Part shown: positions 1-64,000 of the stretch, in pieces
How positions within the stretch are numbered: position 1 is the stretch's first letter
How the letters are laid out: the number at the start of each line of letters is the position of its first letter
NCBI GenBank assembly: GCA_016187485.1
Contig: JACPJO010000005.1
Span: forward strand, 155,519 to 219,518
Reading direction: 5' to 3'
DNA length: 64,000 bases
Source: Candidatus Uhrbacteria bacterium
Lineage (GTDB): Bacteria > Patescibacteriota > Patescibacteriia > UBA9934 > UBA10169
Translations under genes and position numbers: made by a program
The notes under the pieces: model-generated
The model's database searches: none
Seen by the model: the letters and a program-made list of their open reading frames with translations, nothing else
Told to the model about the DNA's origin: nothing

Positions 1-49
1 ACCACAATAGGTTGTGTTTTGTCTCAAGCCGGTTATCCACAGCCGGATT

Positions 50-637
50 CTAAAATCCCATGGTCAAGTTAAGTGCAGGCGTTCCAGCCCTCTCGAAGCT
101 AAACTGTACCGGAATCCCTTTGCGAACGCCGGTCCTATCAACAAAAGCAAGGGCTCCGTGGCGCAAACCATACTCGTATATTCCCTTCGTAACACGAACA
201 TCTTGCAGGCAGTATGATTTGATTTCGTCTACCTTCCCATCTTTCCACCACTCCACCGCTTGTCCGCCGTATCCAGACTTCCCCTCCCCGATGGTGGCCA
301 TCGCCACATCCTGTAATTTCAGCCGATACCCAAGCGCATGCTCGATCTCCGCGAGCATATCAAGCGTGGGAAACTTCCGGAAGTCCCCCGTATAGTAGTT
401 ATTCATAACAAGGTAGTCGAAGCCAATGGTGTTGTAGCCGATCAACCGATCGGCGCGCTCAAGACGCGGCCAGAGTTCAGCAAACTCCCGCTCCTCGAAT
501 GCACGGTATTCATCCGTATCGTAAAAGTAACACCCAATCACCGAGATTTTCAGCTGGGAATGGTCGTTTGACCCTATATCCGTAAACCAGTTTTGTGTCT
601 CTATGTCGAGAACAACCTCGCGACCAGTGGGTGACAT
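50..637 (-). CDS. DEDD-type 3'-5' exonuclease (RNase H-like fold, DnaQ/PolB-exo-like)
   Basis: ORF 50..751 trimmed to internal ATG (MSPTGREV). Motifs VVLDIETQ (Exo I), GYNTIGFDYLV (Exo II), YCLQDVRVT (Exo III). Confidence 0.55.
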   Translation of the reverse strand: MSPTGREVVLDIETQNWFTDIGSNDHSQLKISVIGCYFYDTDEYRAFEEREFAELWPRLERADRLIGYNTIGFDYLVMNNYYTGDFRKFPTLDMLAEIEHALGYRLKLQDVAMATIGEGKSGYGGQAVEWWKDGKVDEIKSYCLQDVRVTKGIYEYGLRHGALAFVDRTGVRKGIPVQFSFERAGTPALNLTMGF

Positions 638-662
638 ACATCTTGGGTGTTTTAAGCAGTTC

Positions 663-1139
663 CTATTCGAACCAACGTGTATAAATCGTTTCCGCGACGA
701 TATATGCCTCGTGTTTTTCATCCGGGCAGTGGCAGAGCAAGCGCTTCGCAATGGCCCGGTCCACGCTGAAACGCCCGGCGCCGGAAATCAGGAACATGCC
801 CGCGACGGCAAACAGGAGAAGTTCAAAGGACAAGCCGATCTCTTCAAACCCAAGCGGAAGCCGCTCAATGGTGATGGATACAATCATCTCAATGACCAGA
901 AGGAAGCCAGCAAGACGGGTAAGAAATCCGGGAATCATCAGCACTCCGCCAACGAATTCGATAACGGCAAATCCAAGAACGATGCCGTAAGCCGTTTCGC
1001 TTGGGAGGTCAGCCAGAAACGTTCCCGAGGCTTGGCGCACGGCGATAAGCCGGCTTGCTCCATGAACCAATAGAAGGGACCCAAAAACGATGCGCAACGG
1101 GATAAACCCCCAAACGGGACGGGTTTTAAAGAGCGTCAT
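663..1139 (-). CDS. DoxX-family membrane protein
   Basis: Four hydrophobic segments; DoxX-like RIVFGSLLLVHGASRL motif. Start trimmed to MTLFKTRPVWG. Confidence 0.5.
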   Translation of the reverse strand: MTLFKTRPVWGFIPLRIVFGSLLLVHGASRLIAVRQASGTFLADLPSETAYGIVLGFAVIEFVGGVLMIPGFLTRLAGFLLVIEMIVSITIERLPLGFEEIGLSFELLLFAVAGMFLISGAGRFSVDRAIAKRLLCHCPDEKHEAYIVAETIYTRWFE

Positions 1140-1183
1140 AAGAACATGAAGCCGACGCTCAGAAATCACCATAGCGCGAGCGA

Positions 1184-2275
1184 TTATACCAAAGCGACAT
1201 GGCCACGGCCAGCGTCCACTTCCAATTTATCCCCATCGTGAACATGCTCCAAAAGCCCCCGTATCCCCACGACCGCCGGAAGCCCAAGTTCGCGGCAAAC
1301 AATAGCCGCGTGCGATAGGATTCCTCCCTTTTCCGTCAAGACCGCAGATGCTTTTTGCATAAGTGGCAGGAATCGTACATCTGTGTTTTGCGTCACAAGG
1401 ATGTCCCCCTCCTCCATGCGTGTTTGCTCGATGGCCTCTGGCGCAATAACCCTCGCCCGCCCGACAATATGGCCCGCAGATCCGCATTGACCAGAAAGCG
1501 TGCCGAGCGTCTCCTCGACAACAGGAGCAACAGGCACAAGCATTTCGTGTAAAAGACGATTGTAATCAATAAATATGAGCCGGCCGGGCCAAAGAAGTGT
1601 CTCAAAATACCCAAGCATGTGCCCGGAAGGAGAAAACTCCGCAGAAAGTTCCCTTCGGAGCGACTCCTGTATCTCTCGGTCATCCACAAGAAGGCTTGCC
1701 AATATATTTTTGACATGAGTTTCTACGTTCGCATCTCGCGAACTCCAACGATATGTCCCCTCAGGACTCACCTGAAACGTCCATGAACCGCCGGTGACAT
1801 CTCCTTGTGTGAGCTGATGGTGAAGGCCTGTCACCACATGACCGAAAATTCCATCGTTGCGTACAACAAAAATTGTAGAATATTCCGCCACGTCATTGTG
1901 TTCCACCACCTCCACATTATAAAGTGCGGGGTCGATTTTTTGCTCATAGAGCCAGGAAAGCGAGGCCTCAAGCGTGCGGCCGCGCGTGCGAAGTTTTGGA
2001 AGGGCGGGGTCTTTCGGCACAAGCCGGAGAGCACACAAATCCTTCGCGTGCTCTTTAAAAAATGTCTCCGTAGCTGGCGCACGGGAAAAAACCTCCACCG
2101 CCGAAAACGTCCAGACGTGATCGTAATCAAGACCAATAATGCGTGAAAGGGCGGCGAGCCGATCGCGCTTCTTCACATCTTCTTCCTGCATGTCCGTCTT
2201 AGAGGGGTGGTGAAATTGGCCAAACCACTCGGTAAGCGACGGTTGAAACGAGGAGACCACGGAATTCTCTGCCAT
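1184..2275 (-). CDS. PEP-utilizing-enzyme mobile (phosphohistidine) domain protein
   Basis: C-terminal GGILSHAAIVCRELGLPAVVG swivel-domain signature; N-terminal 280 aa unassigned. Confidence 0.6.
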   Translation of the reverse strand: MAENSVVSSFQPSLTEWFGQFHHPSKTDMQEEDVKKRDRLAALSRIIGLDYDHVWTFSAVEVFSRAPATETFFKEHAKDLCALRLVPKDPALPKLRTRGRTLEASLSWLYEQKIDPALYNVEVVEHNDVAEYSTIFVVRNDGIFGHVVTGLHHQLTQGDVTGGSWTFQVSPEGTYRWSSRDANVETHVKNILASLLVDDREIQESLRRELSAEFSPSGHMLGYFETLLWPGRLIFIDYNRLLHEMLVPVAPVVEETLGTLSGQCGSAGHIVGRARVIAPEAIEQTRMEEGDILVTQNTDVRFLPLMQKASAVLTEKGGILSHAAIVCRELGLPAVVGIRGLLEHVHDGDKLEVDAGRGHVALV

Positions 2276-2290
2276 AGTTCCCTAAGAGTA

Positions 2291-3328
2291 TCACGTCCAC
2301 GAGACGTGAACCATGTGCTCCACAAACGTGACTTCAAGGTGTTTTTTCCGCCTTGTTTCAACGTCTTCCACGCTGGGAGTTGATGCAGGATCGTGGATAA
2401 GAGCTGAGAGCTCCACTGGGCGCAAGTGCCACAGGAGATGCTCGGGAAACTTTGTGCGTTTGGCAATTTCTTTGCCGATGCTTTCTTGAAATTCCTCAAG
2501 CTCCACCCAAAGCTCGCGCCCGCGCAAACGCCAGGTAGCAGACTCCTGAAGTGCCCGGATGGCGTCCCGATCAACGGCCTGAAGACCCGTGTTGTCCATG
2601 AATCCCTCCACACGGCGCGAAACACCAACTCTCCCGCGTGTTTCTCGCAGGGAAACATCTTTCGGCTCTCCCTCAAGCTGAGCAGCACGCGCCATAAAAT
2701 CTTTAAATGCAAAAGGGCGCCCCAAAGGAGAAAGCCGCCCAAGCGCGCCATACTCCTTCAAATAGCGAGAGATTTTTGAACGCGACGCACGATCAAGCGA
2801 GTGTGTACGCGCAAACGCTGCCATGTCCAAAAACGCTCGTCGCTCGCGCATAACTGCCGTCTCCTGTTTTGGATACGCAAAAAGGGCAAGCCATTGGGCG
2901 TGGTCCGTCGGGGAGACACCTACATGCGTGAGCATGCTCCGGACACGCTCTTCGGTAATATGGAAAAGTAATTCCCCAACGCATACCGGCACGGCAAGCG
3001 CTCCATATATATCGCAGAGTTCGTGGACCAGAATCTCCGTAGAACCGACGGTCTGCGCACTTTTAATGCGCTTGGCCACGCGCGCTTGGGTGTGTTTGAG
3101 GTACTGCATAATCCAAGCCGGCGCCTGGGCCGCCAAACGATACCGCAGAAGACTCGCCCAGTGCTCCGTAACAAACCACGCCTCGTCTCTATATTGCACA
3201 AGGGCGGGAGCAGGAGCCAAACCGCTCGCGCGCGCAAAAGACCCGGGATCCACCAGCGCCGTACCAAAACACTCCACACCATAAAGCGGGAGCGTGCGTT
3301 CGTAGAGTTTTTCCGGGCGCTCAATCAT
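2291..3328 (-). CDS. hypothetical protein; immediately upstream, possibly co-functional with the PEP-utilizing-domain protein
   Basis: 345-aa ORF with coding-like composition and a 15-bp gap to the downstream gene. No recognisable motif. Confidence 0.4.
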   Translation of the reverse strand: MIERPEKLYERTLPLYGVECFGTALVDPGSFARASGLAPAPALVQYRDEAWFVTEHWASLLRYRLAAQAPAWIMQYLKHTQARVAKRIKSAQTVGSTEILVHELCDIYGALAVPVCVGELLFHITEERVRSMLTHVGVSPTDHAQWLALFAYPKQETAVMRERRAFLDMAAFARTHSLDRASRSKISRYLKEYGALGRLSPLGRPFAFKDFMARAAQLEGEPKDVSLRETRGRVGVSRRVEGFMDNTGLQAVDRDAIRALQESATWRLRGRELWVELEEFQESIGKEIAKRTKFPEHLLWHLRPVELSALIHDPASTPSVEDVETRRKKHLEVTFVEHMVHVSWT

Positions 3329-3350
3329 GGTCCTCCTTTTTGCATCGTGT

Positions 3351-3851
3351 TTATTCCGGACAAGCTCCGGAGCGAATTCCCACTTCGGGTATCAAGCAGT
3401 TCGGCCCTTCAGAAATGTTTGCCTCGGCAAACCCATGTTCGAGTTCAAACCCTACACGGTAGCTGGCTCCCCCTTCCTTTGCCGTGTAGCAATATCCCGC
3501 CGCGGGCGGCACGCCACAACGAACAGCCGAGGAAATGCCTGCGGTGTACTCCCGAGAAACACGTGAAAGAAACACGCGAGAAGCCCCTTGGCACGAGGCA
3601 GAAAAACCGGCGGAGGAAAGGCATGCGCTCTTCCCCTCCTCCCCAAGCCACAGGCCCTCCCCGGTAGGATACTGGTTGAATTCCTTATAGTAATCCTCAA
3701 GTGCACTTTGAAGCTGGCGCATGTCGGAGAGGCGGCGCGCATCACGCATCTTACTTCGCGCGGCGCTCACCCCAAGCGCGGATGCGGCACCGAGGATGGC
3801 AATGATAGACACGACGATCAGCACCTCAAGTAACGTGAATCCGCGTTTCAT
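3351..3851 (-). CDS. prepilin-type N-terminal cleavage/methylation domain protein (type IV pilin/pseudopilin-like)
   Basis: N-terminus MKRGFTLLEVLIVVSIIAILG is the classical class III signal peptide with the G-F-T-L-L-E motif. Confidence 0.7.
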   Translation of the reverse strand: MKRGFTLLEVLIVVSIIAILGAASALGVSAARSKMRDARRLSDMRQLQSALEDYYKEFNQYPTGEGLWLGEEGKSACLSSAGFSASCQGASRVFLSRVSREYTAGISSAVRCGVPPAAGYCYTAKEGGASYRVGFELEHGFAEANISEGPNCLIPEVGIRSGACPE

Positions 3852-3865
3852 ATAGATAAAGTGTA

Positions 3866-4258
3866 TCACGCAAGACGTCCGCCAACAATTTTTTTCACCT
3901 TGCGGACCGTCTCGATGGGAACAAAGTGTCCTTTCAAGAGATACTCCGTGGCACCGGCGGAAAACGCGCGCCCAATAACCGTTCGATCCGCAAGATCGGT
4001 AAGAACAATGATAGGCACGGCAAAACTTTTTGGTTCCTCACGAACTTCACGGATGAAAGCAAGACCGGCATCACGATCTTGCGCGAGCTCAAGCAGAATC
4101 GCGCGCGGCGTTTTCCGCCGCAGAATTTTGCGCGCAACAGCAAGTGACTCGGCCACCTCTACCCCCAACCGCTCTTGCGCAAACTTGCTGGCGTAGATGC
4201 CGGCAAAAAAGGGGTCAGGCTCGATCATGAGAATGCTTTTTGTCCGCACACTATTCAT
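3866..4258 (-). CDS. single-domain response regulator (CheY-like receiver)
   Basis: 130 aa. ILMIEPDP...ILLEL...VPIIVLT pattern with conserved Asp/Thr/Lys positions. Confidence 0.65.
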   Translation of the reverse strand: MNSVRTKSILMIEPDPFFAGIYASKFAQERLGVEVAESLAVARKILRRKTPRAILLELAQDRDAGLAFIREVREEPKSFAVPIIVLTDLADRTVIGRAFSAGATEYLLKGHFVPIETVRKVKKIVGGRLA

Positions 4259-5378
4259 TCTCCCGCATGGCTAGCCCTACGGCGATAGCGAGCGACGGCC
4301 CTACGGTTTCGAGCAAAAGACGAACATCTTCTGGCACCGCCACGCGCGCCCACGGATCGCCCACATACGCATTCACGCCAAGCGCGTCAACAAAAAATCT
4401 CGCGATTCCTGGCAAATGTGCCGAACCGCCTGTAAGGATCAGCTTCTCCACGCGTTTGCTGTCGGAAAATTCCTGGCGCTTGTACTGCTCAAACACGTAC
4501 CGTACTTCGTTCACCAACTCCCCAAAAACTTGCTTCACCAGGTCAGGAACCGTAGGGGCCAGCGGGCTCATGGCCAAGTCAAATTTCATTTGTGCAGCCT
4601 CACTCTCGGAAACACTGAGCATTTTGGCAAGCGCCCCGGTAAATGCGTTCCCGCCTATCTGCACGCTGCGCGTGAAAAACGGAATGCCTTTTTCTACAAC
4701 CGTGAGATTCGTGCGCACAGCCCCCATGTCTACAAGAAGCACGGTTGAACGGTCTTTTCCGATGAGGGAGCGGATGAGGCCAAACGATTCAAGGTCGAGC
4801 GCCGTGAGTTCCAGCTTGGCAGCGCGAAAAATTTCCACATAGCGCGAGACAAGAGATTTCGGAGCAGCACTCAGCAGCACACGCACGTTTTTCTGTTCCT
4901 CTGGCTTGCTTGTCGCCAGCTCCTGATTGCCCGTCTCCTCAACCTTTTTAACTTTTCCCACCTCTTTCTTCAACACGCTTTCCTTTTTGACCGGGTCAAT
5001 AAACGTCCACGACAGAACCATCTCCTCAAGAGGAAGCGGGACGAGCTTGCGCGCTTGCACTTCTAAAATAGGCTTGGCGGCTTCTTGGGTCTTTGGAGAA
5101 GGTATGGCAATGACTGCCGTAAAAACCTGCGAGAGCGGCAGGGCCGCAACGGCACGGCGTCCCATAGCGCCAGATGCACCCCACACGTCCGCAAGCAACT
5201 TCCCCGCTGCCGCGGGGTCCTCAAGAAGCGGCACCGCATTTGCGTCGCGCTCCGTGTACCCATACGTCAAAAGCCGCGCGCGCCCTCCCTCGTTGGAAAG
5301 TTCAACCAATTTCACGCCAGAAGCCCCCACGTCCACACCAAGTAAAGAGGCGATTTTTTTCTTTCCAAATCCAAACAT
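4251..5378 (-). CDS. pilM: type IV pilus assembly protein PilM (actin-like ATPase fold)
   Basis: N-terminal LLGVDVGASGVKLVEL and C-terminal KLILTGGSAHLPGIARFF motifs typical of PilM; about 370 aa. Confidence 0.8.
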   Translation of the reverse strand: MFGFGKKKIASLLGVDVGASGVKLVELSNEGGRARLLTYGYTERDANAVPLLEDPAAAGKLLADVWGASGAMGRRAVAALPLSQVFTAVIAIPSPKTQEAAKPILEVQARKLVPLPLEEMVLSWTFIDPVKKESVLKKEVGKVKKVEETGNQELATSKPEEQKNVRVLLSAAPKSLVSRYVEIFRAAKLELTALDLESFGLIRSLIGKDRSTVLLVDMGAVRTNLTVVEKGIPFFTRSVQIGGNAFTGALAKMLSVSESEAAQMKFDLAMSPLAPTVPDLVKQVFGELVNEVRYVFEQYKRQEFSDSKRVEKLILTGGSAHLPGIARFFVDALGVNAYVGDPWARVAVPEDVRLLLETVGPSLAIAVGLAMRENE

Positions 5379-5410
5379 AATAGGAAAAGTATAACACAAA
5401 ATGCCCGGGC

Positions 5411-5830
5411 TTATGTGTGCGCATCAAGCACCTTGTTCACAAGAGCGTCTGCCTCCTTGTTCATGTGCCGACGGACATGTTTGAATCGTACGCGCGTAAA
5501 TTGCCCGCGCAAACGGTAGATTTCCATAAACCGTTTAGCAATTTCCGCATCCTTCACACGGTATTCCCCGTTCAACTGACGGCTCGCCAATTCGGAGTCC
5601 ATAAACACTTCGACATGCTTGGCACCAAGTTCCGCCGCTTTTTTCAATCCCAAAACGATTGCCGTGTATTCGGCCTGATTGTTCGTTGTCGTGCCAAGAT
5701 AGGCGCTCGCGGTGGCAATCACCTCCCCCTCAGAACCATCCTTGAGGGACTTAAGTACGGCAGCCGACGCCGATGGTCCGGGGTTCCCTCGCGATCCCCC
5801 GTCCGTATAAATGCGGACGTCCATAATCAT
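5411..5830 (-). CDS. rnhA: ribonuclease HI
   Basis: IYTDGGSRGNPGP...NNQAEYTA...DSEL...NKEADAL catalytic D-E-D-D framework. ATGA overlap with the recJ stop. Confidence 0.75.
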   Translation of the reverse strand: MIMDVRIYTDGGSRGNPGPSASAAVLKSLKDGSEGEVIATASAYLGTTTNNQAEYTAIVLGLKKAAELGAKHVEVFMDSELASRQLNGEYRVKDAEIAKRFMEIYRLRGQFTRVRFKHVRRHMNKEADALVNKVLDAHT

Positions 5831-7464
5831 GCATGTCGCCAATCAATAAGAGAACACTGTACATCCTTCCGACCATTCCATTCATTCCATCCCACCTCGC
5901 AAACTGCGTCTATGGTACTCCCAAGCGCCATCTCCTCCAAGAGGTATCCGAACCCAAACGCGATGCATGTTTGCCGGTGTCCCGCATCGTCAGAGAGTAT
6001 GAGCCGCGCGTGTTTCCCGCCCTGTCCCACGGGAAAAAGTCCCGCGATCTTCACGCGGGAGAGGAGAAATAGTGGGCGTGGATTCCCCTCCCCATGCGGC
6101 TCAAGCTTTAGAAAATCTTCCACAAGGCCAGGGGAGAGATCCGCAAGAGCAAGCGATGTGTCAATAAAAATCTCCGGCTCTAAAATGACACCGTTAAATG
6201 TTTTGCGCGCATGTTCATGAAGCGTCGAACGCACCGTGTGAAAATGATCCTCTCCCTCTACGGTAAATCCGCACGCCTGCGGATGGCCACCGTATTTTAC
6301 AAAATGCGGCTCCGCGGCATGCATGGCGGCAACCAAGTCGTATCCGCGCACCGATCGGCCGGAACCGACAAACCGCTCACCGTGCTTGCCCGCCACCATG
6401 ACAGGCCGGCCAAGTTCCGTCTGGAGTTTTCCTGCGACAAGCCCCACGAGTCCCAAGTGCCACCCCTCCCCCCACACAAAAATGAGAGACTCGTCATCTT
6501 GCTTTCTGGCTTGTTCAAGCGCTACGGCATAGAGCGCGTCGCTCTCTTTCTGGCGAGTTTTATTGCAGGCATCAAGTTCCACCGCAAGCGCAGCGGAAAG
6601 CATATCGTCTTCCTCCACCAATACGCGGTGGGAAAGTTCCGCGTGCTTCATTCTTCCCGCCGCATTCAACCGTGGACCAACACGAAATCCAATGTGTGTC
6701 GTAGTAAGACGCTCATGAAGAGAGCCGGAGAGTTTCAAGAGGTGCCGAAGTCCTGTACGCCGCGTCTTCTCAAGTACACGAAGTCCAAAATATTCGAGCG
6801 CGCGATTCTCGCCCACAAGCGGCATCACATCCGTCACCGTAGCGATCGCCACAAGATCGAGCAACCACTTTTCGCTTCCCTCCCTTACCGGTAGCCCACG
6901 TCGCCGTGCTTCATCGTAGAGCGCAAACGCGAGTTTGCTCGCTACCCCTGTGCCGCAGAGTTTTTTGTTGGGATACGTTTCTCCAGGTACAAGTGGGTGA
7001 AGCAGAACGGCATCGGGCACATCACGCGCGAGTGCATGGTGATCGCACACAATCACCTCTCCGCCCCCCTCTCGAAAAAGAGCAATGGGCTCACGATTCG
7101 CAATGCCACAATCCACAGTGATAAGAAGAGTGGCCCCTTCAGCGAGAAATTGGCGGACATTTTTTTCATTCACACCATACCCATCGCGCTCACGCTCCGG
7201 CAGAAAAACCTTCACGTGCGCGTGTGATGACAATAACCGAACGACCACCATGATCGCCTCATAAAGCAGCGAGGCGCCACACACCCCATCTGCGTCATAG
7301 TCACCGTGGATGACGATATGACGGTCCTCCTCGAGCGCACGGAAAACATGGGCCACCGCCTCAGGCATCTGCAAAAATAGAGACGGCGAATACACATCAC
7401 GCTCATACGACGGTTCTACAAACGACGCAGCCTCCAGGGCTGTGCGTATCCCACGATTCCACAA
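5827..7464 (-). CDS. recJ: single-stranded-DNA-specific exonuclease RecJ (DHH family)
   Basis: IHGDYDADG, VDCG, CDHH motifs and a DHHA1-like C-terminus. The ORF begins with a TTG at 7464; the first ATG is at 7368. Confidence 0.85.
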   Translation of the reverse strand: MWNRGIRTALEAASFVEPSYERDVYSPSLFLQMPEAVAHVFRALEEDRHIVIHGDYDADGVCGASLLYEAIMVVVRLLSSHAHVKVFLPERERDGYGVNEKNVRQFLAEGATLLITVDCGIANREPIALFREGGGEVIVCDHHALARDVPDAVLLHPLVPGETYPNKKLCGTGVASKLAFALYDEARRRGLPVREGSEKWLLDLVAIATVTDVMPLVGENRALEYFGLRVLEKTRRTGLRHLLKLSGSLHERLTTTHIGFRVGPRLNAAGRMKHAELSHRVLVEEDDMLSAALAVELDACNKTRQKESDALYAVALEQARKQDDESLIFVWGEGWHLGLVGLVAGKLQTELGRPVMVAGKHGERFVGSGRSVRGYDLVAAMHAAEPHFVKYGGHPQACGFTVEGEDHFHTVRSTLHEHARKTFNGVILEPEIFIDTSLALADLSPGLVEDFLKLEPHGEGNPRPLFLLSRVKIAGLFPVGQGGKHARLILSDDAGHRQTCIAFGFGYLLEEMALGSTIDAVCEVGWNEWNGRKDVQCSLIDWRHA

Positions 7465-7666
7465 GAGCTGATGACACCCTCAGTAAAGCCAAGTGCTTCC
7501 CTCTCTTCCTTCCCTATTTCGTCGGCGATGGTCCAATGTTTTTGATGTGATTTTCTTTGCATGTGAAGTACTGGGGCATGTCGCAAGGCCGGGGTCCCCA
7601 TAACCCCACAGCGAGTCGGCGAGCGAGGAGGATGGGGTGGCCGTAGCGGTTACATGCCCAAAAGCA

Positions 7667-9326
7667 TTATCGTTTGAGCACGGCAAGGTAAGCCGACGAG
7701 GGAATATCCACACTCCCGCGCCCCATCGCCATCATTTTCTTTTTCCCCTTCTTCTGTTTCTCCAAGAGTTTTCGTTTACGCGTCACGTCCCCGCCGTACA
7801 GATACCTTTTCGACAACGGATTTGCCGATGCGATACGCGTCCTTCTCGAAAACAAGAAACGCCAACGCCTCGACCGGCTCCTCGGCCACCAAAATATCCA
7901 CACGCGCAATCTCGGCCTCGCGATATTCAAGCCAGTCATAGTTGAGTGAGGCATAGCCGGATGTGATGCTTTTGAGCGTGTCGTAAAAGTCAATCACGAT
8001 GGACGCAAGCGGCATCTCGTAGTGAATGAGCGCGCGCGTCGCATCAAGATATTCTGTTGTTTTGTACACCCCACGCTTGTCCGTGCAAAGTGCCATCACT
8101 CCACCGATAAACTCTGCTGGCGTCACCACATCCACGCGCACCCACGGCTCCTCCGTTTTCATGATATGTGATTGGTCGGGCATCTCAAGGGGACCATGCA
8201 CGTCTATCACTTCCCCCTTCATGCTAAAAACACGGTAGCTCACCGATGGCACGGTCATGATGACTTCAAGTTGGCACTCGCGGCGCAAACGTTCCTGCAC
8301 AATCTCCATATGTAACATCCCTAAAAATCCACAGCGGTATCCATGTCCCAGCGCCGGCGAATATTCTGGCTCGTATGCAAGCGCGGCGTCCGACAAGGAA
8401 AGCTTCAGCATGGCTTCACGAAGCTCCTCGTATGTGTGCCCTTCGTGCGGAAAAACGCCCGCATACACCATTGGCTTCACCACTTTGTACCCGGGAAGCG
8501 CCGGTGCCGAACCGTGTTCACGCACTATTGTGTCTCCCACACGACACCCCTCAATACTTTTGAGACCCGTGGCAACGTAGCCGATCTCGCCCGCCGCAAG
8601 GGAAGCATTCGGTGCATACGCAGGTGTGAGCGCTCCCGCCTCCATGACCTCAAACGTGACGCCAGATGCCGACATGCGCAAACGCTCGTGCGGGCGCACA
8701 GCACCATCCACGACACGCACGTACGCCACGACACCTTTGTAGTCGTCATACTTGGAATCAAAGATGAGAGCACGAAGTCCTCCTGCTGTTTGGCTTGCGG
8801 GAGGTGGAATGCGCGCAATGACTTCATCGAGAAGTTTCGCCACGCCTTCCCCGGTTTTCCCCGACACCAGCAAAATATCTTCCTCCCTGCAGCCAAGAAG
8901 TTTCACCAACTCCGCGCGGCGGCGAGGCACGTCCGCAGCGGGCAAGTCAATTTTATTGAGAACGGGAACAATGGTGAGATTTTGTTCCATTGCCAAATAG
9001 AGGTTTGCGATGGTTTGCGCTTGCACGCCTTGCGTTGCATCCACCAAGAGCACCGCGCCTTCAACAGCAGCAAGTGAGCGGGACACCTCATACGTAAAGT
9101 CCACGTGGCCAGGCGTATCAATCAAGTTGAGTTCCACGTCCTTGTAGTGCATGCGCACGGGCGTCAATTTGATGGTAATGCCCTTCTCTCGTTCCAAGTC
9201 CATCGAATCCAAAAGTTGCTCCTTCATTTTACGCTTCTCCACCGTGCCGGTAATCTCAAGCATCCGGTCCGACAGCGTGGACTTGCCGTGGTCAATGTGC
9301 GCAATAATGCAAAAGTTGCGAATCAT
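7667..9326 (-). CDS. lepA: elongation factor 4 (LepA), 3' end frameshifted/internally deleted (possible pseudogene or assembly error)
   Basis: N-terminus [12 protein letters not shown] (GTPase G1) and the rest of LepA lie in frame 7776..9326. The conserved C-terminus [22 protein letters not shown] continues in another frame (7667..7810). About 37 aa between ...GKSVVEK and CYGGD are missing. Confidence 0.75.
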
Positions 9327-10468
9327 GTCGAGATTATACCACCTCCTAAAACGGTGCCGTCTTCTGTGTAAAACACGATGGATTGGCCAGGAGTAATGGC
9401 ACGAATAGGATTCTCGAACTGAACGCTACTGGGGTCAGACCCCGTACGGGGTCTGACCCCGGCCCCGCTCACATGACACGGCTCGAGCGGTTGGCGATAC
9501 CTCACTCTCGCGAAGCACGAGAAGGGGGTCAGACCCCGTACGGGGTCTGACCCCCTCGGCGTAAGCCAATTACATTGCCCCGCGGTAAGTTCTCTCGAGT
9601 ATAACTCTGGATCCACCTCACTCCCGACCACAAGCGTATTCGTTACTGTCTCTTTTCGTACAACATACCACGGCGTGCCACCGCCCACGGAGCCGATGCC
9701 TTCGCGCTGACCAATCGTATAAAACGCCAACCCTTCGTGCTCTCCCACCACACGCCCGTCCGTTGACTTGATGAGTCCAGGCGAGAGCTTGATGCGCTCT
9801 TTCAAAAATTCTTTAATATCCACTTCACCTACGAAGCAAATCCCCATGCTATCTTTTTTTTCTGCAACAGATAGACGGTGCTTGCGCGCAATCTCACGCA
9901 CTTCGGATTTCAATAAGTCACCGACGGGAAACATCACACGCGGCAAAACCTCCTTCGGCATCGCCCACAGAAAATAGGTTTGATCTTTACTCTGATCTCT
10001 CGCAGCCTTCAGAAAAGGGGTCTGGCCCCGTACGGGGTCAGACCCCTTTTCTACTCTCGCATAATGCCCCGTCGCCACAAACGCACACCCGAGTCTGTCC
10101 GCCTCACGCACAAACAAATCAAACTTCACAAATTTGTTGCAGAGCACATCTGGGTTAGGTGTCCGTCCTGCTTCATACTCGTTAAACAGGTTCTCGACAA
10201 CCTTCTCGCGATACTCCTTTTCAAAATCGAGCGTGACAAACTCGATCCCAAGTTGTGCCGCCACGCGCATGGCATCACGTCTCTCGCTGCGCCAATCGCA
10301 TTCGACAAACTCTTGTGTACCGTTGCACGTGCGCGTGCTCCCGCTCCAATTTTTCATGAACGCGCCAATCACTTCGTATCCCTGTTCCAACAACAAAACC
10401 GCGGACACAGATGAGTCAACGCCGCCGGACATGCCAAGCAAAACTCTCTGTTTTGGCATAAGGGCCAC
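9323..10468 (-). CDS. mnmA: tRNA-specific 2-thiouridylase MnmA carrying three in-frame palindromic insertions
   Basis: SGGVDSSVSA PP-loop, FMKNW, GHYAR, C-terminal PGQSIVFY. The ORF starts with GTG at 10468; the first ATG is at 10459. Confidence 0.85.
   Translation of the reverse strand: MALMPKQRVLLGMSGGVDSSVSAVLLLEQGYEVIGAFMKNWSGSTRTCNGTQEFVECDWRSERRDAMRVAAQLGIEFVTLDFEKEYREKVVENLFNEYEAGRTPNPDVLCNKFVKFDLFVREADRLGCAFVATGHYARVEKGSDPVRGQTPFLKAARDQSKDQTYFLWAMPKEVLPRVMFPVGDLLKSEVREIARKHRLSVAEKKDSMGICFVGEVDIKEFLKERIKLSPGLIKSTDGRVVGEHEGLAFYTIGQREGIGSVGGGTPWYVVRKETVTNTLVVGSEVDPELYSRELTAGQCNWLTPRGSDPVRGLTPFSCFARVRYRQPLEPCHVSGAGVRPRTGSDPSSVQFENPIRAITPGQSIVFYTEDGTVLGGGIIST
9431..9460. repeat. 30-bp perfect palindrome GGGGTCAGACCCCGTACGGGGTCTGACCCC, in frame inside mnmA (encodes GVRPRTGSDP)
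   Basis: Read directly; reverse complement is identical. Confidence 0.9.
9525..9554. repeat. second copy of the same 30-bp palindrome inside mnmA (encodes GSDPVRGLTP, different frame)
   Basis: Read directly; flanked by an extra G/C pair. Confidence 0.9.
10017..10046. repeat. third copy (one mismatch) of the 30-bp palindrome inside mnmA (encodes GSDPVRGQTP), extended by AAAA/TTTT arms
   Basis: GGGGTCTGGCCCCGTACGGGGTCAGACCCC read directly. Confidence 0.85.
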
Positions 10469-10529
10469 ATCATACCCCTACAAGCTACCGGCTACAAGAC
10501 ACATCCTTCGCTAAATCTAGCTTAATTCC

Positions 10530-10558
10530 TTGACAAAATCGCCAAAATATGATAAATT
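10530..10558 (+). promoter_or_regulatory. sigma70-like promoter: TTGACA, 17-bp spacer, TAAATT, at the left edge of a GC-rich island
   Basis: Hexamers read directly. The track's ORF at 10530 starts on the TTG of the -35 box, so that start is rejected. Confidence 0.45.
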
Positions 10559-10622
10559 TCCCTGTTTCGTCCTTTCCCGATCCTGGCATGGTGCCGGGAT
10601 CACAACTCGTGGAGGCAGAGGT

Positions 10623-10811
10623 ATGCGGAAGCAGGTTTTTCCCAATGGCGATTGCTTTGTCCTCTCGGACACGGCGATCATGCTGGTCGAGTTGAACGAC
10701 CCCGATCCGCCGGAGCCCCTGTGCTACGGCGACCTGGTCGTGTACTCGATCTGCGGCTTCTTGCTGGGCAGCGGCTTCGCGGCCGTGATCTTCGCCCACC
10801 TGGTCGCCTGA
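10623..10811 (+). CDS. small hypothetical protein with a C-terminal transmembrane helix (GC-rich island)
   Basis: Internal ATG preceded by GGAGGCAGAGGT; GC3-rich codons; hydrophobic C-terminus. Confidence 0.4.
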   Translation: MRKQVFPNGDCFVLSDTAIMLVELNDPDPPEPLCYGDLVVYSICGFLLGSGFAAVIFAHLVA

Positions 10812-10863
10812 GCAACACCACTAACCCGGCCGCGTTGGCCGGACATGCGGAGGAATGCGAGAG

Positions 10864-11844
10864 ATGTTGAACGCCAACTTCCCCAACCCCGACATCGGTG
10901 ACGACAACACGATCGAGCGCCGCTCGATCCTCGGGGACACCCGGTTCGGGCTCCGGGCGCGGAACAACGCCGAGCGCGTGCGCCACAACCGGCGCCGGCA
11001 GCGGAGCCGCGGGTGCTACGTCCCGAAGTTCACGCACGGCAAGCGCGACGTGAAAGACTGCCTGGTCGAGGCGCAGAACTTCGCGCCGATCCAGGCCTAC
11101 GACAGCACCGACAACGGCGAGGACGTGGTCATCACCGCGATCAGCAACGGGATCGAGGACATGGACGAGGGCGAGGCCGTGCTCATGGCGTGGGCCAACG
11201 CGTTCGAGGAGGACCTCGACGCCCAGCTCGCCTACTACGACGAGCTGGAGGCCGAGTTCGCCGAGCCCGAGGAGCCCGACTACCGGGCCGAAGGTGCCCT
11301 CTACGAAAACGACCGGTACGAGGAGCTCGAGCTTGCGGAGCCGCCGCGCATCCCGCCCCACCAGAGCTACCCGCCCAAGCGCCACGTGGTGGACCGCCTC
11401 TGGGTCCTCCTCGGGTTCAAGAACCTGGAGGACGCAGAGTTCATGGTGCGCCGTGCCGAGTGGCAGTGCGTGGATGCGAAGAGCCCGGAGGAGCTCGAGC
11501 TGAAGCGCCTGGCGCTTCAGGTGGCCGAGACCACCCGTGACGAGCGGCGGGAGTCCCTCCTCCACCGCTTCGGTCGCACGATCATGGCCCCGATCCGACG
11601 CGAGCACACGCCGTGCCGCCAGAGCCCCTGGAAGGACCGCAAGGCCCCCCGCCAGTGGGCCAGGCACCAGCCGCGGCACCGCTCCACCATCCCGCCCATC
11701 GAGGTGATCAACACCCGCGCGGCGTGGATCGAGGAGCAGGAGGCAGTCGTGGAGATCATCATCCGCGCCATGTTCGTGGACGAGCCGGATGTGCTCCCCC
11801 GGGGCACGCCGATCGAACTCGCCCTCGAACTCGCCGCCGCCTAG
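10864..11844 (+). CDS. hypothetical acidic/Arg-rich protein (GC-rich island)
   Basis: GGAGG 10 nt upstream of the ATG; strong GC3 bias; followed by conserved hairpin GGGGACccaatcGTCCCC. Confidence 0.5.
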   Translation: MLNANFPNPDIGDDNTIERRSILGDTRFGLRARNNAERVRHNRRRQRSRGCYVPKFTHGKRDVKDCLVEAQNFAPIQAYDSTDNGEDVVITAISNGIEDMDEGEAVLMAWANAFEEDLDAQLAYYDELEAEFAEPEEPDYRAEGALYENDRYEELELAEPPRIPPHQSYPPKRHVVDRLWVLLGFKNLEDAEFMVRRAEWQCVDAKSPEELELKRLALQVAETTRDERRESLLHRFGRTIMAPIRREHTPCRQSPWKDRKAPRQWARHQPRHRSTIPPIEVINTRAAWIEEQEAVVEIIIRAMFVDEPDVLPRGTPIELALELAAA

Positions 11845-11866
11845 CGCCGCCGTCCCTTTCAGTTCC

Positions 11867-11899
11867 TTTCTCTCGGGGACCCAATCGTCCCCATTCCCC
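11867..11899. repeat. 34-bp direct repeat TTTCTCTCGGGGACCCAATCGTCCCCATTCCCCC (copy 1), contains a 6-bp-stem hairpin
   Basis: Identical sequence at 12800-12832, each just downstream of a GC-rich gene. Confidence 0.8.
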
Positions 11900-12009
11900 C
11901 CGTCCGGATGATAAAATACATTCGTCCTGACAGGTGGAGTAGTAGGTCCTTCACTTAACACGCGTAACGGCTGGCATCCATAAGCCCAGCCAGGCGCACT
12001 GGATAGATC

Positions 12010-12237
12010 ATGAACGACTGGACTGCCGTGACACTCAGTTTCTTGGCCCTCATCGTCATGTGCCTCGTCGACTACAGCCACGGGCAGGTCTACGGAATCG
12101 AGAACGGTTGCTGCCCCTACCGGCCCGCCCCCGCCTTCGAGTGGGGGTGCACGTCGGTCGAAAAGGACATCTGCACCGACGAAGATCCGCGTGACTACGT
12201 CTACGGCGACGTGATGAGCGACTCTTCCAGCCGCTGA
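12010..12237 (+). CDS. small secreted cysteine-rich protein (signal peptide, 6 Cys)
   Basis: N-terminal hydrophobic segment AVTLSFLALIVMCLV followed by CCPY...GC...C. GC-rich. Confidence 0.45.
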   Translation: MNDWTAVTLSFLALIVMCLVDYSHGQVYGIENGCCPYRPAPAFEWGCTSVEKDICTDEDPRDYVYGDVMSDSSSR

Positions 12238-12299
12238 AGAAGCCCCAACCCCACTTGCGCATCCGAGCCCTACGCAGGCCAGGCGCATGGAGACGTTCG

Positions 12300-12776
12300 A
12301 TGTCCGATCCTAAGATCCCCGCCATCCTCCCCAACTACAAGGAAATGGAGACCACAGCGGCACGGTCCGTCGTGATCGACATCCTCCTCTTCTGCGGCTT
12401 CCTCCTGGCCCAGAACATCACCGCAGCGCTCTTCACGGGGCTCGTCATCGCCGGCAAGCCGGTCTGGAGCATCGTCACCGTCGGCGTGTTATGGGTGGTG
12501 ACCGGTGGCTGCATGGTGCGTGTGGCCAGGAGCCTCCGCGACAGTCACGCGAACTTGGTACTCGTCCGCGACCACAAGCGCGCCATCCACGCCGTGCTTG
12601 CTCATCCCAATGTAGCCAAAGAAGCATGGTTCTTCTTCAACTACTGCCAGAGGATGCACCCAGACAACATGTGGCACGCCCTTCTCATGTTCCACGCTCA
12701 CCTGACGAAGACGACGGCCACGCCGGTCAACGGCCACGTGGGTGATGGCTTCGACGACCCGATCGAGGACGACTAG
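12300..12776 (+). CDS. hypothetical membrane protein (3 predicted TM helices)
   Basis: GGAGA RBS 6 nt upstream of the ATG; hydrophobic helices; GC-rich. Confidence 0.5.
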   Translation: MSDPKIPAILPNYKEMETTAARSVVIDILLFCGFLLAQNITAALFTGLVIAGKPVWSIVTVGVLWVVTGGCMVRVARSLRDSHANLVLVRDHKRAIHAVLAHPNVAKEAWFFFNYCQRMHPDNMWHALLMFHAHLTKTTATPVNGHVGDGFDDPIEDD

Positions 12777-12799
12777 CCATTACCCGCCAGTACTGCTCT

Positions 12800-12832
12800 T
12801 TTCTCTCGGGGACCCAATCGTCCCCATTCCCC
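12800..12832. repeat. 34-bp direct repeat (copy 2) with GGGGACccaatcGTCCCC hairpin
   Basis: Identical to 11867-11899. Confidence 0.8.
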
Positions 12833-12934
12833 CTTTTCTAGCAATATTATAGATATGATGCCTCGTTATCTGTCCGACCGGACACTTAACACAGCCGACT
12901 ATTGCTTGCAGAGGGGGAATCCTGCCAATCGGTA

Positions 12935-12977
12935 AACTACCAAAAATCAGGAGCTTAGCTCCTGATTTTTGGTAGTT
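12935..12977. repeat. 39-43-bp perfect palindrome ACTACCAAAAATCAGGAGCTtAGCTCCTGATTTTTGGTAGT
   Basis: Read directly. The core AGGAGCT(A/T)AGCTCCT recurs at 41883-41897. Confidence 0.8.
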
Positions 12978-13025
12978 GCAGATTTTTGCGTTCCCGCGTA
13001 GGGTGTTCAGACACCGGGAGGACAC

Positions 13026-13292
13026 ATGCGGCCAGAACGCATCGCGTGCATCGTCTCCTCGATCTTTGGCATCGGCATCCATATAGGAGCCTTTTGGTGG
13101 TCAGTAACCATCGAGCCGCTCCCGCAGGAGATTCTCAACGTCTACCCCCTCCTCGCGTCCATGATCGGCTTCTGCCAGCTCTTTCTCATCGTCGCCGCCC
13201 TCAACGATAAGCCCAGCCCAAGAAATCGCAAAAGCTGGACGAACCGGCGATTATGGAAGCCGCGCCGCAGCAACCTGCGCGCCATCCGCTGA
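13026..13292 (+). CDS. small membrane protein (2 TM helices), last gene of the GC-rich island
   Basis: GGGAGG RBS 4 nt upstream of the ATG. Followed by the conserved 3' module (hairpin 13307-13321 plus ATTTCTGCTTT). Confidence 0.45.
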   Translation: MRPERIACIVSSIFGIGIHIGAFWWSVTIEPLPQEILNVYPLLASMIGFCQLFLIVAALNDKPSPRNRKSWTNRRLWKPRRSNLRAIR

Positions 13293-13360
13293 CTCCTTCC
13301 TTCTCTCCCGCCCCGTGCGGGATTTCTGCTTTCTGCAGCTAGCGCGGTACCAGGTACCGC

Positions 13361-14662
13361 CTAGACGGCTTGCTGGAATTTTTCTCTGTCCTCCCGCAAG
13401 ACATAAAAATCTGTAAAGCGGATTTTTTCGTTATATTTTTTCAGAAGATCAGAGTATTCCGCAATCGGCACATTCTCATATCCATGAATCATCTTCCGCG
13501 CCACAAATAGACCACTCTTCTCCCCTGACACATCCACTTTGGAAAGTGCGTTACGCGATTCCACGACAAAAAACCTTATTGCCTCTCGCTTGCATAACTG
13601 CATAAGCCCACCCAAGAGCAGGCGGTCTTTCTCGCGCTCCTCGTGGAACCGCATTACATGCTTGGCGGGAACGCGGCGCATCAAATGCTTGGACCAATAC
13701 TTCTCGGCCACAGCCGCCTCCTCCATCATTTCGACAACCTTACCATCACGCAGAGACGCGTAGGTATAAGGATCGGAAGGGATCACCAAGTCAATTTCAC
13801 GCTCGCGAAATACTTGCGTAAGGTAGTGCGTGAACCCCACGGCAGTCTTATGAAAATATACTTGGTCAATCATGTGGTAGCGTGCCAGCAGCATGTCCTC
13901 GAACGCGCGCACGCCATTTTCGGAAAGCTGCAAAACCATTTGCCCGTCCTCGATGGCAAACCCAAGCGAGCTGATGAGCCAATCAAGATCGTACATGCCG
14001 TACGCGACTCCGCAATAGTAAGAATCACGCAGAAGGTAGTCCATGCGGTCGCAATCTACCTCGCCCGAAATGAGCGCCTTGCACGCGCGCTGAAGCCGTG
14101 GAACCTCGTGCTCTAGATCTTCAAACCACGTAGACGGAACCACCTCTTCGTGGATGAGCGACGCAACATCTTGCGCCATCGTCTGTGGCAGCACGCCATC
14201 TTCGGCCAGCGTCTGCACAAGCAATACGGAGTAATCTTCGTGCCGCGCTTGGCGCATTGGTCTCTCCCCATTTACCCACCAACTGTTATTAAGTGGGAGC
14301 GATGTAAGTTTCGGAAAGACAGATTCGCTGGCATGAGAAAATGGCCCGTGTCCCACGTCATGCAGAAGCCCCGCAAGCCGCATGACTTGGGCGAGCTCGT
14401 CCCACACTTCCGCACCAAGCGCCACACGCGTGCCCTCAAGTGACGTGCGCATCCTTCCCGCCAGTCGCCCAGCCACATGCATGGCGCCAAGCACATGGGA
14501 AAAACGGTCGTGTGTAGCACCCGGATACACATACGCTTGCAGAAAAGAAAGTTGACTGATGAAGCGCAGCCGTTGAACAAACGGATGGTCAATGACCTTG
14601 TGCTCCAGGGCATTGAAGGGGATGCGTTTGTGGATGGGGTCGCGAATTTCAAACTCAGCCAT
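13361..14662 (-). CDS. dGTPase-like HD-domain triphosphohydrolase
   Basis: HDRFSHVLGAMHVAG and LHDVGHGPFSHASE motifs (metal-binding HD signature of the dGTP triphosphohydrolase family). Confidence 0.8.
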   Translation of the reverse strand: MAEFEIRDPIHKRIPFNALEHKVIDHPFVQRLRFISQLSFLQAYVYPGATHDRFSHVLGAMHVAGRLAGRMRTSLEGTRVALGAEVWDELAQVMRLAGLLHDVGHGPFSHASESVFPKLTSLPLNNSWWVNGERPMRQARHEDYSVLLVQTLAEDGVLPQTMAQDVASLIHEEVVPSTWFEDLEHEVPRLQRACKALISGEVDCDRMDYLLRDSYYCGVAYGMYDLDWLISSLGFAIEDGQMVLQLSENGVRAFEDMLLARYHMIDQVYFHKTAVGFTHYLTQVFREREIDLVIPSDPYTYASLRDGKVVEMMEEAAVAEKYWSKHLMRRVPAKHVMRFHEEREKDRLLLGGLMQLCKREAIRFFVVESRNALSKVDVSGEKSGLFVARKMIHGYENVPIAEYSDLLKKYNEKIRFTDFYVLREDREKFQQAV

Positions 14663-14697
14663 ATCGCCCCCTTTTATGGTTTTTAGATTTCTTTAGA

Positions 14698-15471
14698 TTA
14701 CTGCATCCACACAAAAAAGAGTAGAGCAGCCAGCATCAGGCGGTACGCGCCAAACCAGAGATATTTGCCTTTTGTAAGAAAGCGCAAAAGCCAGCGTACG
14801 GCAACAAGGCCGCTAAAGAAGGCGGCAAGAAATCCCACGAAAAGTGGGATCGCATCTATGGCCACTCCGCCCGACGCAATATCGAAAAACTTTTTGAGCC
14901 CAGCCACAGCAGTAATAGGAATACCGACAAGAAACGCGAGGCGAGCCGCCGCAATGCGATCAAGTCCGGCGCTCAAGCCAGCGATAATTGAGATGCCCGA
15001 TCTGGATGTGCCAGGAACAAGCGCCACGGCTTGAGAGAGAGTGACGAGAAGGGTTTGACGCCAGTTGCCCACAAGAGGTTGCTCGTTGCTGGTTGCTGGT
15101 TGTCGGTTCGAGTGCCAATCGGCGAAAATGAGCATGGCGCCCCAAAACGCGAGCGAACTGGCCACCACTGGCAACGACCGCAGATCGTTCACGCGTTCAA
15201 GCCACAGTCCGACAAGACCCACAGGAATGGTTGAGAAAAGGATCACCCAAAGCAGATGACGACGGTGAGTTACTACCTCGACAATGTCCCTCCAAAAAAC
15301 CGACAGGATGACCAGAAGAGTGGCCAAGTGGATCGTTGCATCAAAGGCCACATCTTGAAGAGGCCAGCCGAAAAGCTCCGGAAAAATTACCAAGTGCCCC
15401 GAACTCGAGATCGGGAGAAATTCCGTGATGCCCTGCACGATGCCGAGGATGAGAGCCTGGAGGATGGTCAC
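14698..15471 (-). CDS. uppP: undecaprenyl-diphosphate phosphatase
   Basis: ITEFLPISSSGH and PGTSRSG motifs; 8 TM helices; GTG start. Confidence 0.85.
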   Translation of the reverse strand: MTILQALILGIVQGITEFLPISSSGHLVIFPELFGWPLQDVAFDATIHLATLLVILSVFWRDIVEVVTHRRHLLWVILFSTIPVGLVGLWLERVNDLRSLPVVASSLAFWGAMLIFADWHSNRQPATSNEQPLVGNWRQTLLVTLSQAVALVPGTSRSGISIIAGLSAGLDRIAAARLAFLVGIPITAVAGLKKFFDIASGGVAIDAIPLFVGFLAAFFSGLVAVRWLLRFLTKGKYLWFGAYRLMLAALLFFVWMQ

Positions 15472-15486
15472 AACTATTCTCTTATT

Positions 15487-15506
15487 CCTGCCTGCCGGCA
15501 GGCAGG
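15487..15506 (-). terminator. 20-bp perfect GC-rich palindrome CCTGCCTGCCGGCAGGCAGG downstream of the last paralog
   Basis: Read directly, 9 bp downstream of the stop at 15515. A/T-rich flank. Confidence 0.5.
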
Positions 15507-15514
15507 CTCACGAA

Positions 15515-17254
15515 TTAGCCGCGCGAGGTTCCTGATTCAATAAACTTATAGTAACACTCTTTGCAGTATACCGCCCGTTTTGGATACACCTTATTCTTCC
15601 CAACGGAAATGCTCTTTTGGCACTCCGCGCACAATGCCGGCTCCACGATCGCCATGTTGAGCTCGGCGTAGAGGTCCATGAGACGCCGCGTGGCATGCGA
15701 CCTGGGCGGCGCAATCTTGAGCGCGCGGTAAATCGCAAGCTCGGGCACGAGGTATGAAAACCGCCGGTCGGAGACATCATCGCGATACACCGTCTTCGTC
15801 ATGGCGTCGTCTGCGCGATCAGGAATCTCGCTCGTTGCATGGATCATGCTCGCATCCATAGCGGCACCCTCCGCTCCCTCGCTTGTCACATCAACATCAG
15901 GCATACCGAGTTTGATCAGCTCCTCCTTCGGCGTGTCATAGATGTAGCGTGCGCCGCATCCGCTCCAGTGCTGGGTCGAAAACTTCGCCGATGGTAAGTC
16001 ACCATACTCTCCCCTCTCAAGCATCGCGCACTTGAGTGCATCCACGGTCTTCCAATATTCCTCCTCCGTGTATTGCTTGTTCAAGATGCAAAACTTTTTG
16101 TGCTTGAGCCCAATGCATCCGAAACAGTTTTCGCAATCCATGCACGCATGACAATATTCGCACTCAAGACAGCGCGTGAGAAGCGAGAGCGAGTAGCGAG
16201 TCTTCGAGCTGTACCCATTCCCGATACCATAGTAGCAATCCGACGCACCATTTACCGCCGCACACATGTAGCAATCGCTCGACGGCACACCATAGGCGAT
16301 ATTGACCCATCCAAGATCGGCACACCCTTTGCAGACATAAAATGCATCGCGGATGCGCGTTGAATCGTAAATGTATTCCCCCGTCACGTCTTCTGCATGC
16401 ACGTTCCAGTTTTCCGGCCAGGCGGCGTGCGCAATAAGATCTTTGAAGCGCTGCTCGTATTCCGCGCGTACCGCATACGAAGAAAGGTCAACCTCTGAAC
16501 GTCGTTTCTTCCACTCCGCTTCAGTAAGCTGTTCATTCCACCAAAGATATTTCGCATTGCGTTTATTCGTCGCACCGAAGCAAAACTCGCAGTTTCGACA
16601 ATCGAAGAGAAACGCACCTGAGAGACAATCGAGGCATTCGCGCAGATACAAACAGTCCGCGATGTTTTGAGAATGGACGACATTGTAGGAGCGCGAGATG
16701 TGGGTGGAGAGCGCGACCTCGGCAGAGTCTTCCATGTCCGATACGTTCATCGAAAAAACAGAATTCTTTGATTTGCACGCCAAGACGAAGTAGCTGTTCT
16801 GATCCCCACGCGAGATGAACGCGAGAGAATTTTCCGGCTGGACGTAATTAAAGTTCGCCGAACGTGGTACGGCAAGAGACAGCTTGTAGAGTTGATCGAC
16901 AAACGAGCGAGAGAGATCAAGCTCGCGTCCGTGCGACGTGAAGTCTTGCTTGAACCACTCGTCATCCGGGATCACACGGATGCCACTTGCGGGGTGAACG
17001 ACGGAGATAAGCGGTTTGCCGCCATTCGGTTGTGCGTTGTACCACATGTCAAACATGACGATGTGGGCATTCATGAGCTTCATCCGCGTCATGGGCGCAT
17101 ATTTCGACGGCGGGACGTTGTATTTGCGATACTGCGCAATCTCCGTGTCGTCCATCATCCACTTCGTCCCAAGCACAGCACACGTCCGCTCCCCGGGTTT
17201 GGTAGCATCGAGGATGGCTTTGACTTTTGCATCGTAGTTGGAGGTTTTGCTCAT
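15515..17254 (-). CDS. cysteine-rich paralog family protein P6 (about 27 Cys, no signal peptide, C-terminal CxxC...CxxC zinc-ribbon-like motif)
   Basis: N-terminus MSKTSNYDAKVKAILDATKPGERTCA, FLFDCRNCEFCFGATNKR, CENCFGCIGLKHKKFCILNKQY. Shares these blocks with five neighbours. Confidence 0.7.
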   Translation of the reverse strand: MSKTSNYDAKVKAILDATKPGERTCAVLGTKWMMDDTEIAQYRKYNVPPSKYAPMTRMKLMNAHIVMFDMWYNAQPNGGKPLISVVHPASGIRVIPDDEWFKQDFTSHGRELDLSRSFVDQLYKLSLAVPRSANFNYVQPENSLAFISRGDQNSYFVLACKSKNSVFSMNVSDMEDSAEVALSTHISRSYNVVHSQNIADCLYLRECLDCLSGAFLFDCRNCEFCFGATNKRNAKYLWWNEQLTEAEWKKRRSEVDLSSYAVRAEYEQRFKDLIAHAAWPENWNVHAEDVTGEYIYDSTRIRDAFYVCKGCADLGWVNIAYGVPSSDCYMCAAVNGASDCYYGIGNGYSSKTRYSLSLLTRCLECEYCHACMDCENCFGCIGLKHKKFCILNKQYTEEEYWKTVDALKCAMLERGEYGDLPSAKFSTQHWSGCGARYIYDTPKEELIKLGMPDVDVTSEGAEGAAMDASMIHATSEIPDRADDAMTKTVYRDDVSDRRFSYLVPELAIYRALKIAPPRSHATRRLMDLYAELNMAIVEPALCAECQKSISVGKNKVYPKRAVYCKECYYKFIESGTSRG

Positions 17255-17269
17255 ACAAACTATTCGCTT

Positions 17270-17281
17270 ATTCGCACGAAT
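17270..17281. promoter_or_regulatory. ATTCGCACGAAT (imperfect copy of the ATTCGCGCGAAT motif), 15 bp upstream of the P6 start
   Basis: Part of the conserved TATTCGCTTATTCGC(A/G)CGAATTAG block. Confidence 0.45.
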
Positions 17282-17290
17282 TAGCCGCGC

Positions 17291-19033
17291 TTACCCGTTC
17301 TTTTCAATAAACCCATGATAACAATTCATGCAGTATACTCTCCGCTCGGGAAACGTGAAATTTTTATACGTGGTCGTTTTGGCGCTGCAGGAGGCACAGA
17401 CAACTTCGATCGCAAAGGGGGAGTTCGCGTGGCGGAGCCAGTGTGTGAGGCGCGTAATAAAATGCCGCCGTGGGAATGGCCAGCGCTTTTCTTTGTAGAT
17501 CGCAAGCTCTTTTGGCACGATGCTGAAATCGCGATCGAGCTCCTCATCATGGATCGGCGTGTTCACATGCTCGGACGAGACCTCATCAATGCAATCCGGG
17601 ATATCCTCGATGCGAAGCCGTACCACATGCGCCTCCTCCCGTTTCGGCGCAAGCACCAATCCTTGCTTTGGATCCACACGAATCGCGCCGAACCTCTCGA
17701 GGTCTCGCTCGCGGTAATCAAAGTACACGGCACCCGTCGAGTGTTCAAAACCCGAGAGCGAAAACTTTCCGGGAAAAAACTCGCCATAACTTCCGTCATC
17801 GAGCATCGCGCACTTGAGCTCATCTACACGTCTCCAGTATTCCTCTTTTGGATACGGCTTGTTGAAGATGTGAAACTCCTTTTTGTGAAGTCCAGCACAC
17901 CCGAAGCAACGCTGGCAATCATCGCAGACGGCACAATACTCAAGTTCTACTCCATTGCTGCATCCCATCGTAAACTTGTTATCAGCGCCGTTCGTGTCCC
18001 CCGTGCTCATGTAGGTCCGTGTCGCCCAGCCAAATCCACTACAATACGCGCAATCGTTCGCCTCAATGCCGAATCGGCAGTGGTAACAGCCCGTGCACTT
18101 GTCGAGCCAATAACTATATCCATCGCAATTAACACAAAAGTTCAGGTGCTCACCGCGACTGTTTTCGTTTCGGATCCCGAAGGAGGCTGGCCAGATACTC
18201 TGTTCGTGCCAGAGTCTGTAGAACTTCTCGAGCCACGCATCTGCGGTCGATCGACAGCCGAGATCTACTTCCGCGCGCCGCTTTTTCCATTCTGATTCCG
18301 AGAGTTGTTCGTTGAACCACAGATATTTTTTCTGCCGTTTGTTCGTAGCCCCGAAGCACAGCTCGCAATCGCGGCAATCAAAAAGGAAGGAACTTTTGAG
18401 ACACCGATAACAGCTGAAGAGATATTCCGAATCGGCAATATTATGCGAATCGCTTATGGAAAACGAGCGGGCAATGTGTGTTCCATTGACCACGTCCACA
18501 CAGTCCTCCGCCTGAAATGCTGCGTAGGTGTAGAGAGAGCGAAGAGCCTGCGAGGCGCACGACATATAACTCTCCACGCTTTTCCACGAACCGACCGCGA
18601 CCGACGCAGCATCCACATCACGATTGCGTTTGGCACGCATGGGAACCATCGTCACGAGATCCCAGATTTGATCGAACACCGGACGGGAGGGATCAATGTC
18701 TTGATACGTGGAGGAAAAATCATGTTTGTACCAATCAATGTCCTCAACGACTTTGAACGGAAGATCGGGATGAATGGCAGAGACGATCGGCTTGCTCGAG
18801 AACACATCACGGTTCCAAAAAATGGCCAACCCGGTGTTGTAGCCATTCAGCATATTCATGCGCGTACCAGGTTTCACTTTCGACGGCGGGACACGAAACT
18901 TTTTACAGATAGCGATTTCGCTTTCATCCAACACCCACGTCTCGCCCGTCAATGCGCAAACCCGCTCCTCCCCTGCCTTCAAGCCGGCGAGGATTGCATC
19001 GAGCTTGGTGTCAAAGTTGGGTGTGTTGGACAT
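17291..19033 (-). CDS. cysteine-rich paralog family protein P5
   Basis: Start trimmed to MSNTPNFDTKLDAILAG by alignment to the paralogs. It abuts the P4 stop with a gap of about 1 bp. CDDCQRCFGCAGL motif. Confidence 0.65.
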   Translation of the reverse strand: MSNTPNFDTKLDAILAGLKAGEERVCALTGETWVLDESEIAICKKFRVPPSKVKPGTRMNMLNGYNTGLAIFWNRDVFSSKPIVSAIHPDLPFKVVEDIDWYKHDFSSTYQDIDPSRPVFDQIWDLVTMVPMRAKRNRDVDAASVAVGSWKSVESYMSCASQALRSLYTYAAFQAEDCVDVVNGTHIARSFSISDSHNIADSEYLFSCYRCLKSSFLFDCRDCELCFGATNKRQKKYLWFNEQLSESEWKKRRAEVDLGCRSTADAWLEKFYRLWHEQSIWPASFGIRNENSRGEHLNFCVNCDGYSYWLDKCTGCYHCRFGIEANDCAYCSGFGWATRTYMSTGDTNGADNKFTMGCSNGVELEYCAVCDDCQRCFGCAGLHKKEFHIFNKPYPKEEYWRRVDELKCAMLDDGSYGEFFPGKFSLSGFEHSTGAVYFDYRERDLERFGAIRVDPKQGLVLAPKREEAHVVRLRIEDIPDCIDEVSSEHVNTPIHDEELDRDFSIVPKELAIYKEKRWPFPRRHFITRLTHWLRHANSPFAIEVVCASCSAKTTTYKNFTFPERRVYCMNCYHGFIEKNG

Positions 19034-19034
19034 A

Positions 19035-20750
19035 TTATCCTCTCTCCCCAAGATACTCCCAATAGCACTTTTGACATAGAATGCGACGCATAGGAAATGT
19101 CGAGTTTCGGTACGTCGTAACTTCCGCGTGGCACTTCTCACACATCGCCTGCTCTTCACGCGGGCCGTTCGAGAACCGAAAACGGTTTTTCATGGAGAGG
19201 AATGGGTGCTCACTCGGCACGGCAACATTTTGCTTGCGGCAAAATGCCAGCTCGGCTTGTGTTACAACAAACGGACGGTGGAGAATGGGATCGAGAACAG
19301 ATTTGTTGATGAAGTTTTCCCATGCGGGATCATCGGCACGATCCGGAAGGTCGTCCGGTGAGAGAAGATCGGGCGTCGTCGATCCTATTGATGTTTCATA
19401 CATGGGGGCGCCGTGAGCACGAAGCTCGTCCGGTAAGTATTCCGCATACAAGTCACCCATCGAGAACTGGAAACCTGGCTCGGAAAATGCAGCAGGGAAA
19501 AATTCGCCGTACTCTCCACGATCAAGCATTGCACATTTCAGTTCATCGAGCTTCTGCCAATAATTCGCCTCGTCATATTGCTGATTCAGAATGCAAAACT
19601 TCTTGTGCCGTAAACCAACGCAGCCGAAACAATGCTCGCAATCATAACAGTTGAGAGAGTACTCCATGCCGATCGAACGCCACGTGCGGAAACAGAAACG
19701 GTTTTGGCTTCCCGAGAGCATGTCGCAACACTCATACATCTGTCCGCCCTTGCCACCCCAACCGGTAAACGCCGACTCTTGAAGTTCGAGCGTCGCATAG
19801 CAACGAAAGCAATCCGTTGAGTCGTAGTTGCGATAAGCAAACTTACAACGTGTTGAGTCGGAAATATGCTCCCCCGTGCACCCCTCCGAGCCAACATGGA
19901 CATACGCCGGCCAGACCGACTGACGGATCATCTCGAGAAACTGTTCATGCTGTTTTTGATACACGGCGCGCGATGAGAGATCAACTTCTTGTCGCCGCTT
20001 TTCCCATTCCTCTTTGGAAAGTTGCTCGTTCCACCACAAATACTTTTTATGCAACTGATTGCTCGCACCAAAACAGAATTCGCAATCAACGCAATCATAG
20101 AGGAATGCACTTGATGAACAGCCGTTGCAAGAAAAACAATCAACACAGCTAAAGCACTTGCTCGAATAGCTCGTCTGAAAACAAAATCGGCATCGACTGT
20201 TGTCGATCACGTCCATGCAATCTTCGTTCTCAAGACCGAGGAACGCATGAAGCACACGCCGGTTATACATAAGCGCGAAGGCCAAGTAGGCATCCTCACA
20301 CTTGATAAGGTCGACGCCGGTACAGCGAAGGTTCGAACCATCATCGCGGAGCGCCCCGACAGGAATACGGTGAGCCAGAGGAAGAAGCTGGTCGAAAAAT
20401 GATCGTTGAGAATCAAGTAACTGCCCCGGTTCTAGAAACTCTTTCGAGAACCATTCTTTATCGTGAATGATGTTAAACGGCGAGTCAGGGTGCACAAAAC
20501 TCCAGATTGACTCTCCCGTCTCGGCATGTGGTTTTTTCCAAAGCGCTAATCCCGACACAAACCCCATTAAGTGCCGCATTCTCGTATACGGCGCCCGCTT
20601 ACTCGGCGGGACGTTGAATTTTCTGTACCAGCCAATCTCTTCATCCGTCATGTTCCACTTTTCTCCCGTCAACGCACAAACTCTCTCGCCCGGCTGCGTG
20701 ACGTCGAGAATGGATTTTACTCTCAGGTCAAAATATTGAGTCTTGGACAT
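19035..20750 (-). CDS. cysteine-rich paralog family protein P4
   Basis: MSKTQYFDLRVKSILDVTQPGERVCALTGEKWNMTDEEIGWYRKFNVPPS, CEHCFGCVGLRHKKFCILNQQY. Confidence 0.7.
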   Translation of the reverse strand: MSKTQYFDLRVKSILDVTQPGERVCALTGEKWNMTDEEIGWYRKFNVPPSKRAPYTRMRHLMGFVSGLALWKKPHAETGESIWSFVHPDSPFNIIHDKEWFSKEFLEPGQLLDSQRSFFDQLLPLAHRIPVGALRDDGSNLRCTGVDLIKCEDAYLAFALMYNRRVLHAFLGLENEDCMDVIDNSRCRFCFQTSYSSKCFSCVDCFSCNGCSSSAFLYDCVDCEFCFGASNQLHKKYLWWNEQLSKEEWEKRRQEVDLSSRAVYQKQHEQFLEMIRQSVWPAYVHVGSEGCTGEHISDSTRCKFAYRNYDSTDCFRCYATLELQESAFTGWGGKGGQMYECCDMLSGSQNRFCFRTWRSIGMEYSLNCYDCEHCFGCVGLRHKKFCILNQQYDEANYWQKLDELKCAMLDRGEYGEFFPAAFSEPGFQFSMGDLYAEYLPDELRAHGAPMYETSIGSTTPDLLSPDDLPDRADDPAWENFINKSVLDPILHRPFVVTQAELAFCRKQNVAVPSEHPFLSMKNRFRFSNGPREEQAMCEKCHAEVTTYRNSTFPMRRILCQKCYWEYLGERG

Positions 20751-20761
20751 ACTATTCGCTT

Positions 20762-20773
20762 ATTCGCGCGAAT
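20762..20773. promoter_or_regulatory. ATTCGCGCGAAT perfect 12-bp palindrome, 11 bp upstream of the P4 start
   Basis: Read directly. Confidence 0.5.
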
Positions 20774-20785
20774 TAGAGATCATTG

Positions 20786-22516
20786 CTAGCCACGTTCTTC
20801 CATGTACCGAAGATAGCATGGTCTGCATAACACGCGCCGACGGCTGGAAAAAAGTGCGTTTCGGCTTGTCGTAACTGAGGTGCAGCAGATAGCGCATGTC
20901 GTTTCTTCAGGGATAGGCACATTCGAGTGGCGTACAAGGTGGAGAAGGCGAGTGAGAAAGTGCTTGTCGGGAATTGGTAATCGGTGTTTTTGATAAAAGG
21001 CAAGTTCCGCTGGTGTGATCGTGTATAAACGATTAAGTGACTCATCCAGAATTGGTTTCCCAACATGTTGGGAAACATCAATATCCAGAAGTCGGTCAGG
21101 TAGTTCAGATGCTTTGAGCAGCCCTTCGGACTCATTGATATTCCCTTTCGTAGGATCGAACGTCGGCGCGCCGAATTTCTTGAGTTCATCGTCACTATAC
21201 CCAAAGTAAAACTCCCCCATCGAAAACTGAAATCCTGTCTGCGAAAGACTCGCAGGAAAAAACATGCCGTACTCGCCACGGTCGAGCATCGCACACTTGA
21301 TCTCGTCCACCCGCTGCCAATATTCCTCTTCGCCGTACGGCTTGTTGAAAATGTGAAACTTCTTTTTTTTGAGACCGACGCAGCCAAAACAGTGCTCGCA
21401 GTCGTAGCAGTCCATGCAATATTCTAAGTCTTGGCACCGCCATGAGCGTGAGCAGAATTTGAGGTTGTGATAATACGCGATATCCGCCGAGCAGTACGCC
21501 GCGTCTCCCCACCCCAACCACACGACACTCATGCTGTCACGATCATCCAGACTCATCCAGCATTGAAAGAGGTCCGTGCTCCCTTCGACCCAGTAACTCT
21601 CGCGACATCTTGTGGCGCGCACCAAATACTCTCCCGTGCTCTCCACGTCTGTCGCAAAGTTGAAATGGTCGCGGAAATACCCTTCCCCACGAATCATCTC
21701 AAGGTATCTTTCCGAGCACTCGTTCCATGTACGCCGTGATCGGAGGTCGACCATCTCAAGACGTTTACGATACTCTCCCTCCGACAGCTGTTCGTTCCAG
21801 AATATAAATTGTTTATCCTTCTTATTCGTTGCACCGAAGCAGTCTTGGCAGCGGCTACAATCAAAGAGAAACGCGCTGTTGATACAATCACCGCATTGGA
21901 AACAATAGGTACAGTGATGCATGTTCTCGGCCGCGTTGATGTGATAGCTCTCATTTACCCGAAGGGTGTTCGTGATACAGGCCGAATCACTTCCATGAAA
22001 ACTCACCGACGCATACAAAACACGTTGTAAATCCGCTCCGCCAAACAAAAGATAGGTGTCTTGGCATTTGATCATGTCCACGCCAACGCTGTTGGTACTT
22101 GACCCCTCATCGCGCAGAGCACCCACAGGAATCGAATATGCAAGTTGTTGAAACTGAGCAAAGAATGGTTCTCCAGGATCGAGCTCTCTTGTTGTTTGTG
22201 CGAATTCACGGTTATGCCAGTCGCGGTCGGGAATCACTTGATATGGACTGTCTGGGTGCACAAACGTAAGAAGCGGCTCCTTAGTCTCCGCATGCGGCTT
22301 TTTCCAAATGGCTATCCCAACAGGAAAGCCCAGGAGCTGTTTCAATCGCGGAATCGGCGCGCAGGAATGCGGCGGCACGTTGAACTTTTTGTACCATCCA
22401 ATCTCCTCCTCGGTCATGTTCCACTTCTCCCCCGTCAACGCACAAACCCTCTCGCCAGGTTTTATCGCGTCGAGGATGGATTTTACTTTGGCATCGTAGT
22501 TAGGTGTCCGATTCAT
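20786..22516 (-). CDS. cysteine-rich paralog family protein P3
   Basis: MNRTPNYDAKVKSILDAIKPGERVCALTGEKWNMTEEEIGWYKKFNVPP, CEHCFGCVGLKKKKFHIFNKPY. Confidence 0.7.
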   Translation of the reverse strand: MNRTPNYDAKVKSILDAIKPGERVCALTGEKWNMTEEEIGWYKKFNVPPHSCAPIPRLKQLLGFPVGIAIWKKPHAETKEPLLTFVHPDSPYQVIPDRDWHNREFAQTTRELDPGEPFFAQFQQLAYSIPVGALRDEGSSTNSVGVDMIKCQDTYLLFGGADLQRVLYASVSFHGSDSACITNTLRVNESYHINAAENMHHCTYCFQCGDCINSAFLFDCSRCQDCFGATNKKDKQFIFWNEQLSEGEYRKRLEMVDLRSRRTWNECSERYLEMIRGEGYFRDHFNFATDVESTGEYLVRATRCRESYWVEGSTDLFQCWMSLDDRDSMSVVWLGWGDAAYCSADIAYYHNLKFCSRSWRCQDLEYCMDCYDCEHCFGCVGLKKKKFHIFNKPYGEEEYWQRVDEIKCAMLDRGEYGMFFPASLSQTGFQFSMGEFYFGYSDDELKKFGAPTFDPTKGNINESEGLLKASELPDRLLDIDVSQHVGKPILDESLNRLYTITPAELAFYQKHRLPIPDKHFLTRLLHLVRHSNVPIPEETTCAICCTSVTTSRNALFSSRRRVLCRPCYLRYMEERG

Positions 22517-22524
22517 ATTCGCCT

Positions 22525-22536
22525 ATTCGCGCGAAT
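22525..22536. promoter_or_regulatory. ATTCGCGCGAAT palindrome, 8 bp upstream of the P3 start
   Basis: Read directly. Confidence 0.5.
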
Positions 22537-22796
22537 TAGAGAAGAGAAATAATCTGCTTTGCGCCGGACGGCTGGTCTTTGGAAAGACGATAGAACATCT
22601 CCAGGCTCCGCTGATCACGATCAACGATATCAGCTGCAAAAAGAATCCCCAAATGCTTCGAGGTTGCTTTAAGTGATAGCTTGATCTTATTGGCAATCTC
22701 CCACACCGGTGCTTCCTCTTTTTCTCTTAGGAACTCAACGATCGCAAGCCGCCTGCGGTTCGCCAACGCCTTCAATGTACGCTCTAATTGCCTCAT
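22536..22796 (-). CDS. small ArsR/SmtB-type winged-helix transcriptional regulator (second regulator of the array)
   Basis: 86 aa. NRRRLAIVEFLRE...VWEIANKIKLSLKATSKHLGILFAADIV has the HTH_20-like layout. Preceded by an extended palindrome centred on ATTCGCGCGAAT. Confidence 0.55.
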   Translation of the reverse strand: MRQLERTLKALANRRRLAIVEFLREKEEAPVWEIANKIKLSLKATSKHLGILFAADIVDRDQRSLEMFYRLSKDQPSGAKQIISLL

Positions 22797-22802
22797 ACAA
22801 AA

Positions 22803-22834
22803 CTATTCTATCATTCGCGCGAATTAGAGAATAG
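22803..22834. promoter_or_regulatory. extended palindrome CTATTCTATCATTCGCGCGAATTAGAGAATAG upstream of the small ArsR-like gene
   Basis: Core ATTCGCGCGAAT at 22813-22824 with imperfect outer arms. Confidence 0.5.
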
Positions 22835-22849
22835 ATTTATCCACTATGT

Positions 22850-23485
22850 TTAAGTCGATAGACGTAGGAATGAATTATGTGTCTTTATGACTTCCACGTG
22901 TCCGTCTTGCACAAGAACCGCCTCATCATCCGTTAAGCGGGTGCTCATGACTCCATGCTGTCGCTCATATTCAGCGATCTGTTCTTCTTCAGCCGGTTCA
23001 TAGTGCGGAGTAATGGTGAGATCGACAAGCCCCATACCGCGCATATCCTTGAGATCAACAATGTTTTTATCTCCCCCGACACCAAGTCCTGAATGTCCAA
23101 TATCCTTCCCCGCCACTATCGAGCCGGCGCTTACTCCGATGTAGATCCCCCCTTTTTCTAAAAATGACTTTACTGCTACATCGAAGCCGCTCTCGCGAAT
23201 ATATTTCATGAGGTAATAGGTGTTGCCGCCTTGGACATAGATAATGCGACTGCGCTCAAGTGCTCTTACGGTTTCATCCTGCGTCTTACCAGCCAGATCA
23301 TACTCCTCAACAATCCAACCCATCTGCTCCATTACGACACGGTCTCCGTCCACATAGTGCCAATCCGATTCCGGAACGGACGCCGTGATGATATGCAACA
23401 CATGGGGCGCTCCCTCAAGAGGAGCGACAAACGATTCGATCTCGTGTTTCATTCTCATCCCCGCTGATGTAAGAAAAAGTTTCAT
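22850..23485 (-). CDS. S51-family peptidase (peptidase E / alpha-aspartyl dipeptidase-like)
   Basis: MKLFLTSAG N-terminus, YVQGGNTYYL and YIGVSAGSIVAG (Ser nucleophile in GxSAG) as in PepE/cyanophycinase. Confidence 0.7.
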   Translation of the reverse strand: MKLFLTSAGMRMKHEIESFVAPLEGAPHVLHIITASVPESDWHYVDGDRVVMEQMGWIVEEYDLAGKTQDETVRALERSRIIYVQGGNTYYLMKYIRESGFDVAVKSFLEKGGIYIGVSAGSIVAGKDIGHSGLGVGGDKNIVDLKDMRGMGLVDLTITPHYEPAEEEQIAEYERQHGVMSTRLTDDEAVLVQDGHVEVIKTHNSFLRLST

Positions 23486-23493
23486 GTTCGCCT

Positions 23494-23505
23494 ATTCGCG
23501 CGAAT
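23494..23505. promoter_or_regulatory. ATTCGCGCGAAT palindrome, 8 bp upstream of the S51 peptidase start
   Basis: Read directly. Confidence 0.5.
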
Positions 23506-23517
23506 TAGAGATTGCCC

Positions 23518-25251
23518 CTAGCCGTTCTTCTCGAGATACTCCAAATAACACTTCTTGCAATACACCTTCCGATCTGGATACTTTGCATTGAATGAGATCG
23601 TAACCTCGGCGGAACATGCCACGCAAACGCGCTTCTCGAACCCGCATCCTTGCATCGTACGGAAAAGCTCGATCACGCGCGAGATGAAGTGCTCCTTCGG
23701 TGGAGCAAGACGGAGTTTTCGATAGAGTTCAAGTTCGGCGGGAAGAAAAGCAAACTTTCTGTTTGCCTTCGTATCGAAAATAGGGGTTCTTGTCCATTCG
23801 TCCGTTACCTCGTCGAGTTTGTCGGGGATCTCATCCGGAGATTTCATCGCCGCCCCGGCAGTCTCCACGCCGCACGCACCGTCACTGCATTGTTCGAGCA
23901 TGTTGGCTCCAAGTTTTTTCATCTCCTCAAGACTTGCACCGCAATACAGCATCGAGCCCCCATGCGGCGCGTACGTCGTTGCCATCGACAAGAGGAAGAA
24001 CCTCCCATACTCACCGCGCTCGAGCATCGCACACTTGAGCTCGTCCACACGTCTCCAATACTCCCCAGGAGAGTACGGCTTGTTGAAGATGTGAAACTCT
24101 TTGTGCTGAAGCCCCACGCACCCGAAACAGTTTTTGCAGTTGTAACAGGTGATGCAGTACTCGCAAGTATCCGACCCGATCGTGCGCCAGCACCCGACAA
24201 GCCGCGTGGAATTCGCCGCCGTCATGGACATATAACACTCGGTTGCATTGAATGGACCAAAGCAATCGAAGCACCCATGCGTGTTATGCCCGTATGCGCA
24301 ACGATAATTGTCCGTCGAGTGTTCCGTGAGCGTAAAGCACTCTCGGCAGTTCGTGCAGTCGGTGAGATACTCTCCTGTTGAATCGATCGCTTTCTCATTG
24401 AAGTTCTCCGGCCAGATGGTTTCCGTCTGAAGAAGGTTCTCGAACTTCGCAAATTGCTCCTCCAGGACTCGGCGCGAAGAGAGATCCACGGAGACCCGAC
24501 GTTTCTCCCACTCTTCTTTCGAGAGTTGCTCGTTCCACCAGAGATACTTTCGCCGACGCTTGTTCGTAGCGCCAAAACAATATTCACAATCGCGGCAGTC
24601 AAAGAGAAACGCAGAGTCCACGCAATCGAATGACTCACGCGCCACAAGGCAACGGTACATTCGATCGCAATGAAGCATGTTCCAGCACTGATTGGACTTG
24701 TTCACGGTGATCATGTCGGCACATTCTTCCCCATCAATTAGAAGCACGCTGTAGTAGGCATTCTTTGCTTTGCAGGCCAGCGTGAAATAACAATTCTGGT
24801 CGCCCATGGAGACGAGCGAGATGGAGTTCACCGCCGGAACAATCGTCGAGGTCGCGATCATGGGAATCTTTTTCTGAAGCTCCCGCAGTTGCGGGAAGAG
24901 AGACTGCGCAGGATCGACCTCCAAAGAAATATCCGAGAAGTCCTTGTTGAACCACTCCGCATCTGGCAACACACGAACGCCGGAGGTGGGATGATGAAAC
25001 GACAACACAGGCACACCCGTCTCAAAATGTTTGTTCCACCAAAATTGGTACCCCGTCGTGTAATGCGCCATCAAAACCCATCGCGTGCGTTGTGAATAAC
25101 TCGACGGGGGTACATTCAAACGTCGGCACCAATCGATCTCCTCTTGCGTAAGCACCCACTTGTCGCCGAGCAACGAACAAACCCTCTCGCCGGGTTGGGT
25201 AGCATCAAGGATGACTTTGATTTTCGCGTCGTAACTTGGAGTCCGGGACAT
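23518..25251 (-). CDS. cysteine-rich paralog family protein P2
   Basis: MSRTPSYDAKIKVILDATQPGERVCSLLGDKW, FLFDCRDCEYCFGATNKR, CKNCFGCVGLQHKEFHIFNKPY. Confidence 0.7.
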   Translation of the reverse strand: MSRTPSYDAKIKVILDATQPGERVCSLLGDKWVLTQEEIDWCRRLNVPPSSYSQRTRWVLMAHYTTGYQFWWNKHFETGVPVLSFHHPTSGVRVLPDAEWFNKDFSDISLEVDPAQSLFPQLRELQKKIPMIATSTIVPAVNSISLVSMGDQNCYFTLACKAKNAYYSVLLIDGEECADMITVNKSNQCWNMLHCDRMYRCLVARESFDCVDSAFLFDCRDCEYCFGATNKRRRKYLWWNEQLSKEEWEKRRVSVDLSSRRVLEEQFAKFENLLQTETIWPENFNEKAIDSTGEYLTDCTNCRECFTLTEHSTDNYRCAYGHNTHGCFDCFGPFNATECYMSMTAANSTRLVGCWRTIGSDTCEYCITCYNCKNCFGCVGLQHKEFHIFNKPYSPGEYWRRVDELKCAMLERGEYGRFFLLSMATTYAPHGGSMLYCGASLEEMKKLGANMLEQCSDGACGVETAGAAMKSPDEIPDKLDEVTDEWTRTPIFDTKANRKFAFLPAELELYRKLRLAPPKEHFISRVIELFRTMQGCGFEKRVCVACSAEVTISFNAKYPDRKVYCKKCYLEYLEKNG

Positions 25252-25263
25252 AAACTATTCTCT

Positions 25264-25277
25264 AATTCGTACGAATT
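25264..25277. promoter_or_regulatory. AATTCGTACGAATT perfect 14-bp palindrome (variant of the motif), 12 bp upstream of the P2 start
   Basis: Read directly; overlaps the P1 stop codon. Confidence 0.45.
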
Positions 25278-27018
25278 AGCCGACCTGTTCGAGATACGCA
25301 AGGTAGCACGCCGTGCAGTAAATCTTCCGTTTTGGAAACGCGATGTTTTTGTGTATCACCACTTCCTTTGAGCACTTTTGACATAGGCCCTGCTCGGCCA
25401 TAAAAGTATTCCCTAGTCGAGCGAGCGCACGGATGCGTGTCATGAAATGTCGCCGAGGAAATGGAAGTCTCATGTGCGTATAAAACGCCACATCTTCTTT
25501 TCGTACGGTAAAGGGACGTTCAAGCTCTGGATCCATAATAGGCCTTCCAGCAAACAACGCGCAGGCCTCCAGTCCATCCGGCAACAACTCCGGATCCATA
25601 GACTCACCATACACGGCCGATTGCGAGAGAGAGATGACCGCCCCGCGCTTCGCATCAAAAACAATTCCACCGAGACGAACAACCTCCTCGTCGGTAAGCG
25701 GTGCATGAAGCTCCCCACCCCACTGGATGCCCGACGGAGAAAAGTCTCCAGGGAAAAAGTTCCCGTACTCGTCCCGATCAAGCATCGCGCATTTCAATTC
25801 GTCGAGCTTGTTCCAATATTCTTCCTCAGCATAGGCCTTGTTGAGAATATGAAACTTCTTGTTCTTGAGTCCAACACATCCGAAGCAGTTTTCACAATCG
25901 GAACAATTGAGACAGTACTCGATGTTTTGACAGCGCATGCACGCCGTCGAGAACAAGACGCGACTCCCGTTGATAACACCAACCGCCATGTAGCTGTCCG
26001 ATGTCCCGTCAATTCCGCTCGTGTACGCATTCCCCTGGACGACGGAATGACAAAGCTGGCAGGCGTACATATCCGTCGCAAACGAAAGTCCGAAACCGTC
26101 GGTGCAACGCACGCACTTCATGAGATACTCTCCACTCGACGCCTCACAGCCGACATTGAAGTTTTCTGGCCATACCGCTTCCGTTCGCAACATCTCGAGA
26201 TAGCGTTGCATCCATGACTGAAAAACTTTCCAGGACGTGAGATCCACTTCTTTCATTTTTTGCTCATACGTCTCTTTCGAAAGTTGTTCATTTGCGAAGA
26301 CGTACTTCCGATTGCGCAAATTGCTCCCGAGAAAGCAGGACTCGCAATTGCGGGAATCAAAGAGGAAATCGCAAGACACGCATTCCTGACATTGCATCGC
26401 CACCCGACAGCGATACATTTTTGTAGAGCGGTTGAGCGAAAAGCTTTCTTGTGACGATGTCCCGATAAAGGTGTCCTCGCAATCTTCCAGCTCTTTGCAC
26501 ATGAACCCGTACGCGGAACGTCTGGTGTTTTTCACGCCGCCAAAAACCATAAACGAATCTTCAGCAGAAATAATCCCGACACCCATACTGTTCACAGGGG
26601 TACCAAAGGTGCGTGTCGCTTGAAATGGCACGGCGTGTAATACCTGGCGAAGTTGTGGAAAAAATGGTTGCGCGATATCAAGACCCCTCGCTCCGCGATC
26701 GCTCCAATCCTGTGCGTGCCACAGAGAGTCCTCAACGACCGGAATGGGATTGTCCGGATGGATATAGGAGACGATGAGTTTCTTGGTCACGGCATCGGTA
26801 TTCCACCAGATGGTAACACCGGAGTTGAAACCGAACAGGAGTTTCCGCCGAATCGTCGGCGAAATATCAGAAGGTGGGACCTGGAACTTACGCATCCAGA
26901 TAAGCTCTTCTTCCGTCATCATCCATCTCTCACCTGAAACCGGGCACACTCGCTCGCCGGGTTGTGCGGCGTCAAGGATCGCTTTGATCTGTACATCGTA
27001 GTTGGGGGTATGAGACAT
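25276..27018 (-). CDS. cysteine-rich paralog family protein P1
   Basis: Start trimmed to MSHTPNYDVQIKAILDAAQPGERVCP. CENCFGCVGLKNKKFHILNKAY. C-terminal CQKCSKEV...YCTACY. Confidence 0.7.
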   Translation of the reverse strand: MSHTPNYDVQIKAILDAAQPGERVCPVSGERWMMTEEELIWMRKFQVPPSDISPTIRRKLLFGFNSGVTIWWNTDAVTKKLIVSYIHPDNPIPVVEDSLWHAQDWSDRGARGLDIAQPFFPQLRQVLHAVPFQATRTFGTPVNSMGVGIISAEDSFMVFGGVKNTRRSAYGFMCKELEDCEDTFIGTSSQESFSLNRSTKMYRCRVAMQCQECVSCDFLFDSRNCESCFLGSNLRNRKYVFANEQLSKETYEQKMKEVDLTSWKVFQSWMQRYLEMLRTEAVWPENFNVGCEASSGEYLMKCVRCTDGFGLSFATDMYACQLCHSVVQGNAYTSGIDGTSDSYMAVGVINGSRVLFSTACMRCQNIEYCLNCSDCENCFGCVGLKNKKFHILNKAYAEEEYWNKLDELKCAMLDRDEYGNFFPGDFSPSGIQWGGELHAPLTDEEVVRLGGIVFDAKRGAVISLSQSAVYGESMDPELLPDGLEACALFAGRPIMDPELERPFTVRKEDVAFYTHMRLPFPRRHFMTRIRALARLGNTFMAEQGLCQKCSKEVVIHKNIAFPKRKIYCTACYLAYLEQVG

Positions 27019-27079
27019 AACGCCCACAGTCTATCTCATTTCCCCCAAAAACTAAAAACCCTGCGCCCCGCCGATCTCC

Positions 27080-27101
27080 CAACCTTTCAATTGAAGGGTT
27101 G
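27080..27101. promoter_or_regulatory. operator-like 22-bp inverted repeat CAACCTTTCAATTGAAGGGTTG (one mismatch), about 60 bp upstream of P1
   Basis: Read directly; near-identical to 27342-27363. Overlaps the 3' end of the ArsR-like gene. Confidence 0.55.
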
Positions 27102-27332
27102 TTTGATAAACCGACGCGCTGGCGAGGAGAGAACCACTTCACCAGCTCGGTTTTGTTCAATCAGGCCCACCCGAGCCAGTCGTTTCAAGTGCGAAGATGT
27201 TGCTTGCTCTGAAATGTCGAGTTCGTGGGCAAGATCACAAACAGCAGCCTTGCCGTGTTCGTGAAGGTACATGAAGACAGTGAGACGTCGTTCATTGCCC
27301 AAAGCTCGGAAAAAATCTGCCAGAATTTTCAT
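27087..27332 (-). CDS. ArsR/SmtB-family transcriptional repressor
   Basis: Trimmed to MKILADFFRALGNERRLTVFMYLHEHGKAAVCDLAHELDISEQATSSHLKRLARVGLI, the canonical ArsR HTH with a VCDL motif. Confidence 0.7.
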   Translation of the reverse strand: MKILADFFRALGNERRLTVFMYLHEHGKAAVCDLAHELDISEQATSSHLKRLARVGLIEQNRAGEVVLSSPARRFIKQPFN

Positions 27333-27341
27333 AGATGCCCC

Positions 27342-27363
27342 CAACCTTTCAATTGAAAGGTTG
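27342..27363. promoter_or_regulatory. perfect 22-bp palindrome CAACCTTTCAATTGAAAGGTTG, 10 bp upstream of the ArsR start (autoregulatory operator candidate)
   Basis: Read directly; reverse complement identical. Confidence 0.6.
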
Positions 27364-27393
27364 CCTTTGAGATCAGCACACAAAGAAAATACC

Positions 27394-28839
27394 CTACACA
27401 ATAATCTCTCCCATATCAATCGGCTTGGCTTCGGGTTCTTTTGCGACCGAGTCGCCGCCCTCCAATTCTTTTTCTACTTGCACGCGAGGCGTTGCGTACT
27501 TCTCGCGCGACTGTTTAACAATACGCTCGACAAAATTTCCATGCTTGGGCTTGTCCACGGTAAGCACATCGGCAGAAAACGGATCCCATCGGCGCCCGTC
27601 AATCGTCATTTTCACATAAATCTCCCGCTCAGAAAGATTAATCATGTCGTTCACCGAGAAAACTGGCTGCATTTCGTTGGACATAATCTCCGCATCCTCC
27701 GCGCTGATCTGAAATGACACGATAGAGGCGACGTTGCCAAACAAAGATGACCGCAGCGATGGCGAAAGTTGGGAGAGGTTTTGGTTGGCCACCGTCAAAC
27801 AAAAGCCGAATTTGCGCGCTTCGGCCAAAATATTTTCAAATGTCCTTGTGGCGATATTTTGAAACTCGTCTACATAGAGGTAGAACGGGGTACGATCTTT
27901 CTCCGGCAGACGGATGCGCTGCATGGACGCTTGATAGAGTTTTGTCACAAGTACCGCGCCAAAGAAAGCAGATTTCTCGTCTCCCACACGACCTTTCGAC
28001 AGATTCACGAGCAGAATCTTTTTGTTCTGCATGATCTCATACAAGTCGATCTTGCTTTTTTTCTGTCCAAAAATATTGCGGAGCAGCGGATCAGTAAGCA
28101 ACTGGCCGAATTTATTGAGAAGAGGCGACACCGCTTCCGCATCATACCGCTGCGACCACTCCGGAAACTCAATCGCCCAAAACCGTCGCACCACCGAATC
28201 TTTGATATGCTCAATTACCTTACCGCGAAATGGACCCGAGGAAAGCATGGAGACAATGCCGTTCAACGTTCCGTCGGGATAATCAATCATGGCCAGACAC
28301 GAAAAGCGCAGTAAGTGTTCAATGCGTGGAGACCAGTCGGAGGCAAATTGCTTTTTGAAAATCTCGATAATCGAGTCCGTCACCATATGCTTATCCTCGT
28401 CGGCAACGTTGGCAATCGGGTTAAACGCTACGGGAAAATCACGGTCGGCTGGGTCAATCAGCACCACATCATCAATACGATTCTCCGGAATGAACTCCAA
28501 CATGGAGTTGATCAAATCTCCATGCGGATCCACAACACCCACCGCGTGGCCAAAATGAATATCCGCTCGCATGAGAAGTTCCATGAGTTTTGTTTTCCCC
28601 ACGCCAGACTTCCCAATCACATACAAATGGCGACGACGATCGCGGCGCTTAATACCAAAAATGTACCGCTTCGCTGCATAGCCGGTGGAAAAGTTTGTTT
28701 TACCAAAAAGAGAAATCTCTTCCGGTGCGACGTCTTGCGGGGTCGGGAGAGTATCGGGTGGTTCATGACGCCGAGCAACAAACGTCTCCAGTTCTCCGTC
28801 GCCCGCCGTTGTCGGTGATTGAAAAAGTGGATCGGCCAT
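27394..28839 (-). CDS. FtsK/HerA-superfamily P-loop ATPase, TraD/VirD4- or DUF87-like (paralog 1)
   Basis: Walker A GKSGVGKT, DPHGD motif, Walker B FYLYVDEFQN followed by AEARKFG. 481 aa. Confidence 0.65.
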   Translation of the reverse strand: MADPLFQSPTTAGDGELETFVARRHEPPDTLPTPQDVAPEEISLFGKTNFSTGYAAKRYIFGIKRRDRRRHLYVIGKSGVGKTKLMELLMRADIHFGHAVGVVDPHGDLINSMLEFIPENRIDDVVLIDPADRDFPVAFNPIANVADEDKHMVTDSIIEIFKKQFASDWSPRIEHLLRFSCLAMIDYPDGTLNGIVSMLSSGPFRGKVIEHIKDSVVRRFWAIEFPEWSQRYDAEAVSPLLNKFGQLLTDPLLRNIFGQKKSKIDLYEIMQNKKILLVNLSKGRVGDEKSAFFGAVLVTKLYQASMQRIRLPEKDRTPFYLYVDEFQNIATRTFENILAEARKFGFCLTVANQNLSQLSPSLRSSLFGNVASIVSFQISAEDAEIMSNEMQPVFSVNDMINLSEREIYVKMTIDGRRWDPFSADVLTVDKPKHGNFVERIVKQSREKYATPRVQVEKELEGGDSVAKEPEAKPIDMGEIIV

Positions 28840-28842
28840 ACA

Positions 28843-30699
28843 TCACCACGGAAAAATACTCGGCTCTTTTGCCACTTGCAGGGGCTCCTCCTCTTCCCCA
28901 TCATCCCCACCGTCATCTTTCTGTGGAGCACTCCCCGCGGACGGTGGGGAATTTCCATGAGGCTTCTTGTGACGGCGGCGTTTACGCTTTCCTCCTTCAT
29001 CCGGACGAGAACCCACAGAGACGGTCGGTGCATTCGTCGGCGTCACAGGAGAAGTTGCCACAGAAACAGAGGCTGCAGGTGTCGGGGTCGTTATCCCTGT
29101 TGGACGAGGAGCGCTTAGCGCCGACAACGACACCTCTCCCACCGTCTCCGTCCTCACCACTTCAGCGTCTTTCATAACAGAGACCGGCGTTTCTCCAGGT
29201 CTGGACGGTTTTTTACCGGCTTTGCGTTCTGCCTTCACAATATCAATGCAATCTTCACAGTAAATCGGCCGCGAGCGATCCAGTTCAACCGGTAACTCCA
29301 TGTGTTTTTGGCATCGCGAACACGTATACTCATGCATCCACGACTTCTTCTTCGACACAGGCGGCGCAACTTCTGGAATTTCTGGAAGCGCCCCCTCTTC
29401 GATCACGGGTTTACTTTCACTCCACCGCAGAATCCGCTCTTCCACAAGTTCGCGCGGGACGGCATATTGCTGTCGGGAAGCCGCAATAACCTTCACCTCA
29501 TTCTTTGTGTGAATCTGGATTGGCGGAAGCGTTACGGCAGAGAACGGATCACCGGCAATTCCTTTCGAGAGAAGTTTCAAATAAATGTTTGCCTTGGGGA
29601 GATTTACAAGGTCGTCCTCGATAAATTTTGGCGCAAACTCCACGGCTAATTTTTCTGCATCGGCCGATCCTACACGGAACGAAATAAGCGTTCCGGCGTT
29701 TCCAAACACGGCCGCTTCGACCGTTTCATCCAGCTGCTCAATGTATTGGTGAGCCATGATAAGCGCGAGGCGGTATTTACGCGCTTCGGAGAGAATGTTC
29801 GCAAACGACTCCGTGGCAAAGTTTTGAAATTCGTCAATGTAGAGGTAGAAGTCCTCACGAGCTTCCTCCAAAATATCCACGCGCGCCATTGCGGCAAGCT
29901 GCATCTTTGTCACAAGAAGCCCCCCAAGCAGCCGGCTTGCGTCCTCCCCAATACGTCCCTTCGACAGGTTCACAATAAAGATGTGGTTTCCATCCATGAT
30001 GTGGCGCATGTCAATCGTGGACTTCTCTTGTGCCACGATGTTGCGCACAAGCGAGGTAGAAAGAAACTGGCCGACCTTGTTTTGAATCGGCGCAATTGCT
30101 TCCGTGCGAAACTTTGGATCCCACTGCTCAAATTCTGTCACCCAGAAAGCCTTCACCACCGGATCTCGAATGCCCGCCACAATTTTCCGGCGGAAGTCGC
30201 GGTCTACAAGAATACGGTTGATGCCAAGAAGGGTATTCCCGGGATTTTCCAGCAAACTCAAAATACAGTTATTCATGATGTGCTCCATGCGTGGACTCCA
30301 CACATCCGGCCAAATCTTTTTAAAGACGCCCATGAGACCCGAGGCAATCACGTGCTTGTGGCTATCGTCCACGGCTTCGAGTACGTTGAACCCAATGCAA
30401 TGATTGAGATCGGATGGATTGAAATACACGACGTCATTGATCCGATGCTCGGGAATGGCATCAATGATCTTCTCGGCAGAATCCCCGTGCGGATCAATAA
30501 ATCCGACGCCGTGGCCGTAGTAGATGTCGGCCAAGATCATGTTTTCAATCAGCGTCGTTTTTCCCACACCGGATTTTCCCACAATGTACATGTGCCGGCG
30601 GCGATCATCCGTGCGAATGCCAAACTTCCGCAAACGGTTGCGGAAGTTTGTTCGCGCGAAGAAAATTACATCTTGTTCGTGATCGTGAAAGTATTTCAT
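28843..30699 (-). CDS. FtsK/HerA-superfamily P-loop ATPase (paralog 2) with a C-terminal CxxC...CxxC zinc ribbon and a Pro/Thr/Lys-rich tail
   Basis: GKSGVGKTT, DPHGDS, FYLYIDEFQN, SEARKYRL; CSRCQKH...CEDC. The start may be 30726 (26-bp overlap) or the internal ATG at 30699. Confidence 0.65.
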   Translation of the reverse strand: MKYFHDHEQDVIFFARTNFRNRLRKFGIRTDDRRRHMYIVGKSGVGKTTLIENMILADIYYGHGVGFIDPHGDSAEKIIDAIPEHRINDVVYFNPSDLNHCIGFNVLEAVDDSHKHVIASGLMGVFKKIWPDVWSPRMEHIMNNCILSLLENPGNTLLGINRILVDRDFRRKIVAGIRDPVVKAFWVTEFEQWDPKFRTEAIAPIQNKVGQFLSTSLVRNIVAQEKSTIDMRHIMDGNHIFIVNLSKGRIGEDASRLLGGLLVTKMQLAAMARVDILEEAREDFYLYIDEFQNFATESFANILSEARKYRLALIMAHQYIEQLDETVEAAVFGNAGTLISFRVGSADAEKLAVEFAPKFIEDDLVNLPKANIYLKLLSKGIAGDPFSAVTLPPIQIHTKNEVKVIAASRQQYAVPRELVEERILRWSESKPVIEEGALPEIPEVAPPVSKKKSWMHEYTCSRCQKHMELPVELDRSRPIYCEDCIDIVKAERKAGKKPSRPGETPVSVMKDAEVVRTETVGEVSLSALSAPRPTGITTPTPAASVSVATSPVTPTNAPTVSVGSRPDEGGKRKRRRHKKPHGNSPPSAGSAPQKDDGGDDGEEEEPLQVAKEPSIFPW

Positions 30700-30700
30700 A

Positions 30701-32446
30701 CTAACGGACGTCGTCCATTGTATCACGAAGCCCTACATCTTCCGGCTCAACCCCTTGCTCAATAAGCACGCGGATTTCATCGGGAATACCTGCCGGTGAT
30801 CCTGTCTTCAAATGCGAAGGGGTGGGAGGACGTGCATCGTATGCGTTCGCGCGCGGGGCGATATTTTGCGGCGTCAGTGAGGAGGACGGCGCAGCATGCG
30901 CGGTCGGAGCTACTGGCCGCGGGGCAGAAAGGCCCTCTGCCGGTCTATCGGCATGAGCATCTCCTTCGATTGCCACTTCGTGCGACGGCGCCGCTTTAGC
31001 GTGGGATGTATGCACAACCTCGCCCATCCCATGCGCGGGCGGAATAGCCATAGGCATCTCGAATAAATCCGCCGGCGCCTCTTCCTTTTGTACTTCCCCG
31101 CCCGGCAGAATCATTTTGGGCGCGACCAACATTTCCTCTTCTTCATCGGCAAACGGCGTATCTGTAGGCGGCTCGGCACGCTTGGCGAGCGTCTTCTTGA
31201 TAAGCGGCACCTTTACGTTGATCGTCGGGAAGTGCCAGAGCGTCGCCAACTCCTCAGTGTTCAACACAAACGCCTCGGCGCCAATCTCGGTACTTCTCTC
31301 CACATATCCTTTCATGAGCTTGTTTTGGTAGTACGCGTACCACCACACTTGCCAGAAGTAGTCATCTTCCGGACTCCCATGCCCCGTAAAGGCGTTCAAA
31401 TCTTGGTGTGCGAGCTGCTTGAGGAATCCTTTCACGATATCTTTGCGTGTCACCTTCGTGAAGACTTCTTTGCGCGCTACATAGATCACGCGGATTTTTG
31501 TCTTGAGCCCTGGTTTGCCGATCTTGCGCACAACCGATTTACTGATTTCCCGCTCCTGCTCTGTAACTTTAAACGCCTTCCATACCTCTTCTTGGAATTT
31601 ATCTTTCCCGGCCTCGGCCTCACCTCCCAGAATGTCTCCAATTACGACGCCCGGTACCGATGCAATCGCGCCGCCGATGGCGCCCAACAAACCGCCGGAT
31701 TCTGCATGCTTGTTACTCACCCCATAGGTCTTTTTGATAAAGGCGTCCCCCTCTTCTTTCCATTCTTCGCCCGCATGCTCAGTAAGCACTTGAAACCATA
31801 ATTGCTCGCCGGGCTTCATCTGCGCCATCCCTTCAAAAAGTGTGACAAGCGGGTCCTTGAGGTCCTGTGTCAGCGAGTGCTCAAAATCTACATAGGTGCG
31901 CACAGACATGAAACTTGGTTTCGCAAGCACGTACTCTGCCCCCCATACGTCCCACTGCTCATGGGGAAAATGGTGCGGCACCTCCTTCGCGTAGTCATCG
32001 ACGAGAGCAATTTCCGCATCGGGGTATTGTGCATAAATAACCGCTTCATAGACATCGCGATACCGCTGCTCCGTCCAAATGTAAAATTGGATATAGCCGT
32101 TAATCGAGGCAATCTCAAAACTATGGCGCCAGGGCACCTTTCCCATGAGGTACGTCTCAAGCCACGTGGGAGAAGCTTTCAGGGCAACGGTAACACCAAA
32201 GATGTTTTCCACGGCACGGGGACTTTGCTCCGTGAGGCGTGGGACATCTATCGCAAGTAGGATATACGGCCGGTGGTGGCGCCAATAATGGCGCTGCATC
32301 TCAAGCCACATTTCAAAAATGCCGTAGAGGAAGACGACAAGAAACGGGATCCAGCCGAAATACAACAAGAGATCAATGATGATCTCGTCCACCGGCTGGT
32401 TCAGAAATTGCGACAGGGTAAACCCTCCAATTGTCGCAAGAAGCAT
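30701..32446 (-). CDS. large membrane-anchored hypothetical protein (N-terminal TM helices, long Pro/Ala-rich C-terminal tail)
   Basis: 581 aa; hydrophobic N-terminus. Operon-like juxtaposition with the two ATPases. Confidence 0.55.
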   Translation of the reverse strand: MLLATIGGFTLSQFLNQPVDEIIIDLLLYFGWIPFLVVFLYGIFEMWLEMQRHYWRHHRPYILLAIDVPRLTEQSPRAVENIFGVTVALKASPTWLETYLMGKVPWRHSFEIASINGYIQFYIWTEQRYRDVYEAVIYAQYPDAEIALVDDYAKEVPHHFPHEQWDVWGAEYVLAKPSFMSVRTYVDFEHSLTQDLKDPLVTLFEGMAQMKPGEQLWFQVLTEHAGEEWKEEGDAFIKKTYGVSNKHAESGGLLGAIGGAIASVPGVVIGDILGGEAEAGKDKFQEEVWKAFKVTEQEREISKSVVRKIGKPGLKTKIRVIYVARKEVFTKVTRKDIVKGFLKQLAHQDLNAFTGHGSPEDDYFWQVWWYAYYQNKLMKGYVERSTEIGAEAFVLNTEELATLWHFPTINVKVPLIKKTLAKRAEPPTDTPFADEEEEMLVAPKMILPGGEVQKEEAPADLFEMPMAIPPAHGMGEVVHTSHAKAAPSHEVAIEGDAHADRPAEGLSAPRPVAPTAHAAPSSSLTPQNIAPRANAYDARPPTPSHLKTGSPAGIPDEIRVLIEQGVEPEDVGLRDTMDDVR

Positions 32447-32461
32447 AGCGCCCCCATTATA

Positions 32462-33370
32462 TCACGAATGGGAGAGAGCGTGCTTTTTGTCCCACTCATG
32501 CCACGTGACAAGAAGAGGCGACGCAATGAAGATCGAAGAGTAGGCTCCCGCCGACATACCGATAAGAAGCGCCAGAGCAAACGAGCGTGTGGTCTCCCCG
32601 CCAAAAAGAAAGACGGCAAGAATCGCCAAAAGAGTTGTGAGAGTCGAATTGATAGAGCGAGCGTAGGTTTGCCGTAAACTTTTCGTCACAAGTCCGCTCA
32701 AATCTCGGCCGCCTTCACGGGCAAGATTTTCCCGCGTGCGGTCAAACACGACAATCGTGTCATTAATTGAGTACCCAAGAATCGTGAGAATAGCGGCGAC
32801 AAACGCCGTATCCACCTGAAAGGACTGCGAACGTCCCAACACGGCAAAGACTCCGAGTGGAATAAGAATGTCATGCAATCCTACAAGGACGGTCAGCACC
32901 GCATATTTCCATGAGGCGACCGGTTCGGAAACTTTCCGGAACATCCAGGTGATGTACACCACAATAAGGAGAACGGAAAGCACGAGACCAAAGAGCGACT
33001 TCCGCTTAAGTTCAGAGCCAATCACCGGGCCCACCGAATCAAACCTTCGCTCCTCAACAGTGCCGAATTTCTCTCGGAGTGCTCCAAGAAGCGCTTGGTG
33101 TTTTTCTTCCGATAGAACGGGCAGCCGCATAAGCGCTCCCTGCTCTTCTGTCTCTTGCACGACCGCTTCGGGGTATCCCGCTTCTTTCACCGCCTCGCGC
33201 ACGACGACCACCTCCGTCGCTGTCTCGAAGCGCACCTCCATCAAACTCCCGCCAGTGAAGTCAATCCCAAATGGCAGATGGAAAACAATGAGAAGCACGA
33301 TACTGGCTGCGGCAATAGTGCCAGAAACGGCATACCAAATTTTTCGTCCGGCAATAGGATGAAGGGTCAT
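32462..33370 (-). CDS. secF: protein translocase subunit SecF
   Basis: IDFTGGSLMEVRF, six TM helices, SINDTIVVFDR motif. Start trimmed to the ATG abutting the secD stop. Confidence 0.85.
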   Translation of the reverse strand: MTLHPIAGRKIWYAVSGTIAAASIVLLIVFHLPFGIDFTGGSLMEVRFETATEVVVVREAVKEAGYPEAVVQETEEQGALMRLPVLSEEKHQALLGALREKFGTVEERRFDSVGPVIGSELKRKSLFGLVLSVLLIVVYITWMFRKVSEPVASWKYAVLTVLVGLHDILIPLGVFAVLGRSQSFQVDTAFVAAILTILGYSINDTIVVFDRTRENLAREGGRDLSGLVTKSLRQTYARSINSTLTTLLAILAVFLFGGETTRSFALALLIGMSAGAYSSIFIASPLLVTWHEWDKKHALSHS

Positions 33371-35373
33371 ACGGAAGCTTTTTGAGATACGCCATACCAC
33401 CACGAACGCTTGGCGAACTTACTTACGACGAGAAGGAGAAGACGGCTTACCGTAATGGTGGTGAACATGGAGAGAAGAATACCGATTGAGAGCGTAACGG
33501 CGAAACCTTTAATAAAGCTTGTACTGAAGAGAAAGAGCACGGCCGCGGTGATGAGCGATGTGGCGTTTCCGTCACGGATGGATGTCCATGCGCGCTTGAA
33601 GCCTTCGATCATTGCCATATGCAGGTCACGCCCATCGCGGAGTTCTTCTTTAGTGCGCTCGAAGATGAGAACGTTTGCGTCTACAGCCATACCAAGCGAG
33701 AGGATGAAACCCGCGATCCCAGAAAGCGTCAATGTTACACCGAAGATTTTATACGCAGCAAGGTTGAGAAGCGCGTAAATAGTAAGCGCAATGATCGCAA
33801 TGACACCGGAGAGCCGATAGTACAAGACCATGAAGAGAGCGACGAGGAAAAAGCCGATAAGGCCCGCCTTGAGTGACCGGTCGAGCGAGTCGGCGCCGAG
33901 CGTGGGACCAACCGTGCGCTGCGAGAGAAGCTCGACGGGCACGGGAAGCGCGCCGGCGTTGAGACGCTGCGCCAATAGTTTAGCTTCTTCTACCGTAAAG
34001 GTTCCCGAAATAACGGCGCGGCCTCCATAGATCGCCTGCTGGACAACCGGCGCCGAGATCACCTCGCCGTCAAGGAAGATGGCAATTTGCTGCTTGATGC
34101 GTCGCGCCGTGATCTCCCCAAACAACTTGTCGCCCTCCGCATCAAATTGAAGCGCAACATAGGGTTGGCCGGTGGATTGATCGAACTCAACGCCGGCGCG
34201 CTCAAGCTGCTTGCCTGAAAGCGGCGTGTTCACCCATGCCCCCGCATCGGGCGCAACATCCCACGGCTGCGTGAGTTTGGAGACGTTGCGTGTCATGGTG
34301 TACGTTTTCACCGGCTTTTCTGCGCGTTTCAAAAAGACGTGATAGCCATACTCTGTTTCGACGGCGCTCGATACGCTTCCCACAGGAAGAGAGCGCACTG
34401 CCAACTCCGCTGCCGGCGGCAAAAATCCCGGTTGCGTCCACGAAAGTTCTCCGCCGTTTTCTTTGGCAGAGGGATCCGTGGAAAATTCACGGGCACGGTC
34501 GGCAAAATTCTCTGCCATAATGCCGTCTGTTGCCTTTTGCACTTGGATAGACGCCTCAATCGCCGGAATGGGATTAGGACAATTCGTTTTCCCTTCAAAA
34601 CAAATAAGAATGTGCGAGAGATCCCATTCGGTGTCTTCCCCGACAGAATCCAATCGGAGAACATTGATGCCCTCGGCGTTTTCCTCGGATGTATACCCAC
34701 CCACACGAATTTTGTTTGTCACAATGGCAGACACGAGCGGCCCGTAGAGCGGGTGCGCGGGCGCAATGTTTGTGAGTGTTTCCGTTTGCGTGTCCCCAAA
34801 TCCCTCTCGACGAGCTTTCGCAAGAAGATCCTTTGCCGCCTTGCGCTCCTCGGCCTGCTTTGTTTCCAGTTCTGTTTTCTGTTCAGGGGTCAGCCCTTCT
34901 TGATTCGCCCCAGGTTCTTTAAATTCCAAAATGGGTGTCTCGCCAATTTCACGAATCGCTTCGGATACATCAAGCACTCCTGCTAAATCGACAACCACGC
35001 GATAGCCCCCGCCGCTTGTGATCGTCTGCACAACCGGTTCAGAAACCCCGAAAGCATTCACACGGCGCTCAATAACATCACGCACGCCCTCAAGCGCTTC
35101 GTCTCGCTCGGATGAAGGAATATCACTCATGTCAGCACCGTACTCCAAGTGCGTGCCGCCCTTTAGATCAAGGCCTAAACGATAAGACTCGGTAGAAAGC
35201 CCCGGAAGCCCAATAGCTTGAAAGGCTTGCGGCACGGCAAACCCAAGCGCTAAAAGAACAAGAACCACAAGGACACTGATTTTCGCCCAGAGCCAAGAGC
35301 GGCCGCTGCCGGAACTTCTGGATGCTTGAGAGCGGTGCTTTGCATCAAGGTACTTACGATAGCTATAACCCAT
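33367..35373 (-). CDS. secD: protein translocase subunit SecD with an embedded parvulin-type PPIase domain
   Basis: SecD TM bundle LSGIAGFILSLGMAVDANVLIFER. The periplasmic region contains SHILI...FSTDPSAKENGGELSW...VETEYGYHVF, matching PpiC/parvulin. Confidence 0.8.
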   Translation of the reverse strand: MGYSYRKYLDAKHRSQASRSSGSGRSWLWAKISVLVVLVLLALGFAVPQAFQAIGLPGLSTESYRLGLDLKGGTHLEYGADMSDIPSSERDEALEGVRDVIERRVNAFGVSEPVVQTITSGGGYRVVVDLAGVLDVSEAIREIGETPILEFKEPGANQEGLTPEQKTELETKQAEERKAAKDLLAKARREGFGDTQTETLTNIAPAHPLYGPLVSAIVTNKIRVGGYTSEENAEGINVLRLDSVGEDTEWDLSHILICFEGKTNCPNPIPAIEASIQVQKATDGIMAENFADRAREFSTDPSAKENGGELSWTQPGFLPPAAELAVRSLPVGSVSSAVETEYGYHVFLKRAEKPVKTYTMTRNVSKLTQPWDVAPDAGAWVNTPLSGKQLERAGVEFDQSTGQPYVALQFDAEGDKLFGEITARRIKQQIAIFLDGEVISAPVVQQAIYGGRAVISGTFTVEEAKLLAQRLNAGALPVPVELLSQRTVGPTLGADSLDRSLKAGLIGFFLVALFMVLYYRLSGVIAIIALTIYALLNLAAYKIFGVTLTLSGIAGFILSLGMAVDANVLIFERTKEELRDGRDLHMAMIEGFKRAWTSIRDGNATSLITAAVLFLFSTSFIKGFAVTLSIGILLSMFTTITVSRLLLLVVSKFAKRSWWYGVSQKASV

Positions 35374-35417
35374 AATTGGGGAGAAGTGTAGCGGAGGGAG
35401 AAAAGGAGCGCAAGCGA

Positions 35418-35446
35418 TTGACAAATTCCCCTTTTTTGTGCAGAAT
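35418..35446 (+). promoter_or_regulatory. sigma70-like promoter: TTGACA, 17-bp spacer, CAGAAT
   Basis: Hexamers read directly, about 45 bp upstream of the GGDEF gene's ATG. RBS AAAGGAAG. Confidence 0.45.
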
Positions 35447-35489
35447 GGGATGTCCATACTGGACACCTCACGCCAAGAAAGGAAGCGAC

Positions 35490-36167
35490 ATGGGGAACAG
35501 CGACCCTTCCCAGACAGAGGAGCTCGAACGACTCCGCAAACAGGTGCAAGCGCTCGAGGCTGCGATCGCAGCCAAAGATCGCGAGATCGGGACCAAAGAC
35601 GGGATCATCAGCCAATTCGCCCGTCGCGTCGTGAACCTGCGCTCACAGATCCGTGAGAGCGAGGAGACGTCGCACACCGACGGCCTCACCGGACTCCTCC
35701 TCAAGACCGAGCTGGAACGCGCCCTCCCCGGCATCGTACGCCGCGCCAAGAACAGCAGCGAGCCGTTGAGCATGATCTTCGTGGACCTGAACGACTTCCG
35801 CGAGGTCAACACGGCGCACGGTCACATGGGAGGCGACGCGGTTTTGCGAGAGGCCGCGCGCCGTCTCCGGCGCGTGCTCCGCCTCACCGACCTGGCAGGA
35901 CGTGTGGGCGGCGAAGAGTTCGCCGTCATCCTGCCGGGGACGCCCAAGAAGATGGCGGAGCGTGTCGCGACGCGCATCTACGCCGCCATCGCCAAGGATC
36001 CCTACCGCATCCCCGATGATGGCGAGGTCATCATGAGCGCCAGCGTGGGCTGGGCATGCGTCGCGGACACCGGCTACAGCCACGAGGAACTCTACAAGGC
36101 CGCCGACCAGGCCATGTACCGCGGAAAAGCAAAGAAGGGCTCAGGCGAGCCCACCTTGTCCGACTGA
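35490..36167 (+). CDS. GGDEF-domain diguanylate cyclase with N-terminal coiled coil (GC-rich)
   Basis: GGEEF active-site motif, RVGGEEFAVIL. N-terminal LERLRKQVQALEAAIAAK coiled-coil. GC3-biased. Confidence 0.75.
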   Translation: MGNSDPSQTEELERLRKQVQALEAAIAAKDREIGTKDGIISQFARRVVNLRSQIRESEETSHTDGLTGLLLKTELERALPGIVRRAKNSSEPLSMIFVDLNDFREVNTAHGHMGGDAVLREAARRLRRVLRLTDLAGRVGGEEFAVILPGTPKKMAERVATRIYAAIAKDPYRIPDDGEVIMSASVGWACVADTGYSHEELYKAADQAMYRGKAKKGSGEPTLSD

Positions 36168-36192
36168 ACGTTCTTTTTCTCCTTCACCTTCG

Positions 36193-36220
36193 CACCCCTC
36201 CGGGTGCGTTTCTGCTTTTA
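36193..36220 (+). terminator. intrinsic-terminator-like hairpin GCACCCctccGGGTGC plus GTTTCTGCTTTT
   Basis: Read directly after the GGDEF stop. A member of the conserved 3' module family. Confidence 0.55.
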
Positions 36221-37489
36221 GAGGCGTGTGACGCGTGCATCGTCAATAAAGAGGCGCGTGCTCTTCGGTACGTTCCCAAAAAAGAGTGTGACATCCTCCG
36301 CTGTTGGCTGCGTCACGTTTCCGTAAAGACTCCGCGGGCCTTGACGAACATCAAGGTACACGCACTTCCATTCCGAACCGACAGGCGTTGAATAGGACTG
36401 CGTGATGGCCGAGTATGACTGCGTGCCACGCGTTTCTTTTGCGATGGTCACCGGCACGGAAGAACCGCCGTTGATGAACTTCATGCGCATGGAGACACGG
36501 TACCATTCTCCTTCCGAGAACAAATTCGTTACGTCATATCCCACGGCCTCGTCATAAAGGTACGGCGCTGTCCGCTCGCGGCCATTGTCTTGACCATAAC
36601 TCGCGTTGGAGAGTCCAAGTGACTGAAAACCGTCGTAGCTTTGCGTCGAGGTAAGTGTGTTGGCAACCGATGTGCCAGACGAATAATCATGCACGCTGGA
36701 TGTCCAGCTCGAGATAAGGGCACCAAAACGGAAGCGCGCGTCTATACCCACACCCGGCTCAAATGCGGTGCGCAAAACAAGTTCACCGTTCAACGGAGCA
36801 CAGGTATCGCCGGAAGGATTCGGACGAGGCGCAGGAGCGGAGGTCACCGTTGAGAGAGAAGCCGGAATATCCGAAAGGCGCGAGCGGTACCACTCCACCA
36901 CGGTCAGAGCGTCGGCGGGACGGTCAACAACGTAGAATCCCGGGCGATAAAACCAGGCCTCAAGGTTGCCCTTCACTGACCCACGGCGCTCGGCTTGCTT
37001 CAAGAAAAGGCGCGCCGTATCAGTCCCGCTCGGAAGAGAAAAAACTCCGTAACTGATGGCCCACACGTTTTCCGTGCCGGCATCGTGACGCATTTCCTGT
37101 CCTTGCATGTACGTGCGGATGCGCGTGCCGTCCATTAGGTATCCGTAGAGATAGGGAAGGCCCGTAATATCCATGGCATTCGCGTTTCCACGGTTGTCTA
37201 TACGTTGCGCTTTTGTGTACGCAATGAAAACCGCGTAGTTCCCGTCATTGTCGGAAAGAGACACGTCACGCGAGAGGAACATTTTTTGGTTCCCGCTCTC
37301 ACGCAAGATGACGCGACCATCGGAAAGGACACTTGGTCCGCCGGAGACCTCCCATTGGCCGACCGAACCGGCAAAGTTGGGACGGCTCGCAACAGATTCC
37401 ACCGAAATAGCCAGGGCAGGAATGGCAGGGGCGAGCAGGCTTGTGCTTGCAACAGCTATCGAGGCAACACGCACGAAAAAAGCTTTCAT
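36218..37489 (-). CDS. secreted hypothetical protein (signal peptide)
   Basis: N-terminus MKAFFVRVASIAVASTSLLAPAIPALA; 423 aa, beta-rich composition. Confidence 0.5.
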   Translation of the reverse strand: MKAFFVRVASIAVASTSLLAPAIPALAISVESVASRPNFAGSVGQWEVSGGPSVLSDGRVILRESGNQKMFLSRDVSLSDNDGNYAVFIAYTKAQRIDNRGNANAMDITGLPYLYGYLMDGTRIRTYMQGQEMRHDAGTENVWAISYGVFSLPSGTDTARLFLKQAERRGSVKGNLEAWFYRPGFYVVDRPADALTVVEWYRSRLSDIPASLSTVTSAPAPRPNPSGDTCAPLNGELVLRTAFEPGVGIDARFRFGALISSWTSSVHDYSSGTSVANTLTSTQSYDGFQSLGLSNASYGQDNGRERTAPYLYDEAVGYDVTNLFSEGEWYRVSMRMKFINGGSSVPVTIAKETRGTQSYSAITQSYSTPVGSEWKCVYLDVRQGPRSLYGNVTQPTAEDVTLFFGNVPKSTRLFIDDARVTRL

Positions 37490-37523
37490 AATGTGAAAAC
37501 CCTAGCAAAAAAAGGCGTTTTTG

Positions 37524-37739
37524 TCAATATTCTACGACTTTATGGCGAGACGCGCGCCCGCGGACAATTCGCAAAGTCGAGGGGGCCACCCCGAGCTCTT
37601 TTGCAAGCAGTCGGATCACCCCCTCGTTTGCCCGCCCATCGCTCGGCGGCGCCATAACCCAAACATCATAACTCCCGTCATCATTCCTGATCACAGCATC
37701 TTTTCCAGCTCCTGGATGGGCTTTTACCGCAAGACGCAT
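37524..37739 (-). CDS. DUF167/YggU-family protein
   Basis: MRLAVKAHPGAGKDAV...VWVMAPPSDGRANEGVIRLLAKELGV...IVRGRASRHKVVE matches the YggU pattern. Confidence 0.55.
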   Translation of the reverse strand: MRLAVKAHPGAGKDAVIRNDDGSYDVWVMAPPSDGRANEGVIRLLAKELGVAPSTLRIVRGRASRHKVVEY

Positions 37740-37740
37740 G

Positions 37741-40500
37741 TCACGCTCCGTGACACTTCTTATACTTTTTCCCGCTCCCGCATGGGCAGGGATCATTGCG
37801 ACCGACTTTCGCAACAGACACGGCAGGTTGTGCAGAGGAAATGACATCACTGGTTTTCGCGGGAGCAGAGAGGTGAATACCGCGCCGCTCAAAAACCGAC
37901 TTCGCCAACTCTTCTGCCTCGCGTGTCGCGGCCACGTGTTGAGCAAACTTGAAAAAATTGTTAGCCACTTCCATCGATACAGCCAGCAAAAGACGATTGA
38001 ACAGTCCAAACGCCTCGCGCCGATACTCAATAAGCGGATCGCGCTGGCCGTAGCCGCGCAAGTTCACGCTTTGGCGGAGTGCCGTCATCACATCGAGGTG
38101 ATCAATCCACAACCGGTCAATGCTACGCAAAATTACTGCGCGTTCCAAATCCCGCAAATCCTTGCGGTCAGCAAACCGCCCCTCCAGCTCGTCGTACGCT
38201 CGCCGTACCACTGCCATAAGCTTCTCGGAAATCTCTGTGCGCGCTTTGGCGGTGCCCGCCTTTGAGACGCTGGTTTCCTTCAACAGGGGGGAGATTTCTT
38301 CCTGCTCAGCAACCGAAAGCGGCAACATCGCGGAAAGTGTCTCAAGGATCTCTTTGCGATTCGTATCGCCCTTCGCCGGCAGTGCTTCTTGAAATTGTGC
38401 GGGCACATGCACCTCTTCGCCTGTGTGAAACATCACCACTTCCTCGAGGGCCTCATCAAAGTGACCCAAGATAAGCTCGCGCAGGGCTTGCGGCTCTCCC
38501 CCATCATACGCCTCTAGCACGGCGCGACGATTTTTATACACAACTTCACGATGGCGATTAAGCACGTCGTCATAGGAGAGCAGATGTTTGCGCGCATCGT
38601 AATTGTTGCCCTCCACACGCTCCTGCGCCTTTTCAAGCGAGCGCGATACCATCTTATTTTCAATCGGCATGTCGTCGGGGATGCCCATGCGATCCATCAA
38701 GCGCTTCATGCGATCGCTGCCGAAAATGCGCATGAGGTCATCCTCCATCGAGACGTAAAATTGCGTCGCGCCCGGATCCCCCTGACGTCCCGACCGCCCG
38801 CGGAGCTGATTATCAATGCGCCGCGCTTCGTGCCGCTCGGTGCCGATGACCGCCAACCCGCCGAGTTCACGCACCGCTCTCGCCTCCTCGGGATCGGATG
38901 GATTTCCGCCAAGCACAATGTCCACACCGCGTCCCGCCATGTTCGTCGCAACCGTCACCGCACCGCGCCGACCAGCCTGCGCAATAATTGCCCCCTCTCG
39001 CTCGTGATTTTTTGCATTCAGTATTTCAAACGGAAGCCCCTCGGCCGTCATCATCTGCCCGAACAGTTCATTCTTTTCAATAGAAGCCGTGCCCACCAAA
39101 ACAGGCTGGCCTTGTTCATGCAAACGCTTGATTTCTGCAATCACAGCGCGGAATTTTCCAAGCTCGGATTTATATACACGGTCTGGCAGGTCCGTACGCG
39201 AAGACGGTCTGTTCGGCGGGATGATGATGACATCCATACCGTAGGTTTTGTGGAACTCCTCCGCGTCTGTGGCACCCGTTCCTGTCATGCCCGCGAGTTT
39301 CTCGTAGAGCCGAAAATAATTTTGAAACGTGATCGTTGCGAGCGTTTGGCTCTCCTGTTTGATCGTTACGCCTTCTTTCGCCTCAATAGCTTGGTGCAAA
39401 CCCTCCGAATATCGCCGTCCCTCCATCAACCGGCCGGTGAACTCATCAACAATAATGATTTCCCCCTCGCGCACCACGTAATCCTTATCACGGCGATAGA
39501 GCGCGTGCGCCCGGAGCGCCTCCTCCATGTGGTGCACCATCTCGGCTCCCTGCGCCGTGTACAAATTTTCCACTCCGAGCGCTTGCTCCACGCGACTGAT
39601 GCCTTCATCCGTAAGCGTCGCCGCACGCAATTTCTCGTCCACATTATAGTGCGTGCCCACCGTAAGCTCGGCAGCGATATGTGCGCACGTCATGTACAGA
39701 GAACTCGGCGTCTCGGATGGCGCCGAAATAATAAGCGGGGTGCGCGCTTCGTCAATCAAAATGGAGTCCACCTCATCTACAATCGAATAAAAAAGCGGTC
39801 GCTGAACGAGCTGTTCCGTCCGGATCACCATGTTGTCACGCAAGTAATCAAACCCAAACTCATTGTTCGTGCCGTACGTGACGTCCGCAGCGTACGCCTC
39901 TTTGCGCGAGACGGGACGCAAATAATCCATGTCCACGCGGAACGATCCCGTCGCATCACGTTTCGCATCTGACGCCTCTTCATTCTCCACATGGCGATAC
40001 GCAGGATCATAGACAAAACTCGCGTCGTGCTGAATGCATCCCACACTCATACCAAGCGCATAAAACACTTGTCCCATCCACACGGCATCACGCTTGGCAA
40101 GATAATCGTTGACCGTCACGAGATGCGCGCCCTTTTTTGCAAGGGCATTCACATAAAGCGGCGCAGTGGCCGTGAGCGTCTTTCCCTCGCCCGTGCGCAT
40201 TTCTGCAATGTTGCCGTCGTGCAACGCCATGCCACCCGCCATCTGCACGTCGTAATGCCGCTGGCCAAGCGTGCGGCGCGCCGCCTCGCGCACCACCGCA
40301 AACGCCAGAGGCAAGAGCGCATCAAGCGTCTCGCCCGTAGCAAGCCGCGCCCGAAACTTCTCCGTTTGTTCTTTCAGCTCGTCTGCCGAGAGAGTCGTGA
40401 CAGACGGCTCTAACGCGTTGATGTCTGCCACGCGTTTGAGATACGTCTGCTGTTTTTTTACGCTTGGATCCGGAAATAACCGATTAAGCCATTGGGCCAT
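37741..40500 (-). CDS. secA: preprotein translocase ATPase SecA
   Basis: [24 protein letters not shown]-like motor motifs, C-terminal zinc finger [14 protein letters not shown]. Start trimmed to MAQWLNRLF. Confidence 0.9.
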
Positions 40501-40548
40501 AGTGGACACAAGGATAGCCGAAACCGCCCAAGAAATCAATGCGCTGAG

Positions 40549-40884
40549 CTACATTTTGTCCGGCCTTTGCGCTTTCTTTCGCCGGTCAGCCAAACGCTCC
40601 TTAAAATCCACAATTTGTCGGCGTAATTCATCACGTGCGCCATCGATAGCCGCATACAAATCCTCGTGCTCTTCTTCCGCCTGAAAGTGATTGGCTCCCA
40701 AGTGAAGATGGAACGTCGCACGAAAATACGGTCCTTTGTTATGGTGTTTCGTCTCCTTCCCCACTTCCGCATCCAACTCCAGAGACTCGTGGCCTTCAAG
40801 CATTTTTAAAATAGGCTCAAGGCGCTTCTGGACGTATTCGGCAATGGAAGGCGTGAGTTCAATGTTGAGGGATTTTATGTTCAT
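40549..40884 (-). CDS. hpf: ribosome hibernation promoting factor / RaiA family
   Basis: 111 aa; LNIELTPSIAEYV...ELDAEV...FRATFHLHL pattern of the YfiA/HPF family. Confidence 0.75.
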   Translation of the reverse strand: MNIKSLNIELTPSIAEYVQKRLEPILKMLEGHESLELDAEVGKETKHHNKGPYFRATFHLHLGANHFQAEEEHEDLYAAIDGARDELRRQIVDFKERLADRRKKAQRPDKM

Positions 40885-41843
40885 ATAAGAAATTGTATCT
40901 CTTCTTGCAACTGAATGCCAAGCGCGTTTCGGACACGGGATTTAAGAAGAGCGATGAGCTGCATAATGTCGTCCGCCGTGGCTTTTCCTTCATTCACCAA
41001 AAAGTTTCCGTGCACATTGCTCACCTTCGCGCCACCGACCGCCGTGCCTTTGAGATCGAGCTGATCTATTATCCATCCGGCACCGATGCGGCGTGACGCC
41101 AACATGCTTTCGGGCAGATGAAAGTGTTCTTGCAAACGCGCAAGCTCGGCGTCGTCTTTCACTTCGTAGTTTTTGAAAATGCATCCGGCCGAGCCGACAT
41201 TGGTCGGCTGAGACGCCTTGCGCGACGCCACGTGCTCATCAAGCTGTTTCTTTAATTCTTCGGCGTTCCCCCATTCCAACATAAATGTTGCCGAAAGCAC
41301 CACCCAGTCTTTTCCGCTTGGCTCCTTGAAAATGGAGTGGCGATAGCGCAAGAAAAGTTCCGCGGCCGATAGAGAAACAATAACGCCTTCCGCGGGTTTA
41401 TAGAGAGAAACGGATGCCAGATGATCTTTTGTCTCGCCGCCGAAACATCCCGCGTTCCCTCGCACGGCACCACCGACAGTTCCCGGAAGCGAGATCATCC
41501 ACTCAAGTCCAGCAAGCCCAGCCTCTGCCGTCTTTCGTGCAAGAAGACCCGAAGGAACACCCGCCCCCGCGATCACCTGCATCCCCTCGATCGCCACATC
41601 GCGTAGCGCCGGCACAAGGACGAGCGCATCCACGCCGGTATCGGCCACAAGCGTGTTCGACCCTCCGCCGTGGACAATCACGCGCACGCCATCCGTTCGC
41701 GCCGCCTCAAACGCCCTCATAATCTCCTCCGCTGACTGCGCTTCCACATAAAAACGTGCGGGCCCGCCAATGCGAAAATTGGTGTGTTTGCTCATGAGTT
41801 CGTTTTCCTTGAGCCGCGTACCGAATATCGTTTTGAGATGCAT
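40881..41843 (-). CDS. murB: UDP-N-acetylenolpyruvoylglucosamine reductase MurB
   Basis: HTNFRIGGPARF, HGGGSNTLV FAD-binding motifs. Start trimmed to MHLKT. Confidence 0.8.
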   Translation of the reverse strand: MHLKTIFGTRLKENELMSKHTNFRIGGPARFYVEAQSAEEIMRAFEAARTDGVRVIVHGGGSNTLVADTGVDALVLVPALRDVAIEGMQVIAGAGVPSGLLARKTAEAGLAGLEWMISLPGTVGGAVRGNAGCFGGETKDHLASVSLYKPAEGVIVSLSAAELFLRYRHSIFKEPSGKDWVVLSATFMLEWGNAEELKKQLDEHVASRKASQPTNVGSAGCIFKNYEVKDDAELARLQEHFHLPESMLASRRIGAGWIIDQLDLKGTAVGGAKVSNVHGNFLVNEGKATADDIMQLIALLKSRVRNALGIQLQEEIQFLI

Positions 41844-41880
41844 ACAAGTAAGGATCTTAGCTCCTGACAGATCGAGTTCA

Positions 41881-43161
41881 TTAGGAGCTAAGCTCCTGAC
41901 TGAATGAGTTTTGGTTGAACTTCCGGGCAACTTCATCAATGTCTCCGGCGCCCTGGAAAAAGAGTACGTCTCCCGGTTTTGCGAGTTCTCGCACCATCCG
42001 ATTCGTTGCCTCAAGACTCTCGGTATAGAAGATGGCCACATCAGGATGGTTTTTCTTCACCGCCTCCACAATATCACGGCTCGAGACGTGCGTGTCCTCG
42101 GTGCGGCCGGCAACGCCATAGATCTCAGGAACAATCGTGAGGTCTGCCGCCGTCCCCAAAGCAGCAACAAAATCACTGAACAACTCCCTTGTTCGCGCGT
42201 GCTGATGCGGCTGGAAAATATGTACCAGACGACGACGGGGAAAAGCCTCGCGCGCCGCGGCAAGAGCAACCTTGATCGCTGTTGGGTGATGTCCGTAGTC
42301 CGAATAAACATCCGCGCCGTTCCACGTGCCGACATGTTCAAACCGCCGCCAGATGCCGGGAAACTCCTCGAGTGCCTTGCGTGCTACACCCTCGTCGACA
42401 CTAAGCGTCCGCGCCACCGCCATTGCTCCCGCCGCGTTACGTTGGTTGTAAGGACCGGGGATACGAAGGTGAATATCAAGCTCGGGTTCCTTCTCGACCC
42501 AAATGGATTTTTCGGACTGCTTGGCAAACTGCTCCATTGTTTCCTGCACGTGCCCGACATTGCGATAAAAATCTGGGTGATCCATTTCGACGTTGGTGAT
42601 CACTCCAATTTTTGGGTGGATGAGAAGATGATTGGCGAGATGTTCGCACGCCTCTATCACCAACTGGGGGGGCTGCCCCGGGGCTGCCCCGGGACGGTTC
42701 CCTCCTAGACGAATGTTCCCGTCCCAGCCGGGAACGCGCGAGCCGACAATAACAGTCGGGTCAAGCCCCGCAGCTTCTAAAACTTTTCCAACCATGGCAG
42801 TGGTAGTGGATTTGCCGTGCGTACCCGTGACCGCAATCGTGAAGTACCCCTTTGCAAGCTCACCCAAAAATTGCGCCAGAGTAAGCTGCCTGATCCCCCG
42901 CGCCTTTGCCGTCAGCCGTTCGGGGTTGGTTTCCGGCACTGCCGAGGAGTAAACAATCAGATTGCAATCGTTTGGAATGTTTTCCGCTTTGTGGTCCAGG
43001 TGAATTATGGCGCCGGCCTCTACAAGATCATCAACAAAAAGTCCTCCGTGAAGGTCAGAGCCGGTGACTTTGCACCCCCACCCTAAAAAAAGCTTCCCCA
43101 CGGCAGAAACCCCCACTCCGCCCGCACCGACCAAATGGACATGATGAACGTGGTCAAACAT
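41881..43161 (-). CDS. murC: UDP-N-acetylmuramate--L-alanine ligase MurC
   Basis: VHLVGAGGVGVSAVG, GTHGKSTTTAM, DVYSDYGHHP motifs. Confidence 0.85.
   Translation of the reverse strand: MFDHVHHVHLVGAGGVGVSAVGKLFLGWGCKVTGSDLHGGLFVDDLVEAGAIIHLDHKAENIPNDCNLIVYSSAVPETNPERLTAKARGIRQLTLAQFLGELAKGYFTIAVTGTHGKSTTTAMVGKVLEAAGLDPTVIVGSRVPGWDGNIRLGGNRPGAAPGQPPQLVIEACEHLANHLLIHPKIGVITNVEMDHPDFYRNVGHVQETMEQFAKQSEKSIWVEKEPELDIHLRIPGPYNQRNAAGAMAVARTLSVDEGVARKALEEFPGIWRRFEHVGTWNGADVYSDYGHHPTAIKVALAAAREAFPRRRLVHIFQPHQHARTRELFSDFVAALGTAADLTIVPEIYGVAGRTEDTHVSSRDIVEAVKKNHPDVAIFYTESLEATNRMVRELAKPGDVLFFQGAGDIDEVARKFNQNSFSQELSS
42669..42690. repeat. tandem 2 x 11-bp palindromic unit GGGGCTGCCCC inside murC (encodes an extra PGAAPGQPP-like segment)
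   Basis: Read directly. The unit is its own reverse complement. Confidence 0.7.
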
Positions 43162-43180
43162 GGGGAAAGTGTAGCATCTA

Positions 43181-43209
43181 TTGACAAAATGGCCTATTTT
43201 TGCTAAATT
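43181..43209 (+). promoter_or_regulatory. sigma70-like promoter: TTGACA, 17-bp spacer, TAAATT
   Basis: Read directly, upstream of the GC-rich gene at 43294. Confidence 0.45.
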
Positions 43210-43293
43210 AGCGCGTCATGCTAGCGGGAATTTCCCGTTGGCCTCTGATCGGCTTTTGTGCCGTTCGACCATTTGAAAGATTGGAACAATGCC

Positions 43294-44043
43294 ATGACCG
43301 ACCCCGATTCCCCGACCGAGACCGAGCCCACGGACAAGATGACCACCGGCGACAAGATCCTCTTCAGCATCGTGCTCCTCATCATCATCGGAAGCGCCTG
43401 GTTCAGCATCAGCAACACGCGGGATCTCCGGAAGGACAAGGCGCAGATCGCCATCCTGGAGCAGAAGTTGGCGACGCACGACGAGTACATCGACCAGCAC
43501 CTCTCGGGAGACCTGCCGGAGAACTTCATCCTCGGGCAGTGGGTGACCGACCAGGAGAAGGCCATCAAGGACATCAACGCCGCACTGGGCCCCTACAAGG
43601 ACAACGACGTCCTGCCGGTCATCTCGGGCGCACTCAAGGTCCACAACGTCGCCACGCTCGTCGGGCTCGTGAAGGCCCTCGACAGCGACATGGACGGGAT
43701 CACGAACGAACGCGACCTCTGCCCGAACGAGTCCACGATGGATCCTGCCACCGTCCCCGACGTGAACCAGGACGGCTGCAACGACGATACGGACAGCACC
43801 GCCCGACTGGCCAAGTTCGGGATCAACGGCGTCAAGGGCGTGCGGAAGGTCGGCGCCAGCTGGCGCGTGACCTACACCGCCACGGCCAAGTCCCCGGCCG
43901 ACGAGGCCGAGATCAAGTTCGAGGTCTCGTGCCTGGCCCTCGACAACGAGGGCAAGGAGCTCGCGGCAGACGCCACGATCGCCGACGGATGGACGCCGAC
44001 CAACGTCGACAAGTGCTTTGTCCGGCCCGCCTCCGCAAGCTGA
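43294..44043 (+). CDS. GC-rich membrane-anchored protein with thrombospondin-type-3-like DxDxDG calcium-binding motifs
   Basis: N-terminal TM helix ILFSIVLLIIIGSAWF. DSDMDGITNERDLCPNE and DVNQDGCNDDTD motifs. GC3-biased. Paralogous to 44379..45086. Confidence 0.55.
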   Translation: MTDPDSPTETEPTDKMTTGDKILFSIVLLIIIGSAWFSISNTRDLRKDKAQIAILEQKLATHDEYIDQHLSGDLPENFILGQWVTDQEKAIKDINAALGPYKDNDVLPVISGALKVHNVATLVGLVKALDSDMDGITNERDLCPNESTMDPATVPDVNQDGCNDDTDSTARLAKFGINGVKGVRKVGASWRVTYTATAKSPADEAEIKFEVSCLALDNEGKELAADATIADGWTPTNVDKCFVRPASAS

Positions 44044-44127
44044 TCGGCACCAACGCGACAGGGGCCGGCTCGGGGCAACACTCCGAGCCGGCCTCCGCCG
44101 CTCACTCGCTCTTTCTCTCTCCTCAAA

Positions 44128-44157
44128 CCTCCCATCCCTGGGAGGTTTCGTGCTTTT
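44128..44157 (+). terminator. hairpin CCTCCCatccctGGGAGG plus TTTCGTGCTTTT (conserved 3' module)
   Basis: Read directly downstream of the stop at 44043. Confidence 0.5.
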
Positions 44158-44161
44158 AAAT

Positions 44162-44187
44162 TCTCTCTAAGAGATCTCTTAGAGAGA
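44162..44187. repeat. REP-like perfect palindrome TCTCTAAGAGATCTCTTAGAGA (family A)
   Basis: Read directly. A related half-site CCTCACTTAGAGAGAA lies at about 44249-44266. Confidence 0.75.
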
Positions 44188-44378
44188 AAATACTGGGGGA
44201 GAGCTTCTTGTGCTTACTTTAGAGCTTAATATCGTCAATCCCACTTGTCCTCACTTAGAGAGAATTTCCCGTGGTATTAACCGCTGTTGACTTTTTCTCT
44301 AAATTCATCTAACCTCCTCCCCTTGTGCCGGGCAATCCTTGTCCGCCACATTCGCCCTTTGGGCAAAGGAAGACGGGC

Positions 44379-45086
44379 ATGTCCGACCCCGCTTTGGGCG
44401 CTTCTGGCGCCACCAACAAGAACAAGGAAGATGAGCCCGGAGCGCTCGACAAGATCTTCAGCGCGAGCGTTCCCGTCTGGGTGTTCCTCATGTTCGTCAT
44501 CATGCTCGGGCTCATGCACTTCTTCTGGGGCGTGAGCCGGGGACGCACGGACAAGATCGCGAGGCGCGTTGCCCAAATCGCCGTGCCCCTCGAGCACGCG
44601 GCGAAGGCCAGCAACAAGTCCACGACCGAGATCGCGGACTCACTGGTCGAGGTGGGCAACAGCGAGACGCTCGTGCGGCTCCGCGCGCTCGACCCGAAGG
44701 TGGTGGATCACCTCGTGGCGGAGTTCACCGACCAGGACGAGGACGGCCTCCCGGACTACAAGGACACCTGCCCCATGAAGCCGCCACGGAACTTCCCGCA
44801 AGGCTTCCCGCCGACCTACTACCCCAACGACTGGAACAAGGACGGCTGCGACGACGACGAGCGCGACGTCTCCGGCCTCCTCGCCACGATCGTCACGGGA
44901 AGACTCGGCTGGCGTGAGATCGTCGGCCACGAGACTCGGTTCGTCTACCAGGCGAACGGGTACACCGTCTTCTGCGTCCCGCTCGACGCGAACGGCCGGC
45001 CCTACGAGCCCACCACCCCCGGGGGCCTGGCGTCGGACCCGCCCAACGTGGGCACCTGCCTCGTCCGGGGCCCGTTCTACCACTAG
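44379..45086 (+). CDS. GC-rich membrane-anchored paralog with DxDxDG motifs
   Basis: RBS AAGGAAG. TM helix VWVFLMFVIMLGLMHFFW. DQDEDGLPDYKDTCPMK, NKDGCDDDERD. Confidence 0.55.
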   Translation: MSDPALGASGATNKNKEDEPGALDKIFSASVPVWVFLMFVIMLGLMHFFWGVSRGRTDKIARRVAQIAVPLEHAAKASNKSTTEIADSLVEVGNSETLVRLRALDPKVVDHLVAEFTDQDEDGLPDYKDTCPMKPPRNFPQGFPPTYYPNDWNKDGCDDDERDVSGLLATIVTGRLGWREIVGHETRFVYQANGYTVFCVPLDANGRPYEPTTPGGLASDPPNVGTCLVRGPFYH

Positions 45087-45105
45087 TACGTTCCTTCTTT
45101 TCAAT

Positions 45106-45131
45106 CCAGCCCACGGCTGGATTTCGCTTTG
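45106..45131 (+). terminator. hairpin CCAGCCcacGGCTGG plus ATTTCGCTTTG preceded by a CT-tract (conserved 3' module)
   Basis: Read directly after the stop at 45086. Confidence 0.5.
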
Positions 45132-45165
45132 TCAACTAGTAACAACTCAAGTAGAATGTGGCAGT

Positions 45166-46455
45166 ATGTTACACCAAACCGACCCACAGATTGCCGAGTA
45201 TCTCGAGGCTGAGCTGGAGCGTTCTCGACGCGGACTCGAGATGATTCCTTCCGAGAACTTTGTAAGTCAAGCCGTACTCGAGGCGCTCGGTTCCGTTGGC
45301 ACCAACAAATACTCCGAAGGATATCCCGGCATGCGTTACTATGGGGGGAACGAATTCGTGGACGCGATCGAAAATGTGGCACGCGATCGGGCAAAAGCGT
45401 TGTTTGGAGTTTCGCACGCTAATGTTCAGCCGGCGTCGGGATGTGCGGCCAACATTGCCGTCATGTTTGCTTTATTGAACCCAGGCGACACGCTCATGGG
45501 AATGTCCCTTCCCTTTGGTGGTCACATGACACACGGACTCAAAGTAAATTTCTCTGGCCGGTATTACAACTCCGTTCAATACACGGCGACAAAAGATGGA
45601 TGGATGGATTTTGAAGAGATGCAAAAACTTGCCGAAGAACACAAACCAAAACTCATCATTGTAGGAGCCACGGCTTATCCGCGCGTGATTGATTGGGCAA
45701 AGGCACGACAGGTTGCCGACACGGTTGGAGCGTTCCTTTTAGCCGACATCTCTCACGTTGCAGGTCTTATTATTTCTGGTGACCATCCCTCCCCCGCCGG
45801 TATCGCGGACGTCATCACTACGACCACACACAAAACGCTTCGTGGCCCGCGTGGCGCGATGATTCTGTGCAACGGCAATCCTTCACAACCGCTTAAACCC
45901 GCCGACGTGACAAAAGAGAATATCCCCACGCTTGTTGATCGTGCGATCATCCCAGGTATTCAAGGCGGGCCGCATAATCACCAAACCGCCGCCATCGCCG
46001 TCGCTCTCCACGAGGCGGCACGAGATTCATTCAAAGAGTACGGCCACCAAATCGTGAGGAATGCGAAAGCGCTCGCGGGCGCACTCACGGGGCATGGTTT
46101 TGAGCTTGTCACGGGAGGAACTGATAACCACTTGATGGTCGTCGACCTCACGAACAAAGGGCTAAGCGGTAAGGAAGCAGGAATTGCACTCGATAAAGCC
46201 GGTATCACGGTCAACAAAAACACCGTGCCATTTGACATACGCAAGCCATTCGACCCTTCGGGCATCCGGCTTGGCACGCCGGCGCTCACGACCCGTGGCA
46301 TGAAGGAGAGCGAGATGATCGAAATCGCCGGATACATTGCAGAGGCCGTTGCCCAACATACCGATGAGGCAAAACTTGCCGCCATCAAACAGTCCGTCCG
46401 CACCCTCACTGACCGTTTTCCCCTTTACCCTTCCCTCACTTATCTCTCTAAGTGA
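45166..46455 (+). CDS. glyA: serine hydroxymethyltransferase
   Basis: EMIPSENFVS, GYPGMRYYGG, PLP-Lys context TTTHKTLRGPRG. The long GC-rich N-terminal extension in the track is rejected as an artefact. Confidence 0.9.
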   Translation: MLHQTDPQIAEYLEAELERSRRGLEMIPSENFVSQAVLEALGSVGTNKYSEGYPGMRYYGGNEFVDAIENVARDRAKALFGVSHANVQPASGCAANIAVMFALLNPGDTLMGMSLPFGGHMTHGLKVNFSGRYYNSVQYTATKDGWMDFEEMQKLAEEHKPKLIIVGATAYPRVIDWAKARQVADTVGAFLLADISHVAGLIISGDHPSPAGIADVITTTTHKTLRGPRGAMILCNGNPSQPLKPADVTKENIPTLVDRAIIPGIQGGPHNHQTAAIAVALHEAARDSFKEYGHQIVRNAKALAGALTGHGFELVTGGTDNHLMVVDLTNKGLSGKEAGIALDKAGITVNKNTVPFDIRKPFDPSGIRLGTPALTTRGMKESEMIEIAGYIAEAVAQHTDEAKLAAIKQSVRTLTDRFPLYPSLTYLSK

Positions 46456-46469
46456 TCACTAAGTGAGGA
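46443..46469. repeat. REP-like element TCTCTCTAAGTGATCACTAAGTGAGGA (family A) overlapping the glyA stop
   Basis: Read directly. Followed by GATAACTGGGGTTGACAAGAA, a 50-bp block nearly identical to 52688-52737. Confidence 0.7.
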
Positions 46470-46521
46470 TAACTGGGGTTGACAAGAACAAGAAAAAGTG
46501 TTTACATAACCACAGCTTAAC

Positions 46522-46556
46522 AAATCTCCCCCTTGAGCTGGGAGATTTGTTTTTTC
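46522..46556 (+). terminator. rho-independent terminator AAATCTCCCccttgagctGGGAGATTT plus T-run
   Basis: 9-bp stem followed by GTTTTTTCT, downstream of glyA. Confidence 0.6.
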
Positions 46557-46566
46557 TAAACAAAAC

Positions 46567-46592
46567 TCTCTCTAAGTCATCACTAAGAGAGA
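46567..46592. repeat. REP-like element CTCTCTAAGTCATCACTAAGAGAGAA (family A), 5 bp upstream of the RAYT start
   Basis: Read directly. Confidence 0.7.
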
Positions 46593-46596
46593 ATTT

Positions 46597-47250
46597 ATGC
46601 GGCTAGAAGAGTTTACAAATGGGGAGTTTTACCATATTTATAATCGTGGCGTAGACCGGCAGACAATGTTCCGAGAGAGAGAGGACTATCTCGTCTTCCT
46701 CGGATACCTTTATCAGTTTAATAGTTCCCAGAGCATTAAAACTTCTCGACACTCTCGCACTACACTTGTGTCTATTATCAGCTACTGCCTCATTCCCAAC
46801 CATTTTCATCTGGCAATGCGTCAGGAACAGGACGGCGGAATCTCCAAGTATCTCCACAAAATCGGTATGCGCTATGCAAAGTACTTTAATGCAAAATATG
46901 GGAGAAAAGGCCGATTCTTTGAAAACGCCTTCCAGGCCAAGCACATCTCATCAGATGCATACCTAGAGCATATACCACGATACATTCACTTAAATGCCCT
47001 GGATCTCACTGCCCACGATTGGCGTAATGGGAGTGTAAGAAATTGGAACGATGCTCTTGCCCACCTAGAACAATACCCATGGTCGAGTCACCACGCATAC
47101 AGCACAAGGTCACAAGCCATTCCAATTATTGAGATGCGGATTGTAAAGGAAATGTTTCCTACTCCAAAGGAATATATTTCATTTCTTAAACAGTGGTCTC
47201 AAGCCGAAATCTCCACGTTGTCTCTTAGTGATCTCTTAGTGACAACTTAG
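46597..47250 (+). mobile_element. IS200-like / REP-associated tyrosine transposase (RAYT, HuH Y1 transposase) gene
   Basis: YHIYNRGVDRQTMF and IPNHFHLAM (HuH) motifs; about 217 aa. Flanked on both sides by family-A REP-like palindromes. Confidence 0.65.
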
Positions 47251-47256
47251 AGAGAA
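47221..47256. repeat. REP-like element TCTCTTAGTGATCTCTTAGTGA...CTTAGAGAGAA (family A) overlapping the RAYT 3' end
   Basis: Read directly. Confidence 0.65.
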
Positions 47257-47277
47257 ATTGGTATCGTGGCGGGCGTT

Positions 47278-48090
47278 ATGATGAAGATGCTTGATGGGCG
47301 AGTATTAGCTGAGCGGATTCGAGAACGTGTGGCGGAGAAGACGCGCGAGTTCGGCCACCAGCCCGGTCTTGCAATTATTTTGGTCGGTGACGATCCTGCG
47401 TCACACCTGTACGTGCAGCTCAAAGAAAAAGCCTGCGAAGAGGTCGGGTTTCTTTTTGAAAAACATGTCCTTCCCGCAAATACGCCGACAGACCAACTTG
47501 TCCTCCTTGTGAAGCAATTAAACGCGCGCGGGGACATCCACGGAATTTTAGTCCAGCTCCCCCTTCCCTCTCAAGACGAAGACGCGGTTATCCGCACTAT
47601 CCACCCGGCAAAAGATGTGGACGGGTTCCATCCGCAAAACTCCTCTCTTGCTCCACCCACCGTGCTTGGCATCATGAAACTCATCGAGTCAACAGGCGAG
47701 TCGATCACAGGAAAACATGCATGCGTTGTCGGATCAGAATTATTTGCCAATCCTCTGCAAACCTTCCTGGCCGAGCGCGGCGTTGAAACGACGCGCCTGG
47801 ACCCCTCTTCCCCCACTCTCGCCGAGCAAACAAAAAATTACGACATTCTTATTACGGTTGTAGGAAAACCCGGACTGATTACTTCCCCGATGATTAAGCC
47901 TGACGCCATCGTGATTGATGTGGGCACCACGCGCGTAGACGACAAAACTGTCGGCGACGTGGATCCATCTGTCGCGGAGGCAAACACTGGTTGGCTCACG
48001 CCTGTTCCGGGGGGCGTGGGGCCGATGACGGTTGCCATGCTGATTCTGAATGTTCTAAGAGCGGCACATCTTCAGCACGACGGCGCTTGA
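47278..48090 (+). CDS. folD: bifunctional methylenetetrahydrofolate dehydrogenase/cyclohydrolase
   Basis: LAIILVGDDPASHLYV, GILVQLPLP, VPGGVGPMTVAML. The start is ambiguous: a GTG at 47266 or ATGs at 47278/47281/47287. Confidence 0.85.
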   Translation: MMKMLDGRVLAERIRERVAEKTREFGHQPGLAIILVGDDPASHLYVQLKEKACEEVGFLFEKHVLPANTPTDQLVLLVKQLNARGDIHGILVQLPLPSQDEDAVIRTIHPAKDVDGFHPQNSSLAPPTVLGIMKLIESTGESITGKHACVVGSELFANPLQTFLAERGVETTRLDPSSPTLAEQTKNYDILITVVGKPGLITSPMIKPDAIVIDVGTTRVDDKTVGDVDPSVAEANTGWLTPVPGGVGPMTVAMLILNVLRAAHLQHDGA

Positions 48091-48472
48091 GAAAGATAGG
48101 TACCAGAAACCCCAACACAACCGCAAGATCTACCGCTATCGAGAACAGCTCGGTAAATTCTGTTTGCCATGGGATACCATAGAGAAATGGATTGAGAAGA
48201 GCGGATGCGAGCGCAAACAACGCTCCCCACGCTAACGCCATCTCCCCGCCGTGCCGCGCAGACGGCGTTGGGTGGCCGCGAAAGAAAAGCGCGGAGAAAA
48301 GTGCGCTCAATACGGGGATGCTCGCCATCATGGCATACCCTGGCCACAGACTTCCAGGGGTGTACAACACGGCATACGAGACGACAAACACAGACGCCGC
48401 ATGTACGAGGAGAAGGAATGCAACCCAGAAGATGACAAACCGGCTGGCAAGACGCGCGAGAGGATGTATCAT
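47996..48472 (-). CDS. hypothetical membrane protein
   Basis: Four hydrophobic helices; coding-like. Convergent overlap with the folD 3' end, so low confidence. Confidence 0.3.
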   Translation of the reverse strand: MIHPLARLASRFVIFWVAFLLLVHAASVFVVSYAVLYTPGSLWPGYAMMASIPVLSALFSALFFRGHPTPSARHGGEMALAWGALFALASALLNPFLYGIPWQTEFTELFSIAVDLAVVLGFLVPIFLKRRRAEDVPLLEHSESAWQPSSAPRPPEQA

Positions 48473-49605
48473 ACAACATGCGAAAGAAGTTCCACGACGG
48501 CTCCCGCAAAAAAGAGGAGGCCGATGAGCCACAAGAGTGGGAGTGGAATAGTAAAGCATTTTATCCGGCGGCACACGGTGCGTTGAAGCCGGCGGTAAAT
48601 GACAAGAATAAGGCAGGCAAGAAGCGCCGAGAAGACCGTGCCGGTAAAACTAATAACGGTAATAAACTCGCGTACACCAAAAAGAAAGAGCAGTGCGGGA
48701 ACTCCAAGAGCAAGTACAACGGCCGATAGACGACCAAATCCAAGATCACGACGACACGTATCTTTCAACTGCTCTCCAATCATCATGAAAATAGACCATA
48801 GCGTGAGAAGGCCGAGCACTGATCCCACCGCTGCCATGTCGGGTCCAATCACGCGCGCAAAGCCAAGAAGCACGTTGGGAGTCGTGGTTGAACCTGTCAC
48901 ACCCACCATGAGAAATGTGAAAAGAAGGTAGAGGAGAAAAATAATTCCCGATCCGTACAACACGGCGCGAGGCAAGCGATATTCATACCTCTCACCCAAG
49001 ATCGCATGCATCTCGGGCATGACACCAAGACTAGAAGTAGCAAACAGGATAATGCCGTAGGGAACGAAAAAATGCTCAAGGTTCACCGCAGTAATGAGAG
49101 CGGGATCAAACGCGGGGAGGCCAGAAAGCATGAGTACGAGAAACAGTGTGAGAAGAACAGCACCGATGAGAAGCTCGAAAGACGCGGCGCGGCGCAACGG
49201 AAGAACGACCAGCAAGAGGCCAACAAGAAAGAACATCGAGGGTCCCGCAAGCGGCGGGAGCGCAGGAAAAAGCGTGCGCAAAAATTCGCCACCTAAAATA
49301 AGATACGAGAGCAAAATCCCCCACTGCCCGCCAAAAAAAATGAGCATGGCAATAGCGCGCGCGCCCGGGCCGAGGTAGTGCCCTGCGAGTCCCACCAGTC
49401 GCGACTGCCCTGGCGTTTGTATGGTGATCTCCGCCAAAAGAAGTTGGAGAAGAAGGAGAAAAAATCCAAGTACGACAAGGAAGAACGCGCCCGCCACCCA
49501 CCCCGATTGTGCAAACGCATACGGAAGCCCGAACACCCCCGCCCCAAGCGTCGAGCCAACAAACACTGCGGTTGCTTGCAGGGAACGTTTCCGCGCCTCC
49601 GTCAT
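48469..49605 (-). CDS. amino-acid permease-like membrane transporter (aromatic amino acid/AAAP-type)
   Basis: About 11 TM helices; FVGSTLGAGVFGLPYAFAQSGW N-terminal motif. Confidence 0.6.
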   Translation of the reverse strand: MTEARKRSLQATAVFVGSTLGAGVFGLPYAFAQSGWVAGAFFLVVLGFFLLLLQLLLAEITIQTPGQSRLVGLAGHYLGPGARAIAMLIFFGGQWGILLSYLILGGEFLRTLFPALPPLAGPSMFFLVGLLLVVLPLRRAASFELLIGAVLLTLFLVLMLSGLPAFDPALITAVNLEHFFVPYGIILFATSSLGVMPEMHAILGERYEYRLPRAVLYGSGIIFLLYLLFTFLMVGVTGSTTTPNVLLGFARVIGPDMAAVGSVLGLLTLWSIFMMIGEQLKDTCRRDLGFGRLSAVVLALGVPALLFLFGVREFITVISFTGTVFSALLACLILVIYRRLQRTVCRRIKCFTIPLPLLWLIGLLFFAGAVVELLSHVV

Positions 49606-49706
49606 ATTGGCATCAGTATACCAAAGTTACTGCGAACCGTCCCCAAAACATACACAGGTTGTGCGCTTGCGAGAGCGTAACGCTGGTCGTACTATACGCC
49701 CACCCT

Positions 49707-51191
49707 ATGGCAGGAATCGATCGCGTCCCCCCGCACAATCTAGAGGCCGAGGCATCTCTGCTTGGTTCGCTTTTGATTGATCAACAAGCCGCCATCAAGA
49801 TTGCCGACCGCCTAAGCGCCGAGGACTTCTATCGCCCGGCTCACGCCACTGTCTATGAGGCCATGATGTATTTGTTTGCGCGTCACGAGCCGATCGACGT
49901 GCTTTCGGTGGGCAACCGACTTGAGGAAATGAGTAAGCTTGAAGAGATCGGCGGACGAAGCGGACTTGCAGAGATCTCCAATACGGTTCCCACGGCGGCG
50001 CACGTGGGACACTACGCAGACATCGTCAAGAAGAAGGCGGTTTTGCGCCGACTGATTTCCGCTGCAAACGATATCTCCGCGCTTGGGTACCACGAGGAAC
50101 AGGAAATTGAACAACTCCTCGACCAAGCAGAGCAGCGGCTTTTCGGCGTATCCCAACGGATGCTTAAGCAAAACTTTGTGCCGCTTACCGATATTTTGGC
50201 GCAAGCATTCGAGCGTATTGATGAACTCCATCGCGAACGCGGCAAGCTCCGCGGCCTCCCCACGGGTTTCTCCGAGCTCGATAGTATCCTTGCCGGCCTG
50301 CAGAAGTCCGACATGGTCGTACTTGCTGCCCGCCCATCGGTAGGAAAGACGAGTCTTGCTCTTGATGTGGTACGCAACGTTGCGATCAAAACAAAACTGC
50401 CTGTTGCCGTTTTCTCTCTTGAAATGAGCAAGGAGCAACTGGTGGACCGCATGATCTGTACCGAGGCAAACGTGGATTTGTGGAAGATGCGCACGGGGCG
50501 GCTTTCCGAACGCGACGACGACTTTCCGCGTATTGGACATGCGCTTGGTGTTCTTTCCGAGGCGCCAATTTTCATTGACGATTCCGCCGGCGCCAATATT
50601 ATGGAGATCCGCACAAAATGCCGGCGCCTCCAAAGCGAAAAAGGGCTTGGTCTTGTTGTTATTGATTATCTTCAGTTGATGGAGGCCCCAGGCGGATCTA
50701 CCAATGACAGCAACCGCACACAAGAAGTCTCCCAAATGAGCCGCGGACTCAAACAGCTTGCACGCGAACTCAACGTCCCGGTAGTAGTGCTGTCACAGTT
50801 GAACCGCGCGGTCGAGCTTTCCAAACCCGCGATCCCCAAACTCGCTCACCTACGCGAGTCCGGCTCTATTGAGCAAGACGCCGACGTCGTGTTGTTCATC
50901 TATCGCAAATCGGCTGACCCGAATTTCCGCAACGAAGAACTGCCGCTCGAAGAACGAAGTTCCGCAGAAATTTATATAGCGAAACACCGCAATGGGCCCG
51001 TGGGTATGGTGCGGCTCGCCTTTGATCCACAACGCGTGTGTTTCCGGTCTATGGATCGACGCCACCCTTCCGCACAGCCATCAGTATCTCAAAAACCCTC
51101 GATGCCACTCATTGAGCCTCCGCCTTTGGAAACGATTGAGATTCCTCCACCCCCCGAACCTTCATCCGATGTCTCATCCGACGAGACGTAA
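49707..51191 (+). CDS. dnaB: replicative DNA helicase DnaB
   Basis: PHNLEAEASLLGSLL N-terminus; Walker A AARPSVGKTSLAL; VIDYLQLM; RecA-like C-terminal domain. The GC-rich upstream extension in the track is rejected. Confidence 0.9.
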   Translation: MAGIDRVPPHNLEAEASLLGSLLIDQQAAIKIADRLSAEDFYRPAHATVYEAMMYLFARHEPIDVLSVGNRLEEMSKLEEIGGRSGLAEISNTVPTAAHVGHYADIVKKKAVLRRLISAANDISALGYHEEQEIEQLLDQAEQRLFGVSQRMLKQNFVPLTDILAQAFERIDELHRERGKLRGLPTGFSELDSILAGLQKSDMVVLAARPSVGKTSLALDVVRNVAIKTKLPVAVFSLEMSKEQLVDRMICTEANVDLWKMRTGRLSERDDDFPRIGHALGVLSEAPIFIDDSAGANIMEIRTKCRRLQSEKGLGLVVIDYLQLMEAPGGSTNDSNRTQEVSQMSRGLKQLARELNVPVVVLSQLNRAVELSKPAIPKLAHLRESGSIEQDADVVLFIYRKSADPNFRNEELPLEERSSAEIYIAKHRNGPVGMVRLAFDPQRVCFRSMDRRHPSAQPSVSQKPSMPLIEPPPLETIEIPPPPEPSSDVSSDET

Positions 51192-51241
51192 TGTGCTACC
51201 ATGTCCTCTGGCAACTCCCCTAACTCCTACAAGCTACCTCT

Positions 51242-51541
51242 ATGTTCTCCAAAATTAAAGCCATCAAGGACATGCGCAATCAGGCAAAGAAGATGCAGAG
51301 CGCGCTTGCGGAAATTATCGAAGTAAGTGAAGCCGCGCACGGAGGCATACGCATCACGATGGATGGTAATCAAGTCGTGCAACGTGTAGAAGTCGCCGAC
51401 ACCATGCTCACAGAAAAAATAAGGCTCGAGGGGGCGCTTAAAGAAGCATTCAATGAAGCCGTGCAGAAAATCCAAAAAAAGATGGCGGCAAAAGTAAAAG
51501 AAATGGGCGGGCTGGATGCATTCAAAAATCTTGGCGTGTGA
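51242..51541 (+). CDS. ybaB: nucleoid-associated protein YbaB/EbfC
   Basis: 99 aa; MQ...QKMQ...AFNEA pattern; sits between dnaB and recR. Confidence 0.75.
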   Translation: MFSKIKAIKDMRNQAKKMQSALAEIIEVSEAAHGGIRITMDGNQVVQRVEVADTMLTEKIRLEGALKEAFNEAVQKIQKKMAAKVKEMGGLDAFKNLGV

Positions 51542-52137
51542 GGAAGTTTCCCGAACCCATCCAAACTCTCATGACAGAGTTCATGCGTCTTCCAGGCGTC
51601 GGACCAAAGACGGCGCTTCGATATGTCTACGCGCTCTTGAAACAGGGCGCAGCCGCGCGTGAATCGTTTGCGGAAGCCGTCAATAATCTTTCCCACATCC
51701 AGCTCTGCTCGCGGTGTTTTGTCCACGCGGAATCCCCTCTCTGCCCGCTCTGCAGCGACCCTACAAGGGACGACCGGCTGTTGTGCGTGGTCGCAGAGTC
51801 GCGAGACATTGCCACCGTAGAAGCAACGGGAACGTATCGCGGACGCTACCACGTGCTTGGGGGATTTCTCGATCCTGTCGAAGGAGTCACGTCGGAGCAT
51901 TTGCGCGTGCGCGAGCTCGTAGAACGCGTGATGACCGACCAGAAAATTGAAGAAATCATTTTGGCAATCTCCCCTGACCTTTTGGGGGAAATGACCATGA
52001 GCCATGTCTTCCAAGCGCTGAAACCTTTGAGCCGGCGCGTGACACGCTTGGCGCGCGGGCTGCCCACCGGCGCCGAACTAGAGTTTGCTGATGAGGTGAC
52101 GCTTGGGGATGCATTTGCTGGTCGGCGCGAAATATAA
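51538..52137 (+). CDS. recR: recombination protein RecR
   Basis: LPGVGPKTA HhH motif, C4 zinc finger CSRCF...CPLC, Toprim segment. Confidence 0.9.
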   Translation: MRKFPEPIQTLMTEFMRLPGVGPKTALRYVYALLKQGAAARESFAEAVNNLSHIQLCSRCFVHAESPLCPLCSDPTRDDRLLCVVAESRDIATVEATGTYRGRYHVLGGFLDPVEGVTSEHLRVRELVERVMTDQKIEEIILAISPDLLGEMTMSHVFQALKPLSRRVTRLARGLPTGAELEFADEVTLGDAFAGRREI

Positions 52138-52175
52138 AACGATGCCCGGCGACTTTGTGCCAAGCATCGTTTTTG
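52138..52175. terminator. bidirectional rho-independent terminator AACGATGC...GCATCGTT plus TTTTG between convergent recR and rplU
   Basis: 8-bp perfect stem read directly. Confidence 0.65.
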
Positions 52176-52484
52176 TTATGCAATTTTTTCAATCTTGATG
52201 CTCGTAAACGGCTGTCGGTGGCCTGCCTTGCGGCGATAACGGACCTTCGCTTTGTACTTGATGACCGAGATTTTTTCGCTGCGGCCATGCTCCACCACTG
52301 TGGCGCTCACCATTTTGCCGCTTCCAGGCTTTCCCACAGTAATCTGGCCTCCATCCTCTTCCGCCACCAAAAGCGCGTCAAATTCCAGCGGCGCGCCAAC
52401 GGCCTGCTCAAGTTTCTCCACTTTGAGCACCTGCCCCTCGTGCACGAGGTACTGTTTCCCTCCGGTCGCAATGACTGCAAACAT
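52176..52484 (-). CDS. rplU: 50S ribosomal protein L21
   Basis: MFAVIATGGKQYLV...KYKAKVRYRRKAGHRQ. Start trimmed to MFAVI. Confidence 0.85.
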   Translation of the reverse strand: MFAVIATGGKQYLVHEGQVLKVEKLEQAVGAPLEFDALLVAEEDGGQITVGKPGSGKMVSATVVEHGRSEKISVIKYKAKVRYRRKAGHRQPFTSIKIEKIA

Positions 52485-52670
52485 AGATGTTTTTCGTCCG
52501 CCGGCGCCTCGCAGAGAGGACTTGAAAGCCAACGGCTCGTTTAAGAATGGGGAGAGTGTAGAGGACTTAGGGGGAAATGTCAACGAGCTCCTCCGGCCGC
52601 CTAGCGACCCCTCTTCTTCTCACAAAGGCCCCACGGCCTTTTTCAAATTGGGAACCCATCCAATCCCAAA

Positions 52671-52700
52671 CTTTCTCTCTAAGTCATCACTAAGTGAGGA
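52671..52700. repeat. REP-like element CTTTCTCTCTAAGTCATCACTAAGTGAGGA (family A), followed by a TTGACA-containing block
   Basis: Read directly; near-identical to 46443-46490. Confidence 0.7.
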
Positions 52701-52761
52701 TAAGTGGGGGTTGACAAAGAAAAACGCTAAAGTAAGAAGAGAAAGTTTTTTGTCCGTGTTT

Positions 52762-52787
52762 TCTCTCTTAGTGATCACTAAGAGAGA
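52762..52787. repeat. REP-like perfect palindrome TCTCTTAGTGATCACTAAGAGA (family A)
   Basis: Read directly. Confidence 0.75.
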
Positions 52788-52905
52788 TTTGGGGGTGGCG
52801 ATTGACGGGAGTGAAGTTTTGTGCGAAAGTGCCCCACTGGTGCGCACGGCAGGGAGCCGAGATGCGCATCAGCAAACCCCCACGGAAAATTCCCAGGAGT
52901 GCCCA

Positions 52906-53463
52906 ATGGACCCGTACGTTCTCATCGCAACCGTCTCCACCCTCGCCGCCCTCGGTGCCCTGTGCGTGATCTTCTCCTCCCTCTACCGCGCCGAGCAGCG
53001 GAAGCTCGAGCTCAAGACCGAGGCATACGACGGACTAGCCAAGGAAGCCAAGCGCGTGGCGCGAGCAGCCGACAAGTACAAGGAGCTGAGCTCGCTCTCG
53101 CTCGATGTGCTTTTCGACCTGTACCTGTTCAACATCATCTCCACGGCGAAGGGACAGAGTGTCAGCCTTTGCACGTCCATCGCCAAGAGCATGCTCGGTC
53201 TCTGCGCCAAGCGCGGATGGACCTTCGAGGAGACCATGGCCTACTTCGAGCAACGGTTCGTCTTCTACAGTGAGGACCGTCCCTCCATGGAGCCGATCGT
53301 CACGGCGATCCGCGGCATCATCACGACAAGCGAGTTCCGCATCGGCGTGGACGGTGCCGTCGCGTGGTTCCCAGCTTCCCCCGAATACGAGGCCGCCGCC
53401 ACGACGTGGCTGCACCTGCGTTCAACAAGAGACAAGCCTGATCCCCATCCGCCCGCTGCCTAG
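52906..53463 (+). CDS. GC-rich hypothetical membrane protein (N-terminal TM helix)
   Basis: AGGAG RBS 8 nt upstream. TM helix VLIATVSTLAALGALCVIF. GC3-biased. Confidence 0.5.
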   Translation: MDPYVLIATVSTLAALGALCVIFSSLYRAEQRKLELKTEAYDGLAKEAKRVARAADKYKELSSLSLDVLFDLYLFNIISTAKGQSVSLCTSIAKSMLGLCAKRGWTFEETMAYFEQRFVFYSEDRPSMEPIVTAIRGIITTSEFRIGVDGAVAWFPASPEYEAAATTWLHLRSTRDKPDPHPPAA

Positions 53464-53498
53464 CCGCAGCAACAACTTCGTCCGTTCTTTCTTCACGT

Positions 53499-53524
53499 CC
53501 ACGCCTCGCGTGGATTTCTGCTGT
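53499..53524 (+). terminator. hairpin CCACGCctcGCGTGG plus ATTTCTGCTGT preceded by a CT-tract (conserved 3' module)
   Basis: Read directly after the stop at 53463. Confidence 0.5.
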
Positions 53525-53536
53525 ATGTGATGACCG

Positions 53537-54481
53537 CTACCGTGTTTGAAGAGCGAGAGCGACAAGACTAAAGAGCAATGCGACGATAATGTAAAAAAAG
53601 ACAACACGCGGTTGGCTCCAGCCCTTATCCAACAGACGATAGTGTAAATGCCGGCGATCGCCCTCCACGACTGCATGCCACCCCCCGCGCAGACGTTGGG
53701 CAACCACAGAGAGGAGATCCATCCCGGGAATACCCAAGACGAGCAATGCCATGGCCACCTTACTTCCAGAAATAATCGCAAGTGTCCCCAACAAATACCC
53801 AACAAACGTACTCCCTCCCTCGCCAAGAAAAATCTTCGCCGGGTACCAATTCCAGACCAGAAATCCAAGAAGAGCGCCTGTGGCGATACTTGCAAACAGC
53901 GCAATATCCGGTTGAAAATAGGTAGCGGAAAGAGAGAGAAAAAGAATGGCTACAGTGCCCGTGACCACAACGCTCGTATCCAATCCATCCAACCCGTCAA
54001 GCAGCTTTGTCACATACATCACCACAAGGAGCCAGACAAAGACAAGAATCTGTGAAGTCCCCGCCGAGAGCTCAAGAACGCCGCCAAACGGATTCGTGAG
54101 CTTACTCACTTCGATCCCTCCCACAACGGCTGCGAGCGCGGCAAAGACAGGGAAAAGGAACGACACGGACGGGGGCAGACGAAATCGGTCATCAAGGACT
54201 CCCCCGATCATAAGGATGGTTCCCCCGACAAAGAAACCCACATAGTGTCGCACGTCAATCAGACCTACGGTAAGACGGTCTGTGGCAAAGAGCGCTATCG
54301 CCGTCACAACGACCACAGCGACAAACACCGCAAGGCCCCCAAGCAGCGGGGTGGGGCGGGCGTGAGTTTTCCTTTCCTCTTTCGGCTCATCCAAAACACC
54401 CGCACGCACCGCACACGCGGCCACAAGGGGTGTAGAAGCGCACGCGACCAGAAAACTCGCGATCATCCACGGCCACAACAT
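53537..54481 (-). CDS. mraY: MraY/WecA-family polyprenyl-phosphate N-acetylhexosamine-1-phosphate transferase (glycosyltransferase family 4); MraY by context
   Basis: LLDGLDGLD, NWYPAKIFLGEGGSTFVGY, DRRHLHYRLLDKGWSQPRVV. Sits in the dcw-like neighbourhood. WecA cannot be excluded. Confidence 0.55.
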   Translation of the reverse strand: MLWPWMIASFLVACASTPLVAACAVRAGVLDEPKEERKTHARPTPLLGGLAVFVAVVVVTAIALFATDRLTVGLIDVRHYVGFFVGGTILMIGGVLDDRFRLPPSVSFLFPVFAALAAVVGGIEVSKLTNPFGGVLELSAGTSQILVFVWLLVVMYVTKLLDGLDGLDTSVVVTGTVAILFLSLSATYFQPDIALFASIATGALLGFLVWNWYPAKIFLGEGGSTFVGYLLGTLAIISGSKVAMALLVLGIPGMDLLSVVAQRLRGGWHAVVEGDRRHLHYRLLDKGWSQPRVVFFYIIVALLFSLVALALQTR

Positions 54482-54482
54482 A

Positions 54483-55580
54483 TTAAGCACGAAGCGCCTC
54501 CATAAGGCGCAAGTAAAAACGAAGATTATGAACCGTCGCCAGCCGATAGGCCAGCATCTCGCCCACGGAGAAAAGGTGTCGGAGGTACGCACGCGACGTT
54601 GTCATACACGTGGGACAATCACAGAGAGGATCAACAGGGGAGTCGTCGCGTGTATACTGTTCGTTCGTGATATGCAGACGCTCATAGAAATCTGTCTTAT
54701 CCTCACGCCATTGAATCGTTGATGGGTGTCCCCGCCAGACAAACAACGTTCCGTGGCGCGCATTGCGCGTGGGAAGCACGCAGTCAAACAGATCCACTCC
54801 CTGGTGCACATAATACACGATTTCTTCCGGCATGCCGCCGCCCATAAAGTAACGTGGCCTATCGTTCGGCAAAAGCGGAGTCGCCCCACGCACAATCCGG
54901 TACGCGTCTTCGCGCGCTTCCCCTACCGAAAGTCCGCCGATGGCGTATCCATCAAAACCGATATCCACAAGGGCTCTTGCTGATTGCTCCCGAAGGTCCT
55001 CGTGTGTGCCACCCTGGACAATACCAAAAAGCTTGTCGCTTGTACTATGCGGCTTGCAGGAAGAAAAATAATCCTTACAGCGGGTGGCCCAGCGGAGAGA
55101 ACGCTCCATCGCCTCCTCCGCGCGTTCACGCGGCGAACCGCCAGCAGCAACATCATCAAATTGCATTAAAACATCCGCGCCAATGGCCATTTGCATCTCC
55201 ATCGAACGCTCCGGGGTAAGAAACAAATGAGATCCGTCGATGTGCGACTGGAACTCGACACCGTCTTCTGTTGTTTTGTTAAGTCGAGAGAGGCTAAACA
55301 CCTGATACCCACCACTGTCGGTAAGAAGTGGGCCCGCCCAGCCCATAAGACCGTGAAGTCCACCAAGATCCTTGAGCACATCCATTCCCGGACGCAAAAG
55401 CAGATGATACGTGTTAGTCAATATCATACTAGCGCCAAGCGCCTTCACGTCACCTGGGGAAAGTGTTTTAACCGCGCCTGTCGTAGCAATAGGCATGAAA
55501 CACGGCGTGGGAACAGTCCCATGTCCCGTGAGAAGAGTGCCCCACCGGCGTGCCTTATCCGTTTTGTGCAGCGTAAACAT
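54483..55580 (-). CDS. tgt: queuine tRNA-ribosyltransferase
   Basis: HGTVPTPCFMPIATTGAVK; zinc site CDCPTC...H near the C-terminus. Confidence 0.85.
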   Translation of the reverse strand: MFTLHKTDKARRWGTLLTGHGTVPTPCFMPIATTGAVKTLSPGDVKALGASMILTNTYHLLLRPGMDVLKDLGGLHGLMGWAGPLLTDSGGYQVFSLSRLNKTTEDGVEFQSHIDGSHLFLTPERSMEMQMAIGADVLMQFDDVAAGGSPRERAEEAMERSLRWATRCKDYFSSCKPHSTSDKLFGIVQGGTHEDLREQSARALVDIGFDGYAIGGLSVGEAREDAYRIVRGATPLLPNDRPRYFMGGGMPEEIVYYVHQGVDLFDCVLPTRNARHGTLFVWRGHPSTIQWREDKTDFYERLHITNEQYTRDDSPVDPLCDCPTCMTTSRAYLRHLFSVGEMLAYRLATVHNLRFYLRLMEALRA

Positions 55581-55751
55581 GTCGGCACACTATCACAAAG
55601 CGAGAGAAAATCGAAAACTCCCAGAGGAGGGAGCTTTCGTTTCTTTTCGTTTTTGTTTTCTCTCGTCGAACGTTTCAGAAGATCCGAAACGGCCGAAGAG
55701 CTCGACTTGCGTCGATCCTCTGCACCCGGAAGATGCACAGGACCGACGCCG

Positions 55752-56036
55752 TCAGGGAGCAACAGCCACGGCAGGCGTTGTTGCTGGGACGTACGAGACA
55801 GACTCGGGACGTACCATGCCGAGAATCGAGACGCGGCGCGCGACGTTATACATAGCGCGATTGTCCGCCGCTCGATATTCCAGTTGTTGATTCGCGATAG
55901 CAAGTTCGTCCACGCGCGTTTGCAAGTCTTTCATCTCGTATCCCATCTGTGCGGCCACATTAACTGTACTGACGTAAAGGATGCCAAGTACAAGTGAGGC
56001 CACAAGGAGGAACGTGTTAAGCAGGAGCGTCCACAT
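55752..56036 (-). CDS. FtsL-like cell-division membrane protein
   Basis: Single TM helix plus coiled coil; located immediately downstream of rsmH as in dcw clusters. Confidence 0.45.
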   Translation of the reverse strand: MWTLLLNTFLLVASLVLGILYVSTVNVAAQMGYEMKDLQTRVDELAIANQQLEYRAADNRAMYNVARRVSILGMVRPESVSYVPATTPAVAVAP

Positions 56037-56967
56037 GGAGGTGCGTGCTGTTCCTTGTTGCGTTGTTTTGGGGGATCGTTGAAACATATTTCTGTATGAT
56101 CCGCAGTCGCGCGCTCCGTGAGCGCGGGTTTGTGCGAATCTCCTCTTTTGTTGGTTTCTGTGCATTCTTTGGCTGACAAGCGCCTTCTCCTTTTGCAACT
56201 CGCTCTCGCATAAACATCTTTACGATGCGATCTTCAAGCGAATGGAAGGAGATGACCGCGAGACGGCCGCCCGGAGCGAGTAGGTTCCAGATGGCAGGCA
56301 GTCCTGCGCGGAGTTCGCCGAGCTCGTCGTTTACAGCAATGCGCAAGGCTTGGAAGATATGCGTCGCTGGATGAATCCGACGGCTATCGCTGTGGCGTTG
56401 CTCCGCAATGAAGTTGGCTATATCAGTCGTGGTGTGGAACGGCTGTGCGCGCCGGCGAGCAATGATCGCCTGTGCGAGGCGCGCGGCATGTCGTTCTTCT
56501 CCATAACGGGAGAAGATCATCGCGAGGTCCTGTGCGCTCCACGTATTGATGATGTCCGCAGCCGAGAAGGAAAGAGACGGATCGTAGCGCATGTCGAGCG
56601 GCCCTTCCGTCTGAAAGCTGAAACCGCGTGCGGGGTCGTCCACATGGGACGAAGCAAACCCGAGGTCCAACAGTGCGCAATCCACGTTACGAATTCCATG
56701 TTCATAAGCTATGCGGGTCGCGTCTTTGTACGATCCCGCGTTCCACTCCACATTCTTCCACCCTCGGAGGCGATCTTTGGCGCGTGCAAGCTGTGCAGGA
56801 TCGCGGTCTATGGCCAGAAGCCTCCCGTTTTTCCCGATTCGCTCAAGAATGGCCCCGGCATGCCCGCCCAGTCCTACGGTTCCATCTAAAACCGTAAGGC
56901 CTGGACGAAGCGCCAGGCCCTCTATCACCTCCGTTAACATAACCGGGGCATGAGAGAAGATCTTCAT
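56017..56967 (-). CDS. rsmH: 16S rRNA (cytosine1402-N4)-methyltransferase RsmH (MraW)
   Basis: DGTVGLGGHA SAM motif, DLGFAS, ISFHSLEDRIVK. Confidence 0.85.
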   Translation of the reverse strand: MKIFSHAPVMLTEVIEGLALRPGLTVLDGTVGLGGHAGAILERIGKNGRLLAIDRDPAQLARAKDRLRGWKNVEWNAGSYKDATRIAYEHGIRNVDCALLDLGFASSHVDDPARGFSFQTEGPLDMRYDPSLSFSAADIINTWSAQDLAMIFSRYGEERHAARLAQAIIARRRAQPFHTTTDIANFIAEQRHSDSRRIHPATHIFQALRIAVNDELGELRAGLPAIWNLLAPGGRLAVISFHSLEDRIVKMFMRERVAKGEGACQPKNAQKPTKEEIRTNPRSRSARLRIIQKYVSTIPQNNATRNSTHLHVDAPA

Positions 56968-57395
56968 AGGCCAAGCTCGCCAAGTTGTTCAGCGATATTC
57001 CCCGAATCCTTCTCCGCCGAGCGTTTATACGACTCCCAACGGGCAGGATCCCAAAGTTCAATGCGATCAAAGACGCCTGCGAAAACGATCTCTTTGCGTA
57101 TGCCAGAGTAGTGCCGAAGGTAGTCGGGCAGACCAACGCGTCCCTGTTTATCCACGTCAACCTCCATCGCGCCCGCAAGCATAAGCCGCGAAAGCGCGCG
57201 AGAAGTGGCGCGCCCCAAGGGCAAACTAGCTAAACGTTTCGCCAGTTTGTCCCACTCCTCTTTAGGGAACAGGAACAGCGAGGTGTCGAGGCCTCGTGTC
57301 ACCACCGCACCGCGTTTGAGAGCATCTCGAAAGCGGGCCGGAATGGCCACGCGTCCTTTTTCGTCTAAACGATGTCGGTATTCACCAAAAAACAT
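56964..57395 (-). CDS. mraZ: transcriptional regulator MraZ
   Basis: Two DxxxR-type repeats (LDEKGRVAIP / VDKQGRVGLP). Start trimmed to MFFGEY. Confidence 0.8.
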   Translation of the reverse strand: MFFGEYRHRLDEKGRVAIPARFRDALKRGAVVTRGLDTSLFLFPKEEWDKLAKRLASLPLGRATSRALSRLMLAGAMEVDVDKQGRVGLPDYLRHYSGIRKEIVFAGVFDRIELWDPARWESYKRSAEKDSGNIAEQLGELGL

Positions 57396-57615
57396 ATGGG
57401 GTTCGCCCACGACCAATGTTGACTTCCACGGAAAGCCCAGCTGAGGCTCGGCGAAGGGGAATAAAAAATGGGAAAAGAGATTCCCCACGTCCAACCACGA
57501 TTTACCCTTCGCTCCCCACTTTATACCACTTTGTTTTTGCCGGCAATACGGAGGTGTGGATAAAGAAAACAAAGACGAGGTCGAGGGACCCCGTCTATAA
57601 CTTCTGATAGTGGAT

Positions 57616-57855
57616 CTACTTTCTCCGGAGACCAACAATGGCGCCAAAGATCCCTCCAATCAATGTTCCCCACCCCATGGCCATCGTAAGAAGTATAGGC
57701 ACGGGTATGAACTCGCCCCCCATGTAGGATGCCGGGACAGAAAGGGAGAGAATAAGGAAGATGAGAAGGCCAAAAATGAGACCGCCGAGCATGCCGGCAA
57801 ACGCGCCGACAAATCCTCCGGCGACCACATGAACGAGCGGATCGCGTGATCGCAT
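57616..57855 (-). CDS. small hypothetical membrane protein (2 TM helices)
   Basis: Gly-rich hydrophobic helices; short ORF. Confidence 0.3.
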   Translation of the reverse strand: MRSRDPLVHVVAGGFVGAFAGMLGGLIFGLLIFLILSLSVPASYMGGEFIPVPILLTMAMGWGTLIGGIFGAIVGLRRK

Positions 57856-57886
57856 AAAAAAATTAAGAAAAGTTTTTAAGAGTATA

Positions 57887-59200
57887 TCACAGCCCAAGCG
57901 AGAAGCGTGTGCGTAACTTACGGTGATAGGCCACGGCAAAGCGATGTGCTTCGTCCCGCGCGCGCTGAAACAACTCTTTACCCCGCGTCGCCACGCGCGC
58001 AAGTTCCGCGTCATGGTGGTCGAAGACGAGACGGTCCTGTTTGCGATCAAAGCCTTTAGCAATACCGATGACTTTGGGAACTTTTCCACCCTTTCCAATT
58101 TTTCCAACCTCCTCAACCACCGTTCTCACCTGCCCCTCCCCTCCATCAATAACCAGGACTTCCGGAAGCGGCCATGCATGGGGCTGCCGGCGAGCTCGGG
58201 CCAAACGACGGCGGAGGACCTCCTCCATCATAGCCACGTCGTTCGCGCCTTTCACTGTGCGAATCTTAAATCGGCGGTACTTGTCCTTTGCCGGCTTTCC
58301 ATGCTCGAAGACCACCATTGATCCCACAGCCGAGGTGCCAGAAATGTTTGAGATGTCATATGCCTCGATGCGCCCTTCAAGATCAATCCCTGACTCTTCA
58401 TATGTTCCCCGAACGTCCGGCACGTCACGCTGAATAAGCGCCACGTCACGGATATGATCAAGAGCGAACAGACGATTACGGAGCGTTGCGGCTTCTTCAA
58501 AGCGTTCCCGTCGCGCGGCGTTCTCCATGCGTTCTCGTAAAAGTGTGCGGAGTTCTCGTGTTCGCCCGCGAAAGAAGAGTATGAGGTCACGGATATATTT
58601 GCGATAGGCGGTGGGGGAAATGGTTTTTATGCAGACGCCGGGACAGAGTCCGATCGAGACAGAAAAACAGGCGCGGCGCGCGCCGGGTAAGCAGTCACTC
58701 CACGGAATAAACTTCCGGACCAGATCAAGCGCGACACGGAGGCTCTGCGCGCTCATGTAGGGGCCGAAGAGCGTAAGGAATTGCTTGCGCGCGATGTGGG
58801 AAAGTTTCCGCTCAAACGGTCGCACTCCTAAACGTTCAAGCTCAAGACCGCGCAGGATAAACGGTCGTGGATACTGTTCATTCGTGATAGCCAGATAACA
58901 AAAACTCTTATCGTCTTTCTGGCGCACGTTGTAAAACGGTTGATGCGCGCGAATTTGGTTCGCCTCAAGCACCAGCGCTTCGAGCACCGTGGGAAGTTGC
59001 TCATATTCAATTCGCGCAATACGTGCGACAAGTTCCTCGGTACGGCGCGTATGCGCTTTGACAAAATAGGACTCCACCCGGCGTTTGAGCGATGTCGCCT
59101 TGCCGATGTAAAGCAATTCTCCCCTCTTGTCGTAATAAAAATACACTCCGGGCTCATCCGGGAGCTTTCCGTTCTTGATGGTAATCATCTCTGGAATCAT
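57887..59200 (-). CDS. uvrC: excinuclease ABC subunit C (short form, GIY-YIG + UvrBC-interaction + RNase H-like domains)
   Basis: GVYFYYDKRGELLYIGKATSLKRRVESYF (GIY-YIG), central Cys cluster. No C-terminal HhH seen. Confidence 0.75.
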   Translation of the reverse strand: MIPEMITIKNGKLPDEPGVYFYYDKRGELLYIGKATSLKRRVESYFVKAHTRRTEELVARIARIEYEQLPTVLEALVLEANQIRAHQPFYNVRQKDDKSFCYLAITNEQYPRPFILRGLELERLGVRPFERKLSHIARKQFLTLFGPYMSAQSLRVALDLVRKFIPWSDCLPGARRACFSVSIGLCPGVCIKTISPTAYRKYIRDLILFFRGRTRELRTLLRERMENAARRERFEEAATLRNRLFALDHIRDVALIQRDVPDVRGTYEESGIDLEGRIEAYDISNISGTSAVGSMVVFEHGKPAKDKYRRFKIRTVKGANDVAMMEEVLRRRLARARRQPHAWPLPEVLVIDGGEGQVRTVVEEVGKIGKGGKVPKVIGIAKGFDRKQDRLVFDHHDAELARVATRGKELFQRARDEAHRFAVAYHRKLRTRFSLGL

Positions 59201-59221
59201 GCGTGTTATACTGTGTGCATT

Positions 59222-59641
59222 ATGACATCTTTCGCTCTTCTTTTTACACTTGCCGCCATCGGCGTCGCCGAAGCGCGCTACCTCCTCCACAAACGTCTCG
59301 CAGAGGAACATCCCGTCTGCCCGATCGGCGGTCAGTGCGAGCTGGTACTAAATAGCGAGTATAACAGAACATTTGGCGTACACAACGACCTTCTCGGCCT
59401 CGGATTTTATACGGGTCTGCTGGTCCTTACAGCGCTTGTCGTGCTCGGAGTGGGAGCTACCGCCCTCTGGAGCGTCATCGCTGCCATGATGGTTACCGGT
59501 GCCGCCATAACTTCCCTCTATTTCATCTACATTCAAGCACGCGTGGTTCGTGCGTGGTGTACATGGTGTCTTTTTTCCGCCCTCACCATCTTCCTTATGA
59601 CCGCCATTTTGATAACCAAAGGTTTTATTCTTGTTCTATGA
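59222..59641 (+). CDS. vitamin K epoxide reductase (VKOR)-family thiol-disulfide oxidoreductase
   Basis: Loop cysteines CPIGGQC and active-site CTWC within a TM helix. Confidence 0.55.
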   Translation: MTSFALLFTLAAIGVAEARYLLHKRLAEEHPVCPIGGQCELVLNSEYNRTFGVHNDLLGLGFYTGLLVLTALVVLGVGATALWSVIAAMMVTGAAITSLYFIYIQARVVRAWCTWCLFSALTIFLMTAILITKGFILVL

Positions 59642-60006
59642 AAGACTCTTCCTACCATATTCTGCGCGTCGGAATTGCCATTACCTTCCTGTGGATCGGA
59701 CTACTTATCTTTAAAGAGCCTGAAGCGTGGGGCGCGTTTTTGCAACCCTGGGCAGCGGGTATTCTTCCCATGCCTATTGAACAGGCCATGACCAGCACCG
59801 CCGTTTTAGATCTACTCATTGGCCTTGCTCTTCTACTGGATTTCTACGTCTGGCTCGCCGCTCTACTTGGCATGATCCATCTTGTGATTGTTCTCACTGT
59901 CTCCGGCATCAATCCTATCACCGTCCGCGACATCGGTTTGTTGACGGGGACCTTCGCCCTTCTTTATCCCGATTTGAAGACCTGGTGGGAAAAACGAGAA
60001 CTTTGA
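59638..60006 (+). CDS. DoxX-like small membrane protein
   Basis: ATGA-coupled to the VKOR gene; 4 TM helices. Confidence 0.45.
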   Translation: MKDSSYHILRVGIAITFLWIGLLIFKEPEAWGAFLQPWAAGILPMPIEQAMTSTAVLDLLIGLALLLDFYVWLAALLGMIHLVIVLTVSGINPITVRDIGLLTGTFALLYPDLKTWWEKREL

Positions 60007-60035
60007 CGACGACACGACACTCGGTGTCGTCGTGG
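60007..60035. repeat. REP-like palindrome (family B, core ACAC-TCG-GTGT): ACGACGACACGACACTCGGTGTCGTCGT
   Basis: Read directly; abuts the stop at 60006. Confidence 0.65.
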
Positions 60036-60036
60036 T

Positions 60037-60714
60037 TTATTCGTCGAAAGAACCTCCCGGAATATCGAATGTGAGTGCCATGCGGCCGACCCACTCTTCC
60101 ATTTCCTTAAGGTACTCTAACGGGTCTGGAGCTCTTTCTTTTAGATACTGCTCGTCTAAAATAGGGACTCGCTCCAACTGTCCACGAAATGCATGATAAC
60201 TAGACCAGGAATACACGTCCAGGAATGTTTTGGCTTTTGGCCATTCCTTAGAAACCCCCTCCCTCCATAATATTCCGCTTAAATCGAGGGGGTTTAAGTG
60301 AATATAATTTGTGAGATGGAACCATTGAGATTCCCTGCAGATATGGACACACCTGTAGGCAGACTCAAAGAGTGTGCCTCTACGTTCATGGAGAGTATTA
60401 AAGTATTTTGCATATGCCATCTGGAATCGTTGAAGGAACCTCTGAATCCCATTTTCCTTTACCTGCTTCAATTTCATGTGAAAATGATTCGGCATAATAA
60501 CGTAAGAGCAGATTGCAACAAGCCGCTTCTCTTTTAGAACAACACTCGGTGTTGTTCTAAGTATATCCCTGGAAAGCCGATCTTCTTGATTACAAAAATG
60601 AAGCAGCAAAAGAAACCTTTCAAAATCCCCGTCATTATGAAAGAGGGTTTGTCGATCTACTCCTCTATTAAAGACGTGGTAATACTCTCCGATGGCTAAT
60701 TCAGTGTTCCTCAT
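60037..60714 (-). mobile_element. second IS200-like/RAYT (HuH Y1) transposase gene, diverged paralog
   Basis: YHVFNRGVDRQTLF and MPNHFHMKL (HuH) motifs; 225 aa. Surrounded by family-B REP palindromes. Confidence 0.65.
60538..60558. repeat. family-B REP palindrome GAACAACACTCGGTGTTGTTC located inside the RAYT2 coding region
   Basis: Read directly. Confidence 0.75.
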
Positions 60715-60721
60715 AAAATGT

Positions 60722-60739
60722 CGAGACTCGGTGTTGTCG
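60722..60739. repeat. family-B REP (imperfect) CGAGACTCGGTGTTGTCG just upstream of RAYT2
   Basis: Read directly. Confidence 0.55.
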
Positions 60740-60854
60740 TCAAAAACATAAACTCCCCAGCTCTTATAGTGGGGAGTTTATTACTTACTTTGCTTAGTCA
60801 ATCATATTTTCATTTAAAAATCAAGGTGTCGCTGTGGAAAACCTGTCACAATAA

Positions 60855-60877
60855 CCTACAACACTCGGTGTTGTAGG
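60855..60877. repeat. family-B REP perfect palindrome CCTACAACACTCGGTGTTGTAGG
   Basis: Read directly. Confidence 0.75.
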
Positions 60878-60904
60878 TAGTATGGGGTGCTTTCTTTAGA
60901 TACG

Positions 60905-60924
60905 AAAACCGCCCAATGGGGCGG
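60905..60924 (-). terminator. rho-independent terminator CCGCCCaatgGGGCGG plus TTTT (minus-strand sense)
   Basis: Downstream of the stop at 60962. Confidence 0.6.
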
Positions 60925-60961
60925 TAGGTAAGTGAGGGCCCTCCCCGAGCGGGAGGCAACC

Positions 60962-62446
60962 CTAGTGCTTCATGGCGTTGTCCGTTTGCGCGGCGAGAAG
61001 CATGGGTGCGATGGTCCGGTCGAAGAGGACGCGGATCTCGTGCGCTCGGACATCCCGGCCGAGATTCTCTTGCAATGTCGCAAGATTGTTCGCCTCGAGA
61101 GTCAGTGCCTCGACCCTCTGCACGCTGAGCGATCCAGCCTTGGCCCGAGACGATACCTCATCACATGTGGCGAGGAAGCGCTCGGTCCATCGATCAATGG
61201 ACGCAGCGTGAGATGACCCAACCTCCTCGACAAGAAGTCTGTCCCAGTGGGCCCTGGCCAAGAAGTAGAACACTTCGGCCACATTGGCGAGCGCCTCCGG
61301 CTCCATATCGTCCGTGACGAGGGACAGCGGTCCGACCGGCAAACCCTGGTGTGGATTGTACGGATTGCAGAGAGACGCGCCTTCCAACCGGAGATTCCCC
61401 TGCAGTAACTGGTCGAACTCTTCTCCCACCTTGATGGCCCGAGCCGCATCCCCAACCTCCTGCGCCAGAAGATACAACTCTCTAAAGAACGCGCCGACAA
61501 CGCTCTCTTTGGCACGCTGGAACGTCTCCGGCCCATCGATCTGACTCGGCGCCGCTCGAGCAAAGGCCTCGAGAGCGCACTGCCGTCGTGCCATCGTGTG
61601 CGTCAGGGATTGGACGGCGATATCCAGGTTGCGGCCACTCGCAGGCATGAGCCTATCGACCATGGCCTTTCGCAAATCCGTCATCTCGAGAAGCAACGCA
61701 GCCTGCGCCAGGTTGTCGTCCGCCCGAATGAAGGCCGCCTGGAGAACATCCAGACCGCGGCGGAGATGTTGGTCGGACGAGCCGTGCCACTCCTCGTCCG
61801 ATGGATGCTCGATGTAGGACCCGTGGTAGCGAGCCATGAAGACAGCCACAGCCGTCTCCGCTCCTGCTTCCGTGGCCTCGTCGAGTACCTCTCGCACCAT
61901 CTCCACGAGCGAATCGAACTCGGAGGTGTCCCGATCTCGATTGACGGCCTCCCGGAGCACTTTGAGCGCAACCATGCTCCGCTGCTGCGACACTTGGCGA
62001 TCGAGTGCAGGATTCAACCGTAGGGAATCGCCGAGCACATAGGCGATGGCGAGCGAAAGCCCGAGCGTCCATTTGTCGCGCTCCGCTGGGGGATAGTCAG
62101 CAATATTCCTCGCGTAGTCCCTCGGCGCCTGCTCCAATTCCGCGAGCATGCGGCCTTCCTCCTCCTCCGTGAACACGTAGCCGCCGACTAGAAGCCGGAC
62201 AGCGTGGAGGGCGAACGTGTCGAACGCATTGCCAATCCTGGCCTGGGGCGTGAACGCCGGCTCTGCGAGAGGCGTCAGTGCCTCCAGTCCGACACGCGCG
62301 TTCACGTACTGGCGGAGGATGTACGCTTGCTTCCCGACCTCACTAGTGGACTCGAGGCTGTAGGACACGTCCCTTGCCACGCTCGTGATCGGAAGGAGGG
62401 ACACGATGGCGAGGAGCGCCGCGACCAGAAATGAACGAGAGAACAT
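60962..62446 (-). CDS. secreted hypothetical protein (signal peptide; GC-rich)
   Basis: MFSRSFLVAALLAIVSLLPITSVA signal peptide; 494 aa; alpha-helical composition; GC3-biased. Confidence 0.5.
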   Translation of the reverse strand: MFSRSFLVAALLAIVSLLPITSVARDVSYSLESTSEVGKQAYILRQYVNARVGLEALTPLAEPAFTPQARIGNAFDTFALHAVRLLVGGYVFTEEEEGRMLAELEQAPRDYARNIADYPPAERDKWTLGLSLAIAYVLGDSLRLNPALDRQVSQQRSMVALKVLREAVNRDRDTSEFDSLVEMVREVLDEATEAGAETAVAVFMARYHGSYIEHPSDEEWHGSSDQHLRRGLDVLQAAFIRADDNLAQAALLLEMTDLRKAMVDRLMPASGRNLDIAVQSLTHTMARRQCALEAFARAAPSQIDGPETFQRAKESVVGAFFRELYLLAQEVGDAARAIKVGEEFDQLLQGNLRLEGASLCNPYNPHQGLPVGPLSLVTDDMEPEALANVAEVFYFLARAHWDRLLVEEVGSSHAASIDRWTERFLATCDEVSSRAKAGSLSVQRVEALTLEANNLATLQENLGRDVRAHEIRVLFDRTIAPMLLAAQTDNAMKH

Positions 62447-62548
62447 GACAGAACCTCCGTATGCGGTTGCTTTCCGAAAGTCACTACGCCTTCCGGATAC
62501 GTGGAACCTAGCATAAAAGTAACTTCCTGTCTATCGGGGCAACCCTCC

Positions 62549-63562
62549 CTAAAAACTCACTCTCACACTCGCTAGTACCTCTTCATAAATCTTCGGATCA
62601 AGACCAGGAGCTGCGGCGACAACGTAGTATCGCGTCGCGCCTTCTCTGTCGCGGAAGTCCGTGACGATGTGGCGCTCGTTGCGCCATGCGGGTTGGTCGG
62701 GAAAGTCGGGAACGCCCGGCTTTTTTTCGATGTCGTAACGACGGGCTGTATAGTTCCCTCTTCCCACCTTGAGATCTTCCGCTGAGTAGATCGTTACGGT
62801 CGAGAGTGTCAGAAAATCACTCGCGTCAAAATAGCGAATAAACATCTGCGATCGCTCACGCGCTGACCCCTCGCCAGACATAGCAAAGAGATTCCACGCT
62901 TCAAGCTGCGGCACCCACTCTACTTCCCAACCGGCAGGAAGATCAAATGAGAGCCGAAGGACGTCACCCCCGCGCTCAATGGCTGGGTCAATCGTGCGGC
63001 TCGGCGATGTTGCCTCTTGCCCTTGTGCCGCAAACCAATCGTTTGGATTGAGCCATTTCTGAACGGCTGCTTCCTGCTGTTCGTACCCGTGAATCTTCCT
63101 CTCCCCTTCTTTGTACAATCCAAAGTGCAGATGCTCGCGTTCACCATCCGTTTCTTCCGATTTGTCGTCACCGAGATTTCCAATAATCTGTCCGGCGCTC
63201 ACTGAATCTCCCGCCTTGAGAGAAACGGACCCCAAATCCATGTGCCCATAAAGAGCCGTCACGTCACCGTGTTCAATCGCAACAAGTCCGCCGTATCCCC
63301 CAATGTAATCCACTCGCCGTACGACGCCATCCTTCACCGCCTTCACCGGTGTTTCTCCTGCCACGTCCGCCTCCACATCGTCGGCAACATGATACCCGGT
63401 AAACCGATCATCAAGATATTCGCCAAAACTTTTAAACCACCTCCCCTCGCGGTAATTTTCCACAGGAAAAGCCACCGTAGGTTTCGGTGTTTCTGATCCT
63501 CCCGGCGCCACACACCCAGCGCCGAGAAAGAAGATAAGACTTATAAGACCAACACGACCCAT
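62549..63562 (-). CDS. M23-family (LytM-like) metallopeptidase, lipoprotein-like N-terminus
   Basis: HGDVTALYGHMD...GQIIGNLG...HLHFGLY zinc-ligand pattern. LISLIFFLGAGC lipobox-like. Confidence 0.75.
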   Translation of the reverse strand: MGRVGLISLIFFLGAGCVAPGGSETPKPTVAFPVENYREGRWFKSFGEYLDDRFTGYHVADDVEADVAGETPVKAVKDGVVRRVDYIGGYGGLVAIEHGDVTALYGHMDLGSVSLKAGDSVSAGQIIGNLGDDKSEETDGEREHLHFGLYKEGERKIHGYEQQEAAVQKWLNPNDWFAAQGQEATSPSRTIDPAIERGGDVLRLSFDLPAGWEVEWVPQLEAWNLFAMSGEGSARERSQMFIRYFDASDFLTLSTVTIYSAEDLKVGRGNYTARRYDIEKKPGVPDFPDQPAWRNERHIVTDFRDREGATRYYVVAAAPGLDPKIYEEVLASVRVSF

Positions 63563-63567
63563 AAGAC

Positions 63568-64000
63568 CTAAATATATTTCTTCAAATACTGTCCCGTGTA
63601 ACTCGCTGGCACCTTGCAAATGTCCTCGGGCGTGCCTTCGGCGACGACTTCGCCACCCTTGTCGCCTCCTTCAGGACCCAAGTCGATAATCCAATCCGCT
63701 TGCTTAATGACATCAAGGTTGTGCTCAATGACGATAACCGTGTTGCCCTTGTCCACGAGCTTGTGGAGCACCTCCATGAGCTTGCGCACGTCGTGAAAGT
63801 GAAGCCCTGTGGTCGGCTCATCCAGCAGGTAGAGTGTCCGGCCCGTGGCCATTTTGGAAAGTTCCGCGGCAAGCTTCACGCGCTGAGCCTCTCCTCCTGA
63901 AAGTGTAGGCGCACTCTGTCCCACACGCAAGTATCCAAGTCCCACCTCGCAGAGCTTCCCAAAACGATCTTGCACAAGAGGAATGTCCTCGAAAAACTTC
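63568..64000 (-). CDS. uvrA: excinuclease ABC subunit A, C-terminal part (gene continues beyond the window end)
   Basis: [12 protein letters not shown] (ABC signature), [15 protein letters not shown] (Walker B), [23 protein letters not shown]. Confidence 0.85.

Follow-up and report, generated by a model that had tools for sequence, protein, structure and literature searches.

On the minus strand between 15.5 and 27.4 kb of the 64-kb stretch of DNA analysed here (the window), which comes from a tiny Candidatus Uhrbacteria genome, six co-oriented paralogous genes encoding proteins of 571-580 amino acids are found together with genes for an S51 peptidase and two ArsR-type proteins (Table 1). The paralogs are named A to F in their order of transcription. 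An earlier note on this DNA had described six co-oriented genes for Cys-rich proteins, which the ORF list, the alignment and a tblastn search (exactly six family copies in the window) confirm. Its account of an array that is interrupted by an S51 peptidase and a small ArsR-like gene and headed by an ArsR/SmtB gene is borne out by profile matches to PF03575 and NF033788. At 15487 and 27363, the limits it gave for the array, there are palindromes and not gene ends, and these limits stop short of the conserved partners of the family, two T4CP-like ATPases and a DUF8128 protein encoded just upstream (27394-32446).

Table 1. Genes and palindromic elements of the array and of the ATPase module upstream of it.
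Feature	Position	Strand	Remarks
Perfect 20-nt palindrome	15487-15506	.	G+C-rich; located between F and the BacA gene, within a degenerate spacer element
Paralog F	15515-17254	-	579 aa; last gene of array; ORF list, family HMM
Spacer element	17257-17287	-	upstream of F
Paralog E	17291-19033	-	580 aa; ORF list
Paralog D	19035-20750	-	571 aa; alignment
Spacer element	20749-20779	-	upstream of D
Paralog C	20786-22516	-	576 aa; copy chosen for structure model
Spacer element	22512-22542	-	upstream of C
ArsR2	22536-22796	-	86 aa; ArsR/SmtB-type winged-helix; NF033788, 64.1 bits (cutoff 55)
Spacer element	22800-22830	-	upstream of ArsR2
S51 (PepE-like) peptidase	22850-23485	-	PF03575, 102.5 bits
Spacer element	23481-23511	-	upstream of S51 peptidase
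Paralog B	23518-25251	-	577 aa, 35 Cys; ORF list, alignment, family HMM
Spacer element	25252-25282	-	upstream of B
Paralog A	25276-27018	-	580 aa; first family gene of array; family HMM E = 3e-163; ORF list, alignment
Second palindrome CCCAACCTTTCAATTGAAGGGTTG	27078-27101	.	between ArsR1 and paralog A
ArsR1	27087-27332	-	81 aa; ArsR/SmtB-type winged-helix; NF033788, 63.9 bits (cutoff 55)
Second palindrome	27340-27363	.	upstream of ArsR1; perfect 22-nt core 27342-27363
TraD-type T4CP-like ATPase	27394-28839	-	481 aa; lacks TM segment and zinc ribbon; PF10412, PF02534, PF12696
TrwB-type T4CP-like ATPase	28843-30726	-	627 aa; PF10412, PF12696, PF23477
DUF8128 protein	30701-32446	-	581 aa; N-terminal TM helices, VirB4 N-domain/EccE-like cytoplasmic domain, disordered tail

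Pairwise identity among the six paralogs is 34-46% in an end-to-end alignment, the consensus of which contains all four motif blocks reported previously (the N-terminus, FLFDCRDCExCFGATN..., CExCFGCVGL...KCAML and the C-terminal CxxC...CxxCY). From A to F the proteins have 27, 35, 28, 32, 29 and 27 Cys, in agreement with the earlier count of about 27 for one of them, and their pI values are 5.6-6.1. Neither a hydrophobic N-terminus nor a TM segment is present in any of the six, in line with the earlier statement that they lack signal peptides. A single nucleotide lies between the stop codon of D and the start of E, which corresponds to the gap of about 1 bp noted before; the true start of E is the internal MSNTPNFD. 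Paralog C is 100% identical to NCBI HYW18_03650 from Ca. Uhrbacteria. The paralogs, which are made in the cytoplasm and are ~65 kDa in size, belong to a large Patescibacteria-specific family. Searches of Pfam and NCBIfam with the six paralogs gave no family match, and no relatives were found in PADLOC or the PDB, so the family is indeed uncharacterised. The C-terminal ribbon of B matches PF23477/TIGR04272 weakly.

The AF2 model of paralog C (pLDDT 95.5, pTM 0.93) contains two narrow beta-solenoids made of [Cys/Ser]-x-[Asp/Asn] triplets. In each protein, as shown or predicted, a degenerate treble-clef module is followed by a small linker domain, the two solenoids, a second degenerate treble-clef module and a terminal CxxC...CxxC zinc ribbon; the solenoids are homologous to each other, and each is terminated by a conserved cap (CxxCxxCFG) and a helix. 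Conservation among the six paralogs is highest in the N-terminus and the caps (0.72-0.82) and lowest in the solenoid bodies (0.41-0.48). The last ~100 residues are mostly net basic, whereas the rest of the protein is acidic.

Most of the Cys look like core residues rather than ligands. Across 659 relatives most Cys swap with Ser; in the solenoids this happens within the same alignment columns, and for this reason most solenoid Cys cannot be ligands. Conserved Cys are limited to the C-terminal CxxC...CxxC ribbon and to the solenoid ends, where C211, C220, C223, C226 and C370-C379 are 85-98% conserved over the 659 sequences, versus 20-55% for Cys of the solenoid bodies. The absence of ferredoxin spacing claimed earlier holds for the full CxxCxxCxxxCP motif, but a CxxCxxC triad is present and conserved (C220, C223 and C226). 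The family has three ancestral 4-Cys modules, and the Cys columns of each co-vary as a unit (phi 0.66-0.97). All six window copies have lost two of these three zinc sites, without signs of decay elsewhere.

The closest solved relative of the TraD-type ATPase is TrwB. The TrwB-type ATPase has a C-terminal zinc ribbon (CxxC-x17-CxxC) together with a low-complexity tail, and a PF23477-type ribbon occurs in 49 of 53 TrwB-type homologues versus none of 99 TraD-type proteins. The cluster encodes no channel-forming protein, and no virB4 is present in the 64-kb window. Patescibacteria possess ~2 VirD4-type T4CPs per genome, nearly all far from virB4 and of unknown role (PMC12102498).

The family is a constant genomic companion of DUF8128 and the two soluble VirD4/TrwB-like ATPases, which themselves form an uncharacterised module. 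The ATPase pair adjoins the family in 23 of 73 GTDB loci found by the family profile, and at least one family gene is present in 64 of 80 metagenome loci found by the TraD-type ATPase alone. Among TraD-type-seeded loci that span 10 kb or more, 46 of 50 (92%) have family genes next to the ATPase. In the TraD-type-seeded set the family genes nearly always share the orientation of that ATPase. Since this linkage persists despite shuffled gene orders (TrwB-FAM-TraD, DUF8128-TraD-FAMn-TrwB) and ATPases that are only ~50% identical, selection is favoured over inherited synteny, although the linkage may be partly historical because streamlined genomes hold synteny for long. Gracilibacteria/Peregrinibacteria-like genomes encode DUF8128 as a fusion with the ATPase; the fused proteins lack a TM segment, and two or three family genes lie directly upstream. 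Secondary family loci without ATPases are L005, in the same genome as the array, and L002.

The family is almost always beside this pair of secretion-type motor ATPases and is therefore probably what these motors act on or work with. Our tentative overall reading is that the ATPase module encoded immediately upstream has the paralogs as its clients, most probably as substrates that it translocates. Functional coupling of the family to the module is quite likely, docking of the family protein on the module as a client is a reasonable expectation, and its being a translocated substrate specifically is possible but somewhat less likely than not. The paralogs would dock on the ATPases through their conserved termini and caps, among them a zinc ribbon whose type matches that of the TrwB-type ATPase, and the variable solenoid bodies would provide every ancient paralog with a target of its own. 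From there the ATPase hexamer might pass the proteins on to be exported, with the host cell on which these episymbionts live as a possible destination. The conserved N-terminus and caps, the poorly conserved solenoid bodies and the mostly basic last ~100 residues were counted for docking and specificity. Translocation ATPases followed by arrays of their substrates have precedents in Bartonella, where VirD4 is accompanied by the Bep effectors, and in the T7SS, where EccC/EssC are accompanied by Esx, PE/PPE and LXG proteins; the arrangement described here may be analogous to these. T4SS substrates are normally unfolded, and the zinc ribbons and very stable solenoid of the family would be unusual among them; classical T4SS signals ride on an unstructured C-terminal tail, which the family lacks. 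Copy numbers of one to at least 16 per genome and the age of the orthologous groups were counted for the client reading. Counted against it were the missing channel protein and virB4, the TM-less fusions, the ATPase-free loci and a GNAT-fused family branch that lies among housekeeping genes with no T4CP nearby. The T4CP homologue of S. epibionticum, reported to be non-essential (PMC12102498) was also counted against it.

Alternatively, and less probably, the proteins could be intracellular adaptors or cofactors that stay in the cytoplasm and present nucleic acid or another macromolecule to the FtsK/VirD4-like ATPases, possibly in DNA uptake, DNA processing or defence, with binding through the treble-clef and ribbon modules and a different specificity for each paralog. 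Gene linkage supports this explanation equally with the preferred one. The co-varying 4-Cys modules, the mostly basic C-terminal 100 residues, the ribbon in common with the TrwB-type ATPase and the TM-less DUF8128-ATPase fusions also fit, and the odd Cys counts and Cys/Ser interchange suit a reducing compartment. The ATPases match HerA, DndH and mad8 models in PADLOC; the paralogs, however, match no defence model. The whole proteins are acidic, two zinc sites have been lost from every window copy without other decay, and so wide a spread of copy numbers is not what a fixed subunit of a machine usually shows, all of which speak against an adaptor.

It is rather unlikely that the family is an autonomous metalloprotein or enzyme in which the solenoid-end Cys bind Zn or Fe-S for a redox or catalytic role of its own, the ATPase neighbourhood being conserved synteny without mechanistic coupling. 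The conservation of the solenoid-end Cys and the CxxCxxC spacing are consistent with such a role, as are the GNAT-fused branch, one member fused to an inositol-monophosphatase-like domain and the loci from which ATPases are missing. Paralog A, however, has Ser at position 220, and some relatives (P0190) lack most second-cap Cys. No conserved His, Asp, Glu, Ser or Lys suggestive of catalysis occurs family-wide, no enzyme matches the family by fold or sequence, and drift does not readily account for 92% adjacency combined with shuffled order and gene fusion.

The metal-responsive ArsR regulon of Cys-rich buffering or storage proteins suggested by the earlier note is very improbable. In its favour are two ArsR/SmtB-family genes above the NCBIfam cutoff, 27-35 Cys per protein and operator-like palindromes specific to the array. 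ArsR2, however, is devoid of Cys and contains one His, ArsR1 contains just one Cys, and a canonical metal site (an alpha3 or alpha5 ligand set) is absent from both, which argues against metal sensing. Metal buffering finds no support either, given Cys columns that are mostly shared with Ser at the core position of a rigid repeat and a confident, ordered fold unlike that of metallothioneins. Nor do ArsR and S51 genes define the family: an ArsR-like gene occurs in three other family-seeded loci and 6 of 80 ATPase-seeded loci (~6% of related loci overall), with orthologues of ArsR2 inside arrays L021/L081, L065, L085, L102 and L118. An S51 homologue lies near just one other locus, where several kb separate it from the family genes, and in none of the 80 ATPase-seeded loci; the peptidase is a local insertion rather than a conserved partner.

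Local regulation of the array fares better. A 31-nt palindromic spacer element, consisting of the core palindrome ATTCGYGCGAAT and a GCGAATAG repeat, has six copies confined to the spacers of this array (0.21 expected in 64 kb), and it co-occurs with ArsR-like genes across loci (7/10 versus 6/148, Fisher p = 4e-7). ArsR1, which likely starts at the ATG at 27332 and not the TTG at 27419, has a copy of a 24-nt palindrome (family D11) on either side. The two small ArsR-type repressors would provide extra local control in this genome at the two array-specific palindromes. The palindrome at 15487-15506, which as RNA folds at -23 kcal/mol (z = -2.8), is possibly the end of the transcription unit.

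Contingency or antigenic variation by fast-diversifying, switchable surface proteins, also raised earlier, would suit divergent tandem copies whose number differs between genomes, but is largely refuted and hardly credible given proteins of nearly constant length (571-580 aa) without signal peptide or TM segment, genes with no simple-sequence repeats in or before them, between-copy nucleotide identity of just 60-75%, which means no recent gene conversion, and the orthology of most copies. Tandem arrays of the family contain 2-9 genes. Of the eight copies that this genome contains, seven find reciprocal best hits, 37-72% identical, in 4-16 other assemblies, and the best cross-genome identities of these seven (49-72%) exceed every within-genome value (34-46%); the paralogs are old orthologous groups. 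Paralog D has no reciprocal best hit in other assemblies and, at 46% identity, is probably a younger duplicate of C. Paralog A has reciprocal best hits in seven assemblies, and E and F have orthologues in UBA10169 that are 72% and 67% identical, respectively.

The six paralogs of the array, designated A to F in order of transcription, belong to an uncharacterised protein family whose conserved genetic partners are not the ArsR-type and S51 peptidase genes lying among them but the two T4CP-like ATPases and the DUF8128 protein encoded directly upstream, just outside the interval considered in an earlier note on this DNA. The gene content of the array itself, six co-oriented paralogs with an S51 peptidase gene and two ArsR-type genes, is as that note described it, and the motif blocks it listed are all present in the paralog consensus. 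The paralogs align end to end with pairwise identities of 34-46%, the spacers between array genes measure 1-68 nt, and each of the six copies has 27-35 cysteines and a pI of 5.6-6.1. No seventh copy of the family was found in the window by tblastn. A to F contain no hydrophobic segments, and a hydropathy scan showed no hydrophobic stretch at the N-terminus, in line with the note's statement that none has a signal peptide.

Features of the array, the upstream ATPase module and the associated palindromes (window coordinates)
Feature	Positions	Strand	Remarks
DUF8128 protein, 581 aa	30701-32446	minus	N-terminal TM helices; homologues carry PF26449/DUF8128
TrwB-type T4CP-like ATPase, 627 aa	28843-30726	minus	
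TraD-type T4CP-like ATPase, 481 aa	27394-28839	minus	
ArsR1, 81 aa	27087-27332	minus	heads array; NF033788, 63.9 bits (cutoff 55); PF01022
Paralog A	25276-27018	minus	ORF, 571-580 aa class
Paralog B	23518-25251	minus	ORF, 571-580 aa class
S51 peptidase	22850-23485	minus	PF03575, 102 bits
ArsR2, 86 aa	22536-22796	minus	NF033788, 64.1 bits (cutoff 55); PF01022
Paralog C	20786-22516	minus	100% identical to NCBI HYW18_03650, Candidatus Uhrbacteria MAG
Paralog D	19035-20750	minus	ORF, 571-580 aa class
Paralog E	17291-19033	minus	ORF, 571-580 aa class
Paralog F	15515-17254	minus	ORF, 571-580 aa class
First element, copies	17257-17287, 20749-20779, 22512-22542, 22800-22830, 23481-23511, 25252-25282	minus	
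First element, degenerate copy	15472-15514		before BacA
Second palindrome CCCAACCTTTCAATTGAAAGGTTG, 24 nt	27340-27363, 27078-27101		before ArsR1 and before paralog A, flanking ArsR1
Perfect G+C-rich palindrome CCTGCCTGCCGGCAGGCAGG, 20 nt	15487-15506		between F and BacA

Genes for SecA, SecD and SecF lie upstream of the ATPase module, and those for BacA, an HD-domain protein, MnmA and TypA lie downstream of the array; SecDF upstream of DUF8128 recurs in many loci. The SecD homologue of the window (33367-35466, 699 aa) has an unusual architecture in which a PpiC-type peptidyl-prolyl isomerase domain (residues ~281-388) is placed between the P1 N-terminal and P1 head subdomains. Two sizeable minus-strand ORFs, at 10678-12288 (536 aa) and 36218-37489 (423 aa), have no Pfam match, and the first falls within the sole stretch of the window with a G+C content of ~0.62, compared with ~0.54 elsewhere. 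Scans of the window with Rfam models (gathering thresholds) and for tRNA genes found nothing. Promoter and terminator sites predicted between 14.5 and 33.5 kb were fewer or no more than in shuffled sequence.

The link between the family and the ATPases holds in both directions. When loci were collected with the family as seed, the ATPase pair was found no more than 10 kb away in 23 other loci. In the reverse test, metagenome contigs were searched with an alignment of the TraD-type ATPase alone, and family genes were present in 64 of the 80 loci recovered and in 46 of the 50 that are at least 10 kb long, nearly always in the same orientation as the ATPase gene. By a rough estimate, a random 20-kb stretch of a genome of this kind would contain a family gene in about 10-15% of cases. 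Gene order differs between lineages (DUF8128-TrwB-TraD-FAMn, TrwB-FAM-TraD and DUF8128-TraD-FAMn-TrwB, where FAM is a family gene), and ATPase identity between them is ~50%. The co-occurrence of the family with ArsR and S51 partners that the earlier note suggested looking for was not borne out: an ArsR-like ORF occurs in 3 other family-seeded loci and in 6 of the 80 ATPase-seeded loci, and just one locus has an S51 homologue in its vicinity, separated from the family genes by several kb. Since other arrays are broken by different small genes, the S51/ArsR interruption is one of several lineage-specific insertions. In one comparison locus (L004), the array is broken by a 235-aa protein with a weak IS200-like Y1 transposase match (9279-9986) and by two 133-aa proteins without assignment (15233-15634 and 17656-18057). 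At another (L001), an alpha/beta hydrolase gene (13469-14113) lies at the array end.

Pfam, NCBIfam and PADLOC gave no match above cutoff for A to F, in keeping with the earlier failure to name a family for them. The best matches below cutoff, for paralog B only, are to PF23477 (17.5 bits, cutoff 27) and TIGR04272 (15.1 bits, cutoff 36), and a profile of 117 family sequences searched against PDB sequences returned only matches at E ~1, between the last 35 residues and S27e or LIM zinc ribbons. Source databases name the proteins 'hypothetical' or 'zinc-ribbon domain containing protein', and nothing was found in the literature on the family, DUF8128, PF13451 or PF23477. The family is thus public only in the form of hypothetical proteins and covered by no family model, structure or paper. 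Its predicted layout is a treble-clef-like module, a linker domain, two successive units of solenoid, CxxCxxCFG cap and helix, a second treble-clef-like module and a zinc ribbon. In a family HMM alignment that took in 659 members, the solenoids follow a strict three-residue period, with Cys, Ser or a small aliphatic residue at the first position, a variable or aromatic residue at the second and Asp, Asn or Gly at the third. Profile-profile alignment reveals two internal duplications, of residues 190-257 with 340-407 (99.8%, E 1e-29) and of residues 24-66 with 490-532 (99.1%, E 4e-19). The termini and caps are conserved, and the solenoid bodies are variable.

The N-terminal module resembles the zf_Tbcl treble clef PF13451, homology of the module being supported (hhalign 99.1%). 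One distant member (P0230) scores 24.7 bits at its N-terminus against the PF13451 cutoff of 24, and other distant members come near the cutoff; the six window copies lack the four-ligand set of PF13451 (CxxC...CPxC), keeping only C25. The C-terminal ribbon matches PF23477/TIGR04272 (CxxC-x17-CxxC) below threshold, its Cys spacing being x19 in the family and its HMM scores falling under the zf_Tbcl_2 cutoff. Both zf_Tbcl and zf_Tbcl_2 are small modules of unknown function that make up <15% of the length of a family protein. The triplet solenoid, as modelled, is without a close structural relative: Tenebrio antifreeze protein (1ezg), ryegrass ice-binding protein (3ult), curli CsgA (8c50) and LbH acyltransferases share 2-10% identity with it at a Foldseek TM of <=0.10. 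The family repeat is a [C/S]-x-[D/N] triplet, whereas the antifreeze-type repeat is the 12-residue TCTxSxxCxxAx and the LbH repeat the hexapeptide [LIV]-G-x2-[STAV]-x. Unlike these narrow beta-solenoids, the family has cysteines that are not disulfide-paired and solenoids embedded between zinc modules in a protein of ~575 aa. Assignment as an LbH hexapeptide acyltransferase was rejected on the repeat, the low TM and the lack of a Hexapep Pfam match. A 4Fe-4S ferredoxin or radical SAM protein was also rejected on motifs and fold; as noted earlier, CxxCxxCxxxCP and CxxxCxxC are absent from A to F, in which only CxxCxxC-FG occurs, and there is no Pfam Fer4 or Radical_SAM match and no fold match.

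The ATPase module looks like a form of the VirB4/VirD4 kind. The TraD-type ATPase matches PF10412, PF02534 and PF12696, and the TrwB-type ATPase matches PF10412, PF12696 and PF23477; GKSGVGKT and DEFQN are invariant in the ATPase alignment, and TrwB is the nearest solved relative of both (best PDB hit). A CxxC-x17-CxxC ribbon is present in 49 of 53 TrwB-type homologues compared with 0 of 99 TraD-type homologues and, judged from its sequence, appears to be the PF23477-type module with which every family protein also ends. After the ribbon, the TrwB-type ATPase has a long, low-complexity tail rich in Pro, Ser, Thr, Ala and Gly, with a KRKRRRHKK basic patch and an acidic end, and the DUF8128 protein has a disordered tail of ~150 residues. 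In Gracilibacteria/Peregrinibacteria-like genomes, including a 1.37-Mb contig, DUF8128 and the ATPase form one protein with DUF8128 at its N-terminus (742-755 aa), and two or three family genes lie directly upstream of the fused genes. The DUF8128 protein of the window aligns to the N-terminal part of these fused proteins (E 5e-8 and 7e-9); the DUF8128 (PF26449) assignment comes from precomputed annotations. A 2025 survey counted 5,713 VirD4-type T4CPs in 2,918 Patescibacteria genomes, only 148 of them near virB4, which amounts to ~two of these coupling ATPases per genome; the authors assigned them no definite role and allowed for exaptation (PMC12102498). The survey does not mention the family, a Tn-seq paper on S. 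epibionticum (PMC10633639) mentions neither T4CPs nor zinc, and the link between the family and orphan T4CPs appears to be unreported so far.

The module shares features with several known translocation systems. Like VirD4/TrwB systems with effector arrays, such as Bartonella VirB/VirD4 with its tandem bep genes, it belongs to the FtsK/HerA superfamily with TrwB_AAD_bind, T4SS-DNA_transf and TraG-D_C matches, and in Bartonella co-oriented arrays of divergent paralogs adjoin the ATPase genes, as they do here. Unlike VirD4/TrwB, the two window ATPases have no TM segments, and hence no N-terminal TM domain, and they are paralogs, with DUF8128 as an anchor of its own; virB4, relaxase and channel genes are all missing from the surroundings of the module, and neither virB4 nor a relaxase was found among the window genes scanned. 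The family proteins differ from Bep effectors in that they lack a BID-like domain or an unstructured charged tail, being predicted Zn-ribbon beta-solenoids whose export is putative. In structure DUF8128 comes closer to the VirB4 N-domain than to EccE, a likeness of fold only at 6-9% sequence identity, and the DUF8128-ATPase fusions of other Patescibacteria give a two-domain layout like that of VirB4 (TrwK). In contrast to VirB4, the domains are separate genes in the window, DUF8128 has no P-loop, the ATPase domains are VirD4/TrwB-like by sequence, and the module lies outside any T4SS locus. Type VII systems (EccC/EssC, EccE and Esx/PE/PPE/LXG arrays) likewise have a translocation ATPase split into two polypeptides and arrays of paralogous genes after the ATPase genes. 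The module has no equivalents of EccB, EccD or MycP and no WXG100-type helical hairpins, and a type VII secretion system, with its core and WXG100 substrates, was therefore rejected.

We infer that the family proteins are clients of the ATPase module. The reading we favour, tentatively, is that the module would translocate them as putative substrates. It is favoured because the module looks like the platform that type IV and type VII secretion systems have on the cytoplasmic side, because genes for translocation ATPases are typically followed by arrays of genes for their own substrates, because copy number varies widely between genomes, and because conservation is concentrated in the termini and caps with variable solenoid bodies. 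Zinc modules and reduced cysteines would suit action in the cytoplasm of another cell. Several observations speak against substrates: the cluster has no channel gene, the fused DUF8128-ATPase proteins have no TM segment, the ATPases are absent from some loci, and the fold is rigid in the model. In the main rival reading, which we consider rather unlikely, the family proteins would remain inside the cell as adaptors or nucleic-acid-handling cofactors of the same ATPases. Extending the substrate reading to a phylum-wide Patescibacteria translocation system, in which DUF8128 would serve as a VirB4-N-domain/EccE-like anchor for two orphan VirD4-like ATPases that deliver the family as dedicated cargo into or onto a host, is a speculative step that we regard as doubtful. 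Patescibacteria are a very large, mostly uncultured bacterial branch with genomes of ~1 Mb. If the extension is true, the cargo would support an episymbiotic lifestyle, with up to 16 or more paralogs taking up ~2-3% of a 1-Mb genome, and, if delivered to hosts, the proteins would make up the first candidate family of effectors shared across much of the phylum. The orphan ATPases now have a constant genetic partner with thousands of members, unannotated and of apparently new solenoid architecture, to which some genomes devote 2-3% of their coding capacity, and the question of what orphan T4CPs do is now experimentally approachable.

Most of the cysteines, as read from the alignment of 659 members, are core or ladder residues of a very narrow solenoid and not metal ligands or obligatory disulfides, since Cys and Ser share columns (C 0.56/S 0.36 and C 0.45/S 0.43), pairwise co-variation of solenoid Cys columns was not seen (best phi 0.53), and the number of cysteines is odd in four of the six window copies. 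A disulfide ladder was rejected on the last two grounds. Other cysteines are strongly conserved. In the last turn of the first solenoid, C211, C220, C223 and C226 are Cys at frequencies of 0.85-0.96; the last turn of the second has C370 (0.82), C379 (0.98), C373 (0.66) and C376 (0.74); and C541, C544, C564 and C567 of the terminal ribbon are conserved at 0.87-0.98 (659 sequences). In many relatives, columns 25/28/53/56 and 491/494/519/522 form four-Cys sites that co-vary as units (phi 0.66-0.97). At columns 28, 53 and 56, which co-vary with phi 0.83-0.97, 40-49% of relatives have Cys. The six window proteins have lost both of these extra sites, C25 alone being retained. The conserved cap cysteines could point to an autonomous metalloprotein role, which is improbable. 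The suggestion that the array is a metal-responsive regulon for buffering or storing metal fares much worse and is very unlikely: the model is ordered (pLDDT 95.5) and Cys alternates with Ser at the same columns, on which grounds a metallothionein-like buffer was rejected. In this case a Cys-rich protein with an ArsR neighbour is no sign of metal biology.

Searched exhaustively with the family HMM, 1.84 billion cluster representatives gave 3,805 matches at E <1e-3 and 1,538 at E <1e-30. Named organisms include Uhrbacteria, Paceibacterota, other Parcubacteria lineages, Gracilibacteria and Peregrinibacteria. Uhrbacteria-type arrays also occur in MAGs titled 'uncultured Gammaproteobacteria' or 'Candidatus Saccharibacteria' (L009, L010, L024, L025, L055 and others); gene content and synteny suggest that these titles are unreliable, and they were left out of the taxonomic range. 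Fusions are represented by P0249 (at L006 8001-10196) and P0282. One branch, with an N-terminal GNAT acetyltransferase, is labelled Bdellovibrionales and follows a Der GTPase gene among housekeeping neighbours, far from any T4CP gene, and a single member is joined to an inositol-monophosphatase-like domain. Phage and plasmid collections gave no family match by tblastn, and thus no obvious sign that the family is mobile. The genes usually stand in co-oriented tandem arrays of 2-9 copies. Up to 16 or more full-length copies occur in a single assembly, and the window genome has at least two further copies outside the window, at L005. For seven of the eight copies of the window genome, reciprocal best hits exist in 4-16 of 21 other assemblies (37-72% identity), and each of the seven is closer to its best match in another genome (49-72%) than to any copy in its own (34-46%). 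Only D looks more recent, as a duplicate of C. A contingency or variable family, the second possibility raised earlier, is the least probable reading of all: the array has no simple-sequence or relevant tandem repeats, copy-to-copy nucleotide identity is 60-75%, and orthologues are kept across assemblies. On these comparisons the paralogs are old and individually maintained, and are not a fast-switching variable family.

A 31-nt palindromic element, with the core ATTCGYGCGAAT followed by the repeated GCGAATAG, lies about 20-25 nt before the starts of B, S51, ArsR2, C, D and F. Its six sites compare with 0.21 expected, and the rest of the 64 kb has none. The element also occurs in other genomes, some of them distant, usually with one or two sites per cluster that mostly precede a family gene; 12 of 21 exact sites fall within the 2.2% of sequence upstream of family starts. 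At one locus (L102), it forms a 30-nt perfect palindrome on both sides of an ArsR-like gene (20417 and 20803). The element is present in 7 of 10 loci with an ArsR-like gene compared with 6 of 148 without one (Fisher p = 4e-7, with loci that are not independent). An RNA hairpin reading of the spacer palindrome was rejected since folding is no better than that of shuffles (z -0.1 to -1.9), and a DNA-level site is preferred. The second palindrome is absent from all 161 other loci; its copies flanking ArsR1 could reflect autoregulation or be the footprint of the insertion of a small regulator gene.

ArsR1 and ArsR2 resemble ArsR/SmtB metalloregulators in passing the NF033788 cutoff and in sitting next to operator-size palindromes, and it is reasonable to suppose two ArsR-type repressors with two operator types, the candidate pairs being ArsR2 with TAATTCGCGCGAATAGGCGAATAG and ArsR1 with CAACCTTTCAATTGAAAGGTTG. 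Unlike metal sensors of this group, they have neither the alpha3 (CxC) nor the alpha5 (Asp/His/His/Glu) ligand set. Nothing in their sequences indicates metal as the signal, since ArsR2 lacks Cys altogether and has one His, and the only Cys of ArsR1 is that in AVCDL. The regulon proposed earlier thus retains its array-specific palindromes and two ArsR-fold regulators and loses its metal-responsive part, the metal ligand sites being absent. The 31-nt spacer element described above, ctcTAATTCGCGCGAATAGGCGAATAGtt, lies ~22 nt before most array starts, and no Shine-Dalgarno sequence is obvious for the genes that follow it; in three cases the preceding gene ends with the TAA of the element as its stop codon. 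Near-identical in distant Parcubacteria loci (L095, L127 and L146), it may be an operator, part of a promoter or a translation signal. The spacer carrying CCTGCCTGCCGGCAGGCAGG is the only one that, as RNA, folds clearly better than shuffles (z -2.8), and this palindrome may mark the end of the array transcript.

Follow-up and report, generated by a model that had tools for sequence, protein, structure and literature searches.

The locus described here raises the question of what two families of palindromes do at the gene starts of an array in Candidatus Uhrbacteria, and which proteins, if any, recognise them. CPR/Patescibacteria cannot be grown alone and encode few transcription factors, and to our knowledge almost nothing is known about their gene regulation. 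The array is located in the window, the whole stretch of 64,000 nucleotides analysed, where every array gene lies on the minus strand. We consider it probable that the array contains two autoregulatory modules of the ArsR/SmtB type, in each of which the regulator gene is placed between two copies of its own putative operator. The features, in descending coordinates, are as follows.

27342..27363, no strand: proposed operator A1, the perfect 22-bp palindrome CAACCTTTCAATTGAAAGGTTG, 9 nt before the arsR81 ATG.
27087..27332, minus: ArsR81, 81-aa ArsR/SmtB-family winged-helix regulator (Pfam HTH_5, NCBIfam NF033788, alignment).
27080..27101, no strand: 22-bp palindrome, second copy, with 1 mismatch, covering the arsR81 TGA stop at 27087-27089.
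25276..27018, minus: P1, first of six Cys-rich beta-solenoid paralogs, with its TAA stop within the next putative operator.
25256..25279, minus: putative operator B before P2, CTAATTCGTACGAATTAGAGAATA, palindrome retained by a GTAC centre.
23518..25251, minus: P2 paralog.
23485..23508, minus: putative operator B before the S51 peptidase gene; its final A is the A of the ATG.
22850..23485, minus: peptidase S51 gene, 211 aa (Pfam PF03575, 102.5 bits).
22803..22834, minus: putative operator B before sArsR, full form with four half-sites, CTATTCTCTAATTCGCGCGAATGATAGAATAG, the proposed autoregulatory site.
22536..22796, minus: sArsR, 86-aa ArsR/SmtB-family regulator without Cys (Pfam HTH_5 and HTH_20, NF033788).
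22516..22539, minus: putative operator B before P3, containing the sArsR stop (TAA, 22536-22538) and sharing its final A with the P3 ATG.
20786..22516, minus: P3 paralog, identical to NCBI HYW18_03650.
20753..20776, minus: putative operator B before P4.
19035..20750, minus: P4, followed by P5.
17291..19033, minus: P5, ATG 1 nt past the P4 stop, no operator between.
17261..17284, minus: putative operator B before P6, coding-strand core ATTCGTGCGAAT.
15515..17254, minus: P6 paralog, with a TAA stop (15515-15517) that is part of the left half of the split operator.
15474..15518, minus: putative operator B, seventh copy, split, cTAATTCGTGAG[CCTGCCTGCCGGCAGGCAGG]AATAAGAGAATAG, 2 nt before the GTG of the next gene.
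14698..15471, minus: BacA/UppP (undecaprenyl-diphosphatase), downstream of the split operator (Pfam PF02673, 216.5 bits).

Module A comprises ArsR81 and the 22-bp palindrome. A sequence-only reading of this DNA had given the sequence and position of both palindrome copies correctly: the exact copy at 27342-27363 is 9 nt from the arsR81 ATG (27332), and the one-mismatch copy at 27080-27101 is 61 nt from the P1 ATG (27018). The palindrome was observed twice against 0 expected, and such a pair was found in 0 of 100 shuffles. That reading missed that the arsR81 stop codon falls within the second copy, which is as much the 3' end of arsR81 as the upstream region of P1. The order palindrome, gene, palindrome, with the stop codon in the second copy, was found in all five loci with an ArsR81 homologue (the window, L058, L198, L199 and L200). 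In L199, AACCTTTTAATTAAAAGGTT is present in both palindrome copies, and the L058 palindrome is AAACATT-TAATTG-AATGTTT; each is a symmetric change of both arms. The proposal that this palindrome is the ArsR81 operator is supported by the flanking in five of five loci and by these symmetric changes. The next gene in L199 and L200 has a TATAAT/TATACT box, and the start inferred from it lies ~32 nt downstream of the centre of the second copy. ArsR81 and its palindrome would most likely control arsR81 itself and P1, with the putative downstream operator copy overlapping the regulator stop codon and facing the next gene, an arrangement proposed for both modules. ArsR81 scored 35.4 bits against HTH_5 (Pfam) and 65 bits against NF033788 (NCBIfam; cutoff 55), and the alignment places a single Cys in helix alpha3 (AAVCDL), where ArsR has CVC. 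Given that this alpha3 Cys is conserved and that a glutaredoxin gene lies downstream of the ArsR81 homologue in three relatives, the evidence suggests that ArsR81 is a thiol- or redox-switch regulator.

The second motif, a 12-bp palindrome, was found to be the core of a composite site of ~30 bp, (a)TTCTCTAATTCG-CG-CGAATAgGcGAATAG, designated site B. The core ATTCGCGCGAAT occurs exactly four times (20762, 22525, 22813 and 23494; 0.04 expected) and in the variants ATTCGCACGAAT at 17270 and ATTCGTACGAAT at 25265, and the extended 24-nt pattern CTAATTCGYRCGAATNNNNGAAYA gave six matches, all on the minus (coding) strand, against 0.00 expected. As previously described, the cores end 8-16 nt ahead of the ATGs of P3, S51, P4, P2, P6 and sArsR, and the 32-bp imperfect palindrome upstream of sArsR (22803-22834) is real. 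The window holds seven copies in total, at the P2, S51, sArsR, P3, P4(+P5), P6 and uppP junctions; in the uppP copy (15474-15518), the halves are separated by a 20-bp GC hairpin, the palindrome CCTGCCTGCCGGCAGGCAGG. P5 has no site B because its ATG begins 1 nt after the P4 stop. Another locus of the same genome, L191, carries an unsplit form, CTAATTCGTGAGAATAAGAGAATAG, ahead of a paralog. The site is also coding sequence: the TAA within cTAAttcg is the stop codon of P1, sArsR and P6, and the C-terminus of sArsR (IISLL and the stop) is encoded in the left half of the next putative operator. Since site B is nearly identical from copy to copy despite the 35-46% mutual amino-acid identity of P1-P6, and since it also precedes S51, sArsR and uppP, it is not a carry-over of gene duplication. 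Module B would comprise sArsR and the composite site TATTC-N4-ATTCG-CG-CGAAT-N4-GAATA, in which two inner GAAT half-sites are accompanied by one or two outer ones and which has been copied to the seven gene junctions.

An alternative already raised from the sequence was that the motif is a conserved structured 5' leader. The 12-bp palindrome and its flank would then be an RNA structure or a protein-binding site on RNA, controlling the translation or stability of each mRNA, and the ArsR-like gene would be merely one carrier; we regard this as highly improbable. The element always sits on the coding strand and immediately precedes start codons, with no separate Shine-Dalgarno sequence, and the split copies retain both halves, at the foot of a strong GC hairpin (L021:12647-12715, z = -3.15), much like an RNA stem whose apical part varies. 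However, the six window leaders folded no better than shuffles (z of -0.5 to -1.4), the best fold differed from the palindrome hairpin in four of the six, and an Rfam search returned no match at E <= 5. Neither the folding of the 5' leaders nor Rfam thus spoke for a structured leader, and the operator reading is supported on comparative grounds only. Moreover, many instances of site B are perfect palindromes that match either strand; the element lies ahead of the -10 boxes of AT-rich relatives, and so outside the transcript; and tight coupling to the gene of a DNA-binding winged-helix protein is what an operator would lead one to expect.

A metagenome scan for site B yielded at least 120 stretches of DNA, a set picked by the motif itself. 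Among the matches listed, sArsR formed the largest group of genes downstream of site B; 23 of the 25 sArsR homologues among them had a site B within 110 nt upstream in these motif-selected loci, and at least 16 of the 25 had a second one at or just past the stop codon. Four further loci, from Doudnabacteria, Liptonbacteria, Paceibacterota and a metagenome contig, were retrieved with the regulator protein as the sole criterion. Site B was present on both sides of sArsR in all four, with 10 matches against 0.66 expected; the two to three copies per locus all lay within ~650 nt of the regulator, flanking sArsR and reaching no more than one gene beyond it on the downstream side, and no other copy was found in ~20 kb. 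As a putative operator, site B tracks the sArsR gene across Uhrbacteria, Doudnabacteria, Liptonbacteria and Paceibacterota. The recognition helix of sArsR, LSLKATSKHL, has a nearly invariant family form, LS(F/L)KATSKHL, paralleling the invariant site. In both modules, the sites exist and their occurrence is non-random, and from genome to genome each accompanies its regulator. The earlier assignment of the 12-bp motif to the 86-aa ArsR-like protein is backed by co-occurrence across several CPR groups, but the sites number seven rather than six. The genes downstream of site B in metagenomes were very diverse, and hence no coherent regulon function emerged, which counts against the operator reading; a Mur ligase gene is among the putative targets in four loci.

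It is very unlikely that the palindromes are instead REP-like or MITE-like dispersed elements, or hairpins that act independently of protein as terminators or mRNA stabilisers, with the ArsR genes as bystanders. The genome is indeed rich in intergenic palindromes, a third family of which (CTCTTAGTGATCACTAAGAG) flanks a Y1/IS200-like transposase gene; other Uhrbacteria arrays have unrelated, genome-specific palindromes at the same junctions, and the 22-mer of L051 lies within a 32-bp perfect palindrome. Some copies of both motifs are located in convergent spacers, where there is no gene to regulate (L191 4405 and 4463; L051 11828), which is also counter-evidence to the operator reading. On the other hand, neither motif is linked to a transposase: no cognate Y1 transposase flanked by these repeats was found, the flanked genes being of the ArsR type, and around the sole Y1_Tnp gene of the window (46597-47250) the palindrome is a different one. 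In the regulator-anchored loci (~20 kb), site B occurs only beside the regulator. Most copies point toward a co-directional gene downstream: a crude count gave 63 such cases, 13 opposed and 10 convergent ones. The stems, weak and AT-rich, have no terminator-like T-runs after them in the window, and a consensus scan for intrinsic terminators gave none at any motif position. Identical sequence in several CPR groups is a usual property of protein-binding sites rather than of REP families.

Under the two-module operator explanation, the regulators would bind their sites as dimers, probably two dimers per composite site, and binding would probably repress by promoter occupation, as judged from the ArsR/SmtB family. 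Where AT-rich relatives have a recognisable -10 box, the centre of site B lies ~30 to 48 nt upstream of transcription starts inferred solely from -10-like hexamers, so that the site would cover the -35 region and the spacer. Start codons in the window are 0-8 nt from the end of site B, and neither a separate promoter nor a Shine-Dalgarno sequence is visible; the promoter must therefore overlap site B or lie upstream of it. Since the gap between site and ATG is too short for a promoter and nothing above chance came out of a sigma-70 consensus scan of the window, the classical picture of an operator over a promoter is not established at the window locus, where a road-block mode may be a further possibility. 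We infer both repression and the number of transcription units: of the six units earlier proposed, the sites at the junctions stand, but neither a promoter nor a terminator can be recognised between the genes. Several site B copies are split by 23-64-nt GC-rich insertions, which runs counter to the explanation; since both halves are kept, a simple dimer-on-palindrome model does not explain them.

The ArsR proteins may also bind these sites as activators, anti-silencers or promoter-defining factors rather than as repressors, the asymmetric right arm AGGCGAATAG supplying part of the promoter for leaderless or near-leaderless mRNAs; we rate both propositions as unlikely, but worth keeping in view. 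In six loci the site centre falls at about -39.5 to -42.5 relative to the inferred start, and in three loci at -30.5, positions that differ by one helical turn. Placement at about -41.5 in six loci would suit an activator as well, which counts against the two-module operator explanation. Extended -10 promoters are found downstream of the site, many mRNAs of downstream genes appear leaderless (TATAAT + 6 nt + ATG), and the ATGs of the window follow the right arm by 0-8 nt. HlyU, among the closest solved relatives, was deposited as a transcriptional activator. Nevertheless, GAATAG and AATAGT are poor -10 matches, at a distance from the ATG that varies from 0 to 5 nt within the window, the ArsR/SmtB proteins characterised so far are mostly repressors, and a site ahead of the regulator's own gene is the standard layout of negative autoregulation.

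A wider reading, which we hold to be decidedly unlikely, is that site B is a portable start-of-gene cassette (stop codon, operator, ribosome-binding/start context) spreading between CPR gene junctions and punctuating the Uhrbacteria solenoid array. On this reading, site B also appears to be a preferred landing place for the GC-rich hairpin CCTGCC...GGCAGG. The cassette would punctuate a large tandem Cys-rich beta-solenoid family next to coupling-protein-like ATPases, and each paralog copy would be separately switchable by one sensor-less regulator; we know of no bacterium for which such a per-copy cassette design has been described. The biology is that of an ordinary ArsR-type autoregulator, and the surprise is moderate. 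The interest lies in the pairing, from sequence alone, of a regulator with a nearly invariant ~30-bp DNA site in several CPR groups. The putative targets include a large uncharacterised Uhrbacteria-specific family beside coupling-protein-like ATPases, as well as cell-wall genes (the Mur ligase of four loci and uppP). The locus is also a compact case of coding sequence overlapping regulatory sequence, the C-terminus and stop of the regulator being encoded by the next putative operator.

Both regulators are new members of the ArsR/SmtB kind. Like SmtB, CzrA, CadC, NmtR and E. coli ArsR, they are small winged-helix proteins that pass curated family models (sArsR: HTH_5, 26.7 bits; NF033788, 64.1 bits, cutoff 55), and each has an inverted repeat, the putative operator, beside its own gene. 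A metal or metalloid site (alpha3/alpha3N Cys motif, alpha5 His/Asp/Glu) was found in neither. NolR and PagR are sensor-less ArsR members, so the metal site does not define the whole family. With autorepressors of the SmtB/CzrA type the modules share an AT-rich inverted repeat before the regulator with (T)GAA/TTC(A)-type half-sites, and an autoregulatory layout with the same site before neighbouring genes. They differ in that sArsR is minimal (86 aa), with a short C-terminal helix, no known metal site or sensor residues and a single His, in the recognition helix (Cys is absent from 101 of the 120 family members listed); ArsR81 keeps one Cys of the ELCVCDL-type alpha3 site; the putative operators overlap the regulator's own stop codon; and site B, with three or four half-sites, occurs seven times in one array.

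The closest solved relatives of the two regulators are NolR, HlyU, Lmo1102 and CzrA, and NolR of Sinorhizobium (PDB 4omy/4omz) is closest to sArsR (E 3.5e-6). Like sArsR, NolR is an ArsR-family protein without a metal sensor, and it binds several operators and controls several genes, but sequence similarity is low and the phylum is different. The NolR site is asymmetric, (A/T)TTAG-N9-A(T/A), unlike the GAAT-type palindrome. ArsR81 resembles the BigR, HlyU and SqrR type in its conserved alpha3 Cys and in the glutaredoxin gene next to three of its relatives; those sensors use a Cys pair, whereas in ArsR81 only one Cys is conserved, located at either of two neighbouring positions, and sulfur-metabolism genes are absent near it. 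A RAYT-like system with a different palindrome is present elsewhere in the window (46570-47252). In REP elements with their RAYT (Y1) genes, a gene is likewise flanked on both sides by its cognate palindrome, with more copies in intergenic spacers, but the genes flanked here encode DNA-binding regulators rather than transposases.

All genes at 14.7-33 kb of the window are carried by the minus strand, in the following order of transcription.

28843-30726, minus: coupling-protein-like (TraD/VirD4-type) ATPase, first of two paralogous copies
27394-28839, minus: coupling-protein-like (TraD/VirD4-type) ATPase, second of two paralogous copies
27087-27332, minus: ArsR81, 81-aa ArsR-family gene
25276-27018, minus: P1 paralog
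23518-25251, minus: P2 paralog
22850-23485, minus: peptidase S51 gene
22536-22796, minus: sArsR, 86-aa ArsR-family gene
20786-22516, minus: P3 paralog
19035-20750, minus: P4 paralog
17291-19033, minus: P5 paralog
15515-17254, minus: P6 paralog
14698-15471, minus: BacA/UppP gene

The six paralogs, P1 to P6, are 571-580 aa each and share 35-46% mutual amino-acid identity. Pfam and NCBIfam profile searches of P1-P6 gave no match, and the confident structure model of the paralog (pLDDT 91.6) matched generic beta-solenoids only. P3 is identical to the hypothetical protein HYW18_03650 of a Candidatus Uhrbacteria MAG (303-kb contig). Among the GTDB genomes, the family is restricted to Uhrbacteria and close relatives, where it is hugely expanded; 398 stretches were confirmed, and a single locus can hold as many as nine copies in tandem. 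Comparison of the array with plasmids by megablast yielded no match. Residues 464-494 of the 627-aa ATPase (28843-30726, minus) weakly match the CxxC-x17-CxxC domain TIGR04272 (26.9 bits, below the cutoff of 36), and the same pattern, CxxC-x(17-19)-CxxC, is present at the C-terminus of every paralog.

The exact 22-bp palindrome CAACCTTTCAATTGAAAGGTTG was found at 27342-27363 and a second copy with one mismatch at 27080-27101, as the sequence-only reading had claimed; no such pair arose in any shuffle of the window. That reading had overlooked that the second copy overlaps the TGA stop codon of ArsR81. The homologue search for ArsR81 found only four proteins in addition to one in UBA10169, and the pairing of this gene with its proposed operator (module A) is therefore based on five loci. 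In 5/5 loci, the gene is flanked by two palindrome copies, with the stop codon inside the second. The palindrome reads TAACCTTTCAATTGAAAGGTTA in L198 and L200, AACCTTTTA(A/G)TTAAAAGGTT in both copies of L199, and AAAC(G/A)TT-TAAT(G/T)(A/G)-AATGTTT in L058. Such joint change of both arms and both copies is the pattern expected for a co-evolving dimeric protein and its site, and the tracking of ArsR81 by the palindrome is comparative evidence that argues for the proposed pairing. Given that one alpha3 Cys is kept across the ArsR81 clade, at either Cys position of the ArsR CVC motif, and that a glutaredoxin is the next gene after the ArsR81 homologue in L198-L200, a thiol or redox signal is at most a reasonable guess.

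A strong conserved promoter, TTGACA-17-TGGAAT, lies upstream of ArsR81 homologues (L198:5865-5960, L199:1375-1490, L058:8912-9080); 50-150 nt follow, and then a terminator-like hairpin with a T-run (L198, L199). A small RNA or an attenuator is a possible interpretation of this arrangement. The Rfam search of L198-L200 at E <= 5 returned chance matches only.

The 12-bp palindrome ATTCGCGCGAAT occurs in four exact copies, against 0.04 expected in the window, plus two variants. All six copies reported earlier are thus present; the actual total is seven, with an extra split copy before uppP (15474-15518), cTAATTCGTGAG[CCTGCCTGCCGGCAGGCAGG]AATAAGAGAATAG, that has a perfect 20-bp GC palindrome in its middle. 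The extended pattern CTAATTCGYRCGAATNNNNGAAYA gave six matches against 0.00 expected, on the coding strand only; the coding-strand leaders read ..CTAATTCGCGCGAATA(A/G)GCGAATAG.., then ATG after 0-8 nt. The TAA within cTAAttcg, also overlooked before, is the stop codon of P1, sArsR and P6. P5 lacks the site because its ATG lies 1 nt after the P4 stop. A ribosome-binding site may be provided by the weak AGG/AAG that stands 5-12 nt ahead of the ATG, in the right spacer. Three further copies occur outside the window at L191 of the same genome; two of these precede paralogs, and the third is located at the stop codon of a NUDIX gene.

We compared the upstream regions of 184 paralog copies (GTDB). 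The junctions have either a stop/start overlap or short spacers with palindromes that vary from genome to genome, and outside the window its motif recurs at these junctions in UBA10169 and a single further MAG only. Different, genome-specific palindromes or hairpins were seen in the 70 nt upstream of paralog copies, at the same junctions, in other Uhrbacteria (L002, L014, L015, L020, L022, L024, L018, L055, L062); the palindrome of L024, CAACCGTGAATAGTGACCGGTCGGTCACTATTCACGGTTG, spans 40 bp and shows compensatory variants, and L022 has a double hairpin with GTAA/TTAC loops, found in both orientations. A metagenome scan with a 24-nt pattern recovered at least 120 stretches of DNA, a set selected by the motif itself, with unrelated flanks and base composition. 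The 214 distinct instances among the matches listed give the consensus (a)TTCTCTAATTCG-CG-CGAATAgGcGAATAG, in which two inner GAAT half-sites are accompanied by one or two outer ones; many of the instances form perfect palindromes of 30-32 bp, with a match on each strand. Judged by this comparison, the 12-bp palindrome forms the core of a composite site of ~30 bp that is widely conserved, here called site B. Spread of the site by gene duplication was rejected, since the paralogs are only 35-46% identical and non-paralogous genes and other CPR groups also carry it; an integron attC-like cassette site was dropped because neither an R/L-box pattern nor an integrase was found. An AT-rich palindrome, TTAATTACATATTTAATTA(C/T)GTAATT, lies just downstream of site B in the metagenome loci L075, L122, L125 and L188, which suggests that sites of a second factor are arranged in tandem with it.

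Among the matches listed, sArsR forms the largest group of genes directly downstream of site B (11), followed by the paralogs (10); the others are diverse and include Mur ligases (four loci), ClpP, GluRS and L21. The sArsR homologues among the 120 listed are ~86 aa long with 58-77% identity, and their hosts among the matches listed are Uhrbacteria, Doudnabacteria, Liptonbacteria, Sungiibacteriota and Paceibacterota. In the fetched loci, site B lies within 110 nt upstream of 23 of 25 sArsR homologues, and at least 16 of the 25 carry another copy at the stop codon or immediately past it. The motif-independent test used four loci fetched with the regulator protein alone: site B stands immediately before and after sArsR in 4/4, sometimes one gene beyond, and nowhere else in ~20 kb (10 matches against 0.66 expected). 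The site thus tracks sArsR in both motif-selected and regulator-fetched loci, which points to the 86-aa protein as the regulator of the 12-bp motif, as had been proposed. Both site B and the recognition helix, LS(F/L)KATSKHL, are nearly invariant, and the usual C-terminus (I/V)(I/L)SLL* is the translation of the left outer half-site TATTCTCTAA.

There is no support for the alternative that the motifs form a structured RNA leader: the six leaders and both 22-mer contexts showed no significant fold stability, and Rfam gave no match for 15000-29000 at E <= 5. A REP-like element is an unlikely explanation of these palindromes, since they show no association with a transposase, the site goes together with a regulator, and the orientation is mostly towards the downstream gene; intergenic context came from a rough gene caller that is noisy (many false 'inside ORF' calls) and was used qualitatively only. 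A third palindrome family, CTCT(T/A)AGTGATCACT(A/T)AGAG, has at least six window copies against 0 expected.

44161-44188, 46446-46465, 46570-46589, 47222-47252, 52677-52696, 52765-52784: copies of the third palindrome family
46597-47250, plus: 217-aa gene between two of these palindromes, Y1_Tnp (IS200-like), 30.6 bits against a cutoff of 23

From its sequence, this combination looks like a REP/RAYT-like system in a CPR genome, with a palindrome unlike those of ArsR81 and sArsR. A further family, ACGGGGTCTGACCCCGT, has three window copies (9420-9471, 9523-9556, 10011-10052), and a perfect hairpin with 21-nt arms at 12935-12977 is likely a bidirectional terminator.

By family knowledge, ArsR81 and sArsR would bind their respective palindromes as dimers, and each would repress its own expression. 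In relatives with a clear -10 box after the site, the site is centred ~30-48 nt before the inferred transcription start, a guess from hexamers, and covers the -35 element and the spacer; many of their mRNAs look leaderless (TATAAT, 6 nt, ATG). As an alternative to repression, the ArsR proteins may act as activators. The window copies of site B directly adjoin ATGs. The scan for sigma-70 consensus promoters and terminators gave fewer matches than shuffles and none at gene junctions. The right arm (GAATAG/AATAGT) as the -10 box of leaderless mRNAs was rejected as a general rule, since its distance to the ATG varies from 0 to 5 nt.

Two features fit all models poorly: both palindromes also occur in convergent spacers, and GC-rich hairpins repeatedly split site B with both halves intact. 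A relative of the 22-mer, AAACATTCAATTGAATGTTT, lies at L191:4463-4482 in the convergent spacer between NUDIX and Ddl genes, and the exact window 20-mer lies within a 32-bp perfect palindrome at L051:11816-11851, in the convergent spacer that separates a paralog from a TrmB-like gene; at neither place is there a gene to regulate. The GC palindrome CCTGCCTGCCGGCAGGCAGG occupies 15487-15506 in the split window copy; it and its relatives sit exactly at the site B centre, halves intact, at L136:1540-1610, at L021:9938-9997, 11759-11818 and 12648-12707, and in L091, L122 and L168. This type of GC hairpin has 21 occurrences in 1.6 Mb of CPR loci, and the copies in L134 and L144 are terminator-like with a T-run.

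A literature search of limited coverage returned no relevant paper for the motif, the Uhrbacteria paralog family or ArsR-type regulators in Patescibacteria. Cys is absent from 101 of the 120 sArsR members listed, and sequence comparison found no alpha5 metal ligands in sArsR. ArsR81 and sArsR both pass the curated ArsR/SmtB model, and their closest solved relatives are NolR, HlyU, Lmo1102 and CzrA. Collectively, by sequence, both regulators belong to the ArsR/SmtB family, sArsR as a sensor-less minimal member with a composite site and ArsR81 as a single-Cys member.

What the first reader, a model, noticed from the sequence alone, without database searches (positions are those of the whole stretch)
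27394..32446. Two tandem paralogous TraD/HerA-like ATPases plus a large membrane protein, co-transcribed upstream of the Cys-rich array: a candidate minimal translocation module
Both ATPases share Walker A G-K-S-G-V-G-K-T, a D-P-H-G-D motif, Walker B Y-L-Y-(V/I)-D-E-F-Q-N and an (A/S)-E-A-R-K motif. These are characteristic of the FtsK-HerA superfamily (conjugative coupling proteins TraD/VirD4/TrwB and DUF87/AAA_10). The second ATPase adds a C-terminal zinc ribbon and a basic Pro/Thr-rich tail. The upstream 581-aa protein has N-terminal TM helices and a long Pro/Ala-rich tail. Gene junctions are tight or overlapping (30701/30699 and 28843/28839), which suggests one operon. The module is contiguous and co-oriented with the ArsR gene and the Cys-rich array. 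No other T4SS or T4P components (VirB4, B6, B8-B10) are adjacent. This could be a reduced DNA- or protein-translocation system. It could also be a conjugative-element remnant.
Basis: partly seen in the sequence, partly recalled or inferred. Interest (0 to 1): 0.65.

Follow-up and report, generated by a model that had tools for sequence, protein, structure and literature searches.

The report
Split membrane-tethered VirB4/VirD4-like ATPase module
The three genes are real and form a membrane-anchored motor related to conjugation ATPases. It is not a plasmid remnant but a chromosomal module inherited across the ultra-small Patescibacteria, placed next to the protein-export genes secDF and arrays of unusual cysteine-rich proteins, and its cargo is unknown.

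Summary
Three tightly packed minus-strand genes encode a 581-aa membrane protein and two paralogous ATPases (41% identical).

The ATPases have no TM segment and are closest to coupling proteins (TrwB, DotL).

The window is core chromosome of a Candidatus Uhrbacteria bacterium, with no integrase, relaxase or tRNA. DUF8128 has no match in 72,556 plasmids.

- secD-secF-(σ70r4/HARE-HTH)-DUF8128-ATPase is conserved across Patescibacteria: the ATPase follows in 58 of 70 loci.
- The two ATPases are ancient orthologous groups.
- The short ATPase lies within 2.5 kb of a Cys-rich paralog gene in 34 of 39 independent loci.
- Fused DUF8128-ATPase proteins occur in Bacillus phages.

Best reading: a split, membrane-tethered VirB4/VirD4-type translocation motor. 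The cargo is unproven; I favour the leaderless Cys-rich proteins over DNA. The orphan coupling-protein homologues were already reported. I found no paper linking them to DUF8128, secDF or the Cys-rich arrays.

The parts
33367..35466 (-). secD, with a PPIase (rotamase) insertion. Conserved upstream neighbour of the module.
   Evidence: Pfam SecD_1st, SecDF_P1_head, SecD_SecF_C, and Rotamase at residues 281-379. Same order in related loci.
32462..33403 (-). secF. Ends 15 nt before the DUF8128 gene.
   Evidence: SecD_SecF_C E 4.4e-54. Junction sequence. SecF or the sigma70r4/HARE-HTH gene lies within 2.5 kb upstream of DUF8128 in 61 of 63 loci.
30701..32446 (-). DUF8128 (PF26449) membrane-anchor protein, 581 aa.
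   Evidence: Homologues carry precomputed PF26449. The family has 3,027 50%-identity representatives at E<=1e-3. AlphaFold2 model.
32309..32383 (-). Single TM helix (residues ~22-46), followed by the basic stretch QRHYWRHHR. This implies an N-out, C-in topology.
   Evidence: KD19 maximum 2.43 at residue 22. Model helices 19-57. A TM-like segment is present in 71 of 79 homologues. The topology is inferred from the positive-inside rule and from the fusion to an ATPase in phage G.
31202..32275 (-). Cytoplasmic alpha/beta domain (residues ~58-415) with a VirB4-like fold, inferred to correspond to the VirB4 N-terminal domain.
30704..31192 (-). Disordered Pro/Ala-rich tail (residues 419-581).
   Evidence: pLDDT below 50 except for a short helix at 556-562. 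Tail length varies among homologues.
28843..30699 (-). ATPase-2 (the 'ATP2' orthologous group): a soluble TrwB/VirD4-like ATPase with a C-terminal zinc ribbon and a basic disordered tail.
   Evidence: Pfam and NCBIfam hits. The ATPase directly downstream of DUF8128 is ATP2-type in all but one of the 58 loci (one unclassified). Its orthologue in Giovannonibacteria is 57% identical to ATP2 and 43% to ATP1.
29248..29322 (-). CxxC-x17-CxxC zinc ribbon of ATPase-2. The same domain type ends the Cys-rich array proteins.
   Evidence: PF23477 E 4.8e-6 (26.6 bits, gathering score 27) and TIGR04272 E 3e-6. PF23477 also matches residues 541-569 of the 577-aa array protein, weakly (E 0.0033). A CxxC...CxxC pattern is present in 48 of 58 orthologues.
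27394..28839 (-). ATPase-1 (the 'ATP1' orthologous group): a soluble TrwB/VirD4-like ATPase without a zinc ribbon.
   Evidence: 100% identical to an NCBI Candidatus Uhrbacteria protein. 55-56% identical to orthologues in the Jorgensenbacteria-type loci L009/L010 and 54-56% to those in Giovannonibacteria and Liptonbacteria. Those orthologues are ~80% identical to each other.
27087..27332 (-). ArsR/SmtB-type HTH regulator; the probable ATG is at residue 30 of the ORF.
   Evidence: HTH_5 E 1.7e-8. Start inferred. An ArsR homologue also sits between an ATPase and Cys genes in L108, L169 and L175, and heads the cluster in L173.
27346..27359 (.). Palindrome CTTTCAATTGAAAG, a candidate ArsR operator. 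It overlaps a promoter-like site upstream of arsR.
   Evidence: 2 matches in the window against 0.35 expected, though 4 of 100 shuffles also gave 2 or more. Promoter-like site 27352-27325 on the minus strand.
27084..27097 (.). Second copy of the palindrome (1 mismatch), in the arsR stop region and ~60 nt upstream of the first Cys-rich gene.
   Evidence: The surrounding ~24 nt are nearly identical to the first copy.
15515..27027 (-). Array of six leaderless Cys-rich paralogs: 25276-27027, 23518-25251, 20786-22516, 19035-20750, 17291-19159 and 15515-17254. A peptidase S51 gene (22850-23485) and an 86-aa ORF (22536-22796) interrupt it.

Best explanation
The trio is a two-part, membrane-tethered translocation ATPase of the VirB4/VirD4 lineage.

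Proposed mechanism:
- The DUF8128 protein spans the membrane once. It presents a cytoplasmic domain with a VirB4-like fold.
- This domain recruits the soluble TrwB-like ATPases, which carry the nucleotide-binding and all-alpha domains but have no TM segment of their own.
- Together the two polypeptides rebuild the architecture that VirB4 has in one chain. Bacillus phage G gp156 and SPO1-type gp27.4 still have it in one chain.
- By analogy with TrwB and VirB4, the ATPases would form hexameric rings. ATP hydrolysis would thread a polymer substrate towards a membrane conduit.

The module is a vertically inherited chromosomal feature of Patescibacteria and is wired to secDF. The two ATPases are ancient paralogs with distinct roles. 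ATP2 (with the zinc ribbon) is the usual direct partner of DUF8128. ATP1 travels with arrays of leaderless, fast-diverging Cys-rich proteins that end in the same zinc-ribbon type.

My pick for the cargo is these Cys-rich proteins, that is, protein export or delivery.

What is shown and what is inferred:
- Shown: gene anatomy, family assignments, fold similarity, synteny statistics.
- Inferred: physical docking of DUF8128 with the ATPases, hexamer formation, topology, the identity of the conduit and the cargo.
- My confidence is about 0.8 in the architecture and about 0.35 in the cargo.
For: ATPases:
- T4CP-type by profile.
- Catalytic motifs are intact in both. They are also intact in 58 of 58 (Walker A) and 56 of 58 (Walker B) orthologues.
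- No TM segment.

DUF8128:

Fusion proof of partnership:
- phrog_5156 (824 positions) matches DUF8128 at profile positions 80-357 and the ATPases at 402-806.
- The DUF8128 profile aligns to phage G gp156 residues 17-324 at 96.8% probability.

Synteny:
- The ATPase lies directly downstream of DUF8128 in 58 of 70 species-representative loci, mostly within a few nucleotides or overlapping.
- SecF or the sigma70r4/HARE-HTH gene lies upstream in 61 of 63.
- The order secD-secF-sig-DUF8128-p172-ATP1-Cys-Cys... recurs in Paceibacteria-type loci, with a Cys gene within 2.5 kb of ATP1 in 34 of 39.

Other support:
- Both paralog types are present in Giovannonibacteria.
- The zinc-ribbon type is shared by ATP2 and the array proteins.
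- A split VirB4 has a precedent in pGO1 TrsD+TrsE.
- Published background: 5,713 VirD4-type homologues in 2,918 Patescibacteria genomes, only 148 near virB4 and only 109 relaxases; the authors say exaptation cannot be ruled out (PMC12102498).
Against: - No direct evidence of interaction, oligomeric state, ATPase activity or secretion.
- The VirB4 similarity is structural only. hhalign of the DUF8128 profile against TrwK and against pGO1 TrsD finds nothing. Foldseek E-values are marginal (1.4e-3) and TM-scores are low. The tools do not report which TrwK residues were aligned.
- The Cys-rich proteins have many CxxC motifs, which is more typical of cytoplasmic metal-binding proteins than of exported ones. 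They could be partners or regulators rather than cargo.
- In about 17% of loci the ATPase is not adjacent to DUF8128.
- Most ABY1-type loci show only DUF8128+ATP2, with no ATP1 or Cys genes nearby.
- Phage and plasmid-like relatives sit next to DNA-handling genes (Replic_Relax, Rep3, ParA, Alp). This favours DNA as the ancestral substrate.
- The T4CP homologue was reported non-essential in Southlakia.
- secDF linkage could be conserved synteny without functional coupling.
Confidence: 0.5

Rival explanations
1. DNA translocase. The DUF8128-anchored hexamers pump DNA (uptake, export or segregation) without a relaxase, in the manner of FtsK/SpoIIIE, Streptomyces TraB or the archaeal Ced system. 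The zinc ribbon, the basic tail and the neighbouring sigma70r4/HARE-HTH protein would supply DNA recognition.
For: - The canonical T4CP role. The alignment to TrwB includes the all-alpha domain region.
- Weak NCBIfam similarity to CedD and CedB.
- ATP2 carries a zinc ribbon and a KRKRRR tail.
- A DNA-binding HARE-HTH protein lies directly upstream of DUF8128 in many lineages.
- SPO1-type gp27.4 lies next to a Replic_Relax protein and an actin-like segregation protein. The Microcystis element carries Rep3 and ParA.
- Non-essentiality in Southlakia parallels that of comEC.
Against: - Relaxases are almost absent from Patescibacteria.
- No DNA-processing gene sits in the conserved CPR neighbourhood.
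- This reading does not explain the 87% linkage of ATP1 to Cys-rich arrays or the secDF linkage.
- The HARE-HTH protein may simply be a regulator.
Confidence: 0.25
2. A conventional coupling protein working in trans. The ATPases are the substrate receptors of the Patescibacteria VirB4-type T4SS encoded elsewhere in the genome. DUF8128 merely replaces the missing TM domain.
For: - T4CP genes are often encoded away from virB4 (PMC12102498).
- The Southlakia T4SS cluster lacks a recognisable coupling protein.
- The family assignment is T4CP.
Against: - The T4SS is essential in Southlakia, but the T4CP homologue is not.
- Only 148 of 5,713 homologues lie near virB4.
- The VirB4-like domain of DUF8128 would duplicate a part that the T4SS already has.
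- The conserved partners here are secDF and the Cys arrays, not T4SS genes.
- Whether this genome has a virB4 cluster could not be tested.
Confidence: 0.15
3. A remnant of an integrative or conjugative element, or of a prophage.
For: - T4CP-like ATPases are typical of such elements.
- Fused relatives occur in Bacillus phages.
- An IS200-like Y1 transposase gene lies ~14 kb upstream at 46597-47250.
Against: - The flanking genes are housekeeping: SecA, SecDF, MurB, MurC, BacA, MnmA, LepA, RecJ, DnaB.
- No integrase, relaxase or tRNA in 64 kb.
- Synteny is conserved across classes of Patescibacteria.
- ATP1 orthologues are ~80% identical within the Paceibacteria-type set.
- No DUF8128 match in 72,556 plasmids, and one weak hit in IMG/VR.
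Confidence: 0.02
4. An anti-phage defence ATPase (MADS mad8-like or HerA-type).
For: PADLOC mad8 E 8e-16 and 3e-16, plus weak DndH and HerA hits.
Against: - The matches are generic P-loop similarity to part of a 314-position model.
- DUF8128, the Cys-rich protein and p172 have no PADLOC hit.
- No methyltransferase or nuclease partner is adjacent.
- Near-universal, syntenic, highly conserved core genes are unlike defence islands.
Confidence: 0.03

Closest known systems
Type IV coupling proteins (TrwB of R388, VirD4, TraD, DotL, pGO1 TrsK)
   Same: - FtsK-HerA-type nucleotide-binding domain with Walker A, Walker B and the EARK/sensor-Q motifs.
- Collinear alignment through the all-alpha domain region.
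- These are the only PDB sequence hits.
   Different: - No N-terminal TM domain in the ATPase polypeptide.
- No relaxase or mating-pair-formation genes nearby.
- Chromosomal, vertically inherited, two ancient paralogs per genome.
- One paralog has a C-terminal zinc ribbon.
- Scores are far below all NCBIfam TraD/VirD4 equivalog cut-offs.
VirB4 (TrwK of R388) and the split VirB4 of monoderm systems (pGO1 TrsD + TrsE)
   Same: - N-terminal scaffold domain plus C-terminal ATPase is the VirB4 domain order.
- Splitting into two genes has a precedent in TrsD/TrsE.
   Different: - No detectable sequence similarity of DUF8128 to TrwK or TrsD.
- The ATPase partner resembles T4CPs. It resembles VirB4 only around Walker A.
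- DUF8128 has its own TM anchor instead of relying on VirB3.
- No VirB3, B6 or B8 genes nearby.
Bacillus phage G gp156, SPO1-type gp27.4 (phrog_5156)
   Same: Homologous to both DUF8128 and the ATPase, fused in one chain of 825-906 aa.
   Different: - Phage-encoded. gp156 has only ~16 residues ahead of the DUF8128 domain, so no TM anchor.
- Neighbours are a second VirB4-like ATPase (gp155), or Replic_Relax and actin-like proteins.
- 21-28% identity only.
T7SS EccE with the FtsK-like EccC
   Different: Much weaker similarity. No EccC-type triple ATPase, WXG100 substrates or other Ecc genes.

Membership tests
Type IV coupling protein (VirD4/TrwB/TraD) | FtsK-HerA-type nucleotide-binding domain with Walker A/B, scoring above the Pfam TrwB_AAD_bind threshold | tested here: met
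   38.2 and 34.5 bits against a cut-off of 20.5. Motifs located.
Type IV coupling protein (VirD4/TrwB/TraD) | All-alpha domain inserted between Walker A and Walker B | tested here: inconclusive
   hhalign aligns profile columns 56-352 to TrwB 118-393, at 96.4%. That range contains the TrwB all-alpha domain as I recall it. The ATPase structure was not modelled.
Type IV coupling protein (VirD4/TrwB/TraD) | N-terminal transmembrane domain in the same polypeptide | tested here: not met
   Max KD19 about 1.07 in both ATPases. A TM-like segment occurs in only 5 of 58 orthologues.
Type IV coupling protein (VirD4/TrwB/TraD) | Genetic association with a relaxase and/or VirB4-type mating-pair-formation genes | tested here: not met
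   None in the 64-kb window. The literature reports 148 of 5,713 homologues near virB4.
Type IV coupling protein (VirD4/TrwB/TraD) | Reaches a curated NCBIfam equivalog cut-off (TraD, CD1115 VirD4-like) | tested here: not met
   Best 50.6 bits against a cut-off of 250.
VirB4 | VirB4 N-terminal-domain fold | tested here: met
   [not shown]
VirB4 | N-terminal domain and ATPase domain in one chain, with sequence similarity to VirB4 throughout | tested here: not met
   They are two genes here. DUF8128 against TrwK gives 0.3% probability. The ATPases match TrwK and TrsE only around Walker A.
VirB4 | Neighbouring VirB3, VirB6 and VirB8 | tested here: not met
   The neighbours are secDF, arsR and the Cys-rich array.
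DUF8128 (PF26449) | Match to the Pfam model | tested here: met
   Indirect. 118 of the 120 listed homologues (35-81% identical) carry precomputed PF26449. The local Pfam copy lacks this model, so the direct scan returned nothing.
FtsK/SpoIIIE proper | Multi-pass N-terminal domain, FtsK_SpoIIIE motor and gamma wHTH domain | tested here: not met
   No FtsK_SpoIIIE or gamma-domain hit in Pfam or NCBIfam.
HerA helicase | HerA equivalog score; HAS barrel; NurA partner | tested here: not met
   DUF87 is below threshold, and NF040819 scores 15.9 bits against 970. No NurA nearby.
Integrative conjugative element or plasmid remnant | Integrase, relaxase, tRNA/att site, patchy distribution, presence on plasmids | tested here: not met
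MADS defence system (mad8) | mad8 together with the other MADS genes | tested here: not met
   Only a partial mad8 hit. The partner proteins have no PADLOC hit.

The most novel reading that the evidence does not exclude
DUF8128 plus the ATP1/ATP2 ATPases is the motor of a previously unrecognised, Patescibacteria-wide secretion pathway. Its dedicated substrates are the leaderless, diversifying Cys-rich beta-solenoid proteins encoded beside it. The pathway works alongside Sec/SecDF or through an unknown conduit. The module is a deep branch of the VirB4/VirD4 lineage that keeps the ancestral layout of scaffold domain plus ATPase.
Probability: 0.2. Interest if true: 0.85.

Novelty: new variant of a known kind. 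Interest (0 to 1): 0.62.

Why it matters
Patescibacteria carry about two 'orphan' coupling-protein homologues per genome. Their role is an acknowledged open question (PMC12102498).

This analysis gives them a partner (DUF8128), an architecture (a split VirB4-like motor), a fixed genomic address (after secDF) and a candidate cargo family. Together these turn the question into direct experiments in the few cultivable strains.

For organisms with ~1-Mb genomes, keeping this module matters. ATP1 is ~80% identical across the Paceibacteria-type orthologues, and up to 10 kb is spent on the adjacent paralog arrays. That argues for an important cell-envelope or host-interaction function.

The module also bears on how the two T4SS ATPases, VirB4 and VirD4, diverged.

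Tried and rejected
- **Local Pfam and NCBIfam scans of the membrane protein** returned nothing. The local Pfam copy lacks PF26449, so the family came from precomputed hits on homologues.
- **Sequence-level links of DUF8128** to TrwK/VirB4 and to pGO1 TrsD gave no signal. The link is structural only.
- **PDB sequence search with the membrane protein**: none.
- **Plasmid tblastn with DUF8128**: none. IMG/VR pattern scan: one weak partial hit.
- **Literature search for 'DUF8128'**: zero papers.
- **Defence-system reading** (mad8, HerA): rejected for lack of partner genes.
- **ICE or prophage reading**: rejected on context.
- **VirB6/TraG-like channel idea for the membrane protein**: rejected, because there is one TM helix and the fold is VirB4-like.
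- **FtsK replacement**: considered but not pursued. No FtsK-type domains are present, and papers on TM7x mention FtsK (not read in detail).
- **The representative-library search** lists only the top 150, all stand-alone proteins of 218-691 aa. Distant, fused or non-CPR members could not be enumerated.


Full report
**1. Observation**

The three minus-strand ORFs are as described.
- The two ATPases are paralogs: 41% identity over 435 aa, E 3e-125.
- Both carry GKSGVGKT, DPHGD, YLY(I/V)DEFQN, (S/A)EARK and an A(H/N)Q sensor-like motif at the coordinates listed.
- ATPase-2 adds a CxxC-x17-CxxC zinc ribbon (PF23477 and TIGR04272), a KRKRRR run and a low-complexity tail.
- The junctions are 1 nt and 3 nt. 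In addition, secF ends only 15 nt upstream of the membrane-protein gene.
- Neither ATPase has a hydrophobic segment. The 581-aa protein has one, at residues ~22-46.

**2. Organism and setting**

ATPase-1 and one array protein are 100% identical to proteins of a Candidatus Uhrbacteria bacterium with HYW18_ locus tags.

The window encodes PilM, RecJ, LepA, MnmA, an HD protein, BacA, SecD (with a PPIase insert), SecF, SecA, MurB, MurC, SHMT, FolD, DnaB and a family-4 glycosyltransferase (MraY/WecA type). It has no integrase, relaxase or tRNA. This is core chromosome, not a mobile element.

**3. The ATPases**

- Pfam places both in TrwB_AAD_bind, T4SS-DNA_transf and TraG-D_C.
- NCBIfam gives only sub-threshold TraD and VirD4-like hits.
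- A family profile aligns to R388 TrwB residues 118-393 at 96.4% probability. It aligns over 311 columns to the pGO1 coupling protein.
- It aligns to the VirB4 proteins TrwK and TrsE only around Walker A.
- TrwB and DotL are the only PDB sequence hits.

So the ATPases are coupling-protein-like but lack the coupling-protein TM domain.

**4. The 'membrane protein'**

Its homologues carry PF26449 (DUF8128) and are all from Patescibacteria. The family has 3,027 50%-identity representatives at E<=1e-3.

The AlphaFold2 model (40-sequence alignment) is confident for most of residues 20-415. It shows N-terminal helices, an alpha/beta domain and a disordered tail from residue 419.
- Foldseek independently ranks eleven TrwK chains first, then ESX-3.
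- Sequence profiles see no similarity to TrwK or to TrsD, the stand-alone VirB4-N-terminal-like protein of pGO1.

**5. The two parts belong together**

- PHROG phrog_5156 (824 positions) is hit by DUF8128 at profile positions 80-357 and by the ATPases at 402-806.
- Bacillus phage G gp156 (825 aa) aligns to the DUF8128 profile over residues 17-324 (96.8%). It aligns to ATPase-2 over its C-terminal half.
- SPO1-type gp27.4 (906 aa) shows the same collinear layout more weakly.
- In 80 GTDB species-representative loci, an ATPase lies directly downstream of DUF8128 in 58 of 70 testable cases, usually within a few nucleotides.
- Those ATPases keep Walker A (58/58) and Walker B (56/58). They carry a C-terminal CxxC...CxxC in 48 of 58 and lack TM segments in 53 of 58. 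DUF8128 has a TM-like segment in 71 of 79.

**6. Wider conserved neighbourhood**

- SecF, or a sigma70-region-4/HARE-HTH protein, lies within 2.5 kb upstream of DUF8128 in 61 of 63 loci.
- Uhrbacteria close to the window have secD-secF-DUF8128-ATP2-ATP1-Cys array. More distant Uhrbacteria have secD-secF-DUF8128-ATP2 followed by hydrolase, BacA and HD. There ATP1, arsR and the array are absent at this site.
- Jorgensen-, Lipton- and Giovannonibacteria-type genomes have sig-DUF8128-p172-ATP1-Cys (usually as an array), preceded by secD-secF in the Jorgensen- and Lipton-type loci. Giovannonibacteria also have an ATP2 orthologue with a zinc ribbon a few genes further on.
- ATP1 and ATP2 are therefore two ancient orthologous groups. 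This fits the ~2 T4CP homologues per genome reported in PMC12102498.
- ATP1 orthologues are ~80% identical across the Paceibacteria-type orthologues aligned.
- In 80 independent metagenome loci, a Cys-family gene lies within 2.5 kb of ATP1 in 34 of 39 loci with both flanks available. p172 is adjacent in 38 of 55.

**7. The Cys-rich proteins**

- They have no signal peptide, 27-35 Cys each and no Pfam or NCBIfam family. They are restricted to Patescibacteria.
- They are modelled confidently (pLDDT 84.7) as N- and C-terminal domains flanking beta-solenoid-like segments. There is no significant PDB neighbour.
- They end in the same zinc-ribbon type as ATP2.

**8. Regulation**

- No terminator-like site falls in the junctions of the trio. 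A good one lies upstream of secD at 36152-36137.
- A palindrome CTTTCAATTGAAAG occurs twice. One copy overlaps a promoter-like site upstream of arsR. The other is in the arsR stop region, ~60 nt upstream of the first array gene.
- This suggests that arsR and the array are controlled separately from secDF-DUF8128-ATP2-ATP1.

**9. Mechanism**

The best-supported reading is a split VirB4-like machine. DUF8128 anchors and organises T4CP-like ATPase rings at the cytoplasmic face of the membrane, and these rings translocate a polymer.

For the cargo I favour the adjacent leaderless Cys-rich proteins, for four reasons: the neighbourhood statistics, the shared zinc ribbon, the secDF linkage and the scarcity of relaxases.

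DNA is a serious rival. The evidence for it is the family precedent, the basic zinc-ribbon tail, the HARE-HTH neighbour, and phage or plasmid-like relatives that sit beside Replic_Relax, Rep3, ParA and Alp genes.

Docking, oligomerisation, topology, conduit and cargo are all inferences.

**10. What is known and what is new**

- Quiñonero-Coronel et al. 2025 reported abundant VirD4-type homologues in Patescibacteria. Most are far from virB4, and the authors say exaptation cannot be ruled out.
- Wang et al. 2023 noted that the Southlakia T4SS cluster lacks a coupling protein.
- NCBI names these proteins 'type IV secretion system DNA-binding domain-containing protein'.
- DUF8128 is a Pfam DUF with no paper in the searchable library.
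- I found no report of the DUF8128 partnership, its VirB4-like fold, the secDF synteny, the ATP1/ATP2 split or the link to Cys-rich arrays.

**11. Limits**

- The locus sets are the top 80 from pattern-based retrieval.
- ORFs were called mechanically and classified by BLAST against window and L009 queries.
- The structures are predictions.
- The rest of this genome, for example a virB4 cluster, could not be examined.

Noticed in passing
window 27346-27359 and 27084-27097: The palindrome CTTTCAATTGAAAG, within a ~24-nt near-identical repeat, brackets arsR. One copy overlaps a promoter-like site upstream of arsR. The other lies ~60 nt upstream of the first Cys-rich gene. It is a candidate ArsR operator, which implies metal- or redox-responsive control of the array.
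   Followed up: partly
window 33367-35466: SecD carries an inserted PPIC-type PPIase (rotamase) domain at residues ~281-379. The insert is present in the Uhrbacteria-type loci whose Pfam content was listed (681-700 aa). It is absent from the shorter SecD (415-421 aa) of Paceibacteria-type loci.
   Followed up: partly
L009 8481-8999; L010 8496-8993; L093 7087-7650; L094 8410-8883: In Paceibacteria-type loci a small protein (157-187 aa) lies between DUF8128 and ATP1. It has an N-terminal TM helix and a conserved R-N-x-L-V-H-(T/S)-P motif, which is an Rx4H, HEPN-like motif. It has no Pfam or PADLOC hit and is absent from the window.
   Followed up: partly
L009 5888-6901 and many loci L034-L089, L096-L168: A protein with sigma-70 region 4 plus a HARE-HTH domain (337-430 aa) lies immediately upstream of DUF8128 in most non-Uhrbacteria lineages. 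It may be a regulator or a DNA-recognition partner.
   Followed up: partly
alignment A4 (ATP1 orthologues): ATP1 orthologues of the Paceibacteria-type set are ~80% identical. The conserved part includes an N-terminal Y-A-P-P-P-P-x-L-P-x-Y-G motif ahead of the ATPase core (APPP, L and P invariant; Y and YG at least 90%).
   Followed up: no
L176 (Bacillus phage Goe10) 1774-7284: The fused homologue in SPO1-type phages (gp27.4) sits between small membrane proteins, an actin-like ALP protein (gp27.9) and a Replic_Relax protein (gp27.3). This looks like a plasmid-like DNA-handling cassette inside a lytic phage.
   Followed up: partly
L001 (Bacillus phage G) 1196-5338: Phage G encodes a second VirB4/TraG-P-loop-type ATPase (gp155, 549 aa) directly upstream of the DUF8128-ATPase fusion gp156. 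This echoes the tandem-ATPase layout.
   Followed up: partly
window 22536-23485: A peptidase S51 gene (22850-23485) and an 86-aa ORF (22536-22796) interrupt the Cys-rich array between its second and third copies.
   Followed up: no
window 46597-47250; L093 9197-9832: An IS200-like Y1 transposase domain protein lies between the SHMT and FolD genes. A similar Y1_Tnp gene sits right after ATP1 in the Giovannonibacteria locus.
   Followed up: no
L009 17731-18036; L093 12448-12753: A CutA1 (divalent-cation tolerance) gene follows the Cys-rich genes in two Paceibacteria-type loci. Together with ArsR, this hints at a metal connection for the array.
   Followed up: no
window 36218-37489 and 10678-12288: Two sizeable ORFs (423 aa and 536 aa) have no Pfam match. 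The 423-aa one also has no NCBIfam match; the 536-aa one was scanned only against Pfam at E<=1e-5.
   Followed up: no
L019, L020, L025 and about 25 other loci: Many GTDB records titled 'uncultured Gammaproteobacteria bacterium' (co-assembly bins, isolate names of the form binchicken_* or SRP*_co*) carry the Patescibacteria-type DUF8128-ATPase module, most of them with secDF upstream. Their titles look like mislabels.
   Followed up: no
L003 809-3527 versus L004 735-3527: SecA is called as two pieces (670 aa and 248 aa) in the NCBI assembly, but as one 930-aa gene in the near-identical JGI contig. This is probably a frameshift or an assembly error.
   Followed up: no
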